Assembly (NCBI GenBank): GCA_012813795.1 | Contig: GCA_012813795.1_4087.1 | Length of the DNA stretch: 64,000 bases | From: a phage | Reading direction: 5' to 3' (one strand) | Shown: in pieces, positions 1 through 64,000 of the stretch | Layout of the letters: every line of letters begins with the position of its first letter | How positions within the stretch are numbered: the first letter of the stretch is position 1 | Position numbers and translations under genes: made by a program | Notes under the pieces: model-generated | What the model saw: only the letters and a program-made list of their open reading frames with translations | The model's database searches: none | Told to the model about the DNA's origin: nothing

Positions 1-2634
1 AACGCAGTAACTGTAAACGTCGGTGGTATTACTGCTAAAGGTGGCTTGACTGTTGCTTCTGGAAACTTGAAAGTTGCTGCTGCGGCAGTGGTTGATGGTT
101 CAGTAAGTGCTGGTTCATACACAAGTGCTGGAGATAAAATAACACTAGCTAAACCAACAGATGTTACTGGTGATTTGCACGTTGAAGGTGCTTTCACTGC
201 AACTTCCGTTGATTTTAGTGATACTAATTTGACTGTTAAATCACTACAAGTTAATAATGACGTTACTATTGATGGTAACTTAACTATCAAAAATGCTGAG
301 TTGGAAACTAACACATTAGCAAGTACTACAAGTACTACTGTTGGTACTGACCTAATTCTAACTACTGGTACAATTACTGGTGCTCCAATAATTTCTGGTG
401 CTACTACACTAAGTTCAACACTACATACAGTGGGTGCTGCAACTTTTGATAGTACTGTTGATGTTGGTGGTAAAATTACTTCTAAATCAATCCAAGTAAG
501 TGATACTGGTGTTGGTGTAGCTGTTGATAATGATGCAACTGTTGGTGGTTATTTGACAATTGGTGAAACATTAGGTGTTACTGGGTTAAGTACTCTATCT
601 GGTGGGGTTGATGCAGGTTCTGCATTAATTAAAACTACTGGTGAAGTTCAATCCGCAACTCTTCAAACTTCTGGTAAAGCAACACTAGCAAGTGTTGATG
701 TTTCAGGTGATGCAGTTGTTACTGGTGACCTAACTGTTAAAGGTGCATTTACACCTGAAGGTAGCCTAAACATAGGTTCTGCTGTTCTAAACGTTGAAGG
801 TATTGATGCAAGTGCTAACTTAACTGCACTCGGTTCTGTAACTGCTGGTACTACACTAACTGTTACTGGTGTTTCAACTCTAAATGGTGGTACTAACACT
901 ACTACTCTTTCAACAAGTGGTAAAGCTACATTAAGTAGTGCGGAAGTTACTGGTGCTCTAAGTGCTGGTGGTGCTTTAACTGTTACTGGCACTACAAATC
1001 TAACTGGAAAACTAACCGCTGGTGAAGCTGCTCTCAGTTCACTAACAGTTTCTGGTGATGTTACCATTAATGGAACACTAAACCCTGGAACATTGGATCT
1101 ATCTACTACTCCAGTTGATGCGAAAAGCTTGAAATCCAGAGAAACACTAGAAGTTACTGGCCTAAGCACACTAACTGGTGGTTTGGCTGTTAGTGCAAAT
1201 GCCGCAATCACTGCTGCTGGTGACATTACAGGTACGACAATTACCACAACTGGTAAAGGTACATTTGGTAGTGCAGAAGTAACTACTGGTTTGACTGTTG
1301 GTGGTGCTTTGGTTGTTAATGGTGCATCCGTGAACATCTCTGATGCTTCTACTGTGACTATGCCTAAAGCTGATATTTCTGCGAAAGGTATTATCATCGG
1401 TACTAAAGTTAGTTCAAGATCGGAAACTATCCAATTTGTTGGTGATACTTATATTGGTAATGACCTATTTGTTGCTGGTAATATTAACGGTTCAGTAGAT
1501 TTGGATGGTCAGGATATTTCCCTGAACTCATTAACTTCTAATACCACAATTCACGCAGTTGAGGATATTACTACTGATGAAGATATGCACGCACGTGCTG
1601 CAACATTCGGTGCAAAAGGTTCAACATCTAACAGCCTAACTGTTAATGGTAACGCAGTAACTACTGGCGACTTTACGGTTACTGGTAAGATTATTGGTAC
1701 ACTGGACCAATCTGCAAGTGCAGTCGAAGTTAAATCTCTAACTTCTACAACCTTTATCGCTGCTAACACAACCCTTACCGTTGGTTCAACAATCACTGCT
1801 GAAGGTTTGAGTACATTGAAAGGTGGTATTGTAACTAATGGTGCTACAATCAACGCTGGTGCTGGTGCTATCACCACAACTGGTGATGTTTCTGGTGCAA
1901 ACGTTAATGTATCTGGTGCAGTATCAACTGCAACTATTACAACTTCTGGCCTAGCAACTATGGCAAGTGCTAAGATTAACACTACTCTAGCAGTTACTGG
2001 TGCAACTACACTATCTGATGTTGTTACTATCGGTAAGAAACTAACTGTTAGTACTGGTGGTATCGAAATCACTGCGGGTGGCTTCAATGTAGTTGCGGGT
2101 GGTGCAGCAATTACTGGTGCTACTAACCTTAAAGGTGCTGTAACACTAGGTTCTGCGTCTGCTGATGCAATCACAGTTACTGGTACATCTTCATTTGCTG
2201 AAAATGCAACATTTGCTAAAGATGTAACTATTGAAGGTACACTACATACTGATATTGCTGATTTAGTAACTGAAAGTGTAACTACTAAAAAGTATGCTGT
2301 TACACCTGCTGCTAAAGTTACTGCTTCTGGTGTGGCTCCGTCTGAAGGGACATGGACACCTGATGGTCAATCAAATGTGTATTATATCACACTTGACCAA
2401 GCAACAACTACTCTTGGTCCAATTAACGGATTGATTGGAAGTGGGAAGGCTGGTTCTTACTATATCTACGTACAACAAGATGCAACTGGTGGACGTGAAT
2501 TTACCACTGATGGTACTTATGCAGTAGTAGGTGGTGAGATTAATAAAACACAAAATACAGTTAGTATCATTCAGTTGATTTATGATGGATACAGCCCAGT
2601 AGTAGATATGTTTATAGCTCAACGTACTGCTTAA
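1..2634 (+). CDS. Tail fibre-like structural protein, 5' end lies outside the window
   Basis: Reading frame is open from nt 1 (track ORF 46..2634 begins at TTG); long Thr/Gly/Ser/Val-rich quasi-repetitive sequence typical of fibrous proteins. Confidence 0.6.
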   Translation, partial: NAVTVNVGGITAKGGLTVASGNLKVAAAAVVDGSVSAGSYTSAGDKITLAKPTDVTGDLHVEGAFTATSVDFSDTNLTVKSLQVNNDVTIDGNLTIKNAELETNTLASTTSTTVGTDLILTTGTITGAPIISGATTLSSTLHTVGAATFDSTVDVGGKITSKSIQVSDTGVGVAVDNDATVGGYLTIGETLGVTGLSTLSGGVDAGSALIKTTGEVQSATLQTSGKATLASVDVSGDAVVTGDLTVKGAFTPEGSLNIGSAVLNVEGIDASANLTALGSVTAGTTLTVTGVSTLNGGTNTTTLSTSGKATLSSAEVTGALSAGGALTVTGTTNLTGKLTAGEAALSSLTVSGDVTINGTLNPGTLDLSTTPVDAKSLKSRETLEVTGLSTLTGGLAVSANAAITAAGDITGTTITTTGKGTFGSAEVTTGLTVGGALVVNGASVNISDASTVTMPKADISAKGIIIGTKVSSRSETIQFVGDTYIGNDLFVAGNINGSVDLDGQDISLNSLTSNTTIHAVEDITTDEDMHARAATFGAKGSTSNSLTVNGNAVTTGDFTVTGKIIGTLDQSASAVEVKSLTSTTFIAANTTLTVGSTITAEGLSTLKGGIVTNGATINAGAGAITTTGDVSGANVNVSGAVSTATITTSGLATMASAKINTTLAVTGATTLSDVVTIGKKLTVSTGGIEITAGGFNVVAGGAAITGATNLKGAVTLGSASADAITVTGTSSFAENATFAKDVTIEGTLHTDIADLVTESVTTKKYAVTPAAKVTASGVAPSEGTWTPDGQSNVYYITLDQATTTLGPINGLIGSGKAGSYYIYVQQDATGGREFTTDGTYAVVGGEINKTQNTVSIIQLIYDGYSPVVDMFIAQRTA

Positions 2635-2642
2635 TATATATG

Positions 2643-2663
2643 GTGCGGGGATTTTCCCCGCAC
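2643..2663 (+). terminator. Stem-loop directly after fibre gene stop
   Basis: GTGCGGGG-ATTTT-CCCCGCAC perfect 8-bp GC-rich stem; weak T-tract after it. Confidence 0.4.
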
Positions 2664-2702
2664 TGTATTGTAAATAATTTAATTTTTTAATGAGGTAATA
2701 TT

Positions 2703-3479
2703 ATGGCTCAATTTACATATGTAAGTGGTAGTTCACCTACTGATTATAAACTAGGAAATATAATTTCAAATCCAATAAATGTAAAAGGTCTTTCATTAAG
2801 TCCACCACCACCCAATGATCCTACTGGTGAATATCATTATACCTACAGCGATATTAGACCATTGTATGGTATAAAAACATCACCCGATGCAGTACTACCA
2901 ATAAAAACTGATGAAGTTCGTAAACTTGAAGGTTTTTGGTGGTTGGATTATGCATCAATTGGAGACAAAAACACCAAAGGTGAATATCTAGAATATCGTA
3001 AACCAAAAGGTGATGCAGTAGTTACATTTAACGAAACCGAAGTAGCACCATATGCAGCATTAACAGCAGTAAAAACACAAACCTACATTGATATGGATTT
3101 GGCTGATGTTAAAGCTGATTTGAAGCAAAGAACCGCATCTGAACGAGATAATTTAATTAATAGTGGTTATCATTACGGAACAGTTGATGTAACATTCCCT
3201 AGTGATGTTAATGGTCGTCAGATGTTAAACAACTATTATACACAAGCGATTAATGGTTCCCAAACTATTAATATCTATCTAGATAGTGGTGAGATTGTAA
3301 CAGTTGATGGTGATGAGATGGTTGAAATTTTCAATGGTCTATTGGCACAAATCGACGGTTACTTTGATGCAGCAACTGCACAACAAACTGCAATTGATGC
3401 AGCAACTACAATCATTGATGCACAAAAAGCAGCAACTTTTGTATATCCAGATCAATCTAAGATCCCAGTACGTGATTAA
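2703..3479 (+). CDS. Hypothetical protein between two fibre genes (possible fibre-associated protein)
   Basis: 258-aa ORF, GAGG ribosome-binding site upstream, position in fibre cluster. Confidence 0.5.
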   Translation: MAQFTYVSGSSPTDYKLGNIISNPINVKGLSLSPPPPNDPTGEYHYTYSDIRPLYGIKTSPDAVLPIKTDEVRKLEGFWWLDYASIGDKNTKGEYLEYRKPKGDAVVTFNETEVAPYAALTAVKTQTYIDMDLADVKADLKQRTASERDNLINSGYHYGTVDVTFPSDVNGRQMLNNYYTQAINGSQTINIYLDSGEIVTVDGDEMVEIFNGLLAQIDGYFDAATAQQTAIDAATTIIDAQKAATFVYPDQSKIPVRD

Positions 3480-3488
3480 TAAACACTA

Positions 3489-3520
3489 AGGTCAACTATG
3501 GTTGGCCTTTTCTTTTTCTT
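3489..3520 (+). terminator. Rho-independent terminator candidate
   Basis: AGGTCAAC-tatg-GTTGGCCT hairpin (one G-U pair) followed by TTTCTTTTTCTT. Confidence 0.5.
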
Positions 3521-3522
3521 AA

Positions 3523-3530
3523 AATAAATA
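3523..3530 (+). promoter_or_regulatory. T4 late-promoter-like motif AATAAATA about 30 nt upstream of the 3561 start
   Basis: ATAAATA core of the T4 TATAAATA late promoter consensus, read on plus strand. Confidence 0.25.
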
Positions 3531-3560
3531 CTTGATATAATTGTATGAGGATAGTCAATA

Positions 3561-5534
3561 ATGTCAATTAATAGAATTCGTGGTGATGGTGGTGTTATCA
3601 TAGATAGCAAAGCTTTCCTTGAACTACCAAAAGCCCCAACGATAGTAACAGCAGACCAAATGCGTACAGGTATGATTCGATACAACACTGAATGGAAAGC
3701 ATTCGAAGGTGTTCTCGAATTTGAAGATGGTTCAGTTGCGTATAGACGTTTTGCAAACCTAGATGCAAATGGCAAACTATTGTCATCTCAATTACCAGAT
3801 TCTGTAACAAGTGGATTGCAATTCCTTGGTACATATGATGCTATTGAAGATGATACAAATCCACCAGCATCCTATACAGCATTACCTGCACCATCTGTTT
3901 CCTTAAATGGTGATTATTATGTTGTTCGTGGTGTTATGGATGCAGCACAAGAGCACTATACACAAAATACCCCCACAACAAGCCCAGTTAAATTCACACC
4001 AGTGAATCCAACTGGTCAAGGTGATTGGATTGAAATTCTATATTATATAGATCAAAACCCAATTGAACCAACTAAAAAATTGGTAAGTTATGCGTTTGCT
4101 CGTATTATAACAACTGCAATCCCAGCAAGTGGTCATGAAGGTCTTGTGAATTTGGCACAAGATGAATCGATCACTACACCTTTTGATACATCTTTGACAC
4201 CACAAGGCCAAACTGCATTAGCTGATAGTGACTGGATTATCATCACTGAAACTAAAAACATTCGCCTACGTCAGTCAAGAGCTAGTATTTCAGCTTCTTC
4301 AGTACTGTATGATAACACTATCATGGTTGGTAGTCAACGTCAATTTAGTACCAACGCAGGTACAGTTCAAACTACCTTAGATAACCTCGTATTAGAGGGC
4401 TTACGCCGCACTGGTGACTCTATGGTTGATGATGGACTGATAGGCAAAGGAAGACTAGGGGTAACTTATGGTAGTGCTACAGAGCCAGCTATAGGCTTTA
4501 ATAACGCACCATATGACCCAAACACTAACCCAGGAAACGATCCAAGTAAATGGACTGACACAAAAACTGGTATTTTCCACCCAGCAGATGCCGCTATTGG
4601 TTTAACCACAGCAGGTGTTGAACGTGTGCGAGTAACAAATGGTTCTTTGAATTTATATCAAAGCACTACTACCCCCGCATCTGCACCAACATTACGTTTT
4701 GCTAATGCTTCCAACACAAACGTAGGCATTAGTGGTGAAAATAATATTTTGTCATTTAGTTCTATGAACAAAGTACAAGTTGAAATACAAAATGGTGTAA
4801 CCAAATTACATGGAAACTTAGAAGTTGATGGTATTAGTACTTTAACGGGTGATGTTACGGCGGTTTCAAATGTTACAACTAATGGTAATTTGAACGTTAA
4901 AGGGAATACTATATTAGGAACTGGTAGTTCAACTAATTTATTAACAGTTAACTCGGTGTCCACGTTTAATAAAGAAACTAATTTTATCAATGCTAATAAT
5001 AATTTTAATGGAATCCTGCTAACCAGTGGTAATTCATTTAGATTTGCACACGTTACCAACGATATTAATATGAAACTACTAAACGGTGAATTGCGTATGG
5101 ATGTTCGTGGTTATGCGGATTTATCTGTATATGACAGTAATGTGTTGCGTACACGTATTAACCGTTATGGTATCCAATTACCAGTACTGACAACTGTTAA
5201 TGACAGTGAAGGTGTTGATGGTATGATTGCGTACTCTGAACAGAATAGAACATCAATGCAGAAAGTTGATGGTAAATGGGTTCCGATTGGTTCTGGTACA
5301 GTAAGAACTACATTATTCACTGTTGATAATTGGGTACTTGATGGTGCATATTACAGACTGACAGTTCCAGAAACTGATATAGTTAATGCTGAAATTCAAG
5401 AACAAGTAGCAACTGATGAATTTGTTAAAGTTGATGTTGATAGTGTTAAGTTTACATTAACTGGTGTAGTTTATAGTATTCCTTCTTCTCCTGATGTTCG
5501 TTTTGCAGGAAGAACATTAGTAACCGTGAAATAA
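3561..5534 (+). CDS. Tail fibre / receptor-binding-type structural protein
   Basis: 657-aa ORF, Asn/Thr/Ser/Gly-rich with NGNLNVKGNTILGTG-type repeats; location next to other fibre genes. Confidence 0.55.
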   Translation: MSINRIRGDGGVIIDSKAFLELPKAPTIVTADQMRTGMIRYNTEWKAFEGVLEFEDGSVAYRRFANLDANGKLLSSQLPDSVTSGLQFLGTYDAIEDDTNPPASYTALPAPSVSLNGDYYVVRGVMDAAQEHYTQNTPTTSPVKFTPVNPTGQGDWIEILYYIDQNPIEPTKKLVSYAFARIITTAIPASGHEGLVNLAQDESITTPFDTSLTPQGQTALADSDWIIITETKNIRLRQSRASISASSVLYDNTIMVGSQRQFSTNAGTVQTTLDNLVLEGLRRTGDSMVDDGLIGKGRLGVTYGSATEPAIGFNNAPYDPNTNPGNDPSKWTDTKTGIFHPADAAIGLTTAGVERVRVTNGSLNLYQSTTTPASAPTLRFANASNTNVGISGENNILSFSSMNKVQVEIQNGVTKLHGNLEVDGISTLTGDVTAVSNVTTNGNLNVKGNTILGTGSSTNLLTVNSVSTFNKETNFINANNNFNGILLTSGNSFRFAHVTNDINMKLLNGELRMDVRGYADLSVYDSNVLRTRINRYGIQLPVLTTVNDSEGVDGMIAYSEQNRTSMQKVDGKWVPIGSGTVRTTLFTVDNWVLDGAYYRLTVPETDIVNAEIQEQVATDEFVKVDVDSVKFTLTGVVYSIPSSPDVRFAGRTLVTVK

Positions 5535-5563
5535 AAAAAGGGAGACAAATGTCTCCCTTTTCT
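5533..5563. terminator. Bidirectional rho-independent terminator at the convergence of plus and minus transcription
   Basis: AAAAAAA-GGGAGAC-aaat-GTCTCCC-TTTTCT; A-tract and T-tract flank a perfect GC-rich stem, so it works on both strands. Confidence 0.75.
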
Positions 5564-5564
5564 A

Positions 5565-6494
5565 TTATACAGCCATTGGTGCTTTGATTGTTGGCATTGG
5601 ATTGTAATTCAAAAGTTTGAAAGAATCCATTGTAAAATCTTCAATATCGGTAATTGAAGGATCTAGCCATAGTTCTGGTAATTCACGTGGTTCACGTTGA
5701 AGTTGTTCTTTTACTTGTTCAACGTGGTTTTTGTAAATGTGACAATCACCACCATTCCAAATAAACTCACCAACCTCAAGTCCAGTGATTTGTGCAATCA
5801 TATGGGTTAGTAGTGAATAGCTACTAATATTAAATGGTACTCCCAAAAATAGATCCGCACTGCGTTGATGTAGAATACAGCTTAGCTTGCCCTGTACGAC
5901 ACAAAACTGTACAAAGCTATGGCAGGGTGGTAAAGTCATATCATCAAGCTCACCGACGTTCCAGGCACTTAGAATGTGACGGCGACCATATGGGTCGGCT
6001 TTAATACCCTCAATAACTTGTTTTAGCTGGTCAGTAACTCGACGCATAACAACACCATGAGCACCAGTATAATCAATAACTTTATAACCTTTATCTTTCA
6101 ATTCTTGAATTTCTTCAGTACTGGTACTGAATTTATAATCTTCCCATTCACGCCATTGCTTACCATAAACTGGTCCAAGCTCACCATTAGAATATCCAAG
6201 AGCTACACCTTGATTAAGGTAGTTATCTGTCCAAATTGTTTTCTTTTCCCAATCACGAGTGCCGTGTAGAATTTCACACAAGCGACGCTCATCATGAGAA
6301 CCTTCAATGAACCATAATAATTCTGAAGTCATTGCTTTCCAAGCTAAACGTTTGGTTGTCACTGCTGGAAAGCCTTGTTGAAGGTCAAAACGCATTTGTT
6401 GACCGATTAGTTTGATAGTACCTACACCTGTACGATCAGTACTTTCTACGCCTTCATCCAGAATTTTTTGATATAGTTCTTGTAGTTGTTTCAT
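5565..6494 (-). CDS. thyA: Thymidylate synthase
   Basis: Conserved ThyA blocks: VYGKQWR, ILSAWNVGEL, LPPCH, LSCILHQRSADLFLGVPFNI, GGDCHIY. Confidence 0.95.
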   Translation of the reverse strand: MKQLQELYQKILDEGVESTDRTGVGTIKLIGQQMRFDLQQGFPAVTTKRLAWKAMTSELLWFIEGSHDERRLCEILHGTRDWEKKTIWTDNYLNQGVALGYSNGELGPVYGKQWREWEDYKFSTSTEEIQELKDKGYKVIDYTGAHGVVMRRVTDQLKQVIEGIKADPYGRRHILSAWNVGELDDMTLPPCHSFVQFCVVQGKLSCILHQRSADLFLGVPFNISSYSLLTHMIAQITGLEVGEFIWNGGDCHIYKNHVEQVKEQLQREPRELPELWLDPSITDIEDFTMDSFKLLNYNPMPTIKAPMAV

Positions 6495-6497
6495 TGT

Positions 6498-7088
6498 TCA
6501 TCCTTGAAAAAATGTTGTAAAGTGCATCATATGCTTTTCTTGTGCATTTCTTGAGCCTATTCCCGTCCAATTTCCATGTGGCTTAGGTACTGATGCGGTT
6601 TCTTCGAATTCTTTTAGTACTGGATTATATGAATATACTTTTCTGTCATTAATGTCATAGCAGTATATTTCAGGATTATCAGTACTGTCAATATACATTT
6701 GTACAGCCCATGCAGTACCACCACTGACTTGAGTAGGTGAAACCAGTGATGCCATACAATAAACTCTCTCTGTGTTTAAAATTTGATATCTATTACGTGC
6801 TAATAGATTATAAACATATGAGCCAGGTTTAGGAACACGGCGTTGTAATGAATAACATGCCATGTTTAGTTGGTGTAGAATAGAACTATCATTCAAAATA
6901 TAAGATGGGATTTCTAATATAGTACTTTCATCAACACTATGATTATGATTTTTGAATGAAAAGTTAATTACATTAAAACCATTTTCCATAGCATATAAAG
7001 TAAAAAAGCGGTCTGCACCTTGTGCACCACCGCTATAAAATGTATTAGTTAATCCCTTGATTGCTTCATCAAGTTCATTTATCGTCAT
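6498..7088 (-). CDS. Hypothetical protein with YSGGAQGADR motif (possible Rossmann-like DprA/SLOG-type fold)
   Basis: 196-aa ORF; glycine-rich motif only, fold assignment is a guess. Confidence 0.5.
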   Translation of the reverse strand: MTINELDEAIKGLTNTFYSGGAQGADRFFTLYAMENGFNVINFSFKNHNHSVDESTILEIPSYILNDSSILHQLNMACYSLQRRVPKPGSYVYNLLARNRYQILNTERVYCMASLVSPTQVSGGTAWAVQMYIDSTDNPEIYCYDINDRKVYSYNPVLKEFEETASVPKPHGNWTGIGSRNAQEKHMMHFTTFFQG

Positions 7089-7401
7089 TCTTATGTTCCA
7101 AAGCAGACATTAATTCTTGTAAATTCTCATCCTCTAATGCGAAACTGGTTTCAAGGGCTGCCAAAATGACAGCACCAGCTTTGATTAAGGACTCTCTAAA
7201 TTCATCGAATGATACATGCTTATCGGGGCGAGTTGCCCCTTCGAAGAGATAATAGGCACATAAGGAAGCCCAATCATTCTTTGTTTTAAGTGTATCAGAT
7301 AATGTATTTGGATTATCTATTTGTTTCTGTCTTTCTTCAGTTATTTTGAGAATGATATCTTCTCTAGTAACTTTAGCCATTCTTACGCTCTGCAAAAACA
7401 A
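7075..7401 (-). CDS. Hypothetical protein
   Basis: 108-aa ORF in the co-directional gene series, short overlap with neighbours. Confidence 0.55.
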   Translation of the reverse strand: MFLQSVRMAKVTREDIILKITEERQKQIDNPNTLSDTLKTKNDWASLCAYYLFEGATRPDKHVSFDEFRESLIKAGAVILAALETSFALEDENLQELMSALEHKNDDK

Positions 7402-8029
7402 GTTTTAGTTTCTCAATTGCTTTGGTTTGAGAAATACCTTCTGGGAGTTCAATGTAAAAAACTTTCTTATCAGAATCAGTTTTCACATTCGTTTCGTTGG
7501 GACGAAGAGAAGGTTCTAGGTTATAAGCACGCTCATAATGCTCTTTAGATAATTGATCATATTTTGCAGCAGTTTTTAGTAGTTCATCAACAATAGTTTC
7601 ATCTTCGACTTTTGTATCTTGAACTTGTGGATTGAATGGGTTGTAATCTTTTACTTTACCATCTTCATGTTTTTTACTTTCATTACCGTCGATTGCATCA
7701 TTCAGTACATCAAGTGAAATCTTGTTGTTACCGCCAGTGTGCATGTCAATATCACAAGTACGGACCTTACGTAGATATTGTAGATTGTGAAGAACATCTA
7801 GCATTTTACGACCATCGAGATAACCTACTTGATGCATAACTTCCCAAAGTTCAACAGAAGCTTGTCCACGACCCATAACTAAATCGGTTACAGCAGATAC
7901 ATATGCTTCTGGAAGTGAGTCACGATACACCACTAGACAATGATCATGATCATCTGGAAGTGAACGCCAAACAACGAAAACACGAGAACCAGTATTACGA
8001 ATTACACCTGTGTGACGAATAGCAGCCAT
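7373..8029 (-). CDS. Hypothetical protein
   Basis: 218-aa ORF, consistent strand and packing. Confidence 0.6.
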   Translation of the reverse strand: MAAIRHTGVIRNTGSRVFVVWRSLPDDHDHCLVVYRDSLPEAYVSAVTDLVMGRGQASVELWEVMHQVGYLDGRKMLDVLHNLQYLRKVRTCDIDMHTGGNNKISLDVLNDAIDGNESKKHEDGKVKDYNPFNPQVQDTKVEDETIVDELLKTAAKYDQLSKEHYERAYNLEPSLRPNETNVKTDSDKKVFYIELPEGISQTKAIEKLKLVFAERKNG

Positions 8030-8271
8030 TATTCTTCCCCTTCTGTACCAGCGGTATCTTGTGCTTGAGCAGCAGCTTCTTCACGTTCTTTGATATCAGC
8101 AAGTGCTTTATCAGCAAATTTAACGAACTTAGAAACAATTGGTGCTACGTTCACTAGTTCATCAACTTGAAACGCATTACGTGCAACCGCAGATTCCATA
8201 ATACGAGCAGCGTTGATTAGGTCAACTAGGTCTAGGATTACTTCGTCTTGTGCATTGTTTTCAGTACTCAT
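8029..8271 (-). CDS. Hypothetical small acidic protein
   Basis: 80-aa ORF, start overlaps stop of upstream gene. Confidence 0.55.
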   Translation of the reverse strand: MSTENNAQDEVILDLVDLINAARIMESAVARNAFQVDELVNVAPIVSKFVKFADKALADIKEREEAAAQAQDTAGTEGEE

Positions 8272-8346
8272 ATATTACTCTCCATGTATGTTATTACAAT
8301 TTCCATTATATCATAGTTAATTGGGTTGTCCCAATTATAAAATAAA

Positions 8347-8368
8347 AGAGAACGACGAATCGTTCTCT
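8347..8368 (-). terminator. Rho-independent terminator after the VWA gene
   Basis: AGAGAACGA-cgaa-TCGTTCTCT hairpin; T-rich tract on the minus-strand side (complement of aaaataaaag). Confidence 0.5.
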
Positions 8369-8378
8369 ATATTTATTT

Positions 8379-9854
8379 TTACGAACGTTGGCGTTTTTTG
8401 TCCGCTTCATATTCGTAGTGAACAGTTTCACCAAATGGTGCTACTTTGTTCGGGTTACTGTGGATTACAAACAGTGTTTTACAGTAGTTAGGATCACCCC
8501 ATGACTGCCACGGTTCACCATCGGTAAACATGATAAGCTGCTTAGGCTTATAATTGTCATGCTTCATGTGAACCCAAACTGCTTCAAAGTCAGTACCGCC
8601 ACCACCTTTAACTGGATATTCAAGAATCTTACGTTCTTCACCAGTTTTATAATCCATCACAGTATAAACTTCAGTATCAAATGTCATGATACGAATTTTA
8701 AACTGCTTGAATTGTTTAGTGATGCCTAGTACTTCACTGATGAAATCGCGAAGCATATCTTCACTGATAGAGCCTGATGCATCGAGTGCAATTGCAATAT
8801 CAATATCGTCATCTGGTTTCATGCCTGGGAAGATTGGATTCCCATAGAATGAACCGTTAGAACCAAAACCAGCACCCCACGAACGGCGGCTTGGGCTTTG
8901 ATAGGTCGCATCGGACTTCAACCAACTACGAAGAGTACGTTGAAGTTTAGAACGCCAGTCAATTTTTGGTTCTTTAAAGTTATTGATCATACGAGCGATT
9001 TCAGCAGGAGTACCACCTGCACGAGCAGCATTCATCATTGCTGTTTTGAAATCGTCCATGTATTCACGTTTTTGTGCTTCAGATGCACCACCTTCACCAC
9101 CTTCACCATCTTGTGGTACATCGTGTTGGTCAATGGTAGTGCCTTTGCCTTTACCATTTTGGATATCACCAAAAGTACCGCGTGATTTACCTTCACCTTC
9201 ACCACTACCAGATTGTGGCTGACCTTCACCTTCATCTTGATCTTGTTTATCTTCTTCTTCTAGAAGAATATAAATCTCTTCGGCGGTCATACCATCATAC
9301 TTCTTATCATACAACCATTGACTTTGAATCTTACCAATTTTTTCACGAACAATAATTTGGTTGATTGCGTAGTCTGCTGCACGGTTGTAGCGTTGTGGGT
9401 CACGCATACCACGACGAAGGAAGTGATCGTATGCACAGTGAAGAATTTCATGACAGATAACTGCAATCAGGTTTTCATCAGTCAAACCTTCGGTCATTTC
9501 TTTCAATTGTTCTTCAGTTACTTCAGGATGCTTCTCACGAATTGCTTCTTCGTATGCTTCTTTCTTGCTTGGGTCTTGAATACCCATGATAAATTCTACG
9601 TTATAGAATAAATGTTTACCATCTACTGCTAAGGTACGACACCATGTATTGTTTGCAACTGGACGCAGACGTGAAGCCAGTACACCAAAGAATGGAGCAG
9701 TTAACATCAGAGAAGTACGAGCAAGAATCAAACGGTCTTGGCATTCTTTCTGGAGTTGTGGTGTTACGTCGCTAAATTTCTTATCGGACATGATATTTCC
9801 TCGTTTAGTTAAGATAAAAGAAGGATACCATGTGGCATCCTTCTTGTCAAACAT
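8379..9854 (-). CDS. VWA-domain protein with N-terminal putative metallopeptidase domain (HExxH)
   Basis: HEILHCAYDH zinc-peptidase-like motif; C-terminal DIDIAIALDASGSIS MIDAS-type VWA motif; Gly/Glu-rich linker. Confidence 0.75.
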   Translation of the reverse strand: MFDKKDATWYPSFILTKRGNIMSDKKFSDVTPQLQKECQDRLILARTSLMLTAPFFGVLASRLRPVANNTWCRTLAVDGKHLFYNVEFIMGIQDPSKKEAYEEAIREKHPEVTEEQLKEMTEGLTDENLIAVICHEILHCAYDHFLRRGMRDPQRYNRAADYAINQIIVREKIGKIQSQWLYDKKYDGMTAEEIYILLEEEDKQDQDEGEGQPQSGSGEGEGKSRGTFGDIQNGKGKGTTIDQHDVPQDGEGGEGGASEAQKREYMDDFKTAMMNAARAGGTPAEIARMINNFKEPKIDWRSKLQRTLRSWLKSDATYQSPSRRSWGAGFGSNGSFYGNPIFPGMKPDDDIDIAIALDASGSISEDMLRDFISEVLGITKQFKQFKIRIMTFDTEVYTVMDYKTGEERKILEYPVKGGGGTDFEAVWVHMKHDNYKPKQLIMFTDGEPWQSWGDPNYCKTLFVIHSNPNKVAPFGETVHYEYEADKKRQRS

Positions 9855-9865
9855 TCTTTTAGTTA

Positions 9866-11191
9866 TTAACCAAGAGAACGTGCTTTGCGTACTAGGTCAG
9901 AGTACTTCATAACGAAGTCTTTGAACGCTGGAACATCTTTGTACGCAATCGCTACCTTATGTTGAGTGATGGTACGAATTGCTAGTACTGCCAGTTCTGC
10001 CTGAGTTTCGGAGAAGTTACGGTCCAGGAAGGTGATGAAGTTGTTGCACAGCTTGCCCCACTCTTCAACTGGAAGACGTTGTTCTTGCTTCTCATTGTAC
10101 AGGTCGATAATTTTATAAACCAGATTCAGAGAGATGAAGTAGTTCGCAGAAATATCCAGCGTTGCATCAATCTCTTTAATCTCACCCTGTAGGATGGACA
10201 TAGTATCTGGTAGTTTAGATACGTTTTCTACGTATTCGATATATTCAGTTGCTACACCTTCACCAACACGACCAGCGATTAGAGCACGGAACACTTCTTT
10301 ATCAATGTTGTTGCCTTTCTTCAGGTCTTCGTAGCGTGCTACTGCTTCCCATGAACGTGGAGAAGTACCACCACTGTGAGAAGGATCTTGTGGGCTAAGG
10401 GTGTTGAAGTACTTAGCACCAGTGTTGTTGATGAACGCAACAGTACCTGGGTTCAAACGCTTAGCAATCGCGTAATCGTCAATCCAATCTTGATGGTAAG
10501 GAACCATTTCGATGTGGGTCATACGGTCACGTAGTGGCGTTGCCAGAGAGAACGTTACGCCGCCATCAGTTTCACGGTTACCTGCTGCGAGAATCAGTGC
10601 AGTCTTAGGTAGCTTCATCTCACCAACACAACGGTCGAGGATTAGCTGATAAGACGCTGCCTGTACAATCGGCATAGCAGAGTTAATTTCGTCAAACAGG
10701 ATAACACCTTTCCAATCTGGAGACAGTTTCAGTACTTTAGGTGCTGCCCATACAACTGCTGTTTCAGCAATGTAATCTTTAGCTGTTTCCAGTTCAGATT
10801 CAATCAGTTGTTTGCCATCCATATCCAGGAACACTTTTTCAGGGACTGGGATACCACGTAGGTCACTTGGTTCAATCTGTGACAAACGGAAGTCGATGAA
10901 GTTAGTGTCTTGGTCAATCAGTTTTGCTTCAAACGCTGCCAGTTCGCGGCGAAGTGCATCAGCATTTTCAGCATCAACTTCAATTTGTTGTTTCATGAAC
11001 TCGATTTTAGCCAAGTTATCCTTACGAAGAGGATAGTTCTCGTCAGCGTATTGACGTGCAATCGCAGACTTACCGATACCAGGGCTACCCCAAATCATCA
11101 GACTGTCCTGAATTTTATCTGCCAGAGCCATAGCCATTTTTGCTTTCTTAGGAGTCAGTTTTACGTTCAGGATATCTTGTTGTTCGCTCAT
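9866..11191 (-). CDS. MoxR-type AAA+ ATPase
   Basis: Walker A GSPGIGKS, Walker B ILFDEIN; AAGG ribosome-binding site; directly upstream of the VWA partner. Confidence 0.8.
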   Translation of the reverse strand: MSEQQDILNVKLTPKKAKMAMALADKIQDSLMIWGSPGIGKSAIARQYADENYPLRKDNLAKIEFMKQQIEVDAENADALRRELAAFEAKLIDQDTNFIDFRLSQIEPSDLRGIPVPEKVFLDMDGKQLIESELETAKDYIAETAVVWAAPKVLKLSPDWKGVILFDEINSAMPIVQAASYQLILDRCVGEMKLPKTALILAAGNRETDGGVTFSLATPLRDRMTHIEMVPYHQDWIDDYAIAKRLNPGTVAFINNTGAKYFNTLSPQDPSHSGGTSPRSWEAVARYEDLKKGNNIDKEVFRALIAGRVGEGVATEYIEYVENVSKLPDTMSILQGEIKEIDATLDISANYFISLNLVYKIIDLYNEKQEQRLPVEEWGKLCNNFITFLDRNFSETQAELAVLAIRTITQHKVAIAYKDVPAFKDFVMKYSDLVRKARSLG

Positions 11192-11256
11192 GTGTATTTT
11201 CCTTTTGTTGGATAAAAAACTAGGTTTATATTATAACCAATCCGTTGGCAAAAGTA

Positions 11257-11296
11257 AAGGAACTGTGTTAAAAGTATTTTAACTTATCAGTTCCTT
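11257..11296 (-). promoter_or_regulatory. Long stem-loop in leader region
   Basis: AAGGAACTG ... CAGTTCCTT 9-bp inverted repeat; the loop carries a second palindrome TTAAAA-gta-TTTTAA. Confidence 0.3.
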
Positions 11297-11358
11297 ATCT
11301 TCAGTGAATCATCCGTGTGTTTAAAAAGGTCAATCTTGTTTGCCGTCTTGATGTGGTC

Positions 11359-11386
11359 ATTATATCACATCGTTCAGGCTTGTCAA
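11359..11386 (-). promoter_or_regulatory. Near-consensus sigma70 promoter P1
   Basis: Minus strand reads TTGACA-16 nt-TATAAT with TGn extended -10. Confidence 0.6.
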
Positions 11387-11452
11387 CAACTTTTTTTTCT
11401 TTCTTTTTCAATCTCACATCTTGTGATTTTGAAATCTTGCTTCGTGACGTTC

Positions 11453-11480
11453 ATTATATCACGTTAATCTGTACTGTCAA
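11453..11480 (-). promoter_or_regulatory. Near-consensus sigma70 promoter P2, tandem copy of P1
   Basis: Minus strand reads TTGACA-16 nt-TATAAT with TGn; shares GTGATATAATGA core with P1. Confidence 0.6.
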
Positions 11481-11544
11481 CATCTTTTTCATTTTTATTT
11501 TCGAAGCGTTCTACATATGCATCGAAAATAACTGCTTGAAATCA

Positions 11545-11889
11545 TCACCGACACAATGTTAATTCAGTAACTACCATTGCGTCGGAGAGATATATGTAGT
11601 AGCCATCAACATAATAAGGACTTCTACATATTCTATCAAGCGATGTAAATATTATAGAGCTTTTGAACTCTCTTAGCAAGGGGATTTTTGTAAATTCATA
11701 AAGATTATTTTCTTCACAAATCATAAATCCATACTTACTAAGCCTCAAACCACCACCAGTTCTGAAGTTTTCAAAAATAGACATCAGAAGCATTCTGTCA
11801 GTGATTTCAGCGTCCGATTCATGTACTTCTTTAACTTTTATAAGTACTTCATTTTGAAATTCAGTGCTGTTAGTGGGTTGTGGTATCAT
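11545..11889 (-). CDS. Hypothetical protein
   Basis: 114-aa ORF in co-directional series. Confidence 0.55.
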   Translation of the reverse strand: MIPQPTNSTEFQNEVLIKVKEVHESDAEITDRMLLMSIFENFRTGGGLRLSKYGFMICEENNLYEFTKIPLLREFKSSIIFTSLDRICRSPYYVDGYYIYLSDAMVVTELTLCR

Positions 11890-11891
11890 AA

Positions 11892-12293
11892 TTACATCCC
11901 CACAAAACCTTGTCTGGCAGCATAAGAAGGAGCATCTTTAACTTTATAGCTACGATGACCTTCACTGTCAACTTTAGGAGCCATATCTTCAGTACCGAAA
12001 TCTTCTTCAATTTCTTTAGTACTGTCTTTTGCTTCTAAGTCATCATTATATTCCACATCTGCCAAAATGTCACATGCTTTTTTAAGTTTTTCTGCGATTT
12101 CTTTATGGTCAGAACCTTCTTCTTTTGCTTTATCAACTAAAGCAACTAAAGATGTAGTGATTTCCTTTAGTAAATCAACGATAACGTTGTCCGAATCTTC
12201 TTGGACAACGATACCATTTTCTTCTTGAGGAACTTCTTCTTCTGCCATAATCGCATCTAGTGATTCCACTAGTTCACGATAGTTATATGACAT
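11892..12293 (-). CDS. Hypothetical acidic protein
   Basis: 133-aa ORF, Glu/Asp-rich. Confidence 0.6.
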   Translation of the reverse strand: MSYNYRELVESLDAIMAEEEVPQEENGIVVQEDSDNVIVDLLKEITTSLVALVDKAKEEGSDHKEIAEKLKKACDILADVEYNDDLEAKDSTKEIEEDFGTEDMAPKVDSEGHRSYKVKDAPSYAARQGFVGM

Positions 12294-12294
12294 A

Positions 12295-13233
12295 TTACTT
12301 ATCTCCTAGAAACTTATTGTACTTACTTTGGAGACTTTCAAAAATGTCTTCTACAGATTCGTCTTCTTCAGACTCTTCTTCTTCAGCTTCGTAAACATTA
12401 AGTGGGTTATCACCTAGAGCAGTACCAGGTGCTTTTGGCTTGAATTCATGTACACGATGTACATTGCCTTCATTATCATATTCTTCTGGATTTGGAACAT
12501 TGTCAAGTTCTTCTTGAACAACACGTCTCCAGTAGAATTGGTTTCCTTTAGGAACTACGATGAAGTTATCACCTTCAACACCATTGGTTTTAGCTTGACC
12601 ATCTTGAACAGCATCGTATTCAGAACGGAAAGGACCAAAATCAGTTGTGTCAAGTGCTGGACTCTCTTCTTCTAGACTTAGGTCAGGAAGGATTTGAGAT
12701 TCAGTAACTTCTTCTTCATCTTCATCTACTGCTTCAGTAACAGGAAGACCAGCTAGAGACATCATACGACCGAAATCGAATTCTTCTTCAATAACTTCTT
12801 CGTCTTCATCTGATAGAGTAGATTCTAGCTTAGGTTGACCACTCATGTCAAGAGAAAGTTCATCTTCTTCACCAGGAGCTTCAACATCGATAACTGGAAT
12901 GTCAGCTTCACCTTCTGCATCAGCACCGAAATCAGTTACTGAACCAGATAGATCATCAACAGCTTGTGCTAGTGGGTCTTCTTCACCAATTTCTGGAACA
13001 GGTGCTACATCAGCACCCATTTCTGGAGCAACAACTTCTGGTTCTTCCGCTGAACCACCAAAAGAACCGAAGTCAAGTGGAGCGATTGGAGAAACAGTAG
13101 GTGCTACGGATGATTGCTTTTCAGCTTGACCAGCTAGTGCAAGCATACGGGATAGTGCTTCTAGATCAGCAGATTCTAGACCAGCAATATCAATTTTAAC
13201 CTGTGCTTCATTAATTTTTTTTGCCATTTTCAA
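12295..13233 (-). CDS. Hypothetical highly acidic protein
   Basis: 312-aa ORF with long Asp/Glu-rich tracts. Confidence 0.65.
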   Translation of the reverse strand: MKMAKKINEAQVKIDIAGLESADLEALSRMLALAGQAEKQSSVAPTVSPIAPLDFGSFGGSAEEPEVVAPEMGADVAPVPEIGEEDPLAQAVDDLSGSVTDFGADAEGEADIPVIDVEAPGEEDELSLDMSGQPKLESTLSDEDEEVIEEEFDFGRMMSLAGLPVTEAVDEDEEEVTESQILPDLSLEEESPALDTTDFGPFRSEYDAVQDGQAKTNGVEGDNFIVVPKGNQFYWRRVVQEELDNVPNPEEYDNEGNVHRVHEFKPKAPGTALGDNPLNVYEAEEEESEEDESVEDIFESLQSKYNKFLGDK

Positions 13234-13246
13234 TAAATCCTTTTAG

Positions 13247-14719
13247 TTATTCATCATTATTATTTAATGATTTTAAAATCTGCACTACTTCATCTTTATT
13301 ACCAGCCAATAGAATGTCAGCGGCTAGTAAAGAAACCTTATCACCACGGGTTAGCAGTACTGTAATCTTTTTCGCATAAGGAGAAGATTTAATTTGTGAT
13401 GCAAGTGCTTCCATACCATTCCCTTGCTCAACTTCTGGTTCAGGGGTCGGTTCTGGTTTAGGCTCTTCCTTTGGTTCTTCTTTCGGTTCAGCCTGTGCTT
13501 CAGGTTTAGGTTCTTCTTGTGCTTTTGGTTCTTCTTGTGGTGCGTCATTTGGTTTAGGTTCATTCTCTGATTTAGAAGATTCAAAACGATCCAGAATAGC
13601 TTGTGCAGCACTTTTTGGAATCATTTTACCATCTGGACCAATGAATCGATCACCACCAACGTATACATATTCTTTGCCTTTCTTAGAAGTAACTTTTGTT
13701 CCGATTTTCATTGCACCAGATTCGTTATGTTTAAGAATGGCTTGTTGTGCAGCACGCTCAATACTTTGTGCAGCACCTGAATTTAGTTGTTTTTTAGTTT
13801 CAACATCAAACCAAGCACCACGTTGTTTAGCATAAGTTTTGTTTTTACCAGAAGTAAAACGGTATCCATCTGGTACACCAACTGCTGGTTCATCTTCAGC
13901 TTCGGTAACTTTTTCTGGCTTCGGTACAGAACCAAAACGTTGTTCTTCACCAGTACTAGCACCAGTTAAAGAAGGAAAATCTTCAGGATTTGCCTTAACG
14001 AACTGTGAATATGCTTGGAAAATAGCTTTCGAGCCTTGTTCAGATACTACCACATTACCGTCATTATCGCAAAATTCTTTACCGTTCCATTCAGAACGAA
14101 CATTACCTTGAATCAATACAGATTTCAATGGGATTAGTTTATTGTTTGTAGATAATTGGCGAGCAATGCGAAGACCTTCTTCACTTAGTTTACGTGTCAT
14201 TTCTGGGCTTACAGGGCGACCGCTTTTTAGTTCAACAAAGCGATGACTGTTAGGAATAAACTTATATCCTTGAACTACAATACCTGCTGGGATAGAAATA
14301 TCTTGTGCATGTGGGGGTAGAATATAAAATTTCAAAGTACTCCACTCTTTTTGTAGAGTTTCTTTGGAAACTTGATATACACGTTGTTCATCACCCATTA
14401 GTTCTGTAATCACTTCACTTTCAGAAAGAATAGTACCGTCATCACTATGGAAGCGGCTTTCACCGATGAACGTACACTCTTTTCCATTGTGAAGATAGTT
14501 TTCGCCAATTTTAAATGCAGTGTTTGATTTATTGTTGTGCTCAACAATTTGTTGTCGAGCACAAGCATACATATTTGGATATTTTTGTGGATCAACCATC
14601 ATCATATTACTATCATTGAACCACATACCTTCTAAGAAGACATATTTTGCTCCAGTATGGGAAGTATAGATATACCCATTAGGAACTACCGTACTTTCAG
14701 TACTGAATAATTTAAGCAT
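13247..14719 (-). CDS. Hypothetical protein with Pro/Glu/Lys-rich linker
   Basis: 490-aa ORF; EPKxEEPK low-complexity repeats near C-terminus. Confidence 0.65.
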   Translation of the reverse strand: MLKLFSTESTVVPNGYIYTSHTGAKYVFLEGMWFNDSNMMMVDPQKYPNMYACARQQIVEHNNKSNTAFKIGENYLHNGKECTFIGESRFHSDDGTILSESEVITELMGDEQRVYQVSKETLQKEWSTLKFYILPPHAQDISIPAGIVVQGYKFIPNSHRFVELKSGRPVSPEMTRKLSEEGLRIARQLSTNNKLIPLKSVLIQGNVRSEWNGKEFCDNDGNVVVSEQGSKAIFQAYSQFVKANPEDFPSLTGASTGEEQRFGSVPKPEKVTEAEDEPAVGVPDGYRFTSGKNKTYAKQRGAWFDVETKKQLNSGAAQSIERAAQQAILKHNESGAMKIGTKVTSKKGKEYVYVGGDRFIGPDGKMIPKSAAQAILDRFESSKSENEPKPNDAPQEEPKAQEEPKPEAQAEPKEEPKEEPKPEPTPEPEVEQGNGMEALASQIKSSPYAKKITVLLTRGDKVSLLAADILLAGNKDEVVQILKSLNNNDE

Positions 14720-14731
14720 TGTATTATCCCC

Positions 14732-15289
14732 TTACGAAATCATTCGAAGTAGTTGCTCACGTTCAGCAGGACTTAGACCTTGTAGAATACCAGCAATACC
14801 TTGTGATTGGGTAGATGGATTCGCCGCTGGTTGTGGTGGTTCATTTGAAGCTTGTGGTGCTGCTGCTGGTTCACTTTGTGGTTTAGCTGGTGCTGGTGCT
14901 GGCTCTTCTTGATCACGATATGTGTTCATGTATTCACGAGAAGCCTGTAGTAGAGCGTTACCAACATCTTTAGGTGTGAAAGAACGGCGTTGGTTATTAC
15001 CAAGGAATTTCACATCCAATTGATTACCTTTGAAGAATTGTGCAACATCAGCATATGGAACAGAGCTTTGTGCTTTACCATATTTTTTACCAATATATCG
15101 TTTAAATTCAGCCCATAGGCGGTTAGCTTCTGCACCAACTTCCTGTGCACCTTGCTCAATCTGCCCACTACCGAACATACCTTTTACTTTCCCTTTAGCA
15201 CTATCAATAGCACTTTGAGAACGACTATAAGGACGAGCTTCATTCAGTTCATTGTCCTCATACTCAAACATTTCATTAAGTATACTCAT
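14732..15289 (-). CDS. Hypothetical protein
   Basis: 185-aa ORF, Pro/Ala/Gln-rich C-terminal region. Confidence 0.6.
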   Translation of the reverse strand: MSILNEMFEYEDNELNEARPYSRSQSAIDSAKGKVKGMFGSGQIEQGAQEVGAEANRLWAEFKRYIGKKYGKAQSSVPYADVAQFFKGNQLDVKFLGNNQRRSFTPKDVGNALLQASREYMNTYRDQEEPAPAPAKPQSEPAAAPQASNEPPQPAANPSTQSQGIAGILQGLSPAEREQLLRMIS

Positions 15290-15292
15290 CGT

Positions 15293-15823
15293 TTATTCCT
15301 TTTTACCAAAACCAGCACTCATATATTGAGAGTATTTATTATCACGTTTAATCTCTTCTTTTGCGTCTTCAACTGCTTTGTCAGCACGTTCTTGACCAGA
15401 AATACCAGTACTATCTACTGCATCACCGAAATCTTTTCCGATAACACGAATTTCGTCAAAATCAACGTCATCTTCACTGATTGACATTTCAATTTGACGT
15501 GGTTCATCTTTACCGCGAACACGAATAAGTGCTTCAGTAACAGATAGAAGGTTTCCAATTTCATACATTAGTACATTAGACTGTACACCACGATTGCATT
15601 TGAAATCAAACATCCAGATTTCACCACAATCTAGTTCATAAAAGTCTAGTGGTTTTTCCATGAAAATAGTTTTCTTCAGAGCACCAACTTCGAAAGCATC
15701 ATAGCGATCTACTAGACGTTGGGTAACTTTACTCAATTGTTCAGTACTAGGTTCAAATGCAAATTTGACACGATATTCATATACAGGTTTATTTTCTGTT
15801 AGAATTTGTTGTAGTTTGTTCAT
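15293..15823 (-). CDS. Hypothetical protein
   Basis: 176-aa ORF. Confidence 0.6.
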   Translation of the reverse strand: MNKLQQILTENKPVYEYRVKFAFEPSTEQLSKVTQRLVDRYDAFEVGALKKTIFMEKPLDFYELDCGEIWMFDFKCNRGVQSNVLMYEIGNLLSVTEALIRVRGKDEPRQIEMSISEDDVDFDEIRVIGKDFGDAVDSTGISGQERADKAVEDAKEEIKRDNKYSQYMSAGFGKKE

Positions 15824-15851
15824 TTAATAACTCCATTAATGGTCGTTTAAG

Positions 15852-17965
<2,114 letters not shown>

Positions 17966-17975
17966 AGTACTCTCC

Positions 17976-18752
17976 TTAAAAACCTATATTACCGAATACA
18001 CGGTCAATGATATCTAGTCCTTGGTTTACTTTTTCTGGTAGTAATGAATTAATGCGAGTACTATACATTTCTTCAATATTATCAAATTGAATACAATTAT
18101 CAGGTTTAATTGTAATATCCATAGTTACTGGTGCACTAGAGCTATATTCCAATGTATCGTAACTAATATTGGTGATGATACACCCTGTAAGAACAAAGTA
18201 TTCCATTACACCAGCACTGTTATAGTTTGAGCCACCAATGAACTGATCTACTGCATTAACCAACCCACCATTATTTGTCACAGCGGTAGCAGCAGAAACA
18301 GCAGTATTTCTTGCTAAATCTTCAATGCTGTCATCAGTATTACGTCCATTTAGCATTTGAATAACCATACCAAATTTATATGAACCATAGTCCTGATCAC
18401 TTCTGGATGTAATTCGTCGTTGAAAATCTAATTGTTTTTGTAACTGTCTTGACAATGCTTTAGCACTTTCATTACCGATTGAATCACGAATTGTTAGTGT
18501 GATGGGTTCCCAGTTATGATTACCAATATATGTAGTATTGGTAGTAAAATGGTTCAACTTATGAGTACTGAATGTTACTGTTGGTCTATCAACTTTATCA
18601 ACATCTAATGCGATGTGATCACGCTCATCAATATCAGTACCGAAATTATAAACAATAACTCTAAATTTATACTTAGCTTTAGGTTGTAGCATTGTTTTAT
18701 TTCTTCCCGATGGTAATGGAACGCCATATTTACTAATCATGTTTTTTGCCAT
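17976..18752 (-). CDS. Tail tube protein paralog B (putative)
   Basis: N-terminus KYGVPLPSGRNKTMLQPKAKYKFRVIVYNFG is clearly paralogous to 18840..19523; sits after the sheath gene. Confidence 0.5.
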   Translation of the reverse strand: MAKNMISKYGVPLPSGRNKTMLQPKAKYKFRVIVYNFGTDIDERDHIALDVDKVDRPTVTFSTHKLNHFTTNTTYIGNHNWEPITLTIRDSIGNESAKALSRQLQKQLDFQRRITSRSDQDYGSYKFGMVIQMLNGRNTDDSIEDLARNTAVSAATAVTNNGGLVNAVDQFIGGSNYNSAGVMEYFVLTGCIITNISYDTLEYSSSAPVTMDITIKPDNCIQFDNIEEMYSTRINSLLPEKVNQGLDIIDRVFGNIGF

Positions 18753-18793
18753 AGCAACCTCTTTTAATTTAAGGTATTATACTTTATTTAGCA

Positions 18794-18822
18794 TAAAAAA
18801 AGCCCCGAAATAGTTTCGAGGC
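18794..18822 (-). terminator. Rho-independent terminator between the two tube paralogs
   Basis: GCCCCGAAA-tag-TTTCGAGGC hairpin (one mismatch) followed on minus strand by TTTTTTT. Confidence 0.55.
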
Positions 18823-18839
18823 TTTAGAAGTATCTTTAA

Positions 18840-19523
18840 TTAATCAAAGAAGTTTGTATCAGGTAGTGTAGTACTACTAATGTTGGTTTGTGCACCACTA
18901 ATAGAAGATGCAGTACTTGGGTTACCGAAACCAGTAACTTCATCACCGAATGCTTCACCGTTTGGACCCAACTTAGCACAACCATCTGGTTGAACACTCA
19001 TTGTAATAACTTGTGCTTCGCTTGAAGAGTAATCCCAATCACCAAAGTTGCTGGATTCAATAAAGCAACCCTGACAAACCCAAGTACTTAGAGTACCTTC
19101 AAAAAGGTTTGTTGCATTTTCGCTGTTAGAACCATCTAGTTCTTGAATCCACATTTCAAATTTAAACTGGGAATCAGTCATACGAGATTCTTGACTATAG
19201 TAGTTGAATTCTTTACGCATTTGGTTGTAAAGTGCTTTTGCTGAAGCATTACCAACTGAATCACGGAAAGCAACTTCAATCGCATCCCAAGTATATTTGC
19301 CTTTATAGTGTGCGGAACTGTTATAACTATGAACAGTTACGTTTTCATGCGATACTGATACTGCACCAACAGTGTTAGTATCTAGTGTAATCATGTTGCC
19401 ATCATCATTGGCACCAAAACCAAAGAAAATTACACGGAATTTATATTTTGCTTTTGGTTGTTTCATTGAAATACGACCACCACCAGCAAGCGGAACGCCA
19501 TATCGATCTAGCATAGTAGCCAT
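18840..19523 (-). CDS. Tail tube protein paralog A (putative)
   Basis: N-terminus RYGVPLAGGGRISMKQPKAKYKFRVIFFGFG; gene order sheath then tube as in T4 genes 18 and 19. Confidence 0.5.
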   Translation of the reverse strand: MATMLDRYGVPLAGGGRISMKQPKAKYKFRVIFFGFGANDDGNMITLDTNTVGAVSVSHENVTVHSYNSSAHYKGKYTWDAIEVAFRDSVGNASAKALYNQMRKEFNYYSQESRMTDSQFKFEMWIQELDGSNSENATNLFEGTLSTWVCQGCFIESSNFGDWDYSSSEAQVITMSVQPDGCAKLGPNGEAFGDEVTGFGNPSTASSISGAQTNISSTTLPDTNFFD

Positions 19524-19680
19524 TTATATTCTCCTGTTATGGAATGACATCTTTATATTATTTATCTATTACTTACACTTTTATTGAAGTATCTCATCAA
19601 CAGGAAACCAATCTATATTCACACAATACAAGTACTTTTTTTCTTGTTTATGATCTGTATAGTTTACACCAACCGACCAT

Positions 19681-19827
19681 TTACCATTTGTGTAAACATT
19701 GTATTCTCGAATTATACCGACAATGTTCCAAATTTTGTATAAAAGCTTTAAGGATTTTTACGGCATCGTCCTGTGTTGTTACAGTTTTACTTACATCTTG
19801 TAATGTTTTTTTAAGTATTTCTTCCAT
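19681..19827 (-). CDS. Small hypothetical protein (48 aa), not in ORF track
   Basis: ATG preceded by AGGAA ribosome-binding site; fills the gap between sheath terminator and tube gene. Confidence 0.4.
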   Translation of the reverse strand: MEEILKKTLQDVSKTVTTQDDAVKILKAFIQNLEHCRYNSRIQCLHKW

Positions 19828-19877
19828 ATTATTCCTGATCGTTGAATTAATAACATAACGTATTTAATTTTAAACAA

Positions 19878-19902
19878 TAAAAAAGGGAACCATATGGTTC
19901 CC
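19878..19902 (-). terminator. Rho-independent terminator just after the sheath gene
   Basis: GGGAACC-atat-GGTTCCC perfect hairpin followed on minus strand by TTTTTTATT. Confidence 0.7.
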
Positions 19903-19910
19903 TTAGTGTG

Positions 19911-22574
19911 TTATTGAGTCTTTTCAATACGAATCGGTACGTAAATGAAGTTGATAGACTTAGTAGGTTGGATTGCGATATCCATCCAAAGTTCGTTACG
20001 GTCAATACGCTCGGAGGTGTTGTTACTTTCATCACAAACAACTGCGAAGTTATATAGACCTTGTTGTTGAACGATTTCAGCTAGGAAGCTATTAACTACA
20101 CCACTGAATTCCTGACGAGTACTTGGAGTATTCAAACGGAATAGGAATGGTTCAGAAATAATTTCTAGTTGACGACGAATATAAACAACTAAACGTGCAA
20201 CGTTAACACGGCTTTCTGCGGAAGTTTGGTTAGGAGATAGTGTTTTATCACCATATACTAGCAAACCACGATTTGGACGCATTGCAATTGGGTTAATGTT
20301 GTTGGTGTACATTACATCACGTTGGCCTTGGTTGTAAACAACTGGTTGATATTCACCTTCATCATTGATGAAGCCTACAGAAGCAGCGTTGGTTACAACA
20401 CCACGAGTAGTACCAGCAGGTGGATACCATACATAACTTACGCTATCGCTGTAAGCATAGGTACGCATTGCAATAGTACTTCCTGGAACTGCAACTTCTT
20501 CACCATCAACGTTAGTACTTAAGCACCAGCCCATATATTGAGCAGCATAATCATATGCAGTTGTGCGACCAACATCACCATTACTTGGTGCGTTATTTGC
20601 GTTAGTTGCCCATTGTTGAACAGCATTACCGTTACCAGTTGGGTTCAAACGTGCTGGAACATCAGTTACGATGAAAGCAGTTTCTTTACGGTCGGTGTTT
20701 AGGGTCACACACTCATCTAAACATTCAACATAACCAGGAACAGAAATTAGGTTAAAGTCAATGAATTCAGAACGGATATCATCGTTTCCAACGATAACTG
20801 CATTTAGTGCTTCTACAACCAATTGGCGTTGTGCAGCACGACCAAACAGGCCATTCCCATCAAGACCAACACCACTGACAACATGCCAAAATCCATCGAT
20901 CATTTTCTTAACCACACCTTCAGTATTTCCAAGGTCGATTGCGAGCATACCGTTTTGGTATAGAGCAGCCGCTGGAACTTGTTCAGGGAAGTTAAAGTCT
21001 TTGAAGATCATACCGTTTAGTGTACTTTGATCAGTACTGTCAAGTTTAACCCACTCACCATTAACATTACGATAGAAATCGTAGCCATCAATACCTTGTG
21101 ATTTAGGAGAAACCCAGATTGTACGGTCCGCAGCAGGTTCGTCAACTTGCACATATTTGTTAGCTTCGTCAACTTCAACCCATTTGTCATTAGCAACATC
21201 AGCTAGATACATGGTAACATTTAGATTATCAGAATTACTGAAATCATACCATAGAGTACCTTCTTTAGCGATACTACGTGGAACGAAACTATTAACACGG
21301 AAATTATTAACGTTAATCAAAGCATAGTTATTACTATCAACAGTTAGTTTTACAAATTCATCTTCATCAAATAGTTCACTACCACTTTGTACAGTTTTGA
21401 AACTATAACCTTTAGAACTATTAATTACTAGGCCACCATTACTTTCTCTTTTAAATTTAAAGCCATCATTGATTAGTTCAGATGAAGCATTTAGATTGTC
21501 AAGAATAGTTTGGGTGTTGATAACACCACCTAGTGCAACTGCTAGTACTTTAACAGTTTTGGTCAAATAAGAGAAAGTCAAGTAAGAATCTTGGTCTGCT
21601 TGAACAACTACAGTTTCACCAACTGGAATCGCTGGAGCACTTAGTGCTGGTAGTTTTGCACTTTGAATATAGAAAGAGAAACTCTTACTATCCCAGTCAA
21701 AACGAGTAGCGATGAAGCTGTTATTTAGAACACCACTTTTGGATTCAATTTCTTGGAAACTGTTACCAGTGAATGCTTGTACTTGATTCCAAACTTGAGT
21801 TAGGGATGCATAACGTTTAATAACAAAACGAGTGCCGAAGTAATTAGCACCATTTTGAGTATAACCATCACGAATCCAGATATTACCTTTCTCAACAGTA
21901 TTACCAACTGGCACTTTGTTGATTGGTGAAAGGTAAGTTTCAACTTGAACTAGACCAGATGCTGCACGTTTGTACATTAGCATTTGACCATTGCTTGGCT
22001 TATAACGTAGTACTAGATCGTCAACGTTAATACCAACTAGGCTAACATCACTAACTTCTTCAGCACTAACAATAGTTACTGGTTTTAGTTGCCAGTCATA
22101 GAAACTGGTTGGTGAATCCACTTTAGAAACATATGCTTCAACTTGTGATTGAGCAACATCTAGCCACAATGTACCGTTTGGTACTGGACCAGTTGGAGCA
22201 GTAGCAGAAGGTGATAGTTGTGCTAAGTCGATATCTGCACGTACAACATAAGCACGATTAGTAATACCAAGGTAAGAATAAGCAGCATGTAGGCCGTATT
22301 CGTTTAGTTCGTCACCTTGAACAACTGAACCATTACTTGATTGAAAAATCGGTGTACCGTAAGTGTCTAGTGAACTTTTCTGAGAAGTTAGAAGTTGCAA
22401 CTTACCAGCATTTGCTTTTGTGGTTCCAGCAGCGATTGTGTTGCTACCAGGTACTAATTTATCTTCTGCGGTAGCAATGATGAATAGTGGTACTGTTCCA
22501 GGTGCGGAAGCAGTGCTCATACTTTCATCAGTAACTGAAATGGAAACGCCAGGCGATAGGAGTTCTCCTGCCAT
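19911..22574 (-). CDS. Tail sheath protein
   Basis: N-terminal LLSPGVSISVTDES and C-terminal YNFAVVCDESNNTSERIDRNELWMDIAIQPTKSINFIYV match T4 gp18 signature regions; GGAGGA ribosome-binding site. Confidence 0.9.
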   Translation of the reverse strand: MAGELLSPGVSISVTDESMSTASAPGTVPLFIIATAEDKLVPGSNTIAAGTTKANAGKLQLLTSQKSSLDTYGTPIFQSSNGSVVQGDELNEYGLHAAYSYLGITNRAYVVRADIDLAQLSPSATAPTGPVPNGTLWLDVAQSQVEAYVSKVDSPTSFYDWQLKPVTIVSAEEVSDVSLVGINVDDLVLRYKPSNGQMLMYKRAASGLVQVETYLSPINKVPVGNTVEKGNIWIRDGYTQNGANYFGTRFVIKRYASLTQVWNQVQAFTGNSFQEIESKSGVLNNSFIATRFDWDSKSFSFYIQSAKLPALSAPAIPVGETVVVQADQDSYLTFSYLTKTVKVLAVALGGVINTQTILDNLNASSELINDGFKFKRESNGGLVINSSKGYSFKTVQSGSELFDEDEFVKLTVDSNNYALINVNNFRVNSFVPRSIAKEGTLWYDFSNSDNLNVTMYLADVANDKWVEVDEANKYVQVDEPAADRTIWVSPKSQGIDGYDFYRNVNGEWVKLDSTDQSTLNGMIFKDFNFPEQVPAAALYQNGMLAIDLGNTEGVVKKMIDGFWHVVSGVGLDGNGLFGRAAQRQLVVEALNAVIVGNDDIRSEFIDFNLISVPGYVECLDECVTLNTDRKETAFIVTDVPARLNPTGNGNAVQQWATNANNAPSNGDVGRTTAYDYAAQYMGWCLSTNVDGEEVAVPGSTIAMRTYAYSDSVSYVWYPPAGTTRGVVTNAASVGFINDEGEYQPVVYNQGQRDVMYTNNINPIAMRPNRGLLVYGDKTLSPNQTSAESRVNVARLVVYIRRQLEIISEPFLFRLNTPSTRQEFSGVVNSFLAEIVQQQGLYNFAVVCDESNNTSERIDRNELWMDIAIQPTKSINFIYVPIRIEKTQ

Positions 22575-22623
22575 ATTAAATCCTCCAAAATAATTGGTTA
22601 TTCGAATATATTTCGTATAGTCT

Positions 22624-22631
22624 TATTTATT
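22624..22631 (-). promoter_or_regulatory. Late-promoter-like motif AATAAATA upstream of the sheath gene
   Basis: Minus strand reads AATAAATA about 50 nt upstream of the sheath ATG. Confidence 0.2.
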
Positions 22632-22667
22632 GGTGGATTTAATTGACTTGAGCTAATTGATTTTTTA

Positions 22668-23294
22668 TCAGTTTTTCGTATAAATAATATCCAGTGCTTT
22701 GTTTTCTAGGTCTTTTATAGTTCCATTATTCTTGATAATATAATGTGGGTTGTTAATACCAATCCATGCCCATTCAGATTCATGTACTGATTCCAGTTCA
22801 ACTGGTTTCATTTGGATATCACCTTTATTGTATGATGCTGCTAGACCATACCAGAATGGTAAATTGCGTTGAACTTCAATGATGATACCGTTATTTTCAC
22901 GAATCATTTTCAATTCATTTGGAAAACGACAATCAGTAATGATAATGTTACCTTCTATATCCATCATAGAACGTTCTAAACTGAATACCCAAATGTCATT
23001 ATGCAAATAACGACGAACTACATTAGTACCGTAATTTTGCAGTACCCAACGTGGTGAAACATCATCACGTCCTAATTTATTACACCAGTACTGATCCGGT
23101 TGTTCACGAATAGCACGACCTTCTTTAGTAGTTCCTTCAAGCATTTCTCTGTCCCAGCCAAAAATAGCTGCAACTGAATCTTTCAGGTTCTTTGCAAACG
23201 ACATACGGGTATATCCATTATCGATGAATGTTTTAGCGTATGTATCTTTACCACTTCCTATTGAGCCATTGATGGCTACGATTTTTCTTTCCAT
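22668..23294 (-). CDS. Deoxynucleoside monophosphate kinase (T4 gene 1-like)
   Basis: P-loop GSIGSGKDT and blocks that align with T4 gp1 (AKNLKDSVAAIFGW, SPRWVLQNYGTNVV, IIITDCRF). Confidence 0.85.
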   Translation of the reverse strand: MERKIVAINGSIGSGKDTYAKTFIDNGYTRMSFAKNLKDSVAAIFGWDREMLEGTTKEGRAIREQPDQYWCNKLGRDDVSPRWVLQNYGTNVVRRYLHNDIWVFSLERSMMDIEGNIIITDCRFPNELKMIRENNGIIIEVQRNLPFWYGLAASYNKGDIQMKPVELESVHESEWAWIGINNPHYIIKNNGTIKDLENKALDIIYTKN

Positions 23295-23296
23295 AA

Positions 23297-23587
23297 TTAC
23301 ACTTCCTTCATATATTCATCACCAACTAAGCTTCTAACTATATCAATAATAGTTTCATTACCGTTGTATACTGACACATATACAACATAAAATGTGTTGC
23401 CATTATCATCCCTGCATATACTTGCCCATGCGTTAATTACATCCCTGGTGAATACATCTACTAATGCATTTTTGATAAATCGCCAGTACTGTTCTGATTC
23501 GAAATAATTGTCGCTTAATTTTCCACATCTGAATTTTGCATATTCAATTGTCATTATATCACCGTATATGAAAAAAGACCCCAACAT
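23297..23587 (-). CDS. Hypothetical protein
   Basis: 96-aa ORF. Confidence 0.55.
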   Translation of the reverse strand: MLGSFFIYGDIMTIEYAKFRCGKLSDNYFESEQYWRFIKNALVDVFTRDVINAWASICRDDNGNTFYVVYVSVYNGNETIIDIVRSLVGDEYMKEV

Positions 23588-23604
23588 GGAGTCTTTTTTT
23601 TATT

Positions 23605-24396
23605 TTAACCAATAATCATACCAAGTGGTTCACCACCATCTTTGTATCTCTTCAACTGTTCTTTAAGTTGTTCCTGGAGTTGCATACCTTCATTACGAAG
23701 TGTATCACCATCCATTGAAAATGTTCCTTGTGGTCCAGGCAAAGAAGCAAACTTAGCACGGTTGCGACCTAACATAATCATCGCTTCAGATAAAGCCCAA
23801 TCACGAAGCCACGGATAACTCATTTGACGTTGGAATAGTAGTGGTTCTGGGATGTTATGATACACATGAACCAGTACTTCTTCTGTGCCGCGAATATCAC
23901 GGTCAATAACCAGTTTCTTAGTCATGGGGTTAAACTGGAAAATAATCTCACGTCCAAACATACGACCTACTAATTCCTGAAACTGGAAACTGAAGTCATA
24001 GGTTGTTAAATCATAACCACCAGCGTTGCGAGCAGACGTTAGTAGATATGTGTTTGTAAATGCAATTGAAAATGGATCAACCGAGTTACCACTACCAGAA
24101 CTCAAATAACCATTACCATAACGATAAATTTTCTTAACAATTTCTACTTCAGTTGGTAGCATGTAAACTGATTGAGAATCATAGAATTTCATGCTTAAAA
24201 AAGCTTCTTCTTTTGATGCAGAACTCCATGCTCTGTAGTTTGATACCGCATTATCGATTGCGATTTCTAATTGTCCATCAGTAATTTCAACTTCAACAGC
24301 ACCAGCACCCAACATTTGTGTAATCACATCTTTTAATTTTTCACGGTGATCGTAATTTGGGGCATCTGGATTTCCACCCATATAGTCATATGACAT
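23605..24396 (-). CDS. Hypothetical protein (possibly structural)
   Basis: 263-aa ORF; GAGGTG ribosome-binding site lies inside the upstream hairpin. Confidence 0.6.
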   Translation of the reverse strand: MSYDYMGGNPDAPNYDHREKLKDVITQMLGAGAVEVEITDGQLEIAIDNAVSNYRAWSSASKEEAFLSMKFYDSQSVYMLPTEVEIVKKIYRYGNGYLSSGSGNSVDPFSIAFTNTYLLTSARNAGGYDLTTYDFSFQFQELVGRMFGREIIFQFNPMTKKLVIDRDIRGTEEVLVHVYHNIPEPLLFQRQMSYPWLRDWALSEAMIMLGRNRAKFASLPGPQGTFSMDGDTLRNEGMQLQEQLKEQLKRYKDGGEPLGMIIG

Positions 24397-24401
24397 AAAA
24401 A

Positions 24402-24441
24402 AGCACCTCTTTAATGTTTATATACATTATTTAGAGGTGCT
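24402..24441 (-). promoter_or_regulatory. Stem-loop covering the ribosome-binding site of the 23605..24396 gene
   Basis: AGCACCTCT ... AGAGGTGCT 9-bp inverted repeat with about 22-nt loop; one arm contains the GAGGTG ribosome-binding site. Confidence 0.35.
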
Positions 24442-24447
24442 ATTGAT

Positions 24448-24660
24448 TTAGCTTAGTCTATCGTACCAACAACGCAAATAAACTAAGTTAACAAAGTGTT
24501 CAGTATCTATCATATCAAGGAAACCAAATATACTAACTGAATATATATGTTTCCCATCATGATAGTATATTATATAGTCTTGATTTGGCTCAATCCAGTA
24601 ATGAGTATTCCCGACTATTAATTTATGATTATAAACACCTGTTAAAAGATGATCGCTCAT
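24448..24660 (-). CDS. Hypothetical protein
   Basis: 70-aa ORF. Confidence 0.5.
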   Translation of the reverse strand: MSDHLLTGVYNHKLIVGNTHYWIEPNQDYIIYYHDGKHIYSVSIFGFLDMIDTEHFVNLVYLRCWYDRLS

Positions 24661-25037
24661 TAACTTATCTTTGTACAGTTAGTGACAATGTGTTCAATAT
24701 CTTTTTTAGTGAATGGGCCGAGTACTAGAACCTCTTCCCCATTACCAAACATACTTAGTGGTACTGACTGCTGATTCGCAAGATATTCAATCTGCATCAT
24801 TTCATCCATGTCATCTGCTTCATAGACAACTTGTTCCAGTTCATTGTCTTTAATCCATGAATCCCAATGAGCTTTAAACTGTTTGGCTTCATATTCTTGA
24901 ACATAGTTAGGGGATGCTGGGTTGTACTGATGTAGCATAGTCATGCCAGCCATAACCAATTCTTTTGGTGATGGGGTTTTACCTTTCAGTACTACGATAG
25001 CTTGAATAGTTTTTGCTTTCACTTCATTAGCAGCCAT
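24660..25037 (-). CDS. Hypothetical protein
   Basis: 125-aa ORF. Confidence 0.6.
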   Translation of the reverse strand: MAANEVKAKTIQAIVVLKGKTPSPKELVMAGMTMLHQYNPASPNYVQEYEAKQFKAHWDSWIKDNELEQVVYEADDMDEMMQIEYLANQQSVPLSMFGNGEEVLVLGPFTKKDIEHIVTNCTKIS

Positions 25038-25049
25038 TTTATACCTCTA

Positions 25050-25358
25050 TTATAGGATGATTTTGTTGTCAGGGACAATCAACGCTGGCTTATCTTCTAG
25101 AGTCTTAATTGCTTCAACATAAGCATCAACCAGTGCAGGGTTTGCATCACTGATACTGATGATGTTAGATTTGAAGAAAATAACACCTTTTTCTGAACTA
25201 ATAAATTCTAGATAATCACGTAGAATGATTTCACCTTTTTCGTCAGTACCTAGCTGTGCTGGGTAGTTAACTACTACTGCTTCTGGAGCATCGGTTTGTA
25301 GAACTGCTAGTACTGGGCCAACGTTGTTGATGTTTAGTAGTTTAACGGTAATAGTCAT
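25050..25358 (-). CDS. Hypothetical protein (start moved to internal ATG)
   Basis: Track ORF 25050..25508 overlaps the upstream gene by 131 nt; ATG at 25358 has an AGGA ribosome-binding site and removes the overlap. Confidence 0.5.
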   Translation of the reverse strand: MTITVKLLNINNVGPVLAVLQTDAPEAVVVNYPAQLGTDEKGEIILRDYLEFISSEKGVIFFKSNIISISDANPALVDAYVEAIKTLEDKPALIVPDNKIIL

Positions 25359-25377
25359 TTTTGTCAAGTCCTTTTGT

Positions 25378-25854
25378 TTATTTGAGAATATATAAATGTT
25401 TTTCAGCATTAACCAGCCTGTGGTCAATGATTTCTTTGATAACGTTCCAGTTACCACCGCCCAAATCGGCTCCAATTTTCGGAAAGTGTACATGAACATT
25501 TCGTTCAATTTTACAGAAAAAATTCAAATGCATGAAAACGTCATCAATGGCATCATAGCTTACGTATTTTGCACCATCAGTTCCGTACCATTTTTGAGTA
25601 ATGCAGTTTGCGATAATCAAATCATCATTAATTGCTGAATATGCAATTTGTCCGGTTCTTAGAAAACCCATTCTCTTTTCATATTCTTTATAATCATCAT
25701 ATGCCTTTGGGTACTGCATTCTGAGTTCTTTTGCAAAACCAGAACCCATTTTACCTTGAGCATTACAACCATGAGCTATAATATGTAATGCAGTATGATC
25801 ATCAGTTACAGTACTGAATAATTCAAACAGATTTCCGTGATGTTCATGTATCAT
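25378..25854 (-). CDS. Macro-domain (ADP-ribose binding/processing) protein, putative
   Basis: HIIAHGCNAQGKMGSGFAKEL and HFPKIGADLGGGNW resemble macro-domain glycine-rich motifs; start set at ATG 25854 with GGAG ribosome-binding site (track begins at TTG 25890). Confidence 0.55.
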   Translation of the reverse strand: MIHEHHGNLFELFSTVTDDHTALHIIAHGCNAQGKMGSGFAKELRMQYPKAYDDYKEYEKRMGFLRTGQIAYSAINDDLIIANCITQKWYGTDGAKYVSYDAIDDVFMHLNFFCKIERNVHVHFPKIGADLGGGNWNVIKEIIDHRLVNAEKHLYILK

Positions 25855-25863
25855 GTGTTCTCC

Positions 25864-25896
25864 GAAAAGAAAAGGACTCGATAATCTCAAGTCCTT
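25864..25896 (-). terminator. Stem-loop upstream of macro gene (terminator or leader structure)
   Basis: AAGGACT ... AGTCCTT 7-bp stem followed on minus strand by TTTTC. Confidence 0.35.
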
Positions 25897-25908
25897 TATA
25901 TTATTAGG

Positions 25909-26166
25909 TTATTCTTCTTCACCGAAACGAATTTTCTTCAATTCTTTTCGATGCTTTCTTGCTATTGTACTTTTGTGAAGTCTATTACTACGTTTTGTGT
26001 CTTTTTCAATATACCAGCTATCTTCTGGTGGATTGAAGTCACAATAACCATCTTCCGTAATTGTTCCTAAGAATGCAGATTTTTTAGGAATATTTGTTTG
26101 AGCTTTAGTCTGAAATTGACCTTTTGCTAATTGTTCACGAAAACTGAGCATAATAGTATCTCCCAA
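25909..26166 (-). CDS. Hypothetical basic protein
   Basis: 85-aa ORF. Confidence 0.5.
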   Translation of the reverse strand: MGDTIMLSFREQLAKGQFQTKAQTNIPKKSAFLGTITEDGYCDFNPPEDSWYIEKDTKRSNRLHKSTIARKHRKELKKIRFGEEE

Positions 26167-26201
26167 ATTGTTAAGAAGAACTTGTTGTTCTTCAATATTA
26201 T

Positions 26202-26441
26202 TTAGGGGTTTTTTACAACCTCATGTGAAGCAATAAATGCTAAAATATCATCTTTACTAAACACTTCAATAATGTGAGAAATAGCAGCATCGTATTCTTC
26301 ACGTCTTGATGTGTATTCTTTCATTTCATGAATTTTCTTTTGAGCTTTTTGTTTTGATTGGTTGATATCTGGAGTTTCAAATTTAACTCCCAAACTGTCA
26401 GCCAATGCACGTGCTCGTGATGATACCTTATCGATATTCAT
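26202..26441 (-). CDS. Hypothetical protein
   Basis: 79-aa ORF. Confidence 0.5.
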   Translation of the reverse strand: MNIDKVSSRARALADSLGVKFETPDINQSKQKAQKKIHEMKEYTSRREEYDAAISHIIEVFSKDDILAFIASHEVVKNP

Positions 26442-26689
26442 TAGTTCCAGCGACCTTCTTTTAGCCCGTTATAAAAACCAGTATATCCACCAGGAACATA
26501 CTCATCATTTACGAAAATTTGTGGAACTTGACGAACTGGCTCACCGCAAATTTCTGATAGTTTAGCACCATCAATACCTTCAGAAACCACATCGATAAAA
26601 TCCATTTCAAATGAATAGTTCTCACAAATTGCTTTTGCTCTATCACAGAAATTACAACCAGTCGTGCGACCATAAATTTTCACTTTCAT
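26441..26689 (-). CDS. Glutaredoxin-like protein (T4 NrdC-like)
   Basis: GCNFC active-site motif near N-terminus, PQIFV and GGY downstream; 82 aa. Confidence 0.75.
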   Translation of the reverse strand: MKVKIYGRTTGCNFCDRAKAICENYSFEMDFIDVVSEGIDGAKLSEICGEPVRQVPQIFVNDEYVPGGYTGFYNGLKEGRWN

Positions 26690-26693
26690 ATAA

Positions 26694-27110
26694 CTATCCT
26701 TTATTTTTTTGAAACAATTTAACAGCTTTAATTATACTGTTACACATTCGTTCGGTCAAATACTTTTGACAATCTTGAACATCAATGTACATGAATTTAT
26801 CCAATTCTGGATGGCTTTTACCATATCGATTGGTATAAGTACTGTTACACTTCAGTTCATCCGGTTCGGGTTTGTATTTAGCTGTATAGAAAAATAAAAC
26901 TAATCTTTTCCCTTTCCTGTATGATACATCACCTAATAAGAGAAGATCCTTTTCATCAATCTCAAATCCTGTTTCTTCATAGCACTCACGAACAGCAGCT
27001 TCAGCAAATGTTTCATTGCCCTCGGTTTTACCTTTTGGTAAATCCCAATGCTTCTGTCCGTGTTGTGTGTCCAACAAGTATCTGACCATCACGATAAAAT
27101 ATAATGCCAC
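26694..27110 (-). CDS. Nudix hydrolase
   Basis: Canonical Nudix box GKTEGNETFAEAAVRECYEETGF; track start is GTG, an in-frame ATG lies at 27089. Confidence 0.85.
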   Translation of the reverse strand: MALYFIVMVRYLLDTQHGQKHWDLPKGKTEGNETFAEAAVRECYEETGFEIDEKDLLLLGDVSYRKGKRLVLFFYTAKYKPEPDELKCNSTYTNRYGKSHPELDKFMYIDVQDCQKYLTERMCNSIIKAVKLFQKNKG

Positions 27111-27196
27111 AACTATAACGCATAATCTTATCTCTTAATAGCAATGATGCCCAGATACAATTATTATATCAGAAGTCGTTCTCTTGTCCCAGAGTT

Positions 27197-28309
27197 TTAA
27201 AACATTTGTTGAATTGCTTCACAACGTAAATCTGAAACAAAATCACGGATTTCAGATGCTTCTAACTCACCGTCTTTTACCAGTTGTTGAATATCTGGAA
27301 GTACTACATCAGTGTAACGATCATATACCTTAATGATTAAATCTTCAAGGTCTAAATCAATCTCTTTACGTAGAATAAAATATTCCAGTACTTTGTAAAG
27401 GAATTCTTCACCGCCGTTATTCTTGATATTCATATCCAGTAATAATTGTCCCATTTCATTTGGGGTCTTTTTACGGAATGCCTTGATATCATCACGGAAA
27501 CGTTTGATGTAATTACTGAATTTAACGTACTTAACGGGCATTTTAATAGCACCATTCAGTACTGAATCCTCGCCAACTTCTTCTTTCTCAAGAAGCACAG
27601 ACCATAAGAAATATGGCTTATATGCTTCAGTACAATTATCAGAGATATGATCAATGAGTTCCAATGACTTTTTGGTTAATGTAGCATTAAATGCTTTTTC
27701 ATAGTAACCCAACTTACTTAGTGTTTTAAGGAACTTAGCTGGCTTTTCTTCTGACAGTGCTTTTTCAAATTCAACATAAACACGGTCTGGAACAAGGTGA
27801 TTTAGCTCACCAGACGCTACCATATCGATTGCAAGTGCTTCAGTAGTCTCGTGTATAGAGAAATCAGAATAACGCGTAGCAAAGCGAGCTAGACGTAATA
27901 CACGCAATGGATCTTCTTTGAAGTGCTCGGATACATGGCGTAGTACTTTATTCTTGATATCAGCTTTACCACCGTATGGGTCGATGTGAATTTGCAGTAC
28001 TGGATCATACGCTATTGCATTAATTGTAAGATCACGACGAAACAAATCTTGTTCCAGTGTTACACCTTTTGTATCCACTTCGAAGCCACCGTATCCAGTA
28101 CCAGTTTTTCGTTCAGTACGGGCTAATGCGTGTTCGTTACCTTCTGGGCTTAGATAAACTGGAAAATCTTTTCCAACCTGTTTATATCCAATACTTTCTA
28201 AGTATTTGATATCAGATTCAGTTGCACCAACAATGACATAATCTTTGTCCTTTGCTCTCTCACCGATTAATCGTGCCCTTACATATCCACCCACTAGATA
28301 TTTTTTCAT
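27197..28309 (-). CDS. tRNA nucleotidyltransferase (CCA-adding enzyme)
   Basis: N-terminus YLVGGYVRARLIG, DKDYVIVG, DFPVYLSP, ALARTERKTG, RRDLTINAIAYD matches the CCA-adding enzyme head domain. Confidence 0.9.
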   Translation of the reverse strand: MKKYLVGGYVRARLIGERAKDKDYVIVGATESDIKYLESIGYKQVGKDFPVYLSPEGNEHALARTERKTGTGYGGFEVDTKGVTLEQDLFRRDLTINAIAYDPVLQIHIDPYGGKADIKNKVLRHVSEHFKEDPLRVLRLARFATRYSDFSIHETTEALAIDMVASGELNHLVPDRVYVEFEKALSEEKPAKFLKTLSKLGYYEKAFNATLTKKSLELIDHISDNCTEAYKPYFLWSVLLEKEEVGEDSVLNGAIKMPVKYVKFSNYIKRFRDDIKAFRKKTPNEMGQLLLDMNIKNNGGEEFLYKVLEYFILRKEIDLDLEDLIIKVYDRYTDVVLPDIQQLVKDGELEASEIRDFVSDLRCEAIQQMF

Positions 28310-28312
28310 GTA

Positions 28313-28939
28313 TTACACCTTATTAATAGATTTAGTAATTCTACCATTGTTAATATCATCTTGTAAAATATCAATGCGTCTTTTTAAACCATTGATCACT
28401 TTATCACTAACAATATTTTTATATTCATCAATAATTTCATTCAAATAAATTATTTTTTCTCTCTGCCACGCCGCATGTGCTTCCTCTGGTGTATAAAAAT
28501 GACCCAATTTATAAGATTTTTTATTTTTCACTATTTCAGCACAATATGGTTTTGTACGTTCATTTAACATACCTTTTGATGGTTGTTTATACCAAACACC
28601 GACTGGATATTGTGTATTTGAACGCCTATCAATAATACAACTGTTTACTTTATGAGGAACAAATGAGCATGTTTCAGGTGAATAAATTTTTGATTTACCA
28701 TCGATAATATCTTTATCTAAAAAGAAATCATCTTGAATAAAATTTTCAATAGCCCAATTATGAAAATTTTCATAATTACGCCATTCTTCACATACAGATG
28801 TACCAGCATAAGATGTATGTCGCTTTAATGATTTTTCAGAATAACATCGTTCAATCATTCTTGCCCAGTATCCGTAAAACTTATTTTTTCTAGCTTTACC
28901 ATATTTTTTGGAATCATAAATTCCAAATCCATATACCAT
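28313..28939 (-). CDS. Hypothetical protein with YxxWxxMxxRC motif
   Basis: 208-aa ORF; motif recalls phage DNA-binding or homing-endonuclease-associated families but is not assignable. Confidence 0.6.
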   Translation of the reverse strand: MVYGFGIYDSKKYGKARKNKFYGYWARMIERCYSEKSLKRHTSYAGTSVCEEWRNYENFHNWAIENFIQDDFFLDKDIIDGKSKIYSPETCSFVPHKVNSCIIDRRSNTQYPVGVWYKQPSKGMLNERTKPYCAEIVKNKKSYKLGHFYTPEEAHAAWQREKIIYLNEIIDEYKNIVSDKVINGLKRRIDILQDDINNGRITKSINKV

Positions 28940-28940
28940 A

Positions 28941-29063
28941 TTATTCTCCCATCAACCAATCACGCAGACTTTCCCAGAAGCCTTTTGGCTTGTATTCTGG
29001 AACTTGATATTCGTCGGTTCCTTGTTCAGAAACACCCCAATCTTCTTCTAACATTGCAATCAT
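28941..29063 (-). CDS. Small hypothetical protein (40 aa), not in ORF track
   Basis: ATG with strong GGAGG ribosome-binding site; stop abuts next start. Confidence 0.4.
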   Translation of the reverse strand: MIAMLEEDWGVSEQGTDEYQVPEYKPKGFWESLRDWLMGE

Positions 29064-29074
29064 AAAGCCTCCAA

Positions 29075-29497
29075 TTAAATTAATCTGTCACGCAAGCGGG
29101 ATTCATATTGTTTATGTATAGATAGTATATACTGAAATGAAGAATAGTCAATACTAAATGTATCATCAATGAACATGTACTGATCAAGTGTTTCAGGTCC
29201 ATCATCAACTACAGGCAATGAACCTACTTTCTTTTCTAACACATTCCATGCAAACTCATCGGAAGTATCAAATCTATGGTATTGTAGTTCTATCTTACTT
29301 TTTCTTAGTATAATTAATAATTCATCACCATCATCATATGCATTACGGATTTTAATACGTACTGTTCCTTGTAACTGGTTAGTATACATTACGCGATATT
29401 GGTTGTATGTGACTAAACCACGTCTTTCAGTACTGAACTCTTGTTCAGAAAAGTACTTTAACGTTTCGTTGAATTTGGGTATTTTAGTAACGTCCAA
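29075..29497 (-). CDS. Hypothetical protein, tandem paralog 1
   Basis: C-terminal YMFIDDTFSIDYSSFQYILSIHKQYE is paralogous to the next gene. Confidence 0.6.
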   Translation of the reverse strand: MDVTKIPKFNETLKYFSEQEFSTERRGLVTYNQYRVMYTNQLQGTVRIKIRNAYDDGDELLIILRKSKIELQYHRFDTSDEFAWNVLEKKVGSLPVVDDGPETLDQYMFIDDTFSIDYSSFQYILSIHKQYESRLRDRLI

Positions 29498-29900
29498 TTA
29501 CGTAATCCTCATACTGTTCGTATACACGCATTATACTCTGATATGTCACAAAGTCAATACCAAAGGTATCATCAATGAACTGATATTGCATAAACTCTTC
29601 CTCGGTAGCACCAATAGGAAGTGTGCCGTTTCGTTGATCGTTTGATTGAACATCTTCAATGTACATCAAACCTATACTTTCATCTAAAGTGATATCTATC
29701 ATAAAAACATCTTCACTATAAAACATGTTATATGAACGGATGAAAAGATTACCAGTTCTATCAAAACTTGATACATGTGTTTCAACGTAGGTTCTATCTA
29801 AACTAAAGAATAAACCAGTACCATCGGGTTTTCGTTGGTCTTTCAATTTAATTTCGATAGCATCAAATATCGGTTTAATATTAAACTTTTTCATAAGCAA
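29484..29900 (-). CDS. Hypothetical protein, tandem paralog 2
   Basis: C-terminal YQFIDDTFGIDFVTYQSIMRVYEQYE. Confidence 0.6.
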   Translation of the reverse strand: MLMKKFNIKPIFDAIEIKLKDQRKPDGTGLFFSLDRTYVETHVSSFDRTGNLFIRSYNMFYSEDVFMIDITLDESIGLMYIEDVQSNDQRNGTLPIGATEEEFMQYQFIDDTFGIDFVTYQSIMRVYEQYEDYVIGRY

Positions 29901-30079
29901 ATCACATACTTATTACTATGTGGATCGTAACAGTAAGAGTCGTTCACCTTAATGCCAGGTTTGAGTTCCAGGGTTGTACCCATTTCAGTACTGGGTTCTG
30001 CATCACAATAAATCATCACACCAATGCCACCGAGTAAGGCTATGATACATATAACTGCACCTATTGTATATTCCATCAC
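29891..30079 (-). CDS. Small membrane protein
   Basis: 62-aa ORF with one hydrophobic helix AVICIIALLGGIGVMIY. Confidence 0.5.
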   Translation of the reverse strand: MMEYTIGAVICIIALLGGIGVMIYCDAEPSTEMGTTLELKPGIKVNDSYCYDPHSNKYVICL

Positions 30080-30092
30080 TATACCTCTGTTA

Positions 30093-30178
30093 TAAAAAGT
30101 AATTATACATTTTATTGTACAATATAAAAAGGTCTTAAAAAGTAATTATACATTTTATTGTACAATATAAAAAGGTCT
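30093..30178. repeat. Perfect tandem duplication, 2 x 43 bp
   Basis: TAAAAAGTAATTATACATTTTATTGTACAATATAAAAAGGTCT occurs twice head to tail; each unit holds the palindrome TATTGTACAATA; units span the stop codon of 30112..30525. Confidence 0.9.
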
Positions 30179-30525
30179 TTCACATTATCATAAGTAATGT
30201 TAGATAGATCATAAATCAATGATAACTGAAAAAATGAAGCTTCGTCTATATCTACTGGGATTATAACATCATCATCTTCTGCCATTTTATTATCGTAGTA
30301 TTTTATGTGGTCTTCATTAAACTCAATAGAGATTGATACTGCGTTGGATTTCATATCTTCAATTAATCCAATCAAATTAGATTTATCATTAATAAAAAAT
30401 CCAATTCCAACCCTACGGTCATCTGGATATGGATAGTACCATCTATTAAATACTAGACTATCTGGTAAATCAACATCATGTGTTGATACGAGAGATTTTA
30501 CAATTTCCATCCAAGCATAATTCAT
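30112..30525 (-). CDS. Hypothetical protein whose 3' end runs through the 43-bp duplication
   Basis: 137-aa ORF; last about 21 codons are encoded by the two repeat units in different frames. Confidence 0.6.
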   Translation of the reverse strand: MNYAWMEIVKSLVSTHDVDLPDSLVFNRWYYPYPDDRRVGIGFFINDKSNLIGLIEDMKSNAVSISIEFNEDHIKYYDNKMAEDDDVIIPVDIDEASFFQLSLIYDLSNITYDNVKDLFILYNKMYNYFLRPFYIVQ

Positions 30526-30537
30526 AATTAAAACTCC

Positions 30538-30569
30538 ATAAGAAAAGGGACAGAAATAATCTGTCCCTT
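30538..30569 (-). terminator. Stem-loop after the hibernation-factor gene
   Basis: AAGGGACAG-aaataat-CTGTCCCTT 9-bp stem, T-rich on minus side. Confidence 0.5.
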
Positions 30570-30576
30570 TGTTATA

Positions 30577-30909
30577 TTACTCTTCTTCGTCAGTTACATC
30601 AACTACAACTGGACGGTCTGGATGGTTTCGGTGGTGCAATTTAATGCTTTTGTCTTTACTGAATACAGTTTCCATTTTTTCGAATGAATCGACAATCGCC
30701 TTGTATAAATCTGCATCATCGGCAGTAACAGACTTACCACCTGATGTTAAAGTTACTGCGTACTGTGTCTTATGCTCTTTTTTCACATGAACACCAATAT
30801 TCAGTACTGAAGAATCACTAAATTTATTTAGAGTGTTTGCTTCTTGATGAATTGCGTCATGGATTGCTGGAGTAATATCAACATTACCTTGAATAACTAG
30901 ATTTAGCAT
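30577..30909 (-). CDS. hpf: Ribosome hibernation promoting factor / RaiA (YfiA family) homologue
   Basis: MLNLVIQGNVDITPAIHDAI ... TLTSGGKSVTADDADLYKAIVDSFEKMETVFSKDK aligns with E. coli HPF along its length. Confidence 0.75.
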   Translation of the reverse strand: MLNLVIQGNVDITPAIHDAIHQEANTLNKFSDSSVLNIGVHVKKEHKTQYAVTLTSGGKSVTADDADLYKAIVDSFEKMETVFSKDKSIKLHHRNHPDRPVVVDVTDEEE

Positions 30910-30923
30910 ACTTCACCTTCCTT

Positions 30924-31853
30924 TTATATTGAGCTTAACAAAGTATCCGCTCTGTTTGTTACTTGCCTATACCATAAGGAATTTTTGATTTCTCTTTTAA
31001 ACTTCTTATGATTTTCAGCTTCAGCACTTCTCCATAGTTTATTAAATGAGGCCAACTTATCAACACCCATCGTGTAAGCCATGTCAAAGAGAATACGTTG
31101 TTGGTCTTTTGTAAGATTTACTGCATTTTTTTTCTTCATTAGAGTTGTAAAGTCATTATATGTCCTTTTCAAATCTTGAAGTAATAGTTTATGTGCTTGT
31201 GCTTTGGTAATACCGTTTCTGTACTTAATTGCATCAGATTCACGTGGACCGAGGTAGTGACCATATGCGATTGTGTAGTTACCTTTCATATCCTTATAAG
31301 GATGAAATTTTGAATTGTAGAAAGGAACTCCAACTTTTCCCCCAAGTAAACGTCTTTTGTTCTTGGACTGAAATTCAATTGAACCTTCAGCTTCTTTGAT
31401 GTGTGCTACTATTTCAGGATCATTATAATCGAAAAGTACTACCACATCAGGTAACAGTACGTCTTTCAAATCCTCTTTTGTTGGGATAAAGATACCCTGC
31501 GATGTATGAAGTTTAGCATTAAGATTGATATTCTTCAATACTGTAACGTAATCATCTAACAACACATTATGCGGTTTAAACTTCTTAGCTATCGAATGAT
31601 AACTATCACCGTATTCAACAGTATAATGTTTCTCGCTGCCCGGAACTACTTTAGGTGTATACCCTTTGGGTAATTCCTGCTTTTGAATTTGTGTAACTTG
31701 CGGTTTTAAATTGTGCACCTGACTTTCGCCCGATGATGATGCACGACCATGATGAGAAAAACCATAAAAAAATCCAAACGCAGCGATGATAACAAGTGAA
31801 ACTAATAAGCCTATGGCTGTCTTAGTTTTAGGTGTTTGTATCGCTATTGTCAA
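30924..31853 (-). CDS. Membrane-anchored lysozyme: N-terminal transmembrane anchor, LysM-like domain, GH24 (T4 lysozyme-type) catalytic domain
   Basis: TM helix GLLVSLVIIAAFGFFYG; LysM-like HYTVEYGDSYHSIAKKF; GH24 motifs EAEGS...YKDMKGNYTIAYGH and WYRQVTNRADTL; TTG start with AAGGAGG ribosome-binding site. Confidence 0.85.
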   Translation of the reverse strand: MTIAIQTPKTKTAIGLLVSLVIIAAFGFFYGFSHHGRASSSGESQVHNLKPQVTQIQKQELPKGYTPKVVPGSEKHYTVEYGDSYHSIAKKFKPHNVLLDDYVTVLKNINLNAKLHTSQGIFIPTKEDLKDVLLPDVVVLFDYNDPEIVAHIKEAEGSIEFQSKNKRRLLGGKVGVPFYNSKFHPYKDMKGNYTIAYGHYLGPRESDAIKYRNGITKAQAHKLLLQDLKRTYNDFTTLMKKKNAVNLTKDQQRILFDMAYTMGVDKLASFNKLWRSAEAENHKKFKREIKNSLWYRQVTNRADTLLSSI

Positions 31854-31972
31854 AAACGCCTCCTTTGTTTGCGTGTTATGATGAGCAATTACAAAGAGGG
31901 CTTATGAGGCCATTTGCAAAAGCCTCATCGGACTTTCTACAATACTGAACTGTTCTTACTGAACATTTAAGT

Positions 31973-32000
31973 AGTATAGCATACTTTTTTGTTATATCAA
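31973..32000 (-). promoter_or_regulatory. Sigma70-type promoter upstream of the lysozyme gene
   Basis: Minus strand reads TTGATA-16 nt-TATACT; a GCCTCAT hairpin follows in the leader. Confidence 0.45.
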
Positions 32001-32023
32001 GACCTATTTACCAAATAACCACA

Positions 32024-32434
32024 TTAATTGTAGTATGTTCTACCAACAGTAATGTGATATTTGAAATATTTGGACGGTAAGCCAAGTTCACTACGAATTT
32101 GTGTAATGAAGTCATCTTCAAACTCAATGATAAAGAATGACCCTGGCTTCTTATTGTCTTTTACTTCTTCGATGAAAGGATTGAACTTAATCTTCACTTT
32201 CATACCATCGTACTTTTTCCAGTACTCTGGATTTGGTGGCACTTCACCTCGAACAATACTGACGTGTGCTCCCCATTGTGGGTCTTTAACATCAATGTGT
32301 AGATCAGTTCTGATGAAGTACTGGTAGTATCTAACCAACTGTAATGGAAGTTGCAGTACTAACCAGAAATCCTTCTTCTTTTTCATAGTCCCACGGTCTG
32401 GATCATACACCAGAGTTCCTTCCATTTCAATCAT
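32024..32434 (-). CDS. Hypothetical protein
   Basis: 136-aa ORF. Confidence 0.6.
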   Translation of the reverse strand: MIEMEGTLVYDPDRGTMKKKKDFWLVLQLPLQLVRYYQYFIRTDLHIDVKDPQWGAHVSIVRGEVPPNPEYWKKYDGMKVKIKFNPFIEEVKDNKKPGSFFIIEFEDDFITQIRSELGLPSKYFKYHITVGRTYYN

Positions 32435-32441
32435 ATTTTAC

Positions 32442-32645
32442 CTATAAATGTACATATATGTTTTTATTTTCAATACGAACATATGTTTCCAAAACATCTT
32501 TTGGAATTTTATTACTTGTTTTGTACCATGTAGTATTATCTACTAAAACAAAAGTTTCACCGTCAGTTTCACCAAATGTACTCAATGCATAAATGAAGTA
32601 ATTTGGTGCTGCACTACAATAGATATCAGCATTAATTTCAATCAT
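32442..32645 (-). CDS. Hypothetical protein
   Basis: 67-aa ORF. Confidence 0.5.
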   Translation of the reverse strand: MIEINADIYCSAAPNYFIYALSTFGETDGETFVLVDNTTWYKTSNKIPKDVLETYVRIENKNIYVHL

Positions 32646-32648
32646 ATT

Positions 32649-32783
32649 TTACACCATTACAAAGCTTAATACAACTAATGTAATAAACACACCGACAATC
32701 GCGGTCATTTCTGGATTTGCATCATAAGTGTAGCGAATACACTTAACAAAATCCGATCCAAATTTCTTTAATCCTTTCATCAT
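32649..32783 (-). CDS. Small membrane protein (44 aa), not in ORF track
   Basis: ATGATG start with AAGGA ribosome-binding site; C-terminal hydrophobic helix IVGVFITLVVLSFVMV. Confidence 0.4.
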   Translation of the reverse strand: MMKGLKKFGSDFVKCIRYTYDANPEMTAIVGVFITLVVLSFVMV

Positions 32784-32832
32784 TTTTTTCCTTTTTTAAC
32801 ATCAAACATAAAGACTTCTACGTATACCACGG

Positions 32833-33219
32833 TCAATTCCCCAAATCTGTTAAGATATCTAAGATTATATCATGAATTTCGAAATCGGTGTAAGAAAAGT
32901 TTCGTGTGAGCTTATCATTAACTTCATCAATGGACAACATTTGATATCCGACTAGTACACCCTGAACACGACTGCGTTTAACTCTTGAGTACAGGTAAGA
33001 AGGTACTGAAATACGAGTCCCAAGAAATGTAGTACCTTCCCCATATAACTCTACTGTATATCGGTTCTTACTTTTGTTTCTTACATTAACATAGCATTGT
33101 GGATAACGTCTAGGTGTAATACTTTCATACAACATAGATGCAAAACTATCTTTAGAATTATAATACTTTTTGACGATCTCTGTAAATCGTTTAGTATGTC
33201 TCTTTTTCCATCTCATCAT
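32833..33219 (-). CDS. Hypothetical basic protein
   Basis: 128-aa ORF. Confidence 0.6.
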   Translation of the reverse strand: MMRWKKRHTKRFTEIVKKYYNSKDSFASMLYESITPRRYPQCYVNVRNKSKNRYTVELYGEGTTFLGTRISVPSYLYSRVKRSRVQGVLVGYQMLSIDEVNDKLTRNFSYTDFEIHDIILDILTDLGN

Positions 33220-33677
33220 TTAGATCCTATAAAAACTAATGGAAAATATATCTCATCATAAGTTGAGAGTGATTTACATTTCTGAATCATCTCATAATGG
33301 ATAATTTCAGATTCAATATTAGGATATGGAACAGGTGTAGGTGTGGATGGTTGTAATGCATAAAATGTATCTAATCTATTATATTCACCCATTGGTGTAT
33401 TACTCACATCTGGATATCTAACTTCGATCATAACCTGACAATTCGTTGTGTCATCCCACACATAAAATAACTCTTGTGCTACGCATTGGACTGAATAATT
33501 ACCATCAAATGCACTAAACATCGCACCGTCATAGTATCGGAATTGCGGATTTGTATACCCAAGAATTTCAGCTAATATATTAGCTTTGTGTTCATAAAAA
33601 TCCATTTTCAATAGATTAGTATCTTTACAAACATCAACCAAACGATACAAGCATTGCAATATTTCACGATTAATCAT
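33216..33677 (-). CDS. Hypothetical protein
   Basis: 153-aa ORF. Confidence 0.6.
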   Translation of the reverse strand: MINREILQCLYRLVDVCKDTNLLKMDFYEHKANILAEILGYTNPQFRYYDGAMFSAFDGNYSVQCVAQELFYVWDDTTNCQVMIEVRYPDVSNTPMGEYNRLDTFYALQPSTPTPVPYPNIESEIIHYEMIQKCKSLSTYDEIYFPLVFIGSK

Positions 33678-33723
33678 AATATTACCTTAAAAATATTCCC
33701 CACATAGTGAGGAATATAAAGTT

Positions 33724-33957
33724 TTAGTCATCTTTATCAAGCAACTCTTGCAATTCTTCACGATATGTGAAGTACGAGATGATGATAAGTAGAACGACAA
33801 TTGCAGTAATTACAATCCATACTGGTACAAAATGTAATACTAATGCGAACATCAATATTACTAAAATGCTCATTGCAGTACTGAATAGTAGTTTCACTGT
33901 ATCAACAAAACCATCCAACAAGCGTACTGCAATATTTTTAAGTAGTTTATCAACCAT
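33724..33957 (-). CDS. Small membrane protein with two predicted transmembrane helices (holin-like topology)
   Basis: 77 aa; two hydrophobic stretches and a charged C-terminus DKDD. Confidence 0.4.
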   Translation of the reverse strand: MVDKLLKNIAVRLLDGFVDTVKLLFSTAMSILVILMFALVLHFVPVWIVITAIVVLLIIISYFTYREELQELLDKDD

Positions 33958-34534
33958 TTTTATTCCTCATATAGTTTTTATAACATTTTCTACACAGGCT
34001 CTTATATGATTCATCACCACCAATAAACACTTTATCAGTACTATCTACGATGCGTGCATTCATTATGGCATTTCTTCCGCACTTTTGATTTTCACATACG
34101 TTCTTTAATTCATGGATCTCATCTGCTATTTCAAATAACCTTTGAGAACCTTCAAATGTATTTGATTCAAAATCGGTTTTAATACCATAACAATATACAT
34201 CAACCATATGCTCATCAGCAATATCGGCTAATAAATCAATTTGTTTTCGATTTAAAAACTGACATTCATCAACGTAGATACTATTATAATCATTGTCAAC
34301 CTGTAATAGTTTTATTACGTCATGAATAACGCTTAGGTCATCTTTTGGAATAACTTGAGCTTCAGATTCTATACCGATTCTCGATGTTATTTTACCAGTA
34401 CCATAACGATCATCTAATGCACTCGTTAAGTAGATGACTTTCATCCCGTTCTTCTTGTGGTTATATGCGTTCTGTAAAAGATGTGTACTCTTTCCTGATG
34501 ACATACTCCCACTAAAGAAAATAAGTTTACCCAT
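33950..34534 (-). CDS. tdk: Thymidine kinase
   Basis: P-loop FFSGSMSSGKST, VDECQFL, zinc-ribbon cysteines CENQKCGRNA...CRKCY; start set at ATG 34534 with AAGGA ribosome-binding site (track begins at TTG 34540). Confidence 0.9.
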   Translation of the reverse strand: MGKLIFFSGSMSSGKSTHLLQNAYNHKKNGMKVIYLTSALDDRYGTGKITSRIGIESEAQVIPKDDLSVIHDVIKLLQVDNDYNSIYVDECQFLNRKQIDLLADIADEHMVDVYCYGIKTDFESNTFEGSQRLFEIADEIHELKNVCENQKCGRNAIMNARIVDSTDKVFIGGDESYKSLCRKCYKNYMRNKNG

Positions 34535-34548
34535 AACCAATCCTTAGT

Positions 34549-34719
34549 TTATAAACTTGTTTCTGTTGTACTAATTACACTACCTCCGTATAGTAATTTT
34601 ACAGTAATGCGTTTATGTGGTGAAGTACTACCATCACTATTCCACAGTTCTACATCTTCTGATTCTATTTCTACACTAAGATTATTTCGAATTAGTAATT
34701 CTATATCTGTTTCATCCAT
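34549..34719 (-). CDS. Small hypothetical acidic protein (56 aa), not in ORF track
   Basis: ATG at 34719 overlaps the stop of the upstream gene by 8 nt; ends 8 nt before tdk. Confidence 0.4.
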   Translation of the reverse strand: MDETDIELLIRNNLSVEIESEDVELWNSDGSTSPHKRITVKLLYGGSVISTTETSL

Positions 34720-35047
34720 TTTTAATTCTCAAAAAAGTATGTTTACATTTTACTCTTTGTCCGTAATAAGAAACACCTTCATTGAACATTTCAATCTTAC
34801 CTTCTTTAAGAAGACGTAAGATATCAGGGTCATTCTTCGTTTGAACACAATGTTTTCCATTAACCTGTAATTCTGCACCGCTTTTCAGAATTTCATAAAT
34901 CAATTTGCGGCGTTTCCCGCCATAAGGTGCATCACGCACTGTATCAAGTAATACCTTACATTCAGGCTTTAAATCTCGGTGTAGTTTTCCATCTTTCGAA
35001 ACGTATGTTTCAAAAGCATTATAGTTCTTACTACCTCTAAGTGCCAT
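34712..35047 (-). CDS. Hypothetical protein
   Basis: 111-aa ORF. Confidence 0.6.
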   Translation of the reverse strand: MALRGSKNYNAFETYVSKDGKLHRDLKPECKVLLDTVRDAPYGGKRRKLIYEILKSGAELQVNGKHCVQTKNDPDILRLLKEGKIEMFNEGVSYYGQRVKCKHTFLRIKNG

Positions 35048-35534
35048 AATTTTTCACCATATCAGGATACTTTTCCATTAGTTCAGTAAGACGTTTACGT
35101 TCTTGTTCTTCAAGTAAGCTATTAGAATATAGTGTTTTTAACTTTATACCTAATACATTTTCTGCGTTTTTAATTCGTTCACAGAAAGCATGATTTTTTG
35201 TGATTTTCTTACTTTCTGAAAACATTATATCACCAACATTGAAAATGTACTTTTCTTCTTCAGTACTGAATTCTGGTGCTTCAGCAACTATATAGATATC
35301 TTCAGAATATTGTGGGTACGTACTAAAAACTTTACCATTATACAAGGCAGTGATTGCAATATCGGCAAATACATTCGATGGTTCAGAACGTTCACGGTAA
35401 TGTTCAGTTCGTACAATCTCTTTAATGGTATCAATCGCATCTGATGTACTATGTGCGTAATCAAAACTCATTATACCATCAGTTGCACAATCAGATTCAC
35501 CATATGAACTACGCAATAATATAATTGTATACAT
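35037..35534 (-). CDS. Hypothetical protein
   Basis: 165-aa ORF. Confidence 0.6.
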   Translation of the reverse strand: MYTIILLRSSYGESDCATDGIMSFDYAHSTSDAIDTIKEIVRTEHYRERSEPSNVFADIAITALYNGKVFSTYPQYSEDIYIVAEAPEFSTEEEKYIFNVGDIMFSESKKITKNHAFCERIKNAENVLGIKLKTLYSNSLLEEQERKRLTELMEKYPDMVKNYGT

Positions 35535-35541
35535 AAAACCT

Positions 35542-35823
35542 CTACATTGCTGGTACTGTACTCAACATTAGAAGTACTGCATTTTCATCAAGGGACTCTG
35601 CTGAATCCATAATTACAGAGTTAAACAAATCAGAATCATACTCAAATGCTTCGTAGTCTGTGTCATTAGGGATAAGCTGGTACGTATAGACGATATCGAA
35701 TGTATCATCGTCAGTGGTTTTTTTGAAATGCTTTAAATCATTTACATTTTCAAGGATTGCATATTCTTCAAAGCCTTTAGTACCATCATTCATCAACATC
35801 CATGCTACGCCAACAATTTTCAT
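35542..35823 (-). CDS. Hypothetical protein
   Basis: 93-aa ORF. Confidence 0.55.
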   Translation of the reverse strand: MKIVGVAWMLMNDGTKGFEEYAILENVNDLKHFKKTTDDDTFDIVYTYQLIPNDTDYEAFEYDSDLFNSVIMDSAESLDENAVLLMLSTVPAM

Positions 35824-35838
35824 ATATTTGAATCCTTA

Positions 35839-36408
35839 TTATTTGTTTACAAAGAAATTACGTGCTTCTTCAAAGGTCATTGAAGTATATACTGGATTCC
35901 ACGCATCGTCAACAGAAGTCAGTACTTTAACTTCCATTACATCTTGTGGTGTATAGAATTGCCATGTATTGTGATCTGGCTCATAGTTAGGGTCCAGAAC
36001 AAAAACTGTTCCATCCTGACCATAAACTTGACCATCCTCGAATAGCTCACGGAAGAAGTCTTCTCCAGTAGTTGGGTCTTCGTATGCATTATAAAAACGA
36101 AAAACAACATTCTCAACATCAGTTCGGGTAGTACCATCGTCTTCATCATATTCTACCAAACGGTCCTGATGAAATACTAGGTCAATAGCACCAATGCGAG
36201 GTTTATTATGTGGAGTTTTGATTTCTTGCTGGGAATTGAAATCAATACGTTCAGTACTGATGAATACACCACTCGGAGTAATTTCAATACCAGTGACATT
36301 TTCAGCAGAATAGTAAACCTCACACATATCATCAATGTGCATGTGCTCATGATACACTTCCATTTCAGGATTCTGCATCAACAGTGCTGCTAAGTCTTTT
36401 GCTTTCAA
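35839..36408 (-). CDS. Hypothetical protein
   Basis: 189-aa ORF. Confidence 0.6.
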   Translation of the reverse strand: MKAKDLAALLMQNPEMEVYHEHMHIDDMCEVYYSAENVTGIEITPSGVFISTERIDFNSQQEIKTPHNKPRIGAIDLVFHQDRLVEYDEDDGTTRTDVENVVFRFYNAYEDPTTGEDFFRELFEDGQVYGQDGTVFVLDPNYEPDHNTWQFYTPQDVMEVKVLTSVDDAWNPVYTSMTFEEARNFFVNK

Positions 36409-36797
36409 TCTTCAATCTCCATAGAATTATCATCATCATAATCGTCACTTGTGTACTTAGTTTTTACCTCAATACCATTCTCGTGAAGGTATGTGATAAA
36501 ACCATTACCATAAACGAATTGATTATAGTAAATGTTTTCTTCCACATGAGTGTCATATTCATCTTCATAATATGTGGGCATTGTAACATCATGCCCTGCA
36601 CTTTGCAAGTACTGGAACAACTCTTTCAGTACTACTTCAATATCACCTTCTTCTGTACCATAACAATACGCAGGTTCACCATGTGTGAATTTGAATCCTT
36701 TACAGGAAACTGTAAAAATATCACTCATACACATACCACAATCATCACATTCATGTATAGAACAATGCTGGTGGAATTTAATCTTTTTGATTTGCAT
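36405..36797 (-). CDS. Hypothetical protein with Cys/His-rich N-terminus (possible zinc-binding)
   Basis: HQHCSIHECDDCGMC cluster; 130 aa. Confidence 0.55.
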   Translation of the reverse strand: MQIKKIKFHQHCSIHECDDCGMCMSDIFTVSCKGFKFTHGEPAYCYGTEEGDIEVVLKELFQYLQSAGHDVTMPTYYEDEYDTHVEENIYYNQFVYGNGFITYLHENGIEVKTKYTSDDYDDDNSMEIED

Positions 36798-37161
36798 TTA
36801 GAAAATCCTGTAAAGATGTAGTAGACATTGGACTATCAGCACCATCATACCACAGTGATGTATATGGCTGAACTGAACTAATATCAATACACAACCCTTC
36901 ACGCTCACATTTTCGAGCGAATTCTTCAGTAGTTAGTTTGTTACCAAAAGAAATCTCAAATTCATAACTAGACATATCAATATCAGTACTGTAAATCAAT
37001 GCACCATCATATGTAATATGGAGTTTAGAATCTGCGTCAAAAAGACGATCTGAAATAGTTTCATAATCATCTTCAGGAACTGCTTCAATAAGACGTGCCA
37101 TTAGTCCAGATGTTACGCGGTAATCACTCATATATATTCTCCAAAAGAAAAGGAGAGTCAA
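36778..37161 (-). CDS. Hypothetical protein
   Basis: 127-aa ORF. Confidence 0.55.
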   Translation of the reverse strand: MTLLFFWRIYMSDYRVTSGLMARLIEAVPEDDYETISDRLFDADSKLHITYDGALIYSTDIDMSSYEFEISFGNKLTTEEFARKCEREGLCIDISSVQPYTSLWYDGADSPMSTTSLQDFLNANQKD

Positions 37162-37181
37162 TATGACTCTCCATGTTTATA

Positions 37182-37643
37182 TTATTCAAGATACTTAAGT
37201 TTATATAAAGTACCCTCAATGAAACTCATTATATCTTCAAGGGTATTAGTACTACCATAGTCTTCTGCTTCTTCAAGCATAGCATGAACGTACTTACATT
37301 GTTCACAGTATTCTTCAAGAATAGGAATACACTGTTCAATTGGTGTGAACTTATAACTGTGTCCAGTGCCAATTTGTAAAGCACCACGAGTGTTCATAAT
37401 TCCTTCAATGAACGCATCGACATATTCTGGTAACTCTTTATACAACTCATCTAATTGTAGATGTTTTGTGTAGTGTTTACTTTGTAAATGCCAGCTATGT
37501 GCAATTGCTGGTAGTATAATGCTGTTTTCAATAAATGTCAATAGTACTTCATCATAAGCACTGTCTTCTTCAGTACAGCCAATGAAGTCCATAACATGTC
37601 GCAAGTCGTTAATATTTTCCATAAAATCTCTCCAGGGAGTCAT
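37182..37643 (-). CDS. Hypothetical protein
   Basis: 153-aa ORF. Confidence 0.6.
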   Translation of the reverse strand: MTPWRDFMENINDLRHVMDFIGCTEEDSAYDEVLLTFIENSIILPAIAHSWHLQSKHYTKHLQLDELYKELPEYVDAFIEGIMNTRGALQIGTGHSYKFTPIEQCIPILEEYCEQCKYVHAMLEEAEDYGSTNTLEDIMSFIEGTLYKLKYLE

Positions 37644-37654
37644 TCTATGTCTAT

Positions 37655-38071
37655 TTATTTGATCAGAAATGTAAATTCGGGATTCATATCTCTTATTACT
37701 GAATTACGTCTTCTATCCCATACAACTTTACTAAAATACTCGGAGTCATCACATACTATCAGTATACAATTCCTAAGAGAACTCGTTGTGTAAGTACTTA
37801 AATCATTTTCTGTAATGAAATGAACATTCCAGTTGACTTGTACTGGATAATCTCGTTTAAAAAACAAAACTACTATAGGTCTTTCAGTACTCAATGCATT
37901 AATAAATTCGATTACACTATCATAGATTTCAGTACGGATATTATTGGTTTTTATTGTACTTATGTAATTCTGTTTAATTCCGTGCTCTTCATTGATTTGA
38001 TACTCAAAAAACTTTTTAAACAATTCTTTGGTTAAATCAGATGAATTTTTAATATTCGTTGCGTTACTCAT
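37655..38071 (-). CDS. Hypothetical protein
   Basis: 138-aa ORF. Confidence 0.6.
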   Translation of the reverse strand: MSNATNIKNSSDLTKELFKKFFEYQINEEHGIKQNYISTIKTNNIRTEIYDSVIEFINALSTERPIVVLFFKRDYPVQVNWNVHFITENDLSTYTTSSLRNCILIVCDDSEYFSKVVWDRRRNSVIRDMNPEFTFLIK

Positions 38072-38791
38072 TCACTTCGTTCTCTCGTAACTCAAGAATT
38101 CGTTTCGTTATCTACGATAACTCACTCATTCATATTAATTAATATTGTATTGTACTTTTAAAGATTGACGGGATTTGTTGAGGACATTTTCATCCCCCCG
38201 CAGGGGAATGATATTAAAAAAGAACCAATGAAGGTTCTTGATTTTGACGCTGATGGCATCGGAATTTATCGAATTGCGAATTTCTCCATATTTTGGACGG
38301 TTCAAGGGTGTCCAATTTTTGGAGAACGAAAGCGGGTTGCTCTGTTTCTCTCTATCGCAGTCATATGCAACGGTCGCAGGTATTTTCATCCCCTGCACTA
38401 AAGTACTGGAACTATTCGATCAATTCAGTACTCGTTTTACTCAATTTTTGGGTGCAACTTTCCCGTAGAAAAATTGACCGCTTGTTTTAAGTAAAACTCC
38501 CTTAGCAAATCTGGTAAGGTGCGATCCTTATACATCTATCGAGGAACTCTCTGTATGCTTATCGGAGTTCTTTATTGAGCCGTGTCGCCGTGTGATCCGT
38601 GTCTTATTTCGCGTTTGTATGAATGCACTTGGATGGTACTAACGGGTTTCTTTTGCTCATCGCCTCAGTGGGAAGGCTCATCTATCCTTTACATTTTCAA
38701 GAGAAGTAGGTTCTTCTTGTCCGTTGTTAAAACGTCCACTGACATTTTCCATTACAATATAATTATAGCACAATATAAAGTATTGTCCCAA
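38072..38791. other. 720-bp non-coding island with several stem-loops (candidate structured RNA, origin or regulatory region)
   Basis: Only long stretch without a credible co-directional ORF; visibly less AT-rich than the flanks; hairpins CCCC-ccgca-GGGG near 38190 and TGGAC-ggttcaagggt-GTCCA near 38295. Confidence 0.5.
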
Positions 38792-39205
38792 TTACATATA
38801 AACTTTTTTCAATTCTTTGCTGCTTCGTTCAAATACTGTTTCAATGAACTCAATATCCTGAAGAAGCTGTAGAGTACTGGCATCTGTCTCATTGCGTGAC
38901 ACATTTCTGTACTTTTGTTCAGGGTGATTGAATACCACCTTGACTACACTATTTAGGTCTACAAAATTTGACGTTTTTTTCGTATAGGAAGCCTGAAGCT
39001 TAATATACTTCCCATTATCTTGTAGATTAGTTTTATGAATTAGTTCTTCAATACCTGTAAGATGTAAATAACTATCTTCTTCTTTGACGAATGTAATAGT
39101 CAACAGTACTGTCTTTTCGTCTCCCATGTCAGAGATATTTTTCACAGCACTAACAATTTCCAAGTTTGAAAAATCTAAATCTTTAAGCATTACACATATT
39201 TCCAC
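38792..39205 (-). CDS. Hypothetical protein
   Basis: 137-aa ORF. Confidence 0.6.
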   Translation of the reverse strand: MEICVMLKDLDFSNLEIVSAVKNISDMGDEKTVLLTITFVKEEDSYLHLTGIEELIHKTNLQDNGKYIKLQASYTKKTSNFVDLNSVVKVVFNHPEQKYRNVSRNETDASTLQLLQDIEFIETVFERSSKELKKVYM

Positions 39206-39546
39206 AAAGTTCTATAAGTGATAATTTCTTCTCTGGTAACAGAAACTTCATTGCACTTAACACCATCCGTTTCATACTCGAATGGTCGTTGTGGTCGATA
39301 TTCTGTTAAACCTCGTTCATACGTACAATGATAATACTTGTTCTCGTTTATGTCAAGAAAAACAAGATCAAATTCTTCAGTAAATCGTCTATGCCCTTTA
39401 CTTTCATTGCAAATGATTTTGTACTGCACATCTGGACCAAAGGTTTCAGTACTGTCATCCCATGCACCATAGTCAGTATACAAATCATCTTCATCTAACT
39501 CTGCAAGATGCCACATTAACTGTGGTAAAAAGATTTTTGATTTCAT
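39190..39546 (-). CDS. Hypothetical protein
   Basis: 118-aa ORF with GGAG ribosome-binding site. Confidence 0.55.
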   Translation of the reverse strand: MKSKIFLPQLMWHLAELDEDDLYTDYGAWDDSTETFGPDVQYKIICNESKGHRRFTEEFDLVFLDINENKYYHCTYERGLTEYRPQRPFEYETDGVKCNEVSVTREEIITYRTLWKYV

Positions 39547-39560
39547 TTATTTTCTCCATT

Positions 39561-39586
39561 AAAAAAGGACTTGATTTCTCAAGTCC
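39561..39586 (-). terminator. Rho-independent terminator after the HNH gene
   Basis: GGACTTGA-tttc-TCAAGTCC perfect 8-bp stem followed on minus strand by TTTTTT. Confidence 0.6.
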
Positions 39587-39599
39587 CTATTATAACATA

Positions 39600-40211
39600 T
39601 TACTCATGTTTATCCAACAGCTTTTGTGCCTTTTTTAATGCTTTCATGTGTCGCCCGTACTCACGAACATGCCACAGATGATCGTTATCCCATAGCTCTT
39701 GACGCAATTTACGTTCTTCGATCATTTCTGGTGTAGGACGTTTACTTTCCTTCTCAATCTTATTGAAATAACGATTCATATGTTCTTCAAGTAGATTTAG
39801 GTTTTTGACTTTCTCAAGGAATTCATCAACCGTTTCAGTTTTATTTGAACGCATTTGGTTGCATCTTGAGCACATTGTATTAAAGTTGGACTCCAAATCA
39901 GCACCACCTTTAGATGCAAGATGATTATGATCTACAGTCATCATAACTTCATAAAGACCACATACTGCATACACATTTAAATGCGGTTTACCATATACCG
40001 GATCACTACAGTTAGAACGTTCGATTCGAACTTCTGTAGCCTCGATGCCACAAGCAATGCACTTACAATTCTTAACGAATGTTAGTACTTTTTGTGGAAA
40101 GTATCTGAAAGTAATACCATTATAAGTATAACGTTTCATTTTGGTACTAGTATGATTGAGTTCATCTAGTAAACTCAATTTGGTTACATAATAAACATGA
40201 TATTTAGACAT
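39600..40211 (-). CDS. HNH endonuclease (free-standing, homing-endonuclease-like)
   Basis: His-Me finger MTVDHNHLASKGGADLESNFNTMCSRCNQ plus upstream CxxC pair. Confidence 0.8.
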   Translation of the reverse strand: MSKYHVYYVTKLSLLDELNHTSTKMKRYTYNGITFRYFPQKVLTFVKNCKCIACGIEATEVRIERSNCSDPVYGKPHLNVYAVCGLYEVMMTVDHNHLASKGGADLESNFNTMCSRCNQMRSNKTETVDEFLEKVKNLNLLEEHMNRYFNKIEKESKRPTPEMIEERKLRQELWDNDHLWHVREYGRHMKALKKAQKLLDKHE

Positions 40212-40212
40212 A

Positions 40213-40527
40213 CTATTCCTTAACTTTTATGTTAACACGAATATTTTGGTCTTGGAGTTTGCGAATTGTATCAATTAGTGCATCATATCTCAGTGCACAT
40301 TCATTGTATATGGAATCCCAACGCGTCAGAACGTTAAGAATTTCATCACCAGCATATCCTCTATTACCATGTGAGTCAACAACAATTTTTTTAGGAATTG
40401 GTGTATCTTCTTCGCATCGTTCTAATAAGATTTCCTGGGTGATTATTGGTGACGCTTGAACTGGAACCTTATTAGAACACCCAGTGATAAACATAAAAGT
40501 AATCAAGAATGTTAATATGTATTTCAT
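40213..40527 (-). CDS. Lipoprotein (outer-membrane spanin candidate)
   Basis: Signal peptide with lipobox FITGC; 104 aa; start overlaps the stop of the upstream membrane protein. Confidence 0.45.
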   Translation of the reverse strand: MKYILTFLITFMFITGCSNKVPVQASPIITQEILLERCEEDTPIPKKIVVDSHGNRGYAGDEILNVLTRWDSIYNECALRYDALIDTIRKLQDQNIRVNIKVKE

Positions 40528-40898
40528 TTAAATTTCTCTCTAGCTGCAAGTGAATTTTGTTTTAGATCATTCAAAAGTTTTACCCCTTCTTCATCTAAAC
40601 ATACATTTCTATAAACTTCACGCTCAATAATAACTGGTACTTTAGTTTCTATTACCTTTGCATTATTTTGCATTATATGTTTAGTTTCTACATAGTTTTT
40701 GGTATTTTGGCTTTCAATTTTACTTAAAGCCGCATCTACTTTCTTCTCTATTTTTAATTCAATACTTTCTTTATACCCAGTATAAAAAGTATTAGCCTTC
40801 CAGCCACCAAAAGTACATGATGCCATCAGGAGAACAAACGCAATTGGTTTCCAGAACGGTATCAGTACTTTTGAAACAATAATATCTAGTACACTCAT
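40524..40898 (-). CDS. N-terminally membrane-anchored protein (inner-membrane spanin candidate)
   Basis: N-terminal TM helix IPFWKPIAFVLLMASCTF then charged helical region; 4-nt overlap with the downstream lipoprotein gene. Confidence 0.45.
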   Translation of the reverse strand: MSVLDIIVSKVLIPFWKPIAFVLLMASCTFGGWKANTFYTGYKESIELKIEKKVDAALSKIESQNTKNYVETKHIMQNNAKVIETKVPVIIEREVYRNVCLDEEGVKLLNDLKQNSLAAREKFK

Positions 40899-40943
40899 AA
40901 TAATATCTCCTATAGATGATGATATTATTTAGAGTGCTGAAAA

Positions 40944-41369
40944 TTAGCGTTTATCGATCATTGTTTGTACATGTTCTACGAGATGTACGATTCTGGAATC
41001 ACCTGATTCATACTTATCTTCGATCTCAACCTTAAATTCATCTTCAAGTTCCATGATCATTTCTACCCAGTCCAGTGAATCAAATTTGAATTTTTCTTCA
41101 ATTTCTAAGGAGGTTAAATGTAAATTCATCAGTACATCTGCCTCTGATACATCACCATAACGTCCAGAAATGAATTTTGCAATTGCTTTCTCAACGTCAG
41201 TTGGTCCACGTGTACGGTATTCTGGTTCAAGGAACCATTCACCCTTATTGATAGCTTCTAATTCTAGTTTAATTTCATGCATTACTTTATAACGATCAGT
41301 ACTTTTATGGATGCGGCTAACTTCGCGATTCAGTACACGTAGTGCATCAATAATTGTTGAATTCAGCAT
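40944..41369 (-). CDS. Acyl carrier protein-like protein
   Basis: C-terminal FDSLDWVEMIMELEDEFKVEI matches the ACP phosphopantetheine-attachment DSL helix-II region. Confidence 0.6.
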   Translation of the reverse strand: MLNSTIIDALRVLNREVSRIHKSTDRYKVMHEIKLELEAINKGEWFLEPEYRTRGPTDVEKAIAKFISGRYGDVSEADVLMNLHLTSLEIEEKFKFDSLDWVEMIMELEDEFKVEIEDKYESGDSRIVHLVEHVQTMIDKR

Positions 41370-41378
41370 ATAATCCTC

Positions 41379-42620
41379 TTATTTTTTACCATACCACTGC
41401 ATTTCTCGAATATCGATTAGAACTTTTGCAGCTAGTTGAATGTTTGGTTTCTTTGGTAGAACTGACTTAGGATACACCACATTGCGGATATAGTCAACCT
41501 TTTCATTGAAATAATCCATGACTTCTTCATATTTCCATTTGCCGTTGCGGATATCCATTAGCATATCAGCATCAGGACGTTTAACAAGGATAATACCGCT
41601 TTGTAATGCTTCTTCGGCACTATTTAGCAGCCTGATCGTATGCATAGCATGTTTTAAATCGAAGCCGTGCTGTGATTCCATAAGAGCACGTTTAGCATTA
41701 CGATTCTCTTTCCATTTGTGATAACTTTTACGGTTCTCACTGTTCTCACTGTATTCTTTTTCATTGAATTTGACAATGAGTTCAGGTCGCACTTTCAATT
41801 CTTCAGTACTGCGTTCTTTGTTGAAATAACGTAAAGAACCATCAGCGTTAATTGTACTTTCATTAGGATTGATAATAACACCAAAGATATTTTCACCGTA
41901 ATGAATTAATTCGTACCCATTGTTATAATCCAATAAGTTGAAATCACGGTCTAGTACTTTATCAGTACTGTAATTATGTACTAAACGTACAAAATGATAC
42001 TGTTTCAACGGATGAGTTGAAACTAACTGCAATGAAGTATCACGCATGTATTTTTCAAAATCAATTTTCTTAGCATTAAATGGATGTAGTTTAGAAGTAT
42101 CTAAACGTTCTACCAAATAGTGTGGGAAATTTTCATACATCCATGCTAAAGTTTCATCTACTGGAAAATCTTCTAAGATTTCATTTAGACGTTTTTCAGC
42201 AATACGCTCTTTATCCATCCACCCGTGGTGATTAGACATACGCTTAACCTGATTATATGCATAACCGGTATAAGAGAATGCAATCTTAGAACTAAGTAAT
42301 TGTTGATTGAATGTACGTAGATAATCATAGATTTCAGTACTTTCTACGATGTGTTCAGGATCGACCCATAGTGATTCAAGAATATTTGGGTTAGCCTCTG
42401 TATATAGTCTTAAGTACTGGTTTAGTTCATAGAATTTAGTATCTTCTTCTCTTGAATCAGAAACTTCCTTTACATTATAAAAAGGCGTAAGGATGAATTC
42501 TTTGTTAGCAAGAAAAATACCACGATAATCCGTATCACTTTCAGGTGTACTGGTTCCATACGCTTGTGAACCTGCTAAGTGCTTCACAATTGTTTGTTCA
42601 AGAAATTTGTTATTATTCAT
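41379..42620 (-). CDS. Pol-beta-superfamily nucleotidyltransferase (function unknown)
   Basis: N-terminal HLAGSQAYGTSTPESDTDY fits the GS...DxD minimal nucleotidyltransferase motif; 413 aa. Confidence 0.5.
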   Translation of the reverse strand: MNNNKFLEQTIVKHLAGSQAYGTSTPESDTDYRGIFLANKEFILTPFYNVKEVSDSREEDTKFYELNQYLRLYTEANPNILESLWVDPEHIVESTEIYDYLRTFNQQLLSSKIAFSYTGYAYNQVKRMSNHHGWMDKERIAEKRLNEILEDFPVDETLAWMYENFPHYLVERLDTSKLHPFNAKKIDFEKYMRDTSLQLVSTHPLKQYHFVRLVHNYSTDKVLDRDFNLLDYNNGYELIHYGENIFGVIINPNESTINADGSLRYFNKERSTEELKVRPELIVKFNEKEYSENSENRKSYHKWKENRNAKRALMESQHGFDLKHAMHTIRLLNSAEEALQSGIILVKRPDADMLMDIRNGKWKYEEVMDYFNEKVDYIRNVVYPKSVLPKKPNIQLAAKVLIDIREMQWYGKK

Positions 42621-43018
42621 AGATGTAATGTTAGCTCCTTAAGAAACCCATTATAGTACTTCATGAAATCTTTATGAAGAACTTTGTATTCTGATAAACT
42701 AAAACCTAGATTGATTATAGTATCTTCTTGAAAGAACTTTTCTTCTTCGGATAAATCCAGAGAAATAGATTGTTTGCCACCATTTAATATTTTAGTAAAG
42801 TGTAAACCATCATTATTGATTTCAACGTACATGAAGTTATTTTCACGGTCACGAGGGCAAACAATATTAATGGAACTTTCACCAGTATCATCGTATTCGA
42901 ATGATATTACATCATACTCCCCGATTCCATAAAATTGTTTATCACTCTTGTAACCACTATATACTTTTTTATACGAATCCATCTGTCTTATGGTGCTATA
43001 CACATCATCAAGATCCAT
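42617..43018 (-). CDS. Hypothetical protein
   Basis: 133-aa ORF, 4-nt overlap with neighbour. Confidence 0.6.
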   Translation of the reverse strand: MDLDDVYSTIRQMDSYKKVYSGYKSDKQFYGIGEYDVISFEYDDTGESSINIVCPRDRENNFMYVEINNDGLHFTKILNGGKQSISLDLSEEEKFFQEDTIINLGFSLSEYKVLHKDFMKYYNGFLKELTLHL

Positions 43019-43021
43019 ATA

Positions 43022-43525
43022 TTAACTCCTGTAATATTGTAAGTATTCGTTCTTTGCATCATCCAATTCTTTTTGTTCCTGAATTTTCTTGTCGATATCT
43101 TTCACGTTAGTAATACTGTTATATAGTGCGTGAAGTACAAGAAAATCAGATACAGAAGTTGAAAAATCCTTCCACCCACCCGACATTTTAATACGCACAC
43201 GTATATCACGTCTGTCCATCCAGAACATGAACCCTCGATTCCCACGTAAATCATTAATCATATACACTTTAAAACAAGAATCTCGTGTGCTGCTTTCTCG
43301 TCTTTCAAAATCTACATGAATACTGAACAAGTTTTTTGAACAGTACTTACAAAATGCATAGATAACAGGATCACATTTTGAAAGAAGATATTTGTTTTGA
43401 ATAATTTCTCTGCGATCTTTGTCTGATTTAATATTAGGTACTAATAAAGTACTTTTGTTTAAAATCAACGCAACTAAGTACTGAAGAATATCATTATCTT
43501 TTACTTTATGTTTACCGAAGATCAT
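43022..43525 (-). CDS. Hypothetical protein, paralog family member 1
   Basis: Shares SDKDRREIIQNKYLLSK-type motif with the next two genes. Confidence 0.6.
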   Translation of the reverse strand: MIFGKHKVKDNDILQYLVALILNKSTLLVPNIKSDKDRREIIQNKYLLSKCDPVIYAFCKYCSKNLFSIHVDFERRESSTRDSCFKVYMINDLRGNRGFMFWMDRRDIRVRIKMSGGWKDFSTSVSDFLVLHALYNSITNVKDIDKKIQEQKELDDAKNEYLQYYRS

Positions 43526-44025
43526 TAGTATAATCCTTTTAGTTTATTAAATTCATTAAGTTTATGCTGCTCGTATTCTAACTTCTTGTACTTTGTTTCA
43601 AGCTCACGAAGTGCAACGAGTAAATGAAACAAAAACATTTGTTCATGTTTAGGTAGAATATTCGCATCTCCGTTAATATAAACAAATGTATGTTTTTCAT
43701 CATAATCTTTAGATGAATATGTTACTGCATTAAAATCAACCTTAGTTTCGGTATCAAACAATTTTACACGGTTGATATGATTACCATATATGAATACTGG
43801 TTCATATAACCAACGTTCACCGTATGGTTCTTTAACTAGGTCAGTGATTAGTTTCATTAGAGAATGAGAACTTAACATTTCTTTAATTTTAAGTATAGTT
43901 CTACGATCTTCATCAGTACTGATAATTTCTTTTAAAGAATAGCTTTTCATCAGTACTGGAAGAATTAATGTACACCACTCTACATTTTCTCTTTTGTGAT
44001 CATTATTTTTCTTTTTGAAAAACAT
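43525..44025 (-). CDS. Hypothetical protein, paralog family member 2
   Basis: STDEDRRTILKIKEMLSSH ... PYGERW, clearly related to 44035..44595. Confidence 0.6.
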   Translation of the reverse strand: MFFKKKNNDHKRENVEWCTLILPVLMKSYSLKEIISTDEDRRTILKIKEMLSSHSLMKLITDLVKEPYGERWLYEPVFIYGNHINRVKLFDTETKVDFNAVTYSSKDYDEKHTFVYINGDANILPKHEQMFLFHLLVALRELETKYKKLEYEQHKLNEFNKLKGLY

Positions 44026-44034
44026 AGTAACCTC

Positions 44035-44595
44035 TTAATATAAATCAGTTATTCTCTTTTGGATTTTGAATTTACGCTGTTCTTCTTCAATTTGTGATAA
44101 CTTTTCTTTAATATCTTCAGCACCAATAATCACATGGAACAGGATCATTAACTCATCATCATCAAGCATATCATAATGAACACCGAAGTTTGAAGAAACA
44201 ACACATGACAAATCTCTTGATTGAATGATAGTTTCTTCGGTTCTGTGTTCAATCCCTGCTGGTGTATACTCAACCTTAAACATGATTGCATTTTTTAAAT
44301 CGCGTAGTATGAATTCTTCATCACCACCCCACAGTTTTTTTTGAACCATAGACCAACGATCACTGAATGGATTTTGGGTGTATTCTGCCAGTAATCCATA
44401 TAGTTTATGCTTACTTAACTTGTACTTAAGTTCGATAAGTGATTTACGATCATTATCGGTTTTCACAAAATCTTTAAGAGTTACACTTTTGCATAGCAAA
44501 CGAACTACTAGTGTATTCTGAAAGTGCTGCTCTTTTTCTTTTAAACGTTGTAACTGTGCGGGTGACAGTGGTGGTCTAAAACGTGATTGTACCAT
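44035..44595 (-). CDS. Hypothetical protein, paralog family member 3
   Basis: KTDNDRKSLIELKYKLSKH ... PFSDRW; AGGAGG ribosome-binding site. Confidence 0.6.
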   Translation of the reverse strand: MVQSRFRPPLSPAQLQRLKEKEQHFQNTLVVRLLCKSVTLKDFVKTDNDRKSLIELKYKLSKHKLYGLLAEYTQNPFSDRWSMVQKKLWGGDEEFILRDLKNAIMFKVEYTPAGIEHRTEETIIQSRDLSCVVSSNFGVHYDMLDDDELMILFHVIIGAEDIKEKLSQIEEEQRKFKIQKRITDLY

Positions 44596-44627
44596 AGATT
44601 CCTCCTAGTTTTTTAGCATTATACAGA

Positions 44628-44656
44628 TAAAAGAAAAGCCTGTCAATAGACAGGCT
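44628..44656. terminator. Rho-independent terminator after the fibre-like operon (T-tracts on both sides)
   Basis: AGCCTGTC-aata-GACAGGCT perfect 8-bp stem; TTTTCTTTT on the minus side and TAATTTTTT on the plus side. Confidence 0.7.
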
Positions 44657-44663
44657 TAATTTT

Positions 44664-47432
44664 TTAACTCCAACGAGTACCAGATTGTGATGGTAACCCA
44701 GAACTAGCTGGGATAGCAGAACCACGATTGTAGGTACTTGGGCGGTATAGCAAGAATCTGGACACTTTTTCAGACTCGATTGATGCAATACCATTAGCAT
44801 CAGTTACTATCTTACCAATGTAGGTTGATGTCATAGTTTCTGATAATTGATATAGTGATATCTGATACGAAGCTGTAGATGTACCTCTATCCATAACCGC
44901 ATATATGTAGAATGTTGAATTATCTGGTGTAGTACTTATGGTAGATAAGTCTATCATAGTCGGTGGTATCTTTGCAAACTTTCCACCCAAGAAAACTGGT
45001 ACTTCTTGTGAAAAGTACACGTTGAACCCTTGTGCCACATCCTGTGAAGCAACAACTAAGTACTGTGATATCGTTTCATTACCAGATATTAGTTTATCCA
45101 TATCTGCTTCAGTAGTACCACATACAGCAAAAACTGATTTAGTTTGATAATCGTTTTTGTTCATTTGGTAATATCCAAACCCAATCCCTGGAATTGTACC
45201 TATATCAAATTGTGCGTTTGAAATATAAGTTGTTTCCATATATCGTTGACTTGAAATAATACCATTTTTCACTTTAGCAATCATGTTAGGATAACGAGTC
45301 CATCCTGGGGTATCAATGCCATATAAAATGTTCACACCTAAGTAGTTAAAACCACTAAACTTAGCAACCGTCATACCAGCCCAACGTTTGATCATTTCAT
45401 TTGGTGAAATTTGGAATGTATTCGTGATTGATGTATATCTTGCTGTATCAACACTAATACCACGTAAAATTATAGTACCACTTGTACCCAGTGCACTACA
45501 TGATATTTCGGAAAAAATAATATAACACACGTTGGTAGTACCGTTTAGTGCAGAAGTGACTGCAATAGATTTAGAATATGTAGTATCAGGTACATAATAA
45601 AAAACAGTTTTATGTTCAGTTATTCCAGTCAATCCAGCTTTAGCAACGGCATTATAACCTATACCTGATAATGTAGTTCCTGAAATTTCATATCTATCAC
45701 TGTTAAAGTCCATTGTAACAGGGTCGAATTTTCCATAAGCTGGTTTATCGATACCTTCTATTAAAGAAGATCCATAAGTGCTGACATTTCCATTGGCATC
45801 AACCAATGTTACCATACCTGCATATTTGTAATCAGTACTTAAATAGTGTCTATTACCTGATGGTGCAAAACCATTCATTGTGGTATTTTGTTCCAAGTTT
45901 TTATAACTATAAGTTGGATTCTCACCTATTTCAGTAAAAACTGTACTATCATAACCATAAGAAATTCCATCAGCAGTACCAGAACATGCAACAAGTATCT
46001 TACGTTTATCAACGAAACGAACACCTATTAAGTTTTCACCTACAGGTGAACCATAAACGGGCATTACTTCTACGCGTTTTAAATTACTACCAGTACGTGT
46101 TTTAGCAACCCAACTATCATAAGGTGTACCAGAAACTTTGTATGTTTGTACTGCATAGGTCGGCATGGATGACCATCTTGCTTTGGTAGTGAAAACAAAA
46201 CCATCAGAAGTTTGACAGATTGAACCATAGTTACCAAGTGCACCATCATAAAACCCTGTAAAGTTTTCCATATTGATTGAAAACGGGTTTCTCACTGTTA
46301 TACTGCCAGTTGATGCATTAGCTGATACTCTGATTGGACCACGTTCAGAACCGTCAAGTGTCATTGTTTTAGTACTGATATCATATGTAAAGCTAATGCC
46401 AAGTGAATATACACTAGATGTTTTTGTTTCAGTAAAGACACGAAACCCTGGATATATCGCTACTCTTATTTTTGTACCATCAGGGCTAAGAACTGCTTGG
46501 GTATTAAACGTGTAATGTTGCCAGTCATCGATTTTGGAAACCCCATTATCATATGCTATTAGTGCATCACCACCTGAACCCAATACTGAATAGCTATCAT
46601 AAACGCGAATATTATTTGAAGCTGAATATGTTACATCTCGTATAGTTCTTCCTGAATAACCACTAATTTGTGTTACTGTCGAAACTGAACCAGTATTAAA
46701 TGCAGTTAAAGGTACTGTGTATATGATAAATGCACAACCGCGAACACTATTAAGAACACTTGAATCCCTACACCATATATAAACTGAATCATTTACGATG
46801 TGTGCATAGATTGGTTTATTTGTTATTGCTGTTTTTGGAATTCTACAGTGTTTATGAGCAGATTCATTTAATGTTTCATTTGTTAATGTAAGGTAGTATG
46901 ATGCTCTATCAGTTGATTCCCAAAATAGTAATTCATATGCATTTGACCCATAAAATTCATAAATGTAATCAGTGCTTGGTAGCACAGAAGGTCTATACAT
47001 CGTGTTGGTTGTAATTATATTATCTTGAGTTAGTGTTTCTATATCTCTTATATTTTTAATATAAGCATAATAGTAACCATACGAACTTCCATTTGTACCT
47101 GCACGTAAAATTACACCAGTACCATCATTTTCAATGATACAAGGTTGCATTATTTTTGCAAATGAAAAGGAAGAAGCACCTTCAAATGTACCGTTAATAC
47201 TCATCGGTAGGTAATCTTGATCACCTACCCTTGAAACTGGAAGCATATCAAACATCTGATCTACTTCCGCTTTGTCATAATATTGGTAAGTGATTTTACC
47301 AGCAGAATCAGCAGGGAATCCATTAAAGGAACGTAATGCATACTTTCCATTAATTTTCAAATTCCCTAGTATTTCTGCGTTTCCTATAATTCGTCTCGAA
47401 GCCATATATATTCCTTTACCATTCTGTCCCAC
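44664..47432 (-). CDS. Large fibre-like structural protein (tail fibre or receptor-binding candidate), paralog 2
   Basis: 922 aa; N-terminal LPVSRVGDQDYLP and C-terminal GSAIPASSGLPSQSG..W module are shared with 48017..50716. Confidence 0.5.
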   Translation of the reverse strand: MGQNGKGIYMASRRIIGNAEILGNLKINGKYALRSFNGFPADSAGKITYQYYDKAEVDQMFDMLPVSRVGDQDYLPMSINGTFEGASSFSFAKIMQPCIIENDGTGVILRAGTNGSSYGYYYAYIKNIRDIETLTQDNIITTNTMYRPSVLPSTDYIYEFYGSNAYELLFWESTDRASYYLTLTNETLNESAHKHCRIPKTAITNKPIYAHIVNDSVYIWCRDSSVLNSVRGCAFIIYTVPLTAFNTGSVSTVTQISGYSGRTIRDVTYSASNNIRVYDSYSVLGSGGDALIAYDNGVSKIDDWQHYTFNTQAVLSPDGTKIRVAIYPGFRVFTETKTSSVYSLGISFTYDISTKTMTLDGSERGPIRVSANASTGSITVRNPFSINMENFTGFYDGALGNYGSICQTSDGFVFTTKARWSSMPTYAVQTYKVSGTPYDSWVAKTRTGSNLKRVEVMPVYGSPVGENLIGVRFVDKRKILVACSGTADGISYGYDSTVFTEIGENPTYSYKNLEQNTTMNGFAPSGNRHYLSTDYKYAGMVTLVDANGNVSTYGSSLIEGIDKPAYGKFDPVTMDFNSDRYEISGTTLSGIGYNAVAKAGLTGITEHKTVFYYVPDTTYSKSIAVTSALNGTTNVCYIIFSEISCSALGTSGTIILRGISVDTARYTSITNTFQISPNEMIKRWAGMTVAKFSGFNYLGVNILYGIDTPGWTRYPNMIAKVKNGIISSQRYMETTYISNAQFDIGTIPGIGFGYYQMNKNDYQTKSVFAVCGTTEADMDKLISGNETISQYLVVASQDVAQGFNVYFSQEVPVFLGGKFAKIPPTMIDLSTISTTPDNSTFYIYAVMDRGTSTASYQISLYQLSETMTSTYIGKIVTDANGIASIESEKVSRFLLYRPSTYNRGSAIPASSGLPSQSGTRWS

Positions 47433-48006
47433 TATTCACATCTGGTGTACCAGAACTGATAGGGATAGCTGAACCAATTTTTGTAGCACTTACTCTGAAG
47501 TCGTCAAATCTTGACACTTTATTTATACTGACCCCTGTAATGCCATCTGGGAAAACTGTCATTTGTCCTATGTACATATTAACATTACTTTCAGGGCGTT
47601 GAGTTTTAGAAATGATGTAGTCAGCTACCCCAACATCTAATATAACATATACATAATGTGTTTCAATATTAGTTCCAGTAACGCCTGGGTCCGTTATTGT
47701 TTTAGCAGGGAGGGTATAAACCGCTCCCGCCATGAACAATGGTAATTCTTTACTGAAAGTTAATTTGAACCCAGCAGCAGTAATACCTAATGGTTCAGTA
47801 CTGTAAAGTGAACCAAATTGTGATAACGGAAAGGAACTGGTAATGTAATTCACATCATCTGTACTCATGAGTGGTACATCAACATTCCCATTAGCATCAG
47901 CTTGATACACATTACCAGAACGATCAGTTATCGTGGTCCCAGTATTTTTTCCTTGTGATTTAACGGAAGCATACGCTTCCACATCAGATCTAAATTTATA
48001 AGCCAT
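47416..48006 (-). CDS. Small fibre-related protein carrying the shared C-terminal module
   Basis: 196 aa ending KVSRFDDF...GSAIPISSGTPDVNSGTEW, same C-terminal module as both large paralogs. Confidence 0.45.
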   Translation of the reverse strand: MAYKFRSDVEAYASVKSQGKNTGTTITDRSGNVYQADANGNVDVPLMSTDDVNYITSSFPLSQFGSLYSTEPLGITAAGFKLTFSKELPLFMAGAVYTLPAKTITDPGVTGTNIETHYVYVILDVGVADYIISKTQRPESNVNMYIGQMTVFPDGITGVSINKVSRFDDFRVSATKIGSAIPISSGTPDVNSGTEW

Positions 48007-48016
48007 ATTATCTCCA

Positions 48017-64000: not shown

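What the first reader, a model, noticed from the sequence alone, without database searches (positions are those of the whole stretch)
8379..11191. MoxR-type AAA ATPase paired with a VWA/metallopeptidase protein, behind tandem consensus promoters
The pair has the classic MoxR-VWA chaperone-like arrangement, with an HExxH domain fused to the VWA protein. Its role in a phage is unclear (virion maturation, host takeover or anti-defence). The pair sits directly downstream of two near-consensus sigma70 promoters, implying strong early expression.
Basis: partly seen in the sequence, partly recalled or inferred. Interest (0 to 1): 0.5.

Follow-up and report, generated by a model that had tools for sequence, protein, structure and literature searches.

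The report
Phage MoxR ATPase with VWA-peptidase partner
A real but already described gene pair of large phages: an ATP-driven ring motor and an adaptor protein that carries a zinc-protease-like domain. The host's own RNA polymerase most likely switches it on early in infection, and its target is still unknown.

Summary
The window is about 99% Escherichia phage A4, a 355-kb jumbo phage of the 121Q/RaK2 group. Minus-strand ORFs 11191..9866 and 9791..8379 encode a MoxR-class AAA+ ATPase and a DUF2201 protein: an N-terminal HExxH zincin-like domain, a disordered acidic linker and a MIDAS-bearing VWA domain. All catalytic motifs are invariant in homologues. Two perfect sigma70 promoters lie upstream.

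The pair is not new. It is orthologous to N4 gp24/gp25, is annotated as such in phAPEC6 and RaK2, and was described for jumbo phages by Iyer et al. 2021, who proposed a virion-assembly role. Its function has not been tested.

My additions:
- Across about 90 diverse phage loci the two genes are almost always linked.
- Each gene usually has its own near-consensus sigma70 promoter, and a covarying terminator hairpin separates them.
- In the RaK2 lineage, a conserved terminator-like hairpin also sits between the promoters and the ATPase gene.
- Three unknown genes (114, 80 and 218 aa) are syntenic with the pair.
- Homologous pairs sit beside type IV secretion operons on conjugative plasmids.

These features favour an early remodelling or proteolytic role over virion assembly. 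Interest is moderate to low.

The parts
11545..11889 (-). 114-aa ORF of unknown function, conserved immediately upstream of the ATPase gene
   Evidence: ORF; phrog_15638. Homologues lie directly upstream of the ATPase in 65 of 86 loci with room, with invariant GGLRL and (C/S)PYY motifs. No Pfam or PDB relatives. It has no strong promoter of its own (0 of 64 loci).
11453..11480 (-). Promoter P1: TTGACA-16 nt-TATAAT, 12/12, with extended -10 TG
   Evidence: Conserved as 11/12 in 121Q and phAPEC6.
11359..11386 (-). Promoter P2: TTGACA-16 nt-TATAAT, 12/12, with extended -10 TG, 94 nt downstream of P1
   Evidence: It is 12/12 in 121Q and phAPEC6. RaK2 has a single 12/12 site.
11249..11296 (-). Leader hairpin T1 (AAGGAACTG...CAGTTCCTT) followed by TTTACTTTTG: a terminator- or attenuator-like element between P1/P2 and the ATPase start codon
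   Evidence: Read. MFE -15.4 kcal/mol, z = -4.25. An equivalent hairpin plus T-tract with different stem sequences is found in RaK2, Yen9-04, pEa_SNUABM_19 and XaC1.
11230..11258 (-). Weaker promoter-like site P3 (TTTACT-17-TATAAT, 10/12) overlapping the T-tract of T1, 38 nt before the ATG
   Evidence: Conserved in 121Q and phAPEC6, degenerate in RaK2. Function not shown.
9866..11191 (-). MoxR-class AAA+ ATPase, 441 aa (orthologue of N4 gp24, RaK2 Gp24-like and phAPEC6 gp265c)
   Evidence: Invariant residues: Walker A G38/K41/S42, Walker B D167/E168, sensor 1 N205, R223, R279. Two clade-specific insertions lie at about residues 52-95 and 118-145.
9818..9850 (-). Intergenic hairpin T2 (AAGAAGGATGCC-ACAT-GGTATCCTTCTT, then TTTATCTT) overlapped by a promoter-like TTGACA-17-TATCCT (10/12, with TG)
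   Evidence: A hairpin plus T-rich tail occupies this gap in 47 of 56 loci against 72 of 342 control gaps. In many loci it is embedded in, or followed by, a perfect promoter for the VWA gene, with covariation.
8379..9791 (-). DUF2201 protein, 470 aa: zincin-like HExxH domain, disordered acidic/Gly linker, helical region, VWA domain (orthologue of N4 gp25 and phAPEC6 gp264c)
   Evidence: The common 'HNH endonuclease' label (phrog_1314) has no support in the domain searches.
9234..9791 (-). N-terminal zincin-like domain (residues 1-186). The motif H114-E115-x-x-H118-x-x-x-x-H123 is encoded at 9423..9452
   Evidence: PF13203. H114, H118, H123, R126, R130, D140 and N144 are invariant and E115 is at least 90% conserved. 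No sequence relative among solved structures.
8382..8810 (-). [quoted passage not shown]
8347..8368 (.). Bidirectional terminator-like hairpin T3, directly after the VWA stop codon
   Evidence: 9-bp stem with T-rich tails on both strands.
8029..8271 (-). 80-aa ORF of unknown function, syntenic downstream of the VWA gene
   Evidence: phrog_13789. Homologues are present in 42 of 62 loci with room. Translationally coupled to the next gene (median gap -1).
7373..8029 (-). 218-aa ORF of unknown function, syntenic downstream: a conserved ~115-residue N-terminal domain, a variable linker and a C-terminal helix
   Evidence: phrog_15894. Homologues in L002 and L003 and in 38 of 56 loci with room. Alignment A4. 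No Pfam or PDB relatives. The phAPEC6 orthologue gp262c gave 1 peptide in virion MS.

Best explanation
The two genes encode a two-component, ATP-driven protein-remodelling machine of the MoxR/VWA kind. It is the jumbo-phage orthologue of N4 gp24/gp25.

Shown here: an AAA+ ATPase with all catalytic residues and a MoxR-like fold, and a partner with an intact MIDAS-type VWA domain joined by a flexible acidic linker to a zincin-like HExxHxxxxH domain. The two genes are almost obligatorily linked across very different phages.

Inferred by analogy with CbbQO and NorQD:
- The ATPase forms a hexamer that binds one copy of the VWA protein.
- The MIDAS metal captures an acidic residue of a target protein.
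- ATP hydrolysis twists or stretches the adaptor and its target.
- The tethered zinc site then cleaves the target, or less likely only holds a metal.

The host sigma70 RNA polymerase most probably transcribes both genes early. Each gene has its own promoter, and insulating terminator hairpins would let the phage make more ATPase than adaptor, in line with a 6:1 complex.

I think the most likely role is an early or middle intracellular one: remodelling or cleaving a host protein or an early phage protein while infection is being established. Virion morphogenesis seems less likely. The target is unknown.
For: Identity:
- Pfam DUF2201_N plus DUF2201.
- Invariant HExxH/H123 and MIDAS residues in 34 homologues down to about 40% identity.
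- Invariant Walker A/B, sensor 1 and arginines in 36 ATPase homologues.
- ATPase model of pLDDT 85, with NorQ (solved with the NorD VWA domain) and CbbQ2 as the best solved matches.

Linkage: 75 of 76 loci with enough sequence encode both genes, and 61 have them adjacent in the order ATPase then VWA. The same pairing is seen in N4-like IME11, RaK2, 121Q, Yen9-04 and XaC1.

Early timing:
- Two perfect sigma70 promoters in the window.
- A promoter of at least 11/12 within 120 nt upstream of the ATPase gene in 50 of 82 loci and of the VWA gene in 40 of 65, against 70 of 920 other genes.
- None upstream of the flanking conserved genes.
- N4 gp24/gp25 are reported as middle transcripts (PMC4193335).

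Unequal dosage: a hairpin plus T-tract lies between the genes in 47 of 56 loci against 21% of control gaps, with compensatory changes. CbbQ6:CbbO1 stoichiometry and a single NorD finger in the NorQ pore are established (PMC4660213; PMC13036017). In phAPEC6 virion preparations the ATPase was detected and the VWA protein was not.

Not tied to one virion type: the pair occurs in jumbo myoviruses, rV5-like myoviruses and N4-like podoviruses. It also occurs on conjugative plasmids next to VirB type IV secretion operons, with the same motifs. In phages it repeatedly neighbours nucleotide and DNA-metabolism genes: ThyA, ThyX, dCTP deaminase, DHFR, FEN.
Against: - No experiment on this family exists in the literature I could search. 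Hexamer formation, the 6:1 complex, peptidase activity and every statement about targets are inference.
- The window ATPase misses all Pfam thresholds on its own.
- In this phage a terminator-like hairpin lies between the strong promoters and the ATPase gene, so early expression could be weak.
- In the RaK2 lineage the pair directly follows a long block of structural genes.
- The ATPase orthologue was found in purified phAPEC6 virions. This fits the rival virion-assembly view.
- Promoter predictions are consensus matches, not mapped transcription start sites.
- The loci compared are related phages, so the counts are not independent events.
Confidence: 0.5

Rival explanations
1. Virion assembly or maturation chaperone-protease. 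This is the published proposal for jumbo phages. The MoxR/VWA pair would help assemble a virion structure and the fused peptidase would process structural proteins, as proposed for the MoxR p618 / VWA p892 pair in tail development of the archaeal virus ATV.
For: - Proposed by Iyer et al. 2021 (PMC7824862).
- ATV p618 is a major virion component, binds the VWA protein p892 and several virion proteins, and both p387 and p892 stimulate its ATPase (PMC4124505).
- The phAPEC6 orthologue gp265c was detected in CsCl-purified virions with 6 peptides and 19% coverage, and gp262c (the 218-aa protein) with 1 peptide.
- In the window and in RaK2, 121Q and Yen9-04 the pair directly follows structural genes on the same strand.
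Against: - The pair is conserved in phages with unrelated virion architectures and on conjugative plasmids that make no virions.
- Both genes typically carry their own sigma70-consensus promoters, the hallmark of early host-polymerase transcription, whereas neighbouring genes do not.
- N4 gp24/gp25 are middle, not late, transcripts.
- Outside the RaK2 lineage the neighbours are nucleotide and DNA-metabolism genes.
- Thymidylate synthase, a plainly non-structural enzyme, was also 'detected in virions' of phAPEC6, so that list includes carry-over or packaged non-structural proteins.
- The VWA/peptidase partner itself was not detected.
- ATV p618 is not among the 50 closest viral structures.
Confidence: 0.2
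2. Metal-cofactor insertion chaperone. Like NorQ/NorD (iron into NO reductase), CoxD/E, CobS/T or BchI/D, the pair would open a metalloenzyme and load its metal. Candidates are a phage or host enzyme of nucleotide metabolism, such as a ribonucleotide reductase. The HExxHxxxxH site would then serve as a metal-holding site and not as a protease.
For: - The closest solved structures are NorQ and the NorD VWA domain.
- The partner has the NorD-like layout of N-terminal domain, flexible linker and VWA domain.
- The acidic linker recalls chelatase D subunits (my own knowledge).
- The pair recurrently neighbours nucleotide-metabolism genes.
- The window itself encodes an NrdD-like anaerobic reductase.
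Against: - The glutamate of HExxH, a catalytic base and not a ligand, is conserved in at least 90% of homologues, which points to hydrolysis.
- Pfam and NCBI-type annotations class the domain with metallopeptidases.
- No single metalloenzyme co-occurs with the pair across N4-like, rV5-like and jumbo phages and plasmids.
- The linkage to ThyA/ThyX is loose, being several genes away.
Confidence: 0.1
3. The tandem consensus promoters chiefly make a short leader RNA, not the two proteins. Transcripts from P1/P2 would end at hairpin T1, giving RNAs of roughly 100 and 200 nt. The ATPase and VWA genes would then be expressed weakly or later from the weaker sites P3 and TTGACA-17-TATCCT, or by regulated read-through.
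For: - A stable hairpin plus U-rich tract lies between P1/P2 and the ATG. It is conserved with different stem sequences in five genera.
- Short sequence blocks in the leader are conserved: AAGACAG after the -10 element and GGAT(G/T)A before the hairpin.
- A weak promoter overlaps the T-tract.
Against: - The U-tract is interrupted (UUUACUUUUG), so termination is probably partial.
- In most other lineages the consensus promoter sits 60-90 nt from the ATPase ORF with no hairpin in between, so the ancestral role of the promoter is to drive the gene.
- No Rfam family matches the leader.
- No transcript data are available.
Confidence: 0.15

Closest known systems
Coliphage N4 gp24 (AAA+ ATPase) and gp25, core genes of N4-like phages (Schitoviridae)
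   Same: Homologous proteins in the same order and adjacent: IME11 ATPase then VWA-like protein, followed by dCTP deaminase and ThyX. They are listed among N4 core genes (PMC7650795). RaK2, K64-1 and phAPEC6 records already label the jumbo-phage genes 'Gp24/Gp25-like'.
   Different: About 25-28% identity. The N4-like proteins are shorter (about 350 and 390 aa) and lack the two ATPase insertions. Their genes abut, with no detected sigma70 promoter of at least 10/12 in the 300 nt upstream of the ATPase gene or hairpin between them. N4 transcribes them as middle genes with its own polymerase. The 114-, 80- and 218-aa neighbours were not detected there. The function is equally unknown.
MoxR-vWA pair with an N-terminal metallopeptidase in 'group 2.2' jumbo phages (Iyer, Anantharaman, Krishnan, Burroughs, Aravind 2021, Viruses 13:63)
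   Same: The same architecture is described: a MoxR AAA+ ATPase plus a vWA co-chaperone fused to an N-terminal metallopeptidase, in T4-related jumbo phages.
   Different: I could not check that their example accessions are orthologues of the window genes. Their proposal of virion assembly with processing of structural proteins is not favoured by the promoter, distribution and plasmid evidence gathered here.
NorQ/NorD and CbbQ/CbbO (bacterial MoxR-VWA remodelling complexes)
   Same: They are the best structural matches of the ATPase (NorQ, CbbQ2), and the VWA domain resembles the NorD VWA domain. They share the complete MIDAS motif and the adaptor layout of N-terminal domain, linker and VWA domain. 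Gene order is also ATPase then VWA.
   Different: Sequence identity is only about 12-14%. The phage adaptor carries a zincin-like HExxH domain that NorD and CbbO lack, and its VWA domain is minimal (about 140 residues) with no obvious 'finger'. The phage ATPase has a ~200-residue helical C-terminal region and two insertions. The targets (NO reductase, Rubisco) are irrelevant to a coliphage.
ATV p618 (MoxR) / p892 (VWA), the archaeal two-tailed virus tail-development chaperones
   Same: This is the only viral MoxR/VWA pair with biochemical data. The two proteins interact and the VWA protein stimulates the ATPase.
   Different: p618 is a major virion component with a RavA-like build, and p892 has no peptidase domain. 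p618 is not among the 50 closest viral structures to the window ATPase. The ATV system acts extracellularly in the virion, whereas the phage genes look like early genes.
MoxR-vWA ternary conflict systems (VMAP, iSTAND, FtsH, beta-propeller; Kaur et al. 2020, eLife 9:e52696)
   Same: They share the MoxR-vWA core. Peptidase effector domains are sometimes fused to the vWA component. A few ATPase homologues hit the bpMoxR profile.
   Different: No VMAP, iSTAND, FtsH or propeller third component lies nearby. In those systems effector domains are C-terminal to the vWA domain, whereas here the peptidase is N-terminal. No PADLOC model matches. Those are cellular defence systems of multicellular bacteria, not phage early genes.

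Membership tests
MoxR-class AAA+ ATPase | Complete AAA+ catalytic set: Walker A GxxGxGK[ST], Walker B hhhhDE, sensor 1 Asn, arginine finger, sensor 2 Arg | tested here: met
   G38/K41/S42, D167/E168, N205, R223 and R279 are invariant or nearly so in 36 homologues.
MoxR-class AAA+ ATPase | Significant match of the protein itself to a MoxR-type profile (Pfam AAA_3 / AAA_5 / bpMoxR) | tested here: not met
   The window protein scores AAA_3 17.6 bits and AAA_5 15.1 bits, both below their cut-offs of 27 and 22. Homologues do match at E < 1e-3: AAA_5 in 14 of 36, AAA_3 in 12 of 36, bpMoxR in 4 of 36. Membership therefore rests on transitive homology and structure.
MoxR-class AAA+ ATPase | Fold closest to solved MoxR proteins, with a helix-2 insert hairpin and a pre-sensor-1 hairpin | tested here: met
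   The top Foldseek hits are NorQ (9qh9 and related entries, target TM about 0.6), and CbbQ2 (6l1q) also appears. The model shows beta-hairpins at residues 114-149 and about 188-193.
MoxR-class AAA+ ATPase | Genomic pairing with a VWA/MIDAS protein | tested here: met
   75 of 76 loci with room have both genes, and 61 have them adjacent.
MoxR-class AAA+ ATPase | Hexameric ring, with ATPase activity stimulated by the VWA partner | not testable with these tools
   This needs purified proteins or a multimer structure prediction.
DUF2201 family (PF13203 + PF09967; 'predicted metal-dependent peptidase' with VWA) | Both Pfam domains above the gathering score, in the order N-domain then VWA | tested here: met
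   123 bits (cut-off 23.2) and 73.7 bits (cut-off 26.4). The same architecture is seen in all 120 listed homologues.
DUF2201 family (PF13203 + PF09967; 'predicted metal-dependent peptidase' with VWA) | Intact HExxH zinc site | tested here: met
   H114, H118 and H123 are invariant and E115 is at least 90% conserved. The motif is also kept in the plasmid homologues (HEVWHIANGH).
DUF2201 family (PF13203 + PF09967; 'predicted metal-dependent peptidase' with VWA) | VWA fold with a complete MIDAS motif (DxSxS...T...D) | tested here: met
DUF2201 family (PF13203 + PF09967; 'predicted metal-dependent peptidase' with VWA) | Actual peptidase activity and zinc binding | not testable with these tools
   No solved structure or biochemical study was found.
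HNH endonuclease (label used in many phage records and by phrog_1314) | HNH/His-Me finger nuclease domain | tested here: not met
   No HNH Pfam or NCBIfam hit at E <= 0.1. The only histidine motif is the zincin-type HExxH. The label appears to be an inherited misannotation.
ATV p618/p892-type virion-maturation chaperone | Both proteins are virion components or are expressed with structural (late) genes | tested here: inconclusive
   The ATPase orthologue was detected in phAPEC6 virions and the VWA partner was not, while ThyA was detected too. Both genes carry early-type sigma70 promoters. No transcript data are available.
Anti-phage defence systems built on MoxR-vWA (VMAP / iSTAND / FtsH / beta-propeller ternary systems) | A third signature component next to the pair, or a match to defence-system models | tested here: not met
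   PADLOC gave nothing below E 0.01. The neighbours are the unknown 114-, 80- and 218-aa proteins, a SLOG/DprA-like protein and ThyA.

The most novel reading that the evidence does not exclude
The MoxR ATPase and the VWA-zincin protein, possibly together with the syntenic 114-, 80- and 218-aa proteins, form a widespread 'establishment' module of mobile DNA. It would be shared by virulent phages of many families and by conjugative plasmids. Made immediately on entry by the host polymerase, it would capture a specific host protein through the MIDAS site, unfold it with the AAA+ ring and cut it with the tethered zinc protease. The target could be a defence factor or a nucleoid or replication protein. 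This would be a phage-borne, target-specific AAA+ protease built in trans.
Probability: 0.15. Interest if true: 0.75.

Novelty: already known. Interest (0 to 1): 0.35.

Why it matters
The pair is one of the most widely conserved gene sets of unknown function in large virulent phages. The VWA-protein and ATPase queries matched 698 and 823 of 50,697 sequenced phage records respectively, and the pair is a core gene set of N4-like phages and is present in rV5-like and RaK2/121Q-like phages used in therapy work. Finding its target would explain a step of infection common to very different phages, and perhaps to conjugative plasmids.

The regulatory layout found here gives concrete handles for experiments: a separate consensus promoter for each partner and covarying terminator hairpins, one of them embedded in a promoter spacer. 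The timing evidence also questions the only published functional proposal, virion assembly.

For this window the practical outcomes are better annotation and the leader attenuator. 'HNH endonuclease' is wrong, and the VWA gene starts at 9791.

Tried and rejected
- PADLOC defence models: no meaningful hit.
- NCBIfam: nothing.
- Rfam on 7000-13000 at E <= 1: only a chance fungal snoRNA hit.
- PDB sequence searches gave no relative for the ATPase, the VWA protein, the N-terminal domain profile, the 218-aa family or the 114-aa family.
- Pfam on all members of the 218-aa and 114-aa alignments: none.
- Literature: 'DUF2201' occurs in 3 unrelated papers. The PA5oct omics paper does not mention the genes. 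The CRISPRi-ART screens did not cover a phage with the pair genome-wide. One paper search failed on a term that was too short.
- A leader peptide in the 5' leader was rejected. The tiny ORFs (MIH*, MNY*) are not conserved and are absent in Yen9-04.
- A T4-type MotA box at P3 was rejected because the spacing does not fit (reading).
- The 'HNH endonuclease' and 'T4 gp25-like' labels were rejected as annotation artefacts.
- The cellular-genome scan found only 28 loci, nearly all MAG contigs that are probably phage DNA, so I found no evidence of a chromosomal bacterial origin for this clade.


Full report
**What the window is.** Region 8000-11600 is 99.3% identical to Escherichia phage A4 (ON286972, Asteriusvirus, 355 kb) and 84-86% identical to 121Q, PBECO4, phAPEC6 and relatives. 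The A4 record annotates the two genes as 'ATPase' and 'VWA domain-containing protein'. Upstream lies a long block of structural genes. Downstream lie four hypothetical genes and thymidylate synthase, all on the same strand.

**Checking the observation.**
- ORF listing gives 9866..11191 (441 aa) and 8379..9854 (491 aa) on the minus strand. The second gene most probably starts at 9791 (470 aa). Homologues start there, a GAGGA site precedes that ATG, and A4 is annotated that way.
- Pfam finds DUF2201_N 'putative metallopeptidase' (2e-35) and 'VWA-like domain DUF2201' (2e-20) in the second protein. In the first it finds only sub-threshold AAA hits: AAA 21.1 bits against a cut-off of 21.2, and AAA_5 15.1 bits over 19 residues.
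- PHROGs places the two proteins in phrog_1297 'ATPase' and phrog_1314, which is labelled 'HNH endonuclease'. Nothing in the domain searches supports that label.
- Two perfect TTGACA-16-TATAAT promoters with extended -10 TG lie at 11480..11453 and 11386..11359. Only four perfect sites exist in the 64 kb, against 0.13 expected.

**The proteins.**
- The VWA protein has thousands of homologues, all with the same two Pfam domains. In 34 of them, down to about 40% identity, the following are invariant or nearly so: H114, E115, H118, H123, R126, R130, D140, N144 and the full MIDAS set D337, S339, S341, T400, D424.
- The N-terminal domain has no sequence relative among solved structures. A profile of it finds 11,807 cluster representatives, and the full-length ones are almost all 380-480 aa. 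The peptidase-VWA fusion is therefore the standard form of the family.
- The ATPase has 576 detected homologues. The more distant ones, of about 360 aa, carry AAA_3, AAA_5 and bpMoxR hits. Walker A, Walker B, sensor 1 and two arginines are invariant. The jumbo-phage clade has two insertions.
- The ATPase model (pLDDT 85, pTM 0.76) is closest to NorQ, solved in complex with the NorD VWA domain, and also matches CbbQ2. Among viral models it matches RaK2 'Gp24-like' and many phage AAA proteins, but not ATV p618 within the top 50.

**What is already known.**
- Iyer et al. 2021 describe, for 'group 2.2' jumbo phages, a MoxR AAA+ / vWA pair whose vWA protein has an N-terminal metallopeptidase domain. 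They propose a virion-assembly role by analogy with ATV.
- N4 gp24 ('AAA+ ATPase') and gp25 are listed among the core genes of N4-like phages and are said to be middle transcripts.
- The phAPEC6 and RaK2 records already carry the notes 'MoxR ATPase', 'N4 gp25-like' and 'Gp24/Gp25'.
- In the phAPEC6 virion proteome the ATPase gp265c was detected (6 peptides, 19%). Thymidylate synthase gp259c (3 peptides) and gp262c (1 peptide) were also detected. The VWA protein gp264c is not listed.
- I found no functional study.

**Distribution and linkage.**
- tblastn finds the VWA protein in 698 and the ATPase in 823 of 50,697 phage records. These include RaK2/121Q-like jumbo phages, PA5oct-like phages, rV5-like and phiTE-like myoviruses, N4-like podoviruses and a cyanophage.
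- I analysed 93 loci that encode the ATPase: 80 IMG/VR contigs plus annotated records. Of these, 75 also encode the VWA protein and 61 have it immediately downstream on the same strand. Of the 18 without it, 17 have less than 1.7 kb of contig left downstream. In rV5-like phages the two genes lie 6 kb apart on opposite strands.
- Close relatives in 185,579 species genomes are few and nearly all on MAG contigs.
- 87 plasmids carry homologues. On two conjugative Burkholderia plasmids a 341-aa ATPase and the VWA protein, with the HExxHxxxxH and MIDAS motifs intact, sit directly upstream of the VirB type IV secretion operon.

**Regulatory architecture, the part that goes beyond the literature.**
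1. A promoter matching at least 11 of 12 consensus positions lies within 120 nt upstream of the ATPase gene in 50 of 82 loci, and upstream of the VWA gene in 40 of 65. For other genes of the same loci the figure is 70 of 920 (Fisher p about 1e-29 for the ATPase comparison). The three syntenic accessory genes have none.
2. The gap between the two genes is consistently about 75 nt. It holds a hairpin plus T-rich tail in 47 of 56 loci. This compares with 72 of 342 other same-strand gaps (p about 1e-19) and 6% of shuffled sequences.
3. The stems in that gap are unrelated in sequence between genera. In one large group the hairpin sits inside the promoter spacer, TTGA(CAGGACC-TTCG-GGTCCTG)TTATAAT, with 98.6% of cells paired and four of seven pairs showing double compensatory changes.
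4. The window has a degenerate form of this layout: TTGACA, a 12-bp hairpin, then TATCCT, at 9850..9818.
5. In the RaK2-like lineage a further hairpin plus U-tract lies in the leader between the strong promoter(s) and the ATPase start. In the window it is at 11296..11249, with dG -15.4 kcal/mol and z -4.25. It is conserved with different stems in RaK2, Yen9-04, pEa_SNUABM_19 and XaC1.
6. A bidirectional hairpin follows the VWA stop codon. The structural-gene block from 18.8 to 11.5 kb has no minus-strand terminator, so these elements cluster on the pair.
7. The tandem duplication of the promoter is specific to Asteriusvirus. RaK2 has one perfect site, Yen9-04 a 10/12 site, and XaC1 none of 10/12 or better.

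**Synteny.** Homologues of the 114-aa ORF lie just upstream of the ATPase in 65 of 86 loci with room. Homologues of the 80-aa and 218-aa ORFs lie downstream of the VWA gene in 42 of 62 and 38 of 56 loci. The last two are translationally coupled. None of the three has a Pfam or PDB relative. They were not detected in N4-like or rV5-like loci. The loci are related phages, so this may be inherited gene order and not functional coupling.

**How it most likely works.**
- Established for other MoxR/VWA pairs: one VWA protein binds a MoxR hexamer (CbbQ6O1). The MIDAS site binds an acidic residue of the substrate, and this binding stimulates the ATPase. [quoted passage not shown]
- The phage adaptor has the same three-part layout, with a zincin-like domain in the N-terminal position. 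I therefore infer an ATP-driven remodeller that presents a MIDAS-captured protein to a tethered zinc peptidase.
- Separate promoters and an intervening terminator would allow more ATPase than adaptor to be made.
- Early-type promoters, middle expression in N4, nucleotide-metabolism neighbours, presence in phages with unrelated virions and presence on conjugative plasmids all point to an intracellular role early in infection. The virion-assembly proposal keeps some support from the position next to structural genes in this lineage and from the phAPEC6 proteome. A metal-insertion role is a weaker alternative.

**Verdict.** Its function remains an open and reasonably important question. The regulatory and distribution patterns found here refine that question without settling it.

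Noticed in passing
L025, L028, L036, L039, L041, L043, L048, L058, L079, L084 (gap between the ATPase and VWA genes); degenerate form at window 9818..9850: A perfect sigma70 promoter whose 17-nt spacer is itself a GC-rich 7-bp hairpin with a UUCG-type loop: TTGA(CAGGACC TTCG GGTCCTG)TTATAAT. The stem covaries while both hexamers stay fixed. It reads as a terminator for the upstream gene fused base-for-base with the promoter of the next gene.
   Followed up: partly
window 11249..11352 (minus strand), between promoter P2 and the end of hairpin T1: The strong promoters could produce discrete short RNAs of about 100 nt (from P2) and about 200 nt (from P1) ending at T1. Short blocks of the leader (AAGACAG, GGAT(G/T)A) are conserved across genera. 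No Rfam match.
   Followed up: partly
window 6498..7088 (minus strand): A 196-aa protein with a GGAQGAD motif matches the SLOG family weakly (YAcAr, E 7e-4) and phrog_768 'DprA-like'. It sits between the cassette and thymidylate synthase and is syntenic in RaK2, 121Q and Yen9-04.
   Followed up: no
phAPEC6 record MK817115 (L008) and PMC7247149 Table 1: Thymidylate synthase gp259c, the ATPase gp265c and gp262c, three products of one short gene block, all appear in the 'virion' proteome of CsCl-purified phAPEC6. Either abundant early proteins carry over, or this block of proteins is packaged.
   Followed up: partly
window 44618..44646 and 60344..60372 (minus strand): These are the only other two perfect TTGACA-N17-TATAAT promoters in the window. 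One is upstream of a phrog_18641 gene of unknown function (44035..44595). The other lies between a PhoH-like gene (60380..61843) and an ORF with no PHROG match (59232..59978).
   Followed up: partly
window 44664..47432 and 48017..50716 (minus strand): Two paralogous proteins of about 900 aa, of unknown function, both matching phrog_3573 over their full length, separated by one small gene.
   Followed up: no
L123 (pBcp895-1) 2613..8200 and L124 (pMSMB608) 4948..8248: On conjugative Burkholderia plasmids the homologous ATPase/VWA-zincin pair lies directly upstream of the VirB2-VirB4 operon. In pMSMB608 a 308-aa unknown gene lies between the two, and in pBcp895-1 an IS21 insertion separates them. 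The plasmid ATPase has DD where the Walker B DE would be.
   Followed up: partly
L007 (Escherichia phage isim) 3930..4970: In rV5-like phages the gene directly upstream of the DUF2201 'metallopeptidase' is a 346-aa protein annotated 'anti-sigma factor', not the MoxR ATPase. The ATPase lies 6 kb away on the other strand and is split into two annotated CDSs.
   Followed up: no
many phage records: The DUF2201 protein is widely annotated 'HNH endonuclease', 'homing endonuclease' or 'T4 gp25-like'. This appears to be a propagated error that started with the RaK2 note and phrog_1314.
   Followed up: yes

What the first reader, a model, noticed from the sequence alone, without database searches (positions are those of the whole stretch)
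11192..11544. 350-bp regulatory region with two tandem near-consensus sigma70 promoters and structured elements
Two copies of TTGACA-16 nt-TGATATAAT lie about 95 bp apart on the minus strand. Between them is the inverted repeat TCACA-tct-TGTGA, operator-like, and further downstream a long hairpin (11257-11296). This looks like a strong host-polymerase early promoter cluster.
Basis: seen in the sequence. Interest (0 to 1): 0.45.

Follow-up and report, generated by a model that had tools for sequence, protein, structure and literature searches.

The report
Tandem phage promoters, terminator-bearing leader
Two near-perfect host-type promoters in a jumbo E. coli phage feed a leader, conserved across related phage genera, that holds a terminator hairpin and a small GGA-loop hairpin ahead of an ATPase gene; the promoters are ordinary for such phages, but the leader RNA has not been described.

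Summary
The window is a jumbo Escherichia phage, 99.5% identical to phage A4 (Asteriusvirus). Window 11192-11544 is a non-coding gap between a structural-gene block and an AAA-ATPase/VWA gene pair, all on the minus strand.

It holds two 12/12 sigma70 promoters (16-nt spacer, TGn, A-rich UP-like tracts) 94 nt apart. P1 is kept in all 12 relatives aligned, including Klebsiella RaK2-like phages. P2 is kept in 9/9 Asteriusvirus, and phage SP27 has three copies. P2 shares its start-site motif with the phage's early-region promoter array.

The "operator-like" repeat is the core of a larger hairpin (13-nt arms) that folds better than shuffles. The "long hairpin" belongs to the phage's intrinsic-terminator family. 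Its position between promoter and ATPase start is kept, with compensatory changes, in every relative examined across five named genera plus unclassified contigs.

Directly after it lies a 4-5 bp stem-loop with an invariant GGA loop and a covarying stem. It is not in Rfam.

Best reading: strong early-type promoters, then an attenuating terminator, then a protein-binding hairpin, then the ATPase, with a weaker third promoter past the terminator. No transcript data exist. The promoters are ordinary; the leader element is mildly novel.

The parts
11481..11505 (-). A-rich UP-like tract upstream of P1 (GAAAATAAAAATGAAAAAGATG)
   Evidence: Sequence read. A-rich tracts also precede the phage's early-region promoters. 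UP-like elements were reported for RpoD-like promoters of the related phage CBB.
11453..11480 (-). Promoter P1: -35 TTGACA (11480-11475), 16-nt spacer with TG at 11461-11460, -10 TATAAT (11458-11453). Predicted start near 11446.
   Evidence: 12/12 match with TG. Conserved in all 12 aligned phages, including Klebsiella RaK2, Muenster and K64-1.
11406..11434 (-). Inter-promoter hairpin / inverted repeat (UUUCAAAAUCACA-AGA-UGUGAGAUUGAAA).
   Evidence: 13-nt arms, 85% complementary. z between -3.3 and -4.1 in all Asteriusvirus tested. RaK2 has a different-sequence hairpin at the same position, z -3.7.
11387..11411 (-). A-rich UP-like tract upstream of P2 (GAAAAAGAAAGAAAAAAAAGTTG)
   Evidence: Part of the 51-nt direct repeat shared with the P1 unit, 75% identity, 94-nt spacing.
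11345..11386 (-). Promoter P2: -35 TTGACA (11386-11381), TG at 11367-11366, -10 TATAAT (11364-11359), start-site motif ACATCAAGAC (11354-11345). Predicted start near 11352.
   Evidence: 12/12 with TG. Present in 9/9 Asteriusvirus, degenerate in Klebsiella phages, and duplicated to a third copy in SP27. The start-site motif is shared with early-region promoters at A4 positions 9898 and 10963.
11309..11318 (-). Upstream GGA motif (ACACGGAUGA) in the single-stranded part of the leader
   Evidence: GGATGA is invariant in 12/12. An NGGA motif lies 12-20 nt before the hairpin in 17 of 18 leaders from the phage groups compared.
11249..11301 (-). Terminator/attenuator hairpin: basal stem AAGGAACUG/CAGUUCCUU (11296-11288 / 11265-11257), apical stem GUUAAAA/UUUUAAC, U-rich tail UACUUUUG (11256-11249). 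Flanking A-rich and U-rich stretches can extend the stem.
   Evidence: -15.8 kcal/mol, z -3.1. ARNOLD terminator annotation at the homologous site in G17. Covariation at three stem positions with no broken pairs in the 17 sequences my script could register. The model built from other genera finds it at 30.8 bits. Same sequence family as the phage's ordinary terminators.
11237..11248 (-). Mini stem-loop CCAA-CGGA-UUGG with a GGA apical loop, directly after the terminator tail
   Evidence: Stem covaries across groups (CCAA/UUGG, GCUU/AAGC, GCUUA/UAAGC, CAAA/UUUG, UCAGA/UCUGA). 87% of cells paired against 67% in shuffles, 0/500. Loop reads A(C/U)GGA in 17/19. Such hairpins are not enriched elsewhere in the window, 10 against 8.8 expected.
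11230..11258 (-). Weaker promoter-like site P3: TTTACT (11258-11253), 17 nt, TATAAT (11235-11230). It overlaps the terminator tail and the mini hairpin.
   Evidence: 10/12. The -10 is conserved in 9/9 Asteriusvirus and is TATCAT in RaK2. It is absent in PHA46, Eneladusvirus and Mimasvirus.
11189..11204 (-). Shine-Dalgarno AAGGA (11204-11200) and ATG (11191-11189) of the AAA-ATPase gene
   Evidence: ORF 9866-11191. AAAAGGAAA is invariant in the 12-phage alignment.
9866..11191 (-). Downstream gene served by the region: AAA-type ATPase (441 aa). It is followed by a DUF2201 metallopeptidase/VWA-like protein (about 8379-9791).
   Evidence: Annotated as ATPase in A4. Weak Pfam AAA match. The neighbour matches DUF2201_N at 2e-35 and DUF2201 at 2e-20.

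Best explanation
This is a compound, conserved transcription-control region of a jumbo (RaK2/121Q-group) phage that relies on host RNA polymerase.

Two tandem promoters, P1 and P2, each carry a UP-like tract, a consensus -35, a TGn and a consensus -10. They belong to the phage's family of very strong sigma70 promoters and fire toward the AAA-ATPase/VWA genes.

Their transcripts enter a leader of about 160 nt. There an intrinsic-terminator-type hairpin with a U-rich tail stops part of the polymerases before the gene, acting as an attenuator. The same hairpin probably also ends the upstream structural-gene operon.

RNA that reads through carries a small stem-loop presenting A(C/U)GGA in its apical loop. 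A second GGA lies before the terminator and, in Asteriusvirus, a third lies in the Shine-Dalgarno. These are most likely binding sites for an RNA-binding protein that tunes translation or readthrough. Host CsrA is the best-fitting known candidate.

In Asteriusvirus a weaker third promoter past the terminator gives terminator-independent expression.

Shown here: the sequence elements, their conservation, and the covariation of both hairpins. Inferred: promoter activity and timing, termination, and the identity of any binding protein.
For: Promoters:
- Both are 12/12 with TG, and the pattern is absent from 100 shuffles.
- P1 is conserved in 12/12 phages from two genera, and P2 in 9/9 Asteriusvirus.
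- The non-coding region is 79-86% identical across Asteriusvirus, similar to the flanking coding DNA.
- P2 shares ACATCAAGACGG with early-region promoters.
- Relatives are reported to use host polymerase with RpoD-like, UP-preceded promoters.

Terminator:
- Fold z is -3.1, and ARNOLD annotates a terminator at the homologous site in G17.
- The order promoter, hairpin, U-tail, ATPase start is present in every relative examined: Asteriusvirus, Alcyoneusvirus, the PHA46 group, Eneladusvirus, Mimasvirus and unclassified IMG/VR contigs.
- The stem covaries at three positions with no broken pairs in the 17 sequences my script could register.
- A covariance model built without any Asteriusvirus sequence finds window 11230-11321 at 30.8 bits.
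- The phage's ordinary terminators share the same sequence family.
- No other strong promoter in 214 kb of the genome has a simple terminator-like hairpin (perfect stem of at least 6 pairs, T-rich tail) before its first ORF.

Mini hairpin:
- Covariation is significant.
- The GGA is mostly unpaired in partition-function folds of 8 representative leaders from the groups compared, P 0.65-0.98.
- It matches the published CsrA site definition, [A/C]UGGA / ANGGA in apical hairpin loops (PMC5207318).
- tblastn with E. coli CsrA found no hit in phages named for Escherichia, Klebsiella or Cronobacter (one Erwinia phage hit was not inspected), so a binder would most likely be host-encoded.

No ORF is conserved in the region.
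Against: - No transcript 5' or 3' ends, expression timing or binding data exist for any phage of this group in the literature searched.
- In Asteriusvirus the U-tract is interrupted (UUUACUUUUG) and the stem is A/U-rich with an internal loop. Neither the tool's terminator scan nor my simple scan flagged it, so termination may be weak there.
- The covariation sample has only about six independent lineages, and the alignment was fitted to the model.
- The upstream GGA is absent in one lineage (L031). A GGA in a 40-nt A/T-rich leader is not rare by chance (my estimate about 0.4).
- The Shine-Dalgarno contains GGA in Asteriusvirus, Alcyoneusvirus and the PHA46 group but not in the Eneladusvirus- and GAP32-type leaders.
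- P3 is limited to two genera.
- The orthologous promoter in distant genera is of a different class (TGAAAC -35), so 'early' may not hold throughout.
Confidence: 0.6

Rival explanations
1. The main product is a small non-coding RNA. P2 to the terminator would give an RNA of about 105 nt, and P1 one of about 200 nt (about 55-60 nt in Eneladusvirus- and GAP32-type phages). It would consist of a single-stranded GGA-bearing 5' part plus a terminator hairpin with a U-tail. It would be made in large amounts and act by base pairing or by titrating an RNA-binding protein. The ATPase would be expressed mainly from P3 or other downstream starts.
For: - The conserved order stop codon, promoter, about 45 nt, terminator holds in all groups, with the promoter overlapping the upstream stop codon in Eneladusvirus and Mimasvirus.
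- The terminator in those genera is canonical and strong-looking (11-bp G+C-rich stem, CUUUUUUG).
- A GGA is conserved in the short 5' part.
- Very strong promoters suit an abundant RNA.
- The related phage PA5oct has highly expressed non-coding RNAs.
Against: - The best-conserved, covarying element (the mini hairpin) lies after the terminator, so read-through RNA is under selection.
- The conserved bases just after the -10 are a promoter-family feature, not an sRNA seed.
- No downstream promoter is conserved outside two genera, so the ATPase would lack a promoter in most lineages.
- There is no Rfam match.
Confidence: 0.22
2. A plain promoter cluster with no attenuation. The hairpin is only the terminator of the upstream structural-gene operon, or an RNA-stability element. 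P1/P2 transcripts pass it efficiently, and the mini hairpin is incidental.
For: - The Asteriusvirus hairpin has a weak, interrupted U-tract and was not flagged by two simple scans.
- No other convincing terminator lies between the upstream stop codon and P1; the repeat at 11495-11531 is not significant or conserved. The upstream operon therefore needs this one.
Against: - A terminator serving only the upstream operon would be expected ahead of the next promoter. Instead the order promoter-then-terminator is kept in every lineage examined.
- Covariation shows selection on the mini hairpin.
Confidence: 0.1
3. The inverted repeat between P1 and P2 (11406-11434), and the short repeats flanking each -10, are operators for a phage or host repressor that shuts the promoters off after the early phase.
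For: - The repeat is significant and conserved in Asteriusvirus.
- Short inverted repeats bracket the -10 of P1 (CGTGA...TCACG), of P2 (GATGTG-N10-CACATC) and of the promoter at 60372 (GTGTTCAT-N7-ATGAACAC).
- In P1 of this phage an ATG/CAT pair is replaced by ACG/CGT relative to 121Q.
Against: - The arms differ in sequence between promoters and between clades, so no single operator consensus exists.
- RaK2 keeps a hairpin at the place of the inter-promoter repeat but with unrelated sequence, which favours a structural role.
- Part of the -10-flanking symmetry comes from two independent promoter-family motifs, TGTG upstream of the -10 and ACATC at the start site.
- No candidate repressor was identified.
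Confidence: 0.06
4. The hairpin early in the P1 transcript is a cis-acting antitermination signal (like the put RNA of phage HK022 or a nut boxB site). P1-started polymerases would then pass the leader terminator while P2-started ones stop.
For: A significant, positionally conserved hairpin lies at +12 to +41 of P1 and upstream of a terminator. Having two promoters with different leaders would then make sense.
Against: - There is no sequence or loop resemblance to put or boxB (my knowledge of those sites).
- Genera with one promoter lack this hairpin yet keep the terminator.
- No Rfam hit.
Confidence: 0.02

Closest known systems
Phage T4 early promoters and the early/delayed-early arrangement (Hinton 2010, PMC2988021)
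   Same: T4 early promoters are described as 'uber' UP/-35/TGn/-10 promoters that out-compete host promoters. P1 and P2 carry the same four elements. T4 middle genes are served both by extension of early transcripts and by their own promoters. That mirrors P1/P2, then the terminator, then P3, then the ATPase. These jumbo phages share T4-like traits, including a gp55-like late sigma.
   Different: No MotA/AsiA-type middle promoter is evident in the window, and P3 is an ordinary weak sigma70 match. Two consensus promoters in tandem 94 nt apart, with a terminator ahead of any ORF, were not seen at other strong promoters in 214 kb of this genome. Timing is untested.
Tandem strong early promoters A1, A2, A3 of phage T7; T5 and lambda strong promoters (my knowledge; T7 PA1 and lambda PL are named as comparably strong in PMC2988021)
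   Same: Several very strong host-polymerase promoters are stacked within a few hundred bp, all firing in one direction.
   Different: T7's promoters sit at the genome end and drive the whole early operon. Here they sit mid-genome, downstream of a structural operon, and run into a terminator about 55 nt after the P2 start.
Lambda pR'-tR' (6S RNA) and other promoter-proximal terminator/attenuator units (my knowledge)
   Same: A strong promoter is followed within 100-200 nt by an intrinsic terminator, so that a short RNA is made unless polymerase reads through.
   Different: No Q-like antiterminator, Q-binding element or promoter-proximal -10-like pause signal was found, and no leader peptide is conserved. 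This is a 'works like' comparison only, not membership.
CsrA/RsmA binding hairpins in mRNA leaders (for example glgC) and sponge RNAs (PMC5207318)
   Same: GGA sits in the apical loop of a short hairpin, the loop reads A(C/U)GGA, and several GGA sites lie 38-70 nt apart. In Asteriusvirus one of them is in the Shine-Dalgarno.
   Different: Binding is untested. The Shine-Dalgarno lacks GGA in the Eneladusvirus- and GAP32-type leaders. The hairpin directly abuts a terminator tail, an arrangement I know of in no described CsrA target.
RpoD-like and 'divergent RpoD-like' (TGAAACG -35) promoters predicted in phages CBB and GAP32 (PMC5259590)
   Same: Same phage group and the same promoter types. The orthologous ATPase promoter in Eneladusvirus and Mimasvirus is exactly the TGAAAC(G)-N17/18-TGGTATAAT type.
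   Different: That paper gives genome-wide motif predictions. In the passages retrieved it does not mention this locus, the leader terminator or the GGA hairpin. In Asteriusvirus the promoter has a canonical TTGACA and is duplicated.

Membership tests
Sigma70 (RpoD) promoter of the strong phage 'UP/-35/TGn/-10' type | -35 TTGACA and -10 TATAAT separated by 16-18 nt | tested here: met
   Both P1 and P2 score 12/12 with a 16-nt spacer.
Sigma70 (RpoD) promoter of the strong phage 'UP/-35/TGn/-10' type | Extended -10 TGn at -15 to -13 | tested here: met
   TGA directly precedes TATAAT in both.
Sigma70 (RpoD) promoter of the strong phage 'UP/-35/TGn/-10' type | A/T-rich UP element between -40 and -60 | tested here: met
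   15-16 A in the 25 nt upstream of each -35. This rests on composition only, not on a scored UP consensus.
Sigma70 (RpoD) promoter of the strong phage 'UP/-35/TGn/-10' type | Transcription initiates about 7 nt downstream of the -10 with host holoenzyme | not testable with these tools
   No transcript data were found for this phage group.
Early promoter class of this phage (array at A4 record 8-24 kb) | Shared extended consensus: A-rich tract, TTGACA, 16-nt spacer, TATAAT, then ACATCAAG(A/G) at the start site | tested here: met
   P2 has ACATCAAGACGG, matching the promoters at A4 9898 and 10963. P1 has the weaker CACGAAGC.
Early promoter class of this phage (array at A4 record 8-24 kb) | AGTACTG immediately upstream of the -10 | tested here: not met
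   P1 and P2 have (C/T)GTGA instead. The same variant occurs at A4 88092 and 177983, outside the early region.
Intrinsic (Rho-independent) terminator | Stable hairpin conserved as a structure | tested here: met
   -15.8 kcal/mol, z -3.1. Three covarying stem positions with no broken pairs in 17 registered sequences. 97.8% of stem cells paired against 85.3% in shuffles.
Intrinsic (Rho-independent) terminator | Run of U immediately after the stem | tested here: inconclusive
   The window has UACUUUUG (5 U of 8, interrupted). Other genera have CUCUUUUG or CUUUUUUG. ARNOLD called the G17 homolog, but the tool's scan did not call the window copy.
Intrinsic (Rho-independent) terminator | Transcripts end at the U-run | not testable with these tools
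   No 3'-end data available.
CsrA/RsmA binding site | GGA core within ANGGA / [A/C]UGGA (PMC5207318) | tested here: met
   The mini-hairpin loop is ACGGA in 9 and AUGGA in 8 of 19 leaders. Definition taken.
CsrA/RsmA binding site | GGA presented in the apical loop of a hairpin | tested here: met
   A covarying 4-5 bp stem closes the loop. P(unpaired) of the GGA is 0.65-0.98.
CsrA/RsmA binding site | Two or more sites, one overlapping the Shine-Dalgarno | tested here: inconclusive
   Two GGA sites flank the terminator in 17/18 leaders. The Shine-Dalgarno contains GGA in Asteriusvirus, Alcyoneusvirus and the PHA46 group, but not in the Eneladusvirus- or GAP32-type leaders.
CsrA/RsmA binding site | Binding by CsrA and CsrA-dependent regulation | not testable with these tools
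   Requires a gel shift, CLIP, or a csrA/csrB background. tblastn found no CsrA homolog in phages named for Escherichia, Klebsiella or Cronobacter.
Any Rfam RNA family | Match at or above the family's gathering score | tested here: not met
   No hit in the window at gathering thresholds. Only chance-level hits at E up to 10 in 11100-11650.

The most novel reading that the evidence does not exclude
The leader upstream of the ATPase gene is an undescribed cis-regulatory RNA, shared by every relative examined (five named genera of RaK2/121Q-group jumbo phages plus unclassified contigs). It would consist of a terminator flanked by two GGA sites, the downstream one held in a covarying A(C/U)GGA-loop hairpin.

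Through it the phage would couple expression of its ATPase/VWA module to the host's CsrA state (growth and carbon status). Alternatively, driven by two or three stacked consensus promoters, it would flood the cell with a short GGA-bearing RNA that titrates CsrA early in infection.
Probability: 0.18. Interest if true: 0.65.

Novelty: new member of a known kind. Interest (0 to 1): 0.33.

Why it matters
The promoters are what one expects of a large lytic phage that depends on host RNA polymerase. They are useful mainly for annotation, and as very strong, compact, naturally tandem E. coli promoters.

The more useful result is the leader. A terminator placed between promoter and gene, followed by a GGA-loop hairpin, has been kept in every relative examined (five named genera plus unclassified contigs) while its stems changed sequence. 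That marks a point of post-initiation control in a phage group whose gene regulation is essentially unstudied.

It also gives a concrete, small target (about 75 nt) for experiments on attenuation and on possible use of the host regulator CsrA by virulent phages.

Tried and rejected
1. My first pattern search put the TG outside the spacer and found nothing. The corrected search is.
2. Rfam at gathering thresholds and at permissive E-values gave only chance hits (snoRNA, miRNA, a CRISPR repeat model matching the hairpin at E = 6).
3. No tRNA or tmRNA in the window.
4. I first took the conserved TTAAGAC/ATCAAGAC just after the -10 for an sRNA seed. I rejected this because it is a start-site motif shared by the phage's early promoters.
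5. A leader-peptide attenuator was considered, since mini-ORFs end inside the terminator's 5' arm in some lineages. I rejected it because the start codon is absent in several lineages and no ORF is conserved.
6. P3 was considered as the reason for conservation downstream of the terminator. I rejected this because its -10 is missing outside two genera while the mini hairpin persists.
7. GGA-loop hairpins as a recurring genome element: not enriched.
8. The inverted repeat upstream of P1 (11495-11531) as the upstream operon's terminator: not significant in most relatives and has no U-tail.
9. A replication-origin reading: no turning point of the cumulative GC skew at the locus, and the genes on both sides share one strand. 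This is weak evidence only.
10. A CRP site reading of TGTGA/TCACA: wrong orientation and spacing (read from the sequence; consensus from my knowledge).
11. Literature searches for transcript maps of Asteriusvirus or RaK2-like phages found none.
12. MAFFT mis-registered the long and short hairpins. This was solved with a covariance model.
13. My first terminator scan timed out and was rewritten.
14. I did not identify the second matching place reported in TH47-like genomes.
Full report
**Identity and setting**

The window is 99.5% identical over the tested 1.5 kb to Escherichia phage A4 (ON286972, Asteriusvirus, 355.5 kb). This places it in the PBECO4/121Q/G17 group of jumbo phages.

Window 11192-11544 is a non-coding gap on a stretch where all genes are on the minus strand. 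Upstream lie a 114-aa hypothetical gene (11545-11889) and a block of virion structural genes. Downstream lie an AAA-type ATPase (9866-11191), a DUF2201 metallopeptidase/VWA-like protein, four small ORFs and thymidylate synthase.

Phages of this wider group are reported to lack their own RNA polymerase. They are reported to carry RpoD-like promoters preceded by UP-like elements, a phage RpoD-like sigma and a gp55-like late sigma (PMC5259590; PMC11895373; PMC7318152). A 'sigma factor for late transcription' is annotated in A4.

**Checking the observation**

Two sites score 12/12 against TTGACA-16-TATAAT, each with TG at -15/-14. Their -35 hexamers start at 11480 and 11386, 94 nt apart. The composite pattern occurs three times in the window and never in 100 shuffles.

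Each site is preceded by an A-rich tract. The two units form a 51-nt direct repeat at 75% identity. Similarity is confined to the polymerase-contact elements, so this is not a recent duplication.

The repeat TCACA-AGA-TGTGA exists (11426-11414). It is the core of a larger inverted repeat with 13-nt arms (11406-11434).

The hairpin at 11257-11296 folds at -15.8 kcal/mol with z = -3.1. A third, weaker promoter match (TTTACT-17-TATAAT, 11258-11230) overlaps its tail.

**Conservation of the promoters**

The non-coding region is 79-86% identical across 35 Asteriusvirus records and is still alignable to Klebsiella RaK2-like phages.

In a 12-phage alignment P1 is present in all, with a single -10 change in 121Q and SP27. 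P2 is present in all nine Asteriusvirus and degenerate in the three Klebsiella phages. SP27 has a third unit, a 94-95-nt tandem copy of the P2 unit. Promoter copy number therefore varies between 1, 2 and 3 around a constant downstream leader.

A scan of 214 kb of A4 shows a dense early-region array of about 25 promoters, one per small ORF. Its extended consensus ends in ACATCAAG(A/G) at the start site. P2 carries ACATCAAGACGG, as do the early-region promoters at A4 9898 and 10963.

P1 and P2 differ from that array just upstream of the -10, where they have GTGA rather than AGTACTG. They are the only tandem consensus pair outside the early region in the 214 kb scanned.

**The hairpin is a terminator-type element placed after the promoter**

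Upstream of the ATPase orthologue, the layout is the same in Salmonella phage PHA46, Eneladusvirus (Erwinia, Yersinia), Mimasvirus (GAP32) and 17 IMG/VR contigs. One promoter often overlaps the upstream stop codon. About 45 nt follow, then a hairpin with a U-rich tail, then about 55 nt to the start codon.

In Eneladusvirus and Mimasvirus the promoter is the TGAAAC(G)-type described for CBB and GAP32. The hairpin there is a canonical G+C-rich terminator, for example AAAGCACUGAAUGUUCAGUGCUUUCUUUUUUC.

Registered on the invariant ACUG/CAGU core, the basal stem covaries at three positions: A-U/C-G/G-C, G-C/A-U, and G-C in 9 against A-U in 8. No pair is broken in the 17 sequences my script could register.

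A covariance model built only from nine short-hairpin leaders recovers window 11230-11321 at 30.8 bits (E about 0.0015) and the PHA46 group at 33-36 bits.

Its other hits in the window (30525-30590, 25850-25918) are ordinary terminators of the same AAAGGnAC...GUnCCUUUUCUU family. Each is followed directly by a GGAG Shine-Dalgarno and a start codon. The leader hairpin is therefore a member of the phage's terminator family. In G17 the homologous hairpin is annotated as an ARNOLD terminator.

No other strong promoter in the 214 kb scanned has a simple terminator-like hairpin before its first ORF. I found no convincing terminator between the upstream stop codon and P1. The hairpin probably also ends the upstream operon.

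**A second conserved RNA element**

Directly after the U-tail lies a 4-5 bp stem-loop whose loop is invariant GGA and whose stem changes sequence between lineages. The stem-loop variants are:
- CCAA-CGGA-UUGG (window)
- GCUU-ACGGAA-AAGC (RaK2)
- GCUUA-UGGA-UAAGC
- CAAA-UGGA-UUUG
- CCAAA-CGGA-UUUGG
- UCAGA-UGGA-UCUGA

On the MAFFT alignment 87% of cells pair against 67% in shuffles (0/500). There are 15 double-sided changes against 5 expected, and the signal collapses when partners are slid.

On the model-fitted alignment of 19 distinct leaders, both helices together pair in 97.8% of cells against 85.3% in shuffles. There are 32 double-sided changes against 8.7 expected (this alignment leans towards the model's structure). 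The loop reads A(C/U)GGA in 17 of 19.

A conserved asymmetric loop with a covarying stem points to RNA rather than a DNA operator.

A further NGGA lies 12-20 nt before the terminator in 17 of 18 leaders. In Asteriusvirus the Shine-Dalgarno is AAGGA.

Unconstrained folds of 8 representative leaders from the groups compared keep the terminator and leave the post-terminator GGA mostly unpaired. Such hairpins are not enriched elsewhere in the window. The region matches no Rfam family, and no ORF is conserved.

**The inter-promoter repeat**

The segment between the P1 start and the P2 -35 folds into a hairpin with z between -3.3 and -4.1 in every Asteriusvirus tested. RaK2 has an unrelated sequence forming a hairpin at the same place, z -3.7. 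This favours a structural role in the P1 transcript, or in the DNA upstream of P2, over a fixed operator. Its function is open.

Short inverted repeats also bracket the -10 of P1, of P2 and of the promoter at 60372. I could not test these statistically. Part of the symmetry comes from independent promoter motifs.

**Mechanism proposed**

Shown:
- the promoter elements;
- their conservation and variable copy number;
- a covarying terminator-type hairpin between promoter and gene in every relative examined;
- a covarying GGA-loop hairpin after it.

Inferred:
- P1 and P2 are very strong host-polymerase promoters, probably early.
- The hairpin terminates part of their transcripts, and also those of the upstream late operon.
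- Read-through RNA is regulated through its GGA sites by an RNA-binding protein.
- P3 gives Asteriusvirus a terminator-independent route.

This matches the T4 logic. There 'uber' UP/-35/TGn/-10 early promoters are followed by genes reached both by extension of early transcripts and from their own promoters (PMC2988021).

Host CsrA is the best-fitting known binder for the GGA sites. The published definition is [A/C]UGGA / ANGGA in apical hairpin loops (PMC5207318). tblastn with E. coli CsrA found no hit in phages named for Escherichia, Klebsiella or Cronobacter; one Erwinia phage hit was not inspected. Binding is untested, and the Shine-Dalgarno lacks GGA in the Eneladusvirus- and GAP32-type leaders.

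**Rivals**

- A small-RNA gene (promoter to terminator) is the main alternative. It is weakened by the selection seen downstream of the terminator and by the lack of a conserved downstream promoter.
- A plain promoter cluster without attenuation conflicts with the conserved promoter-then-terminator order.
- An operator reading lacks a shared consensus.
- A put/nut-like antitermination reading lacks any resemblance to those sites and does not apply to the one-promoter genera.
- An origin reading has no support.

**Verdict**

The promoters are a new member of a well-known kind. The leader, a terminator plus a GGA-loop hairpin, is an undescribed but modest cis-regulatory element assembled from known kinds of parts. 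No expression data exist, so all functional statements remain inference.

Noticed in passing
L036 (phage A4 record) about 8000-24000: Dense array of about 25 consensus sigma70 promoters, one per small ORF. They share an extended consensus that includes the palindrome AGTACT directly upstream of the -10, and often again upstream of the -35, with a Shine-Dalgarno (AAGGGGAG) immediately after the predicted start.
   Followed up: partly
L036 4139-6138: A 2-kb stretch with no annotated gene. It carries promoter-like sites on both strands (4801+, 4933+, 5477-, 5818-).
   Followed up: no
L007 (phage SP27) about 500-527, compared with L008 (121Q): SP27 has a third promoter unit, a 94-95-nt tandem copy of the P2 unit. 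It could be real copy-number variation or an assembly effect.
   Followed up: partly
window 60344-60372 (-): A third TTGACA-N17-TGNTATAAT promoter. Its -10 is bracketed by a perfect 8-bp inverted repeat (GTGTTCAT-TGCTATA-ATGAACAC).
   Followed up: no
window 44618-44646 (-): Another 12/12 promoter (17-nt spacer, no TG) directly upstream of the gene at 44035-44595.
   Followed up: no
window 23551-23600 (-): A canonical terminator (AAAAAAAAGACUCCAUGUUGGGGUCUUUUUU) followed at once by GGTGATATAATGAC. This is the same extended -10 core as P1 and P2 but without a -35. The called ORF start at 23587 lies inside the terminator and is probably wrong.
   Followed up: no
window 9818-9845 (-): A 12-bp hairpin (AAGAAGGAUGCC-ACAU-GGUAUCCUUCUU) between the ATPase stop and the start of the VWA-like gene, flagged as terminator-like. 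The A4 annotation places the VWA gene start at window 9791, not 9854.
   Followed up: no
L018 (Vibrio phage 2.275.O) 480-650: Upstream of the ATPase orthologue there is a tandem direct repeat of about 32 nt (GTGTTATAACAATATGTAAGCAGTTAAGCGCA, two copies). This may be another case of duplicated control elements at this locus.
   Followed up: no
window 30525-30590 and 25850-25918 (-): The phage's ordinary terminators share a sequence family (AAAGGnAC...GUnCCUUUUCUU) and are followed within a few bases by a GGAG Shine-Dalgarno and the next start codon.
   Followed up: partly
records TH47, vB_Ec-M-J, EC.P1, Ecwhy_1, fEgEco12, WPEC3/5, Turkey3, BF17: The 451-nt query matched a second place in each of these genomes but not in A4. 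This may be another copy of a promoter unit. The position was not determined.
   Followed up: no

What the first reader, a model, noticed from the sequence alone, without database searches (positions are those of the whole stretch)
17976..19523. Two paralogous tube-like genes separated by a strong terminator
The proteins share an almost identical N-terminal 30 residues and diverge afterwards. A GC-rich hairpin with a T7 tract lies between them, so the downstream paralog would be expressed at lower level. That fits a major tube subunit plus a minor specialised paralog.
Basis: partly seen in the sequence, partly recalled or inferred. Interest (0 to 1): 0.35.

Follow-up and report, generated by a model that had tools for sequence, protein, structure and literature searches.

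The report
Three tail-tube paralogs in a jumbo coliphage

Summary
The window is an Asteriusvirus-type jumbo coliphage, 96.5% identical to Escherichia phage A4. On the minus strand the order is sheath, terminator, tube1 (227 aa), terminator, tube2 (258 aa), tube3 (364 aa), gp4-like head-completion gene.

- **Observation.** Tube1 and tube2 are real paralogs: 29% identity, E 2e-37, similar over about 185 residues. The N-terminus is the best-conserved part at 24/40 identical, not "almost identical". The hairpin plus T7 tract is real and conserved across five phage lineages.
- **Fold.** AlphaFold2 models of both proteins match T4 gp19, T4 gp3 and Afp/PVC tube proteins, so the refutation test fails.
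- **Major versus minor.** Tube1 looks like the major tube. It has sheath-like codon bias (ENC 34.3 against 41.4 for tube2), the highest conservation, the closest match to single-copy tubes of PA5oct and Atu_ph07, and a consensus late-promoter motif.
- **Tube2.** It is a derived copy with an insertion of about 32–40 residues and an unrelated C-terminus. It probably forms a single ring at one end of the tube; which end is unresolved.
- **Two corrections.** There is a third tube-fold paralog. An invariant GCTAAATA promoter-like motif follows the terminator, so tube2 probably starts its own late operon.

RefSeq already annotates the trio as tail tube proteins. Interest is low.

The parts
19911..22574 (-). 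Tail sheath gene (887 aa).
   Evidence: Pfam Phage_sheath_1C, E 8.7e-14. phrog_10581 'tail sheath', E 0. ENC 33.4, among the most codon-biased genes in the window.
22624..22630 (-). ATAAATA late-promoter-like motif, 50 nt upstream of the sheath start.
   Evidence: It matches the late motif predicted for CBB and GAP32 structural genes (PMC5259590).
19883..19904 (-). Intrinsic terminator after the sheath gene: 9-bp stem followed by U6.
   Evidence: -14.3 kcal/mol. A hairpin plus U-tract follows the sheath stop in all 15 phages compared. It is annotated as a terminator in Salmonella phage Munch.
19681..19827 (-). Small 48-aa ORF inside the 387-nt sheath-tube1 spacer. It is lineage-specific and of unknown function.
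   Evidence: Annotated as A4_548 and EcMJ_283. RaK2, GAP32, CBB and Munch have spacers of only 105-121 nt.
19559..19566 (-). GATAAATA late-promoter-like motif, 35 nt upstream of the tube1 start.
   Evidence: (T/G)ATAAATA lies roughly 30-40 nt upstream of the tube1 start in 15 of 15 phages, including PA5oct, Atu_ph07 and Vibrio phage 2.275.O.
18840..19523 (-). tube1 (227 aa): inferred major tail tube protein.
   Evidence: phrog_4542 'tail tube protein', E 1.7e-83. AF2 pLDDT 75.5, with Foldseek hits to T4 gp3, T4 gp19 and the KP1 tube at E 2e-9 to 3e-8. ENC 34.3. Most conserved of the trio. Closest to the single-copy tubes of PA5oct and Atu_ph07. Its orthologue CBB_205 was detected by virion MS (PMC5259590).
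18795..18825 (-). Intrinsic terminator after tube1: 12-bp hairpin within a U7 run.
   Evidence: -14.9 kcal/mol. A hairpin plus T-tract in this spacer in 13 of the 14 other phages compared (Atu_ph07 has none; A4's is identical to the window's), with differing stems. In the 11-phage alignment, 3 of 7 aligned pairs show compensatory changes. Annotated as a terminator in phage Munch.
18785..18792 (-). GCTAAATA late-promoter-like motif, 33 nt upstream of the tube2 start. A TATAATA follows at 18775-18781.
   Evidence: It is invariant in 11 of 11 enterobacterial RaK2-like phages, although the neighbouring proteins have fallen to 59-76% identity. TAAATA occurs at -60..-20 of 11 of 86 minus-strand genes, against 4.8 +/- 2.1 in shuffles.
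17976..18752 (-). tube2 (258 aa): derived tube-fold paralog, inferred minor ring-forming component.
   Evidence: phrog_4542, E 3.2e-78. AF2 pLDDT 67.7, with Foldseek hits to the A-1(L) tube, Pvc1 and Afp tubes at E 9e-9 to 2e-8. It has a low-confidence helical insertion at about residues 138-179 and an unrelated C-terminus. ENC 41.4. Least conserved of the trio.
16871..17965 (-). tube3 (364 aa): third tube-fold paralog. It consists of an N-terminal extension, a tube domain (residues ~48-255) and a Gly/Ala-rich C-terminal region of ~110 aa.
   Evidence: phrog_13438 'tail tube protein', E 1e-221, and phrog_4542, E 4e-7. hhalign against the tube1/2 family gives probability 97.4%, E 1.6e-11. Counterparts lie between the tube gene and the gp4-like gene in PA5oct and Atu_ph07. 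Its orthologue CBB_207 was detected by virion MS.
16416..16871 (-). T4 gp4-like head-completion gene. Its start overlaps the tube3 stop.
   Evidence: phrog_218 'head closure', E 9e-40. Pfam Tn7_TnsA-like_N, E 7e-17. Annotated as T4 gp4-like in 121Q.

Best explanation
The locus is the tail-tube module of a RaK2/121Q-type jumbo myophage. Transcription runs on the minus strand.

**Gene roles**
- The sheath gene and tube1 are each one-gene late units. Each has a T4-like late-promoter motif (A/G)ATAAATA upstream and an intrinsic terminator downstream. This arrangement suits the two proteins needed in hundreds of copies.
- Tube1 is the major tube protein. It would polymerise as stacked hexameric rings.
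- Tube2 arose by duplication of the tube gene within the RaK2-like lineage. It kept the N-terminal arm and the beta-sandwich core. It gained an insertion of about 32-40 residues and a new C-terminal tail.
- Tube2 most likely forms a single specialised ring that stacks on tube1 at one end of the tube.
- My preferred placement is the baseplate-proximal tube-initiator ring, analogous to T4 gp54, phiKZ gp88 and Afp5/Pvc5.
- Tube3 would then be a second junction ring, either gp48/spacer-like or a gp3-like terminator.

**Regulation**
- The terminator after tube1 stops the heavy tube1 transcription.
- A conserved variant motif, GCTAAATA, restarts transcription for the operon tube2-tube3-gp4-like and onward.

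**Shown versus inferred**
- Shown here: homology, the tube fold, the conserved terminator and motifs, the codon-bias asymmetry, and the direction of divergence.
- Inferred: stoichiometry, ring position and promoter activity.
For: - **Identity of the locus.** It is 96.5% identical in nucleotides to phage A4, and 36 phage records cover at least 80% of the query. Many of the records listed already label the trio as 'tail tube protein (x3)', including RefSeq 121Q, GAP32 and PBECO4.
- **Fold.** Both AF2 models match solved tube proteins with Foldseek probability 1.00. T4 gp19 itself matches phrog_4542 at E 5e-10.
- **Tube1 as the major subunit.**
  - ENC is 34.3, close to the sheath at 33.4, against 41.4 for tube2 and 42.3 for tube3.
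  - Identity to relatives is 71-95% for tube1 and 59-86% for tube2.
  - Single-copy tubes of PA5oct and Atu_ph07 score 122-142 bits against tube1 and 76-94 bits against tube2.
  - The late motif is present upstream of tube1 in 15 of 15 phages.
  - The tube1 family has its own conserved C-terminal tail ending in D-x-N-F.
- **Tube2 as derived.** PA5oct and Atu_ph07 have only a tube and a tube3-like gene before the gp4-like gene.
- **No other candidates found.** No further tube-like ORF was detectable by HMM in the window plus about 125 kb of the 121Q structural region, which includes the baseplate hub module.
- **Terminator and promoter-like motif are conserved**.
- **Literature context.** CBB and GAP32 have a predicted ATAAATA late motif and a gp55-like sigma factor (PMC5259590). 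121Q annotates a late sigma factor.
- **Precedent.** phiKZ has a tube-like initiator ring and a spacer ring at the baseplate junction (PMC13250141).
Against: - No direct stoichiometry or transcript data exist for this phage or its relatives.
- The CBB virion MS table lists the tube1 and tube3 orthologues but not tube2. It also omits the sheath protein, so absence from that table is weak evidence.
- Tube2 shows no specific similarity to gp54, gp48 or gp3. There are no Pfam hits, no sequence-level PDB hits, and the Foldseek ranks of gp54 and gp3 homologues do not discriminate.
- The tube2 model is weak in the insertion and the C-terminus (pLDDT below 50).
- Position argues for a gp3-like role for one of the paralogs. 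T4 has the order 1-3-2-4, and here it is 1-sheath-tube1-tube2-tube3-4.
- GCTAAATA as an exact 8-mer is not enriched in the window: 3 found against 2.9 expected. Only the TAAATA core at a fixed distance from gene starts is enriched.
Confidence: 0.65

Rival explanations
1. Tube2 is the capsid-proximal ring, that is a tube terminator or sub-terminal ring analogous to T4 gp3. Tube3 alone would then serve as the baseplate-side initiator.
For: - T4 gp3 has the tube fold and is the top Foldseek hit for tube1 (9mkb_AC).
- The trio occupies the position that gene 3 holds in T4, between gene 1 (dNMP kinase) and gene 4 (head completion).
- The genome has a gp15-like sheath terminator that would need a partner ring (121Q_579).
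Against: - Tube2 has no PF06841 or phrog_45 match, whereas T4 gp3 has both.
- gp3 ranks only 27th among tube2's Foldseek hits.
- PA5oct and Atu_ph07 lack tube2 yet must also terminate their tubes. Tube3-like, or an undetected protein, fits that universal role better.
Confidence: 0.22
2. Tube1 and tube2 co-polymerise, or they build two different segments of the tube. Both would then be abundant structural subunits.
For: - Both keep the N-terminal arm, the core strands and the SAKAL helix.
- Other T4-like phages annotate two gp19 proteins, for example 'Gp19 tail tube protein II' of Campylobacter phage NCTC12673.
Against: - Codon bias differs strongly: 34.3 against 41.4.
- Tube2 evolves faster.
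- Its insertion of about 32-40 residues and its unrelated C-terminus would disturb a uniform helical lattice under the sheath.
- Relatives with the same sheath family manage with a single tube of this family.
Confidence: 0.07
3. Tube2 is a non-structural or dispensable duplicate, for example an assembly chaperone, a decoy or a decaying copy.
For: It is not listed in the CBB virion MS table.
Against: - It is full-length in every RaK2-like phage examined, at 257-258 aa.
- About 39 columns are invariant across 39 diverse homologues.
- It has its own conserved promoter-like motif and ribosome-binding site.
- 121Q, A4 and CBB records label it a structural protein.
Confidence: 0.05

Closest known systems
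Orthologous trios in RaK2-like jumbo phages: 121Q gp552-554, GAP32_199-201, CBB_205-207, RaK2 ORF042-044, PBECO4
   Same: - Same gene order: sheath, tube1, tube2, tube3, gp4-like.
- Same protein lengths: 227-229, 257-258 and 363-364 aa.
- Identities to the window proteins are tube1 71-95%, tube2 59-86% and tube3 67-89%.
- The terminator and the GCTAAATA motif sit in the same place.
   Different: - Nothing essential differs.
- The window phage, like other Asteriusvirus genomes, has a longer sheath-tube1 spacer containing a small ORF.
- The 2013 RaK2 paper did not recognise these genes as tube proteins and proposed gp106w/gp107w instead (PMC3622015).
Phage T4 tube-fold set: gp19 (tube), gp54 and gp48 (baseplate-tube junction rings), gp3 (tube terminator)
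   Same: - One major tube protein plus minor tube-fold ring proteins.
- T4 gp19 matches the same PHROG as tube1 and tube2.
- Structural similarity by Foldseek.
- Late promoter TATAAATA.
- Conserved placement between gene 1 and gene 4.
   Different: - T4 encodes gp48 and gp54 in the hub module and gp3 elsewhere. Here all three paralogs sit in a row after the sheath gene.
- No match to Pfam PF06841 or PF11091.
- Tube2 is a recent, lineage-specific duplicate of the tube gene, not an orthologue of gp54, gp48 or gp3.
phiKZ gp30 (tube), gp88 (tube initiator) and gp182 (spacer ring)
   Same: A jumbo myophage in which a tube-like initiator ring and a second ring connect the tube to the hub (PMC13250141).
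   Different: - A different tube family. The phiKZ and phiKp24 tubes of about 290 aa align poorly with tube1 (TM 0.35).
- The genes are not adjacent in phiKZ.
Afp1/Afp5 and Pvc1/Pvc5 of extracellular contractile injection systems
   Same: Paralogous tube proteins are encoded in one operon near the sheath genes. One is the bulk tube and the other a baseplate-proximal layer. These are among the best Foldseek hits for both models (6rao, 9qgl, 6j0n).
   Different: - Those proteins are much smaller (about 148 aa) and come from non-phage systems.
- There is no terminator and promoter between the paralogs as far as I know (my own knowledge, not tested here).

Membership tests
Contractile-tail tube protein fold (T4 gp19 / Hcp / Afp1 superfamily) | Tube-type beta-sandwich fold with an outer helix, shown by structural comparison. 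| tested here: met
   Tube1 and tube2 AF2 models against the PDB give probability 1.00 and E down to 2e-9 and 9e-9. TM normalised to the target is 0.67-0.77. Tube3 was tested only by profile: hhalign 97.4% to the tube1/2 family.
Contractile-tail tube protein fold (T4 gp19 / Hcp / Afp1 superfamily) | Sequence-profile membership in a curated tube family. | tested here: inconclusive
   PHROG 4542 'tail tube protein' matches at E 1.7e-83 and 3.2e-78, and T4 gp19 also matches that PHROG at 5e-10. Pfam PF06841 gives no hit at E<0.1 for any of the three.
Contractile-tail tube protein fold (T4 gp19 / Hcp / Afp1 superfamily) | Gene lies immediately downstream of the sheath gene. | tested here: met
   The order sheath, tube1, tube2, tube3 holds in the window and in all RaK2-like relatives.
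Contractile-tail tube protein fold (T4 gp19 / Hcp / Afp1 superfamily) | Present in virions and assembles as stacked hexamers. | not testable with these tools
   Literature only. CBB_205 and CBB_207 were detected by MS (PMC5259590). The PA5oct tube and tube3-like proteins are flagged ESI-MS/MS.
Tube initiator / baseplate-tube junction ring (T4 gp54, gp48; phiKZ gp88) | Specific homology to gp54 or gp48 (phrog_45, phrog_230, Pfam PF11091). | tested here: not met
   Tube2 has no hit to any of these. Tube3 has only a weak phrog_45 hit at E 0.002 and none to phrog_230 or PF11091. None of 55 distant tube3 relatives carries PF11091.
Tube initiator / baseplate-tube junction ring (T4 gp54, gp48; phiKZ gp88) | Encoded in the baseplate hub module. 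| tested here: not met
   The 121Q hub and wedge genes (583-597) lie about 45-60 kb away. No tube-like ORF was found there by HMM.
Tube initiator / baseplate-tube junction ring (T4 gp54, gp48; phiKZ gp88) | Located between the hub and the first tube ring, at 6 copies per virion. | not testable with these tools
   This needs cryo-EM or quantitative MS.
Tube terminator (T4 gp3) | Pfam PF06841 or phrog_45 membership, as for gp3. | tested here: not met
   T4 gp3 matches PF06841 at 1.5e-12 and phrog_45 at 6e-44. Tube2 matches neither, and tube3 matches phrog_45 only at E 0.002.
Tube terminator (T4 gp3) | Gene position between gene 1 (dNMP kinase) and gene 4 (head completion). | tested here: met
   T4 has the order 1-3-2-4. 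The window has dNMP kinase (22668-23294), sheath, tube1-3, then the gp4-like gene. This is a positional argument only.
Intrinsic (Rho-independent) terminator | G+C-containing hairpin followed directly by a U-tract on the coding strand, at a gene end. | tested here: met
   A 12-bp stem within a U7 run lies 14 nt after the tube1 stop, at -14.9 kcal/mol. A hairpin plus T-tract sits in this spacer in 13 of the 14 other phages compared, with compensatory changes in the aligned stems.
Intrinsic (Rho-independent) terminator | Transcripts end there in vivo. | not testable with these tools
   No RNA data were available. The PA5oct supplementary tables are not held in the library.
T4-type late promoter (TATAAATA, gp55-dependent) | TATAAATA-like element about 30-40 nt upstream of late-gene starts. 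| tested here: inconclusive
   Tube1 has GATAAATA (7 of 8) and tube2 has GCTAAATA (6 of 8). Both are conserved across genera. TAAATA upstream of genes is enriched with z of about 2.9. Activity is untested.
T4-type late promoter (TATAAATA, gp55-dependent) | The phage encodes a gp55-like late sigma factor. | not tested
   It is annotated in 121Q (gene 591) and in CBB (CBB_244; PMC5259590). I did not look for it in this window.

The most novel reading that the evidence does not exclude
RaK2-like jumbo phages may have built their tube-end rings independently of T4. On this reading they duplicated the tube gene in place (tube2) and recruited a widespread 'tube domain plus variable C-terminal extension' protein (tube3). 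Tube2, with its helical insertion and new C-terminus, would then form a previously undescribed adaptor layer or a distinct tube segment, not a gp54 or gp3 orthologue.
Probability: 0.15. Interest if true: 0.4.

Novelty: already known. Interest (0 to 1): 0.15.

Why it matters
It matters little beyond annotation. The trio is already labelled 'tail tube protein' in RefSeq records of 121Q, GAP32 and PBECO4.

What this analysis adds:
- a reasoned assignment of which copy is the major tube, which the 2013 RaK2 paper could not identify;
- evidence that tube2 is a lineage-specific duplicate;
- a conserved unit of terminator plus late-promoter-like motif that can serve as a landmark when annotating late transcription units in these poorly characterised 350-kb phages.

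The exact ring positions of tube2 and tube3 remain open. They would come out of any cryo-EM study of an Asteriusvirus tail.

Tried and rejected
- **PDB sequence searches.** Single-sequence and profile searches with tube1, tube2, tube3 and their alignments gave only chance hits.
- **hhalign against single T4 proteins.** Family alignments compared with T4 gp19, gp54 and gp48 gave probabilities below 1%, so single-sequence templates were too weak.
- **phiKp24 cryo-EM tube (8bfk).** It turned out to be a phiKZ-type tube of about 290 aa with a poor match (TM 0.35). That paper therefore does not tell us which paralog is the tube here.
- **RaK2 and PA5oct papers.** Neither mentions the orthologues or their abundance, and the PA5oct supplements are not held.
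- **GCTAAATA as a general motif.** It is not enriched as an 8-mer. Only the TAAATA core at a fixed distance from starts is enriched.
- **Sigma-70 promoter between the paralogs.** There is no acceptable -35 element. The promoter scan found fewer sites than shuffles in this region.
- **Recent gene conversion as the cause of N-terminal similarity.** Rejected, because the identical 11-residue run is encoded with six synonymous differences.
- **Profile search with tube3 against 1.84 billion representatives, followed by Pfam and PHROG scans of 55 hits.** This found a large family but no link to gp48 (PF11091) or to gp3/gp19 (PF06841). It did not settle tube3's role.
- **Rfam and tRNA scans of the whole window.** Nothing was found.
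Full report
**What the window is.** The region 16800-22600 is 96.5% identical in nucleotides to Escherichia phage A4 (Asteriusvirus) and 82-85% identical to 121Q, PBECO4 and about 35 other jumbo coliphages. Nearly all genes are on the minus strand: 86 of 90 in a crude gene call. Read in the direction of transcription, the local order is:
- dNMP kinase (22668-23294);
- tail sheath (19911-22574, 887 aa);
- a 387-nt spacer containing a small ORF;
- tube1 (18840-19523, 227 aa);
- an 87-nt spacer;
- tube2 (17976-18752, 258 aa);
- tube3 (16871-17965, 364 aa);
- a T4 gp4-like head-completion gene (16416-16871).

**Checking the observation.**
They are paralogs: BLASTP 29% identity over about 230 aligned columns, E 2e-37.
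- The N-terminus is the best-conserved part, with 24 of the first 40 residues identical and an 11-residue identical run, QPKAKYKFRVI. It is not 'almost identical'.
- Similarity continues through a second block, RDSxGNxSAKAL, to about residue 185. Only the last ~45 residues are unrelated, and tube2 has an insertion of about 32-40 residues.
- The identical run is encoded with six synonymous differences. It therefore reflects purifying selection on an old duplication, not gene conversion.
- The spacer folds into a 12-bp hairpin within a run of seven U. The hairpin energy is -14.9 kcal/mol, and the spacer z-score is -4.06.
hhalign against the tube1/2 family gives probability 97.4%, E 1.6e-11, and the match includes the PKxKxxF and F(R/Y)D(S/T)V motifs.

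**Fold.**
- Pfam gives nothing for any of the three proteins. PHROG 4542 'tail tube protein' matches tube1 at 1.7e-83 and tube2 at 3.2e-78. T4 gp19 also matches that PHROG, at 5e-10.
- I built AlphaFold2 models from 72-sequence alignments. Tube1 has pLDDT 75.5. Tube2 has pLDDT 67.7, with the insertion and the C-terminus below 50.
- Both models were searched against the PDB with Foldseek, and both hit only contractile-tail and related tube proteins at probability 1.00.
- Tube1's best hits are T4 gp3 (9mkb_AC, identity confirmed), the KP1 tube, T4 gp19 (5w5f) and Afp/PVC tubes, at E 2e-9 to 1e-7.
- Tube2's best hits are the A-1(L) tube, Pvc1 and Afp tubes, at E 9e-9 to 1e-7.
- The phiKp24 cryo-EM tube (8bfk) is a phiKZ-type protein of about 290 aa and is not an orthologue.

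**Which copy is the major tube?** Four independent indirect lines point to tube1.
- Codon bias. The sheath (ENC 33.4) and tube1 (34.3) are among the most biased genes of at least 150 aa in the window. The window mean is 41.1 +/- 4.7, while tube2 (41.4) and tube3 (42.3) are average.
- Conservation. Across ten relatives from several genera, tube1 is the most conserved of the module (71-95% identity). Tube2 is the least conserved of the three tube paralogs (59-86%).
- Ancestry. PA5oct and Atu_ph07 have a single tube of this family followed by a tube3-like protein and then the gp4-like gene. Their tubes score 122-142 bits against tube1 and only 76-94 bits against tube2. Tube2 is therefore the derived copy, and it arose within the RaK2-like lineage. 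Vibrio phage 2.275.O already has a tube2-like gene.
- Regulatory context, described in the next section.

HMM searches of the window plus about 125 kb of the 121Q structural region found no further tube-like ORF. That region includes the baseplate hub and wedge module.

**Regulatory anatomy.**
- A hairpin plus U-tract follows the tube1 stop in 13 of the 14 other phages compared, everywhere except Atu_ph07. That covers A4, 121Q, vB_Ec-M-J, RaK2, Hallingskeid, Munch, CBB, GAP32, pEa_SNUABM_12, XbC2, fHe-Yen9-04, Vibrio phage 2.275.O and PA5oct. The stems differ in sequence.
- In the 11-phage alignment, 3 of 7 aligned pairs show compensatory changes.
- The Munch record annotates both this terminator and the one after the sheath gene.
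- Directly after the U-tract, the octamer GCTAAATA is invariant in 11 of 11 enterobacterial relatives. The flanking proteins in those phages have diverged to 59-76% identity.
- This octamer lies 33 nt upstream of the tube2 start.
- Upstream of tube1, (T/G)ATAAATA lies roughly 30-40 nt from the start in 15 of 15 phages. In the Mimasvirus and Eneladusvirus genomes it is the perfect T4 late consensus, TATAAATA. The sheath gene has ATAAATA 50 nt upstream.
- In the window, TAAATA occurs at -60..-20 of 11 of 86 minus-strand genes. Composition-matched shuffles give 4.8 +/- 2.1, and the genome-wide background predicts 1.3.
- The CBB paper predicted an ATAAATA late motif before structural genes of CBB and GAP32, and it reported a gp55-like sigma factor (PMC5259590). 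121Q annotates a late sigma factor.
- My reading is as follows. The sheath gene and tube1 are insulated one-gene late units. The terminator after tube1 stops that heavy transcription. Tube2-tube3-gp4-like and the genes beyond are restarted from their own promoter, a conserved non-consensus variant (6 of 8 matches).
- Promoter activity and relative transcript levels are inferred, not shown.

**What tube2 and tube3 do.** By analogy with solved tails, minor tube-fold proteins form single rings at the ends of the tube.
- In T4, gp48 and gp54 sit at the baseplate and gp3 at the top (established knowledge; chain identities checked).
- In phiKZ, gp88 is the initiator ring and gp182 a spacer ring (PMC13250141).
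- Afp5 and Pvc5 play the corresponding role in extracellular injection systems.

Tube2 keeps the N-terminal arm, the core strands and the SAKAL helix of tube1. It replaces the C-terminal tail, which in the tube1 family is itself conserved and ends in D-x-N-F. That fits a ring able to stack on tube1 on one face only. I favour the baseplate-proximal initiator position for tube2, with tube3 as a second junction ring or a terminator.

The data do not discriminate between the two ends of the tube.
- Neither protein matches PF06841, PF11091 or phrog_230.
- Foldseek ranks of gp54 and gp3 homologues are uninformative.
- Gene position, between the gene 1 and gene 4 homologues, recalls T4 gene 3.

A profile search with tube3 found 1492 representative proteins at E <= 1e-3. 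They share the tube domain and carry variable C-terminal extensions, with total lengths of mostly about 300-1300 aa. Two of 55 sampled have F5/8 type C domains, and none is linked to gp48 or gp3 families.

In the CBB virion MS table the tube1 and tube3 orthologues are listed and tube2 is not. The sheath protein is also missing from that table, so this is weak evidence.

**Novelty.**
- The trio is annotated 'tail tube protein' three times over in RefSeq 121Q, GAP32 and PBECO4 and in several recent submissions. Older records call them 'structural protein'.
- The 2013 RaK2 paper failed to identify the tube and guessed gp106w/gp107w, so assigning tube1 as the major tube is a modest clarification.
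- The finding is correct and ordinary: a known gene family in a near-duplicate of a sequenced phage.
- The only open question, which end of the tube tube2 and tube3 occupy, needs cryo-EM or quantitative proteomics.

Noticed in passing
Its tube-domain family is large: 1492 representative clusters with variable C-terminal extensions, a few carrying F5/8 type C domains.
   Followed up: yes
window 19524-19910 (-): The sheath-tube1 junction looks like an insertion hot spot. The spacer is 387 nt with a 48-aa ORF (19681-19827) in this phage, 395 nt in 121Q, and 105-121 nt in RaK2, GAP32, CBB and Munch. The same junction carries an unrelated 405-nt ORF in Yersinia phage fHe-Yen9-04, a Hef-like homing endonuclease in PA5oct, and several genes in Atu_ph07.
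   Followed up: partly
window 11357-11501 (-): Two perfect sigma-70 consensus promoters (TTGACA, 16 nt, TG-extended TATAAT) lie 94 nt apart inside a tandem repeat, each with an A-rich UP-like stretch upstream. They resemble the 'RpoD-like promoters with UP element' described for phage CBB. They lie in the gap before the ATPase gene.
   Followed up: partly
window 16416-16871 (-): The T4 gp4-like head-completion protein carries a TnsA-like endonuclease N-terminal domain (Pfam PF08722, E 7e-17). Its start codon overlaps the tube3 stop codon.
   Followed up: no
window ~50720-50790 (-): A second example of a terminator hairpin plus U-tract followed immediately by TATAAATA, about 32 nt upstream of the gene starting at 50716. 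It is the same punctuation as between tube1 and tube2.
   Followed up: no
window 17976-18752 (-); protein P0032: Tube2 is 100% identical to an NCBI protein filed as 'hypothetical protein ABV23_RS01985 [Escherichia coli]', on a 357,761-bp contig. A complete jumbo-phage genome appears to be deposited as part of an E. coli assembly.
   Followed up: no
window 22668-23294 to 16416 (-): Placement of the dNMP kinase (gene 1 homologue) and the head-completion gene (gene 4 homologue) is conserved with T4. In T4 the tube terminator gene 3 and gene 2 lie between them. Here the sheath gene and three tube paralogs do.
   Followed up: partly

What the first reader, a model, noticed from the sequence alone, without database searches (positions are those of the whole stretch)
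30093..30178. Perfect 43-bp tandem duplication spanning the 3' end of a gene
Two identical 43-bp units lie head to tail. Because 43 is not a multiple of 3, the gene 30112..30525 reads the two copies in different frames and stops in the second; without the duplication the C-terminus would differ. Each unit carries the 12-bp palindrome TATTGTACAATA, a plausible protein-binding site. A perfect copy implies a very recent event, or an assembly artefact.
Basis: seen in the sequence. Interest (0 to 1): 0.55.

Follow-up and report, generated by a model that had tools for sequence, protein, structure and literature searches.

The report
Inherited 43-bp tandem duplication allele
The perfect 43-bp tandem duplication is real and is an inherited variant carried by many related giant E. 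coli phages, not an assembly error; it adds seven amino acids to a protein of unknown function and looks close to neutral, so it is an ordinary feature.

Summary
Two identical 43-bp units lie head to tail at 30093-30178. The minus-strand gene 30112..30525 reads them in different frames and stops in the second unit.

The window is an Asteriusvirus (121Q/PBECO4-type jumbo coliphage). The same two-unit structure, with the same boundaries, is present in at least 11 other assemblies: phages A4, J, BF17 and WPEC5, four E. coli-assembly contigs, two metagenome contigs (one built with k=141) and one Logan contig. Most relatives carry one unit, so their protein ends ...YNYFL* at 130-131 aa instead of 137.

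All two-unit alleles carry the same unit variant (AAAATG). Most also share an identical ~157-bp block that sits in flanks 14-47 % divergent. This points to a single origin followed by spread through recombination.

Copy A encodes the conserved C-terminus and is unchanged in all 12 two-unit DNA alleles. Copy B has a point change, a 12-nt deletion, a 1-nt insertion at its 3' boundary (phage J) and a recombinant end in different lineages, so it is under relaxed constraint.

The 12-bp palindrome is not unusual for this window and occurs nowhere else in it. The TATAAT in the unit lacks a -35 element and fits none of this phage's promoter types.

Verdict: a real, near-neutral, polymorphic tandem duplication. 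A regulatory role is possible but weakly supported. Interest is low.

The parts
30136..30178 (-). Unit A of the duplication. On the minus strand it reads AGACCTTTTTATATTGTACAATAAAATGTATAATTACTTTTTA and encodes the conserved C-terminus (D)LFILYNKMYNYFL of the 137-aa protein.
   Evidence: Unchanged in all 12 two-unit DNA alleles examined.
30093..30135 (-). Unit B, identical to unit A here. It is read in another frame (RPFYIVQ, then stop); the rest becomes a 35-nt spacer before the next gene.
   Evidence: Altered in some relatives: WPEC5 (1 nt), L015 (T->G), L018 (12-nt deletion), and J (+1 T at its 3' boundary).
30112..30525 (-). Gene for a 137-aa protein of unknown function. It is the homologue of 121Q gp534 (PHROG 36582) and is found only in Asteriusvirus.
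   Evidence: The PHROG profile ends at residue 130, which is the one-unit C-terminus.
30112..30135 (-). The seven extra codons (RPFYIVQ) plus the TAA stop created by the duplication.
30156..30167 (.). 12-bp palindrome TATTGTACAATA in unit A. It encodes part of ILYNK.
30113..30124 (.). 12-bp palindrome TATTGTACAATA in unit B. It overlaps the stop codon.
30145..30150 (-). TATAAT (-10-like hexamer) in unit A. These are the codons TAT AAT (Y N).
30102..30107 (-). TATAAT (-10-like hexamer) in unit B, 26 nt upstream of the ATG of the next gene.
   Evidence: Deleted in L018. It reads TACAAT in the single unit of TH47.
30179..30249 (-). Upstream part of the short haplotype block (30093-30249) that most two-unit phages share at 99-100 % identity despite divergent flanks.
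30084..30087 (-). Shine-Dalgarno GAGG of the downstream gene.
29891..30076 (-). Downstream gene for a 61-aa protein with a hydrophobic N-terminus (homologue of 121Q gp535, PHROG 4189). In some relatives an unrelated two-gene cassette is inserted between the unit and this gene.
30544..30570 (-). Terminator-like hairpin between the HPF/RaiA-like gene and the 137-aa gene.

Best explanation
This is a heritable, polymorphic 43-bp tandem duplication at the junction between the gp534-like and gp535-like genes of an Asteriusvirus.

Origin (inferred). It arose once by illegitimate recombination or replication slippage, with only 1 nt of microhomology at the boundaries. It arose on a unit of the AAAATG type.

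Spread (shown). It now sits on a short block, identical in most carriers, that homologous recombination has moved into several otherwise divergent genomes. The conserved unit itself provides the crossover point, and it also marks the boundary where a two-gene cassette is present or absent.

Consequences (shown).
- The reading frame shifts by one base, so the protein gains seven residues (RPFYIVQ) before a new stop.
- The gap between that stop and the next gene's ATG grows from 13 to 35 nt.

Selective effect (inferred). The duplication is close to neutral. The copy that still encodes the conserved C-terminus is frozen. The second copy drifts, is partly deleted, and may be lost again by recombination between the repeats.
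For: Presence in independent assemblies. Two units with identical boundaries are found in A4, J, BF17, WPEC5, L016, L017, L019, L020 and the k141-named contig L024. The variant alleles L015 and L018 also carry two units.

Protein-level distribution. Five of 35 phage records align through residue 137 and the rest end at 130-132. Several two-unit protein clusters exist in the 15-billion-protein collection.

Single origin. All two-unit alleles have AAAATG in both units. The many 121Q-type (AAACTG) genomes always carry one unit.

Shared block. J, BF17 and WPEC5 are 99-100 % identical to the window over 30093-30249, but only 86 % identical to the right and 53-72 % to the left. That is no closer than one-unit phages. 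At least 5 different haplotypes begin directly after unit B.

Module boundary. The two-gene cassette starts right after the unit.

Relaxed constraint on copy B. There are 0 changes in unit A across 12 two-unit alleles. Unit B carries a recombinant end, a T->G change and a 12-nt deletion, and J has an extra T at its 3' boundary. The tail also varies as ...YIGQ and ...YIEQ.

The tail is not part of the family. The PHROG 36582 profile ends at residue 130.

No regulatory signature. The consensus scan finds no promoter at the TATAAT, and the number of sites in the region is at chance level (12 found, 13.4 expected). The unit core does not recur in the window. The palindrome is not enriched. There is no Rfam match and no unusual RNA fold.
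Against: Synonymous variation is low in the last 14 codons: 1 event observed against about 5 expected, P about 0.04. The unit is about half as variable as the upstream coding sequence (pi 0.041 against 0.093). Both could reflect an extra DNA-level constraint.

The spread of one short identical block into divergent backgrounds could also result from positive selection.

A perfect TATAAT lies 26 nt upstream of the next gene's ATG. There is a terminator-like hairpin upstream of the 137-aa gene and no canonical promoter between that hairpin and the unit, so a weak internal promoter cannot be excluded.

L015 carries the duplication on 121Q-like flanks. That requires either very short-patch recombination or a second origin with identical boundaries.
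Confidence: 0.65

Rival explanations
1. Regulatory duplication. The unit carries a weak sigma-70-type promoter (TATAAT with an AT-rich upstream region), with the palindrome as an operator in the spacer at about -29 to -18. Doubling it gives tandem promoters or operators for the small membrane-protein gene and the genes after it. The allele then spread because it was favoured.
For: There is a perfect TATAAT with TG just upstream in each unit. The unit precedes two different downstream genes in different phages, like a portable module. A terminator-like hairpin lies upstream of the 137-aa gene and no canonical promoter lies between that hairpin and the unit. Synonymous changes are depleted in the unit. 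A short identical block has spread across backgrounds.
Against: The best -35 at 17 nt is TTTTTA (3 of 6), and the consensus scan does not call the site. The TG is one base out of register for an extended -10. The clear promoters of this window are TTGACA-N17-TGnTATAAT or TGGGACAA-type, and they sit in real intergenic gaps. The unit core matches nothing else in the window. TATAAT here is simply the codons for Tyr-Asn in an AT-rich genome. Copy B has lost the hexamer in L018, TH47 has TACAAT, and the protein P0021 implies an allele with no hexamer at all (inferred from the protein). The palindrome is unique, at chance frequency, and mutated in JNE01 and in copy B of three alleles.
Confidence: 0.12
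2. Protein-level adaptation. The point of the duplication is the new seven-residue tail RPFYIVQ, which changes the activity, partner binding or stability of the gp534-like protein.
For: The tail is kept in many lineages. The low-confidence model places it as a continuation of the C-terminal helix.
Against: The tail varies at one codon (V, G or E). The protein family profile ends before it. Most of the genus lacks it. The model is unreliable (pLDDT 57), and no function is known for the protein.
Confidence: 0.08
3. Unstable, copy-number-variable repeat. The two perfect units recombine often, so natural populations are mixtures of one-unit and two-unit genomes. The state seen in any assembly is then a sample of that mixture.
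For: Almost every two-unit protein allele has an otherwise identical one-unit twin: P0002/P0005, P0007/P0010, P0014/P0027, P0008/P0020 and P0017/P0022. L013 and L017 are identical over 6371 nt except for the unit.
Against: Four of the five twins come only from Logan assemblies, which may collapse a perfect 43-bp repeat. The DNA of the other Logan alleles could not be inspected. Two perfect units are stable enough to be found in at least nine other assemblies besides the window.
Confidence: 0.1
4. Assembly artefact. The second unit is not in the real genome.
For: Nothing beyond the general suspicion raised by a perfect repeat.
Against: The same junction is present in at least 11 other assemblies from different laboratories and pipelines. 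One contig has a k141-style name, so its k-mers would span both units. Diverged versions of copy B exist. Graph-based assemblers collapse such repeats; they do not create them.
Confidence: 0.02

Closest known systems
Short tandem duplications in T4-type and other lytic phages, produced by replication slippage or illegitimate recombination and lost again by homologous recombination between the copies (from my own knowledge of the classical T4 and lambda literature; not tested here)
   Same: Head-to-tail identical copies; presence/absence polymorphism among close relatives with fixed boundaries; a frame shift when the length is not a multiple of 3; decay or loss of one copy.
   Different: Only 1 nt of microhomology at the boundaries. 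The allele has persisted long enough to be carried into several divergent genomic backgrounds. No rate of gain or loss has been measured.
PeSL-type mobile regulatory cassettes (promoter-early stem-loop) at module junctions of T4-type phages
   Same: A short conserved sequence sits at a boundary where small gene cassettes are swapped between related phages, and it contains a -10-like hexamer.
   Different: There is a single locus per genome instead of many dispersed copies. There is no stem-loop and no proper early promoter. The conserved sequence is mostly coding.
Tandem sigma-70 promoters and operators placed in the promoter spacer
   Same: Two TATAAT hexamers 43 bp apart upstream of a gene, each with a perfect dyad between the would-be -35 and -10.
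   Different: There is no acceptable -35, the TG is out of register, the dyad is not repeated elsewhere, and both elements are dispensable in natural variants.
Predicted promoter classes of the RaK2/121Q/CBB clade (PMC5259590): RpoD-like with an UP element; TGAAACG at -35 plus TATA; and a late ATAAATA class
   Same: An AT-rich region with a TATA-containing hexamer.
   Different: The unit matches none of the three classes. The window's own clear promoters look different.

Membership tests
Simple tandem duplication polymorphism | Two head-to-tail copies of the same sequence | tested here: met
   43 bp x 2.0 copies, 100 % identity.
Simple tandem duplication polymorphism | Close relatives carry one copy at the same site, with the same boundaries | tested here: met
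   One unit in 121Q, PBECO4, slurp01, SD-15, ph0011, Ecwhy_1, JNE01 and TH47. Two units in A4, J, BF17, WPEC5 and others.
Simple tandem duplication polymorphism | Short direct repeat (microhomology) at the boundaries, as slippage would predict | tested here: inconclusive
   The array is 87 nt, which is 2 x 43 + 1, so only 1 nt is shared. A 9-nt direct repeat CTTTTTATA exists, but it is spaced 32 nt apart, not 43.
Spurious duplication (assembly artefact) | Confined to one assembly and absent from independent data | tested here: not met
   Present in at least 11 other assemblies, including a contig with a k141-style name.
Sigma-70-type promoter | -10 hexamer close to TATAAT | tested here: met
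   TATAAT at 30150-30145 and 30107-30102 on the minus strand.
Sigma-70-type promoter | -35 hexamer (at least 4 of 6 matches to TTGACA) 16-18 nt upstream, or a TGn extended -10 | tested here: not met
   The best -35 is TTTTTA (3 of 6). The scan does not report the site. The TG directly abuts the hexamer, so it is out of register.
Sigma-70-type promoter | Kept in relatives wherever the downstream gene is kept | tested here: inconclusive
   At least one hexamer is kept in nearly all alleles. However, copy B's is deleted in L018, TH47 has TACAAT, and P0021 implies complete loss.
Sigma-70-type promoter | Transcripts start downstream of the -10 | not testable with these tools
   No transcript-start data for Asteriusvirus turned up in the searches made.
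Palindromic operator (protein-binding dyad) | Dyad symmetry beyond chance, or repeated at several regulated sites | tested here: not met
   35 perfect 12-bp palindromes in the window against about 24 in shuffles. This one occurs only in the two units. At up to 2 mismatches there are 8 matches against 11.9 expected.
Palindromic operator (protein-binding dyad) | Dyad conserved in relatives | tested here: inconclusive
   Intact in most phages. It is 10 of 12 in JNE01, and copy B reads TATTGGACAATA in L015. The tail variant ...YIEQ implies GAA at the centre. In copy A it is also coding sequence.
Palindromic operator (protein-binding dyad) | A cognate DNA-binding protein | not testable with these tools
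   The neighbouring proteins have no DNA-binding domain hits.
PeSL-like mobile regulatory cassette | Many near-identical copies dispersed through the genome | tested here: not met
   One locus per genome in all 35 phage records, apart from a second copy of the whole region in CMSTMSU. No related core elsewhere in the window.
PeSL-like mobile regulatory cassette | Lies at the boundary of exchangeable gene cassettes | tested here: met
   A two-gene cassette begins right after the unit in WPEC5, Ecwhy_1, ph0011 and JNE01.
Intrinsic terminator or structured RNA element | Stable GC-rich hairpin followed by a T run, or a match to a known RNA family | tested here: not met
   No terminator is called in the units. 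Fold z-score is 0.13 for one unit in context and -2.1 for two. No Rfam match.

The most novel reading that the evidence does not exclude
The two-unit block is a positively selected regulatory allele. Doubling a weak promoter/operator module in front of the small membrane-protein gene changes its expression. The ~157-bp block then swept by recombination through co-circulating Asteriusvirus lineages, which would make it a rare traceable example of a short cis-regulatory duplication spreading horizontally among jumbo phages.
Probability: 0.1. Interest if true: 0.4.

Novelty: new member of a known kind. Interest (0 to 1): 0.15.

Why it matters
There are three modest reasons.

1. It removes a false alarm. 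The perfect repeat is genuine sequence and should be kept in the assembly.

2. It warns that short-k assemblies may under-report such repeats. One Logan contig differs from an NCBI assembly only by the missing unit.

3. It works as a small natural experiment. Duplication separated the coding role of the sequence (copy A, frozen) from any role tied to position next to the downstream gene (copy B, drifting). This argues that the strong conservation of this 43-bp stretch is mostly protein-coding constraint.

If the regulatory reading were nevertheless true, it would give a handle on the still unmapped transcription signals of 121Q-type jumbo phages.

Tried and rejected
Lines that led nowhere or were set aside:

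- **Known RNA families and tRNAs.** Rfam on 29000-31500 at E<=1 and on the whole window at gathering score, plus ARAGORN: nothing relevant.
- **RNA structure.** Folding of one-unit and two-unit transcripts showed no significant structure.
- **Dispersed copies.** Search for the unit core, or for a TTGTAC-N8-10-TATAAT architecture, in the window: only the two units.
- **IMG/VR scans.** The unit core returned only 121Q itself and the junction returned nothing.
- **JGI metagenome scan.** The junction gave one hit (L022), which is an unrelated chance match to the 24-mer.
- **Literature.** Searches for transcript or promoter mapping in Asteriusvirus found only genome reports and the predicted promoter classes in the CBB paper.
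- **Structure prediction.** The AlphaFold model of the 137-aa protein had mean pLDDT 57, so no fold search was run.
- The look-up of P0001 found no record.
- **A conclusion I dropped.** I first read the one-unit twins as proof of k=31 collapse. I withdrew that as a conclusion because Logan also holds two-unit-length proteins. It remains one of two possibilities.
- **Other readings rejected.** An iteron or replication-origin reading (only two copies, 43 bp, inside a gene) and a target-site duplication (no element between the copies).

Full report
**1. The observation**

Tandem Repeats Finder reports a single array at 30093..30179 with period 43, 2.0 copies, 100 % matches and score 174. It is the only repeat in the window with a period above 33. 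Direct comparison confirms that 30093-30135 equals 30136-30178.

Genes here run on the minus strand. On that strand the unit reads AGACCTTTTTATATTGTACAATAAAATGTATAATTACTTTTTA. The ORF 30112..30525 (137 aa) reads unit A as (D)LFILYNKMYNYFL. Because 43 is not a multiple of 3, it reads unit B as RPFYIVQ and stops at TAA (30114-30112). With one unit, a TAA follows directly. The palindrome TATTGTACAATA is at 30113-30124 and 30156-30167.

**2. What genome this is**

The region matches 35 phage records, all Asteriusvirus (121Q/PBECO4-type jumbo phages of E. coli and Salmonella). The closest is phage A4, at 97 % identity. A protein 100 % identical to the window's comes from a 357,761-bp contig in an E. 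coli assembly.

On the minus strand the local gene order is:
- lysozyme (30924..31853);
- an HPF/RaiA-like protein (30577..30909);
- a terminator-like hairpin (30544-30570);
- the 137-aa gene, homologue of 121Q gp534 (PHROG 36582, unknown function);
- a 61-aa protein with a hydrophobic N-terminus, homologue of gp535;
- two paralogous genes of about 140 aa.

The 137-aa gene occurs only in this genus within the phage collection.

**3. One unit or two in relatives**

Two units with identical boundaries are present in A4, vB_Ec-M-J, BF17 and WPEC5. One unit is present in 121Q, PBECO4, slurp01, SD-15_S21, ph0011, Ecwhy_1 and JNE01.

By protein length, five of the 35 records (adding EC.P1) reach residue 137 and the rest end at 130-132. 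A 60-nt probe finds the unit at one locus per genome. The exception is CMSTMSU, which shows two well-separated places (positions about 15 kb and 370 kb of the record), i.e. a second copy of the whole region.

In the large protein collection there are many two-unit alleles. Their DNA shows two perfect units in four E. coli-assembly contigs (L016, L017, L019, L020). The same is true of an ENA metagenome contig whose name, k141_536911, indicates a k=141 assembly, so single k-mers would span both units. The duplication is therefore real sequence. The isolates come from Ireland, Poland and Thailand, among other places.

**4. Age and spread**

All two-unit alleles carry AAAATG in both units. The numerous 121Q-type genomes carry AAACTG and always have one unit. 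This argues for a single origin.

J, BF17 and WPEC5 are 99-100 % identical to the window across 30093-30249. To the right they are only 86 % identical and to the left 53-72 %, which is no closer than one-unit phages. Directly after unit B at least five different haplotypes begin. One of them is an unrelated two-gene cassette, in WPEC5.

One metagenome allele (L015) has the two units inside 121Q-like flanks on both sides.

The allele is therefore young relative to the divergence of the flanks, which explains the perfect copies. But it is old enough to have been recombined into several backgrounds. The nearly invariant unit, together with the invariant 17 nt upstream of it, offers a stretch of identity in which such crossovers can occur. 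That last point is inference.

**5. Is the unit a regulatory element?**

Arguments for:
- a perfect TATAAT with TG just upstream in each unit;
- the unit lies upstream of two different genes in different phages;
- a terminator-like hairpin lies upstream of the 137-aa gene;
- synonymous changes are mildly depleted in the last 14 codons: 1 observed against about 5 expected, P about 0.04;
- the unit is about half as variable as the neighbouring coding sequence.

Arguments against:
- The best -35 is TTTTTA, and the consensus scan does not call the site. The number of promoter-like sites in the region is at chance level, 12 against 13.4.
- The evident promoters of this window are TTGACA-N17-TGnTATAAT or share a TGGGACAA motif, and they lie in real intergenic gaps.
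- None of the clade's predicted promoter classes fits (PMC5259590).
- The unit core matches nothing else in the window.
- TATAAT is simply the codon pair Tyr-Asn.
- Perfect 12-bp palindromes are common here, 35 against about 24 in shuffles. This one is unique to the units and not enriched at up to 2 mismatches.
- There is no RNA family match and no notable fold.

**6. A natural experiment**

In 12 two-unit DNA alleles, unit A never changes. Unit A still encodes the conserved C-terminus. Unit B carries a recombinant end (WPEC5), a T->G change in the palindrome (L015) and a 12-nt deletion that removes its TATAAT (L018). In J an extra T lies at its 3' boundary.

Protein tails ...YIGQ and ...YIEQ show two different changes at the centre of copy B's palindrome. 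P0021 (...LYNKIFITDEL) implies an allele with the TGTATAATTAC segment deleted altogether (inferred from the protein only). TH47 has TACAAT in its single unit. The PHROG profile of the family ends at residue 130, before the tail.

Together these observations indicate two things. The conservation of the 43-bp stretch is mainly protein-coding constraint. The second copy is under relaxed constraint.

**7. One-unit twins**

Nearly every two-unit protein allele has an otherwise identical one-unit twin. L013 (Logan) and L017 (NCBI) are identical over 6371 nt apart from the unit.

Four of the five twins are found only in Logan assemblies, so collapse of a perfect 43-bp repeat by a short-k assembler is a real possibility. 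However, Logan also holds two-unit-length proteins whose DNA I could not inspect, and one twin comes from ENA. Real loss of a unit by recombination, and assembler collapse, both remain open.

**8. Conclusion**

The feature is a real, inherited, polymorphic tandem duplication. It most likely arose once by illegitimate recombination, spread on a short block, and is close to neutral. It adds seven residues to a protein of unknown function and 22 nt to the spacing between that gene's stop and the next start (13 to 35 nt). A promoter or operator role is not excluded, but I give it about 0.1. As a kind of feature it is ordinary.

**9. Side observations**

- The octamer palindrome CAGTACTG is the most frequent 8-mer of the window, 45 copies against about 0.7 expected. 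It lies almost entirely inside genes, in more than one reading frame, and occurs at similar density in related phages. A search of the paper library returned only primer-sequence hits. This seems more interesting than the finding itself.
- An HNH homing-endonuclease-like ORF lies at 28313..28939, and A4 does not match that stretch.
- A promoter-like class with a TGGGACAA motif recurs in three intergenic gaps.

Noticed in passing
whole window; e.g. 14698, 27557, 29428, 29986, 30802, 35261, 51271, 52511 (45 sites in all): The 8-bp palindrome CAGTACTG is the most frequent 8-mer in the window: 45 copies against about 0.7 in shuffles. AGTACT occurs 141 times against about 22, and TTCAGTACTGAA occurs 7 times exactly. 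43 of the 45 sites lie inside ORFs, spread over reading frames (25, 15 and 3), and their flanks are not conserved. Related Asteriusvirus loci show a similar density of about one per kb, and an unrelated metagenome contig has none. This looks like a genome-wide DNA-level signal, such as a binding, modification, nicking or recombination site. A search of the paper library returned only primer-sequence hits.
   Followed up: partly
window 28313..28939 (minus strand): A 208-aa ORF matches HNH homing-endonuclease families (PHROG 953, E = 9e-69). The closest relative, A4, does not align to this part of the window. It is probably a mobile endonuclease gene inserted between the small-gene cluster and the CCA-adding enzyme gene.
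   Followed up: partly
window gaps 8272-8378, 27111-27196, 38399-38791 (minus strand): Three intergenic regions share (T)TGGGACAA followed, 18 nt after TGGGA, by TGnTATAAT. This may be a phage-specific promoter class, distinct from the canonical TTGACA-N17-TGnTATAAT promoters seen at 11192-11544, 44596-44663 and 60312-60379.
   Followed up: no
window 38399..38791 and 11192..11544: Two ORF-free gaps of about 390 and 350 nt carry strong promoter-like sequences at their upstream ends. They have no tRNA and no Rfam match, and could encode unannotated small RNAs or leaders.
   Followed up: partly
L004 786-1282 (WPEC5); also Ecwhy_1, ph0011, JNE01: A two-gene cassette (123 aa and 41 aa) is inserted directly after the 43-bp unit in some relatives. 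The 41-aa protein belongs to the same PHROG (34272) as the window's 40-aa ORF at 28941..29063, so the cassette contains a local paralogue.
   Followed up: partly
window 29075..29497 and 29484..29900 (minus strand): Two adjacent genes of about 140 aa are paralogues (both PHROG 20693). Each contains a strong sigma-70-like match at the equivalent position: TTGACT-16-TATAAT at 29557-29530 and TTGACT-16-TATACT at 29151-29124.
   Followed up: no
L013 compared with L017: A Logan contig and an NCBI assembly contig are identical over 6371 nt, except that the Logan contig has one 43-bp unit and the NCBI contig has two. This may be an example of a short-k assembly collapsing a perfect tandem repeat.
   Followed up: partly

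What the first reader, a model, noticed from the sequence alone, without database searches (positions are those of the whole stretch)
30924..40898. Lysis functions look dispersed: anchored LysM-GH24 lysozyme, separate spanin-like pair, scattered small membrane proteins
The lysozyme carries an N-terminal transmembrane anchor and a LysM domain, which suggests a signal-anchored endolysin or a virion-associated hydrolase. A membrane-anchored protein plus overlapping lipoprotein pair (40213-40898) resembles a two-component spanin. Small membrane proteins at 32649-32783 and 33724-33957 are holin candidates. None of these assignments beyond the lysozyme fold is proven.
Basis: partly seen in the sequence, partly recalled or inferred. 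Interest (0 to 1): 0.4.

Follow-up and report, generated by a model that had tools for sequence, protein, structure and literature searches.

The report
Scattered lysis genes of a jumbo phage
This stretch of a RaK2-like jumbo coliphage carries an exported cell-wall-cutting enzyme and, 8 kb away, a two-protein outer-membrane disruptor; the same scattered layout is already described in its relatives and resembles phage T4, so it is ordinary for this group.

Summary
The window is an Asteriusvirus (RaK2-like jumbo myophage), 97% identical to Escherichia phage A4.

- **Lysozyme (30924-31853).** It has an N-terminal hydrophobic export segment, a disordered linker, a LysM fold and a T4-type GH24 domain. 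The Glu/Asp/Thr triad is invariant. This architecture was published for its orthologues (CBB_187, 121Q gp532, RaK2 gp506). The phAPEC6 orthologue was not found in virions.
- **Spanin pair (40213-40898).** This is a conserved i-spanin/o-spanin pair. It is already in the 2018 spanin census for 121Q/PBECO4 and is annotated as spanins in phage Munch.
- **Small membrane proteins.** Neither matches a holin family, and both are missing from relatives that keep the endolysin and spanins. A better holin candidate lies outside the window: a 220-aa membrane protein present in all 72 RaK2-like genomes. Its link to the T4 holin T is weak, because the shared fold is a generic GAF fold.
- **Anchor or signal peptide.** This stays unresolved. 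A conserved signal-peptidase-like site follows the hydrophobic core.
- **New detail.** The endolysin gene has a conserved structured leader and a non-AUG start, recalling T4 gene e.

Verdict: real, correctly read in the main, already known. Low interest.

The parts
30924..31853 (-). Predicted endolysin, 309 aa. Domain order: export segment (residues about 12-33), disordered Q/P-rich linker (34-73), LysM (76-122), GH24 T4-type lysozyme (about 146-309). Catalytic residues E156, D188, T194.
   Evidence: Pfam PF00959 E=1.9e-11. The triad is invariant in 35 homologues. AF2 pLDDT is above 90 for residues 74-309. Foldseek matches T4 lysozyme. LysM hits in 20 of 35 members. Orthologue of CBB_187, 121Q gp532 and RaK2 gp506.
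31755..31820 (-). Coding region for the N-terminal hydrophobic segment (residues 12-33). It could be a signal anchor, a SAR domain or the core of a signal peptide.
   Evidence: Kyte-Doolittle and Hessa scales. Uncharged run of 22 residues, followed by the conserved [AVTL]-x-S motif with an invariant Ser40.
31854..32003 (-). Promoter-like site and structured 5' leader of the endolysin gene. Elements in order: TTGATA-16-TGcTATACT; the invariant GTAGAAAGTCC; hairpin 1 with a GCAA loop; the pyrimidine tract GCCCTCTTTGT, complementary to the Shine-Dalgarno region ACAAAGGAGGC; and a TTG start.
   Evidence: MFE z-score -3.2. Compensatory changes in hairpin 1. Shine-Dalgarno occlusion is not above the shuffled control.
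40524..40898 (-). i-spanin, 124 aa. A type II inner-membrane protein with a periplasmic domain. Cys100 is conserved in 9 of 10 relatives.
   Evidence: phrog_1152 'Rz-like spanin' E=1.6e-25. Homologues in 75 records, annotated i-spanin in Munch, Muenster, K64-1 and SE_PL. Alignment A4. 121Q/PBECO4 are in the spanin census.
40213..40527 (-). o-spanin, 104 aa. An outer-membrane lipoprotein with lipobox ITGC17 and Ser at +2. Cys38 and Cys77 are invariant, as is a DTPxP motif. The start overlaps the i-spanin stop (ATGA).
   Evidence: Weak but repeated hits to P2 LysC/Rz1-like models: Pfam PF23793 in 8 of 10 members with best E=8.7e-4, and NCBIfam P2_Rz1 E=0.0079. Both are below the curated cut-offs. 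Annotated o-spanin in Munch, Muenster and K64-1.
33724..33957 (-). 77-aa protein with a long hydrophobic stretch (residues 16-67) read as a two-helix hairpin, and an acidic C-terminus. It overlaps the end of the thymidine kinase gene. Function unassigned; a weak holin candidate.
   Evidence: Hydropathy. phrog_22328, unknown function. No holin family hit. Present in 44 records only. Not found downstream of tk in the GAP32, CBB, BF and Yen9-04 loci.
32649..32783 (-). 44-aa protein with a C-terminal hydrophobic segment. Function unassigned; not supported as a holin.
   Evidence: Hydropathy. phrog_37784, unknown function. tblastn finds it only in the 121Q-type and RaK2 loci.
39565..39588 (-). Terminator-like hairpin after the HNH gene. 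It may mark the end of the (ACP)-i-spanin-o-spanin-HNH transcription unit.
   Evidence: In Munch, terminators are annotated before the i-spanin and after the HNH gene.

Best explanation
The interval holds two of the three steps of a T4-style, non-clustered lysis system of a RaK2-like jumbo myophage.

(1) Endolysin, 30924-31853.
- It is a LysM plus GH24 muramidase.
- Its N-terminal hydrophobic segment would send it through the Sec system into the periplasm without needing a holin (inferred).
- LysM would hold it on the peptidoglycan and the E156/D188/T194 site would cut the glycan strands (inferred from fold and conserved residues).
- Three fates of the N-terminus remain open: a permanent anchor, release as a SAR domain, or removal by signal peptidase.
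- Because an exported lysozyme is dangerous, its synthesis is probably throttled. The gene has a conserved structured leader whose pyrimidine tract is complementary to the Shine-Dalgarno region, and a non-AUG start in all lineages but RaK2 (inferred, by analogy with T4 gene e).

(2) Spanin pair, 40524-40898 and 40213-40527.
- The two genes are adjacent, with the o-spanin start overlapping the i-spanin stop.
- The inner-membrane i-spanin and the outer-membrane lipoprotein o-spanin would bridge the periplasm. After the wall is degraded they would fuse or disrupt the outer membrane (inferred from family membership).
- The two invariant cysteines of the o-spanin match the T4 PseT.2 pattern.

(3) Holin.
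- It is most likely not in this interval.
- The only candidate present in every relative is a 220-239-aa protein with one N-terminal transmembrane helix and a periplasmic GAF-like domain. It lies about 125 kb away in phage A4.
- The 44-aa and 77-aa membrane proteins remain unassigned.
For: Identity of the phage.
- 97% nucleotide identity to Escherichia phage A4 over 98% of the region, and about 80% to other Asteriusvirus genomes.

Endolysin.
- GH24 domain above the Pfam cut-off.
- Triad invariant in 35 homologues.
- Confident LysM plus T4-lysozyme model.
- LysM hits in 20 of 35 members.
- The same three-domain reading was published for CBB_187 and its 121Q, RaK2 and GAP32 homologues, with growth inhibition on induction in E. 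coli reported as data not shown (PMC5259590).
- The phAPEC6 orthologue gp293 is absent from the virion proteome (PMC7247149).

Spanins.
- PHROG 'Rz-like spanin' E=1.6e-25.
- Lipobox with Ser at +2.
- ATGA overlap.
- Invariant C17, C38 and C77 in the o-spanin and C100 in 9 of 10 i-spanins.
- Repeated sub-threshold hits to P2 LysC/Rz1 models.
- The pair is conserved in 71-75 phage records and annotated as spanins in Munch, Muenster, K64-1 and SE_PL.
- PBECO4, 121Q and GAP32 are listed in the spanin census of Kongari et al. 2018 (PMC6139136).

Dispersal is conserved.
- Among the fetched relatives only 121Q and RaK2 have the spanins within 10 kb of the lysozyme. In Munch the two lie about 15 kb apart.

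Holin candidate outside the window.
- Present in all 72 RaK2-like records.
- Model pLDDT 86.9, with one transmembrane helix and an alpha/beta domain.
- Called 'holin' from HHpred in the fEgEco12 paper.
- Not listed in the phAPEC6 virion proteome, where it is gp172.

Leader.
-. The T4 gene e precedent is in PMC3014915.
Against: - Nothing here has been tested by experiment. The toxicity of CBB_187 is 'data not shown'.
- The orthologue is annotated 'tail lysozyme' in Munch and SE_PL.
- The hydrophobic segment is intermediate between SAR domains and stable anchors. Its Hessa sum is -1.4 for the window protein, with a family mean near 0. Its Gly/Ala/Ser/Thr fraction is 0.32-0.37, against 0.53-0.63 for two SAR comparators I recalled from memory.
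- A conserved signal-peptidase-like site exists.
- The coiled-coil signal in the i-spanin is weak, and its hydrophobic segment contains Lys and Pro.
- The o-spanin hits to Rz1/LysC models are below the curated cut-offs.
- The fEgEco12 authors' HHpred run called the o-spanin 'lytic conversion lipoprotein' (T5 Llp, 96.6%) and the i-spanin 'FtsB'.
- The T-like holin candidate has no sequence-level match to solved structures.
- It weakly matches a PHROG called 'virion structural protein' and is annotated 'structural protein' in A4 and Ecwhy_1.
- No T4-like late promoter motif precedes the lysozyme or the spanin genes.
- Predicted Shine-Dalgarno pairing is no higher than with shuffled upstream sequence.
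Confidence: 0.75

Rival explanations
1. The N-terminal segment is an ordinary cleavable Sec signal peptide. The mature enzyme would then be a soluble periplasmic LysM-GH24 endolysin, not an anchored one. This is a variant of the main explanation and is the reader's own refutation condition.
For: The motif [A/V/T/L]-[S/P/T]-S | [S/L/Q] has an invariant Ser and fits the -3/-1 rule in 35 of 35 homologues. It lies 6-8 residues after the hydrophobic core in 29 of them. Some members have a hydrophobic run of only 13-16 residues, or a Glu inside it. The published 'transmembrane' call rests on TMHMM, which in my experience often reads signal peptides as helices.
Against: The uncharged run is long for a signal peptide: 22 residues in the window protein, mean 18.4 in the family. 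The n-region is also long, giving a 40-residue presequence. A freely soluble active lysozyme in the periplasm would leave lysis timing to expression alone. No signal-peptide predictor could be run.
Confidence: 0.3
2. The lysozyme is a virion-borne (tail or internal) hydrolase used at entry, not the endolysin.
For: It is annotated 'tail lysozyme' in Munch and SE_PL. [quoted passage not shown] Other GH24 matches exist elsewhere in each genome: 3 places per Asteriusvirus record.
Against: phAPEC6 gp293 was not detected in virions, while the 96-kDa lysozyme gp241 was. CBB has separate baseplate lysozyme-domain proteins, CBB_238-240. An N-terminal export segment and a LysM module fit a periplasmic enzyme made in the infected cell. 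The gene sits among non-structural genes with no late-promoter-like motif.
Confidence: 0.07
3. One of the small membrane proteins, most likely the 77-aa hairpin protein at 33724-33957, is the holin or pinholin that triggers the exported endolysin.
For: It has class II holin-like size and topology: a hydrophobic hairpin and a charged C-terminus. It lies 1.9 kb upstream of the endolysin on the same strand. Exported endolysins are typically paired with small pinholins (established knowledge of phage 21 S21/R21). It is conserved in Asteriusvirus, RaK2-type and Munch-type phages.
Against: It matches no holin family. It was not found in the GAP32, CBB, BF and Yen9-04 loci, which keep the endolysin and spanins. 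It overlaps and is probably co-transcribed with thymidine kinase. Its C-terminus is acidic rather than basic.
Confidence: 0.12
4. The lipoprotein at 40213-40527 is a T5 Llp-like receptor-blocking (superinfection exclusion) lipoprotein, and its upstream partner is an unrelated membrane protein. On this reading the pair is not a spanin.
For: HHpred in the fEgEco12 supplement matches T5 Llp (8A60_B) at 96.6% probability, E=0.0023, and calls the partner 'FtsB' at 91%. The CBB homologue is annotated 'structural protein'.
Against: A second, unrelated small lipoprotein in fEgEco12 also hits Llp, so the match may reflect the lipoprotein signal. A profile search finds no Llp in the PDB sequences. The adjacent TM-protein plus lipoprotein pair is conserved across phages of Escherichia, Klebsiella, Salmonella, Erwinia, Yersinia, Serratia, Cronobacter, Pectobacterium and Xanthomonas, which is hard to square with blocking one particular receptor. 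PHROG, Pfam and NCBIfam all point to spanin families.
Confidence: 0.05

Closest known systems
Predicted endolysin of RaK2-like phages: CBB_187, 121Q gp532, RaK2 gp506, GAP32 gp180, phAPEC6 gp293
   Same: Orthologues, at 45-97% amino-acid identity over the full length. They share the N-terminal hydrophobic segment, the LysM module and the GH24 domain.
   Different: Nothing of substance. The window protein has a somewhat more hydrophobic N-terminal segment than the family mean.
Phage T4 lysis system (e, t, pseT.3/pseT.2), with non-clustered lysis genes
   Same: Lysis genes are dispersed around a large myophage genome. The lysozyme has the T4-type GH24 fold. The spanin genes are of the 'separated' class, and the o-spanin has two periplasmic cysteines as in PseT.2. 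The endolysin leader is structured, as in T4 gene e.
   Different: As I recall it, T4 E is cytoplasmic, with no export segment and no LysM. Here the i-spanin has a conserved periplasmic Cys, whereas PseT.3 has none. No TATAAATA late promoter lies inside the leader. Homology of the holin candidate to T is unproven.
SAR endolysins (P1 Lyz, phage 21 R21, phiKMV gp45)
   Same: An N-terminal hydrophobic segment on a phage muramidase. Export would be holin-independent, and the CBB orthologue is reported toxic on induction.
   Different: About 110 residues (linker plus LysM) separate the segment from the catalytic domain, instead of the two being directly adjacent. There are no cysteines for disulfide caging. 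The segment is poorer in Gly/Ala/Ser/Thr than the SAR comparators. Release from the membrane is untested.
Modular Gram-negative endolysins with a wall-binding domain (phiKZ gp144/KZ144, EL188)
   Same: A peptidoglycan-binding module is fused to a catalytic domain in a jumbo phage of a Gram-negative host, as the CBB authors noted.
   Different: The binding module here is LysM, not the KZ144-type domain. The catalytic domain is GH24. An export segment is present.
Two-component spanins in the census of Kongari et al. 2018 (families 'PBECO_4, 121Q' and 'PBECO_4, 121Q, GAP32')
   Same: The same gene pair in close relatives, already classed as i-spanin and o-spanin.
   Different: The window's o-spanin is only 57% identical to the 121Q one, and its i-spanin 69%. 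The features are otherwise unchanged.

Membership tests
GH24 / T4-type phage lysozyme (Pfam PF00959) | Profile match above the curated threshold | tested here: met
   44.8 bits against a cut-off of 22.3, E=1.9e-11. All 35 homologues match.
GH24 / T4-type phage lysozyme (Pfam PF00959) | Catalytic Glu-Asp-Thr triad (T4 E11/D20/T26) | tested here: met
   E156, D188 and T194 are invariant in 35 sequences. The Glu-Asp spacing is 32 residues, against 9 in T4 by my recollection of T4 numbering.
GH24 / T4-type phage lysozyme (Pfam PF00959) | T4 lysozyme fold | tested here: met
   AF2 pLDDT above 90. Foldseek hits T4 lysozyme and the gp5 lysozyme domain at E about 3e-6, TM-score 0.65 on the target.
GH24 / T4-type phage lysozyme (Pfam PF00959) | Muramidase activity | not testable with these tools
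   Needs an enzyme assay.
LysM domain (PF01476) | Profile match | tested here: inconclusive
   The window protein scores 15.5 bits against a cut-off of 20.9, E=0.017, over 17 of 43 profile positions. 20 of 35 homologues hit at E<=0.01, best 1e-4.
LysM domain (PF01476) | Beta-alpha-alpha-beta fold | tested here: met
   The AF2 model has E76-78, H85-92, H99-109 and E120-122 with pLDDT 91-95.
SAR (signal-arrest-release) endolysin | Weakly hydrophobic N-terminal TMD rich in Gly/Ala/Ser/Thr | tested here: inconclusive
   Gly/Ala/Ser/Thr fraction 0.32 (family mean 0.37), against 0.53-0.63 for P1 Lyz and R21. Hessa sum -1.4 (family mean 0.06), against +0.5 to +0.8. The comparator sequences are from memory.
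SAR (signal-arrest-release) endolysin | Catalytic domain directly follows the SAR domain | tested here: not met
   A linker and the LysM module (residues 34-145) lie between them.
SAR (signal-arrest-release) endolysin | Release from the membrane on depolarisation | not testable with these tools
   Needs fractionation with and without an uncoupler.
Two-component spanin (i-spanin + o-spanin) | i-spanin: a small protein with one N-terminal TMD and a periplasmic domain | tested here: met
   Hydrophobic segment at residues 6-30, with K10 and K17 on the N-terminal side. The hydrophobicity is marginal on the Hessa scale. phrog_1152 'Rz-like spanin' E=1.6e-25.
Two-component spanin (i-spanin + o-spanin) | o-spanin: a lipoprotein signal with a lipobox Cys and no Asp at +2, giving outer-membrane sorting | tested here: met
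   I-T-G-C17 followed by Ser. The Cys is invariant, and +2 is S/A/N/G in 10 relatives.
Two-component spanin (i-spanin + o-spanin) | Genes adjacent, embedded or overlapping, with the i-spanin first | tested here: met
   4-nt ATGA overlap. The same order holds in all relatives examined.
Two-component spanin (i-spanin + o-spanin) | Periplasmic cysteines for disulfide-linked complexes | tested here: met
   o-spanin C38 and C77 are invariant. i-spanin C100 is present in 9 of 10, with Ser in Munch. The T4 PseT.2 precedent is.
Two-component spanin (i-spanin + o-spanin) | Helical or coiled-coil periplasmic domain in the i-spanin | tested here: inconclusive
   Only a crude heptad count was possible, and the signal is weak.
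Two-component spanin (i-spanin + o-spanin) | Needed for outer-membrane disruption | not testable with these tools
   Needs genetics.
Holin (the 77-aa and 44-aa proteins in the window) | Small protein with at least one TMD | tested here: met
Holin (the 77-aa and 44-aa proteins in the window) | Membership of a described holin family | tested here: not met
   No holin hit in Pfam, PHROGs or NCBIfam.
Holin (the 77-aa and 44-aa proteins in the window) | Present wherever the cognate endolysin is present | tested here: not met
   The 77-aa protein is in 44 records, against 71-75 for the spanins, and was not found in the GAP32, CBB, BF and Yen9-04 loci. The 44-aa protein is only in the 121Q-type and RaK2 loci.
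T4 T-type holin (candidate outside the window; A4 protein P0075) | About 218 aa, with one N-terminal TMD and a large periplasmic domain | tested here: met
   220-239 aa, helix at residues 2-34, then an alpha/beta domain.
T4 T-type holin (candidate outside the window; A4 protein P0075) | Homology to T | tested here: inconclusive

The most novel reading that the evidence does not exclude
The endolysin of RaK2-like jumbo phages is a Sec-exported LysM-GH24 enzyme whose production is gated by a conserved leader RNA.

- The invariant GUAGAAAGUC segment and hairpin 1 compete for the same strand.
- Downstream, a pyrimidine tract can occlude the Shine-Dalgarno sequence.
- The start codon is non-AUG.

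Together these would form a translational switch that delays synthesis of an otherwise self-exporting lytic enzyme. It would work like T4 gene e but would be built differently, because there is no internal late promoter. Release or activation would then depend on a T-like holin with a GAF-type periplasmic sensor domain.
Probability: 0.25. Interest if true: 0.45.

Novelty: already known. Interest (0 to 1): 0.2.

Why it matters
It matters little beyond annotation.

- **Already in print for close relatives.** The endolysin architecture was described by Buttimer et al. 2017. The spanin pair is in Kongari et al. 2018 and in the Munch annotation. The scattered layout is known from T4-like phages.
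- **What this check adds.** Many GenBank records of this group still call these genes 'hypothetical', 'tail lysozyme', 'FtsB' or 'lytic conversion lipoprotein'. The analysis gives a consistent reading for them. It also shows that the small membrane proteins should not be named holins.
- **Open questions.** Three are worth a specialist's time:
  - how an exported, LysM-bearing endolysin is kept harmless until the end of infection;
  - whether the conserved leader RNA does this;
  - which protein is the holin.

Tried and rejected
- **Late-promoter motifs.** I searched for TATAAATA, ATAAATA and the TGAAACG motif reported for CBB. None lies upstream of the lysozyme or spanin genes.
- **Sigma-70-like sites.** They are no more frequent in the region than in shuffled sequence. 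The site upstream of the lysozyme is therefore only a lead, although it is conserved in five Asteriusvirus genomes.
- **Other GH24 copies.** There are none in the window.
- **Shine-Dalgarno occlusion.** I compared the pairing probability of GGAG in 16 leaders with shuffled upstream sequence. It was not significant in most, so I do not claim occlusion is shown.
- **Whole-leader alignment.** MAFFT plus RNAalifold misaligned the 3' half between lineages. I therefore counted covariation only for the 5' part.
- **A shared regulatory element for several lysis genes.** Rejected. The 12-mer TGTAGAAAGTCC occurs once per locus, only before the lysozyme gene, and not in the holin-candidate loci.
- **A small upstream ORF in the leader.** Considered and dropped, because GAP32-type leaders have no start codon there.
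- **Profile searches against PDB sequences.** Searches with the i-spanin, the o-spanin and the holin candidate gave nothing meaningful.
- **The search for related loci with the i-spanin.** It returned only 3 loci, so I fetched distant relatives one by one.
- **tRNA and Rfam scans of the window.** Both were empty.
- **Two papers.** The Munch paper and the EJP2 paper say nothing on lysis genes.

Full report
**What the window is.** A megablast of 30500-41500 finds Escherichia phage A4 (Asteriusvirus, 355 kb) at 97.2% identity over 98% of the query. About 50 other RaK2-like jumbo myophages match at lower identity. All genes between 29.5 and 42.6 kb lie on the minus strand and are tightly packed. 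The window is not A4 itself. After the acyl-carrier-like gene, the window has a block that begins with an RlaP-type nucleotidyltransferase (41379-42620). WPEC5, fEgEco12 and Munch have it too. A4 and phAPEC6 go straight to a roughly 930-aa tail protein.

**Checking the observation.**
- The 309-aa protein has one hydrophobic segment near its N-terminus and no cysteine.
- Its Pfam Phage_lysozyme match is well above threshold. Its LysM match is weak.
- An alignment of 35 homologues shows E156, D188 and T194 invariant within KEAEGS...PYKD...YTIGYGH. By my recollection of T4 numbering this is the T4 lysozyme triad, with about 22 extra residues between the Glu and the Asp.
- AlphaFold2 on that alignment gives pLDDT above 90 for residues 74-309. 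The model has a beta-alpha-alpha-beta LysM unit at 76-122 and a helical lysozyme domain. Residues 1-73 are disordered in the model.
- Foldseek returns T4 lysozyme and the gp5 lysozyme domain.
- 20 of the 35 homologues hit Pfam LysM on their own.
- So the described architecture is real.

**This architecture is already published.** Buttimer et al. 2017 describe CBB_187 as the predicted endolysin of phage CBB.
- They name an N-terminal transmembrane domain, a weak LysM domain and a C-terminal lysozyme domain.
- They list the homologues GAP32 gp180, 121Q gp532 and RaK2 gp506, and compare the N-terminus with SAR endolysins.
- They report that induction inhibits E. coli growth, as data not shown.
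- The window protein is 80% identical to the 121Q protein and 45-54% identical to the RaK2, GAP32 and other distant ones.

**Endolysin or virion enzyme?**
- The orthologue is called 'tail lysozyme' in Munch and SE_PL.
- However, the phAPEC6 virion proteome detected only the 96-kDa lysozyme gp241, not gp293. gp293 is the orthologue by position and sequence.
- CBB has separate baseplate proteins with lysozyme domains.
- An export segment and a wall-binding module also fit an enzyme that acts from inside the infected cell. I therefore favour endolysin.

- The hydrophobic run is long: 22 uncharged residues here, mean 18.4 in the family. It is fairly hydrophobic, with a Hessa sum of -1.4. The family mean is near zero, and some members carry a Glu inside the run.
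- Its Gly/Ala/Ser/Thr content (0.32-0.37) is below that of two SAR domains I recalled from memory (0.53-0.63) and close to that of a stable anchor.
- On the other hand, an invariant Ser follows the core by 6-8 residues in 29 of 35 members. A/V/T/L sits at -3 in all 35. This satisfies the signal peptidase -3/-1 rule.
- All three fates share Sec-dependent, holin-independent export. That fits the reported toxicity.

**The spanin pair.**
- The 124-aa protein matches the PHROG 'Rz-like spanin' at E=1.6e-25.
- The 104-aa protein has a lipobox (ITGC) with Ser at +2. Its start overlaps the upstream stop as ATGA.
- In ten relatives from seven host genera the lipobox Cys, two further cysteines (C38, C77) and a DTPxP motif are invariant. 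The i-spanin Cys100 is present in nine of ten.
- Eight of ten o-spanin homologues weakly hit the Pfam LysC (Rz1-like) model. The window protein hits NCBIfam P2_Rz1 over nearly its full length. Both hits are below the cut-offs.
- The pair is found in 71-75 phage records and is annotated i-spanin/o-spanin in Munch, Muenster, K64-1 and SE_PL.
- Kongari et al. 2018 list PBECO_4, 121Q and GAP32 among two-component spanin families. The same paper shows that the T4 o-spanin uses two cysteines.
- The fEgEco12 authors' HHpred labels ('FtsB', 'lytic conversion lipoprotein') are the only dissenting reading. I consider them artefacts of coiled-coil and lipoprotein-signal similarity.
- My heptad count for a coiled coil is weak, so that feature stays open.

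**Synteny around the spanins.**
- An acyl-carrier-like gene precedes the spanins in Asteriusvirus, GAP32, CBB and BF.
- The HNH endonuclease after the o-spanin is present in Asteriusvirus, Munch, RaK2 and XaC1. It is absent in GAP32, CBB, BF and EJP2.
- A terminator-like hairpin follows the HNH gene.

**The small membrane proteins.**
- Both are hydrophobic as described. They match only PHROGs of unknown function and no holin family.
- The 77-aa protein follows thymidine kinase in Asteriusvirus, RaK2-type and Munch-type phages. It was not found there in GAP32, CBB, BF and Yen9-04, where a different protein follows tk.
- The 44-aa protein is seen only in the 121Q-type and RaK2 loci.
- A holin need not be conserved. 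Even so, nothing beyond size and hydrophobicity supports the label.

**A better holin candidate, outside the window.**
- The fEgEco12 paper names a holin, Gp406c (220 aa), from a weak HHpred hit to the T4 T periplasmic domain.
- The protein is present in all 72 RaK2-like records. These include A4, where it lies at 258284-258943, about 125 kb from the lysozyme.
- The family has one N-terminal transmembrane helix and a roughly 170-aa domain.
- Foldseek places the T4 T domain at rank 2, E=2.9e-6.
- There is no sequence-level match to solved structures.
- It also weakly matches a PHROG named 'virion structural protein' and is annotated 'structural protein' in some genomes. However, the phAPEC6 copy, gp172, is not in the phAPEC6 virion list.
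- I rate it a reasonable but unproven T-type holin.

**A conserved leader on the endolysin gene (new here).**
- The 170-nt gap upstream of the gene holds a sigma-70-like site and a conserved leader.
- The 12-mer TGTAGAAAGTCC occurs once in the window. It occurs once per locus, about 95 nt before the lysozyme start, in 12 loci. These include Munch, GAP32, CBB, BF and Yen9-04, whose proteins are only about 50% identical.
- A hairpin with a GCAA loop follows. On 13 sequences, 92% of cells pair. Two pairs show compensatory changes (A-U against C-G, six sequences each). Only 1 of 500 shuffles reaches the covariation score, and slid registers fall to 62% or less.
- A mutually exclusive helix between the invariant GUAGAAAGUC and the 5' strand of that hairpin pairs in 13 of 13. 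It hardly varies, so it is neither supported nor refuted.
- Downstream, a pyrimidine tract is complementary to the Shine-Dalgarno region, and the two change together between lineages:
  - GCCCUCUUUGU with ACAAAGGAGGC in Asteriusvirus;
  - UCCUUAUU with AAUAAGGAGG in the GAP32 type;
  - CCUUUU with AAAAGG in RaK2.
- The window leader folds better than all 200 shuffles, z=-3.2.
- The predicted pairing of GGAG is no higher than with shuffled upstream sequence. Occlusion is therefore suggested, not shown.
- The start codon is TTG in Asteriusvirus, GAP32, CBB, BF and Yen9-04, GTG in the Munch type, and ATG only in RaK2.
- The precedent is T4 gene e, whose ribosome binding site is sequestered in early transcripts (PMC3014915). 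Here no late-promoter motif lies inside the leader.

**Verdict.**
- The lysozyme and spanin readings are supported. The holin reading is not.
- 'Dispersed lysis genes' is a conserved trait of this phage group that parallels T4.
- The main points are already in the literature or in database annotations of close relatives, so I rate the novelty as already known and the interest as low.
- The open points are the fate of the N-terminal segment, the role of the leader RNA and the identity of the holin.

Noticed in passing
window 31854-32003 (minus strand): The endolysin gene has a conserved structured 5' leader. It contains the invariant GTAGAAAGTCC, a GCAA-capped hairpin with compensatory changes, a competing invariant helix, and a pyrimidine tract complementary to the Shine-Dalgarno region. 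The start codon is non-AUG (TTG or GTG) in all lineages but RaK2. No Rfam family matches.
   Followed up: partly
window 32024-32434 (minus strand): The gene just upstream of the endolysin is an Acb1-like 2H phosphoesterase, a possible anti-CBASS nuclease. Pfam 2H-SAK scores E=2.3e-5, below the cut-off. HHpred to 7T26 gives 97.6% in the fEgEco12 supplement. tblastn finds it upstream of the lysozyme in 16 of 17 RaK2-like loci.
   Followed up: partly
window 30577-30909 (minus strand); hairpin at 30544-30570: A ribosome hibernation factor (S30AE/HPF-like, Pfam E=3.8e-10) lies 14 nt downstream of the endolysin. It is probably co-transcribed with it, and a strong hairpin follows.
   Followed up: no
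window 40944-41369 (minus strand): An acyl-carrier-protein-like gene with a roughly 60-aa N-terminal extension sits directly upstream of the spanins. The ACP, i-spanin, o-spanin order is conserved in Asteriusvirus, GAP32, CBB and BF. The Eneladusvirus paper also remarked on it.
   Followed up: partly
window 39600-40211 (minus strand): An HNH endonuclease starts 1 nt after the o-spanin stop. It is present at this spot in Asteriusvirus, Munch, RaK2 and XaC1 but absent in GAP32, CBB, BF and EJP2, as expected of a mobile or optional gene.
   Followed up: partly
window 41379-44595 compared with L001 (A4) and L005 (phAPEC6): The window, WPEC5, fEgEco12 and Munch carry an RlaP-type nucleotidyltransferase next to the ACP gene (in Munch with a few small ORFs between). 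A4 and phAPEC6 go straight to a roughly 930-aa tail protein. The window's phage is therefore a mosaic relative of A4, not A4 itself.
   Followed up: partly
window 38072-38791: A 720-bp stretch has no long ORF in an otherwise tightly packed region. It contains no tRNA and no Rfam hit. Other annotators place several very small CDSs here.
   Followed up: partly
window 57162-57395, 61884-62183 and 29891-30079 (minus strand): Three further small envelope proteins lie outside the finding: a 77-aa lipoprotein (lipobox LLVGC), a 99-aa protein with an N-terminal TMD (PHROG 'membrane protein'), and a 62-aa N-terminal-TMD protein with four cysteines.
   Followed up: no
window 40213-40898 compared with other Asteriusvirus genomes: Between the window/A4 lineage and other Asteriusvirus genomes the o-spanin has diverged more (57% identity) than the i-spanin (69-76%), although the two genes are adjacent.
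   Followed up: no
ON286972.1 258284-258943 (A4, outside the window); L006 1353-2015; L052 11235-11897: A 220-239-aa protein with one TMD and a periplasmic GAF-like domain is conserved in all 72 RaK2-like records. It is annotated variously as 'holin', 'membrane protein' and 'structural protein'. It is a candidate T4 T-type holin.
   Followed up: partly
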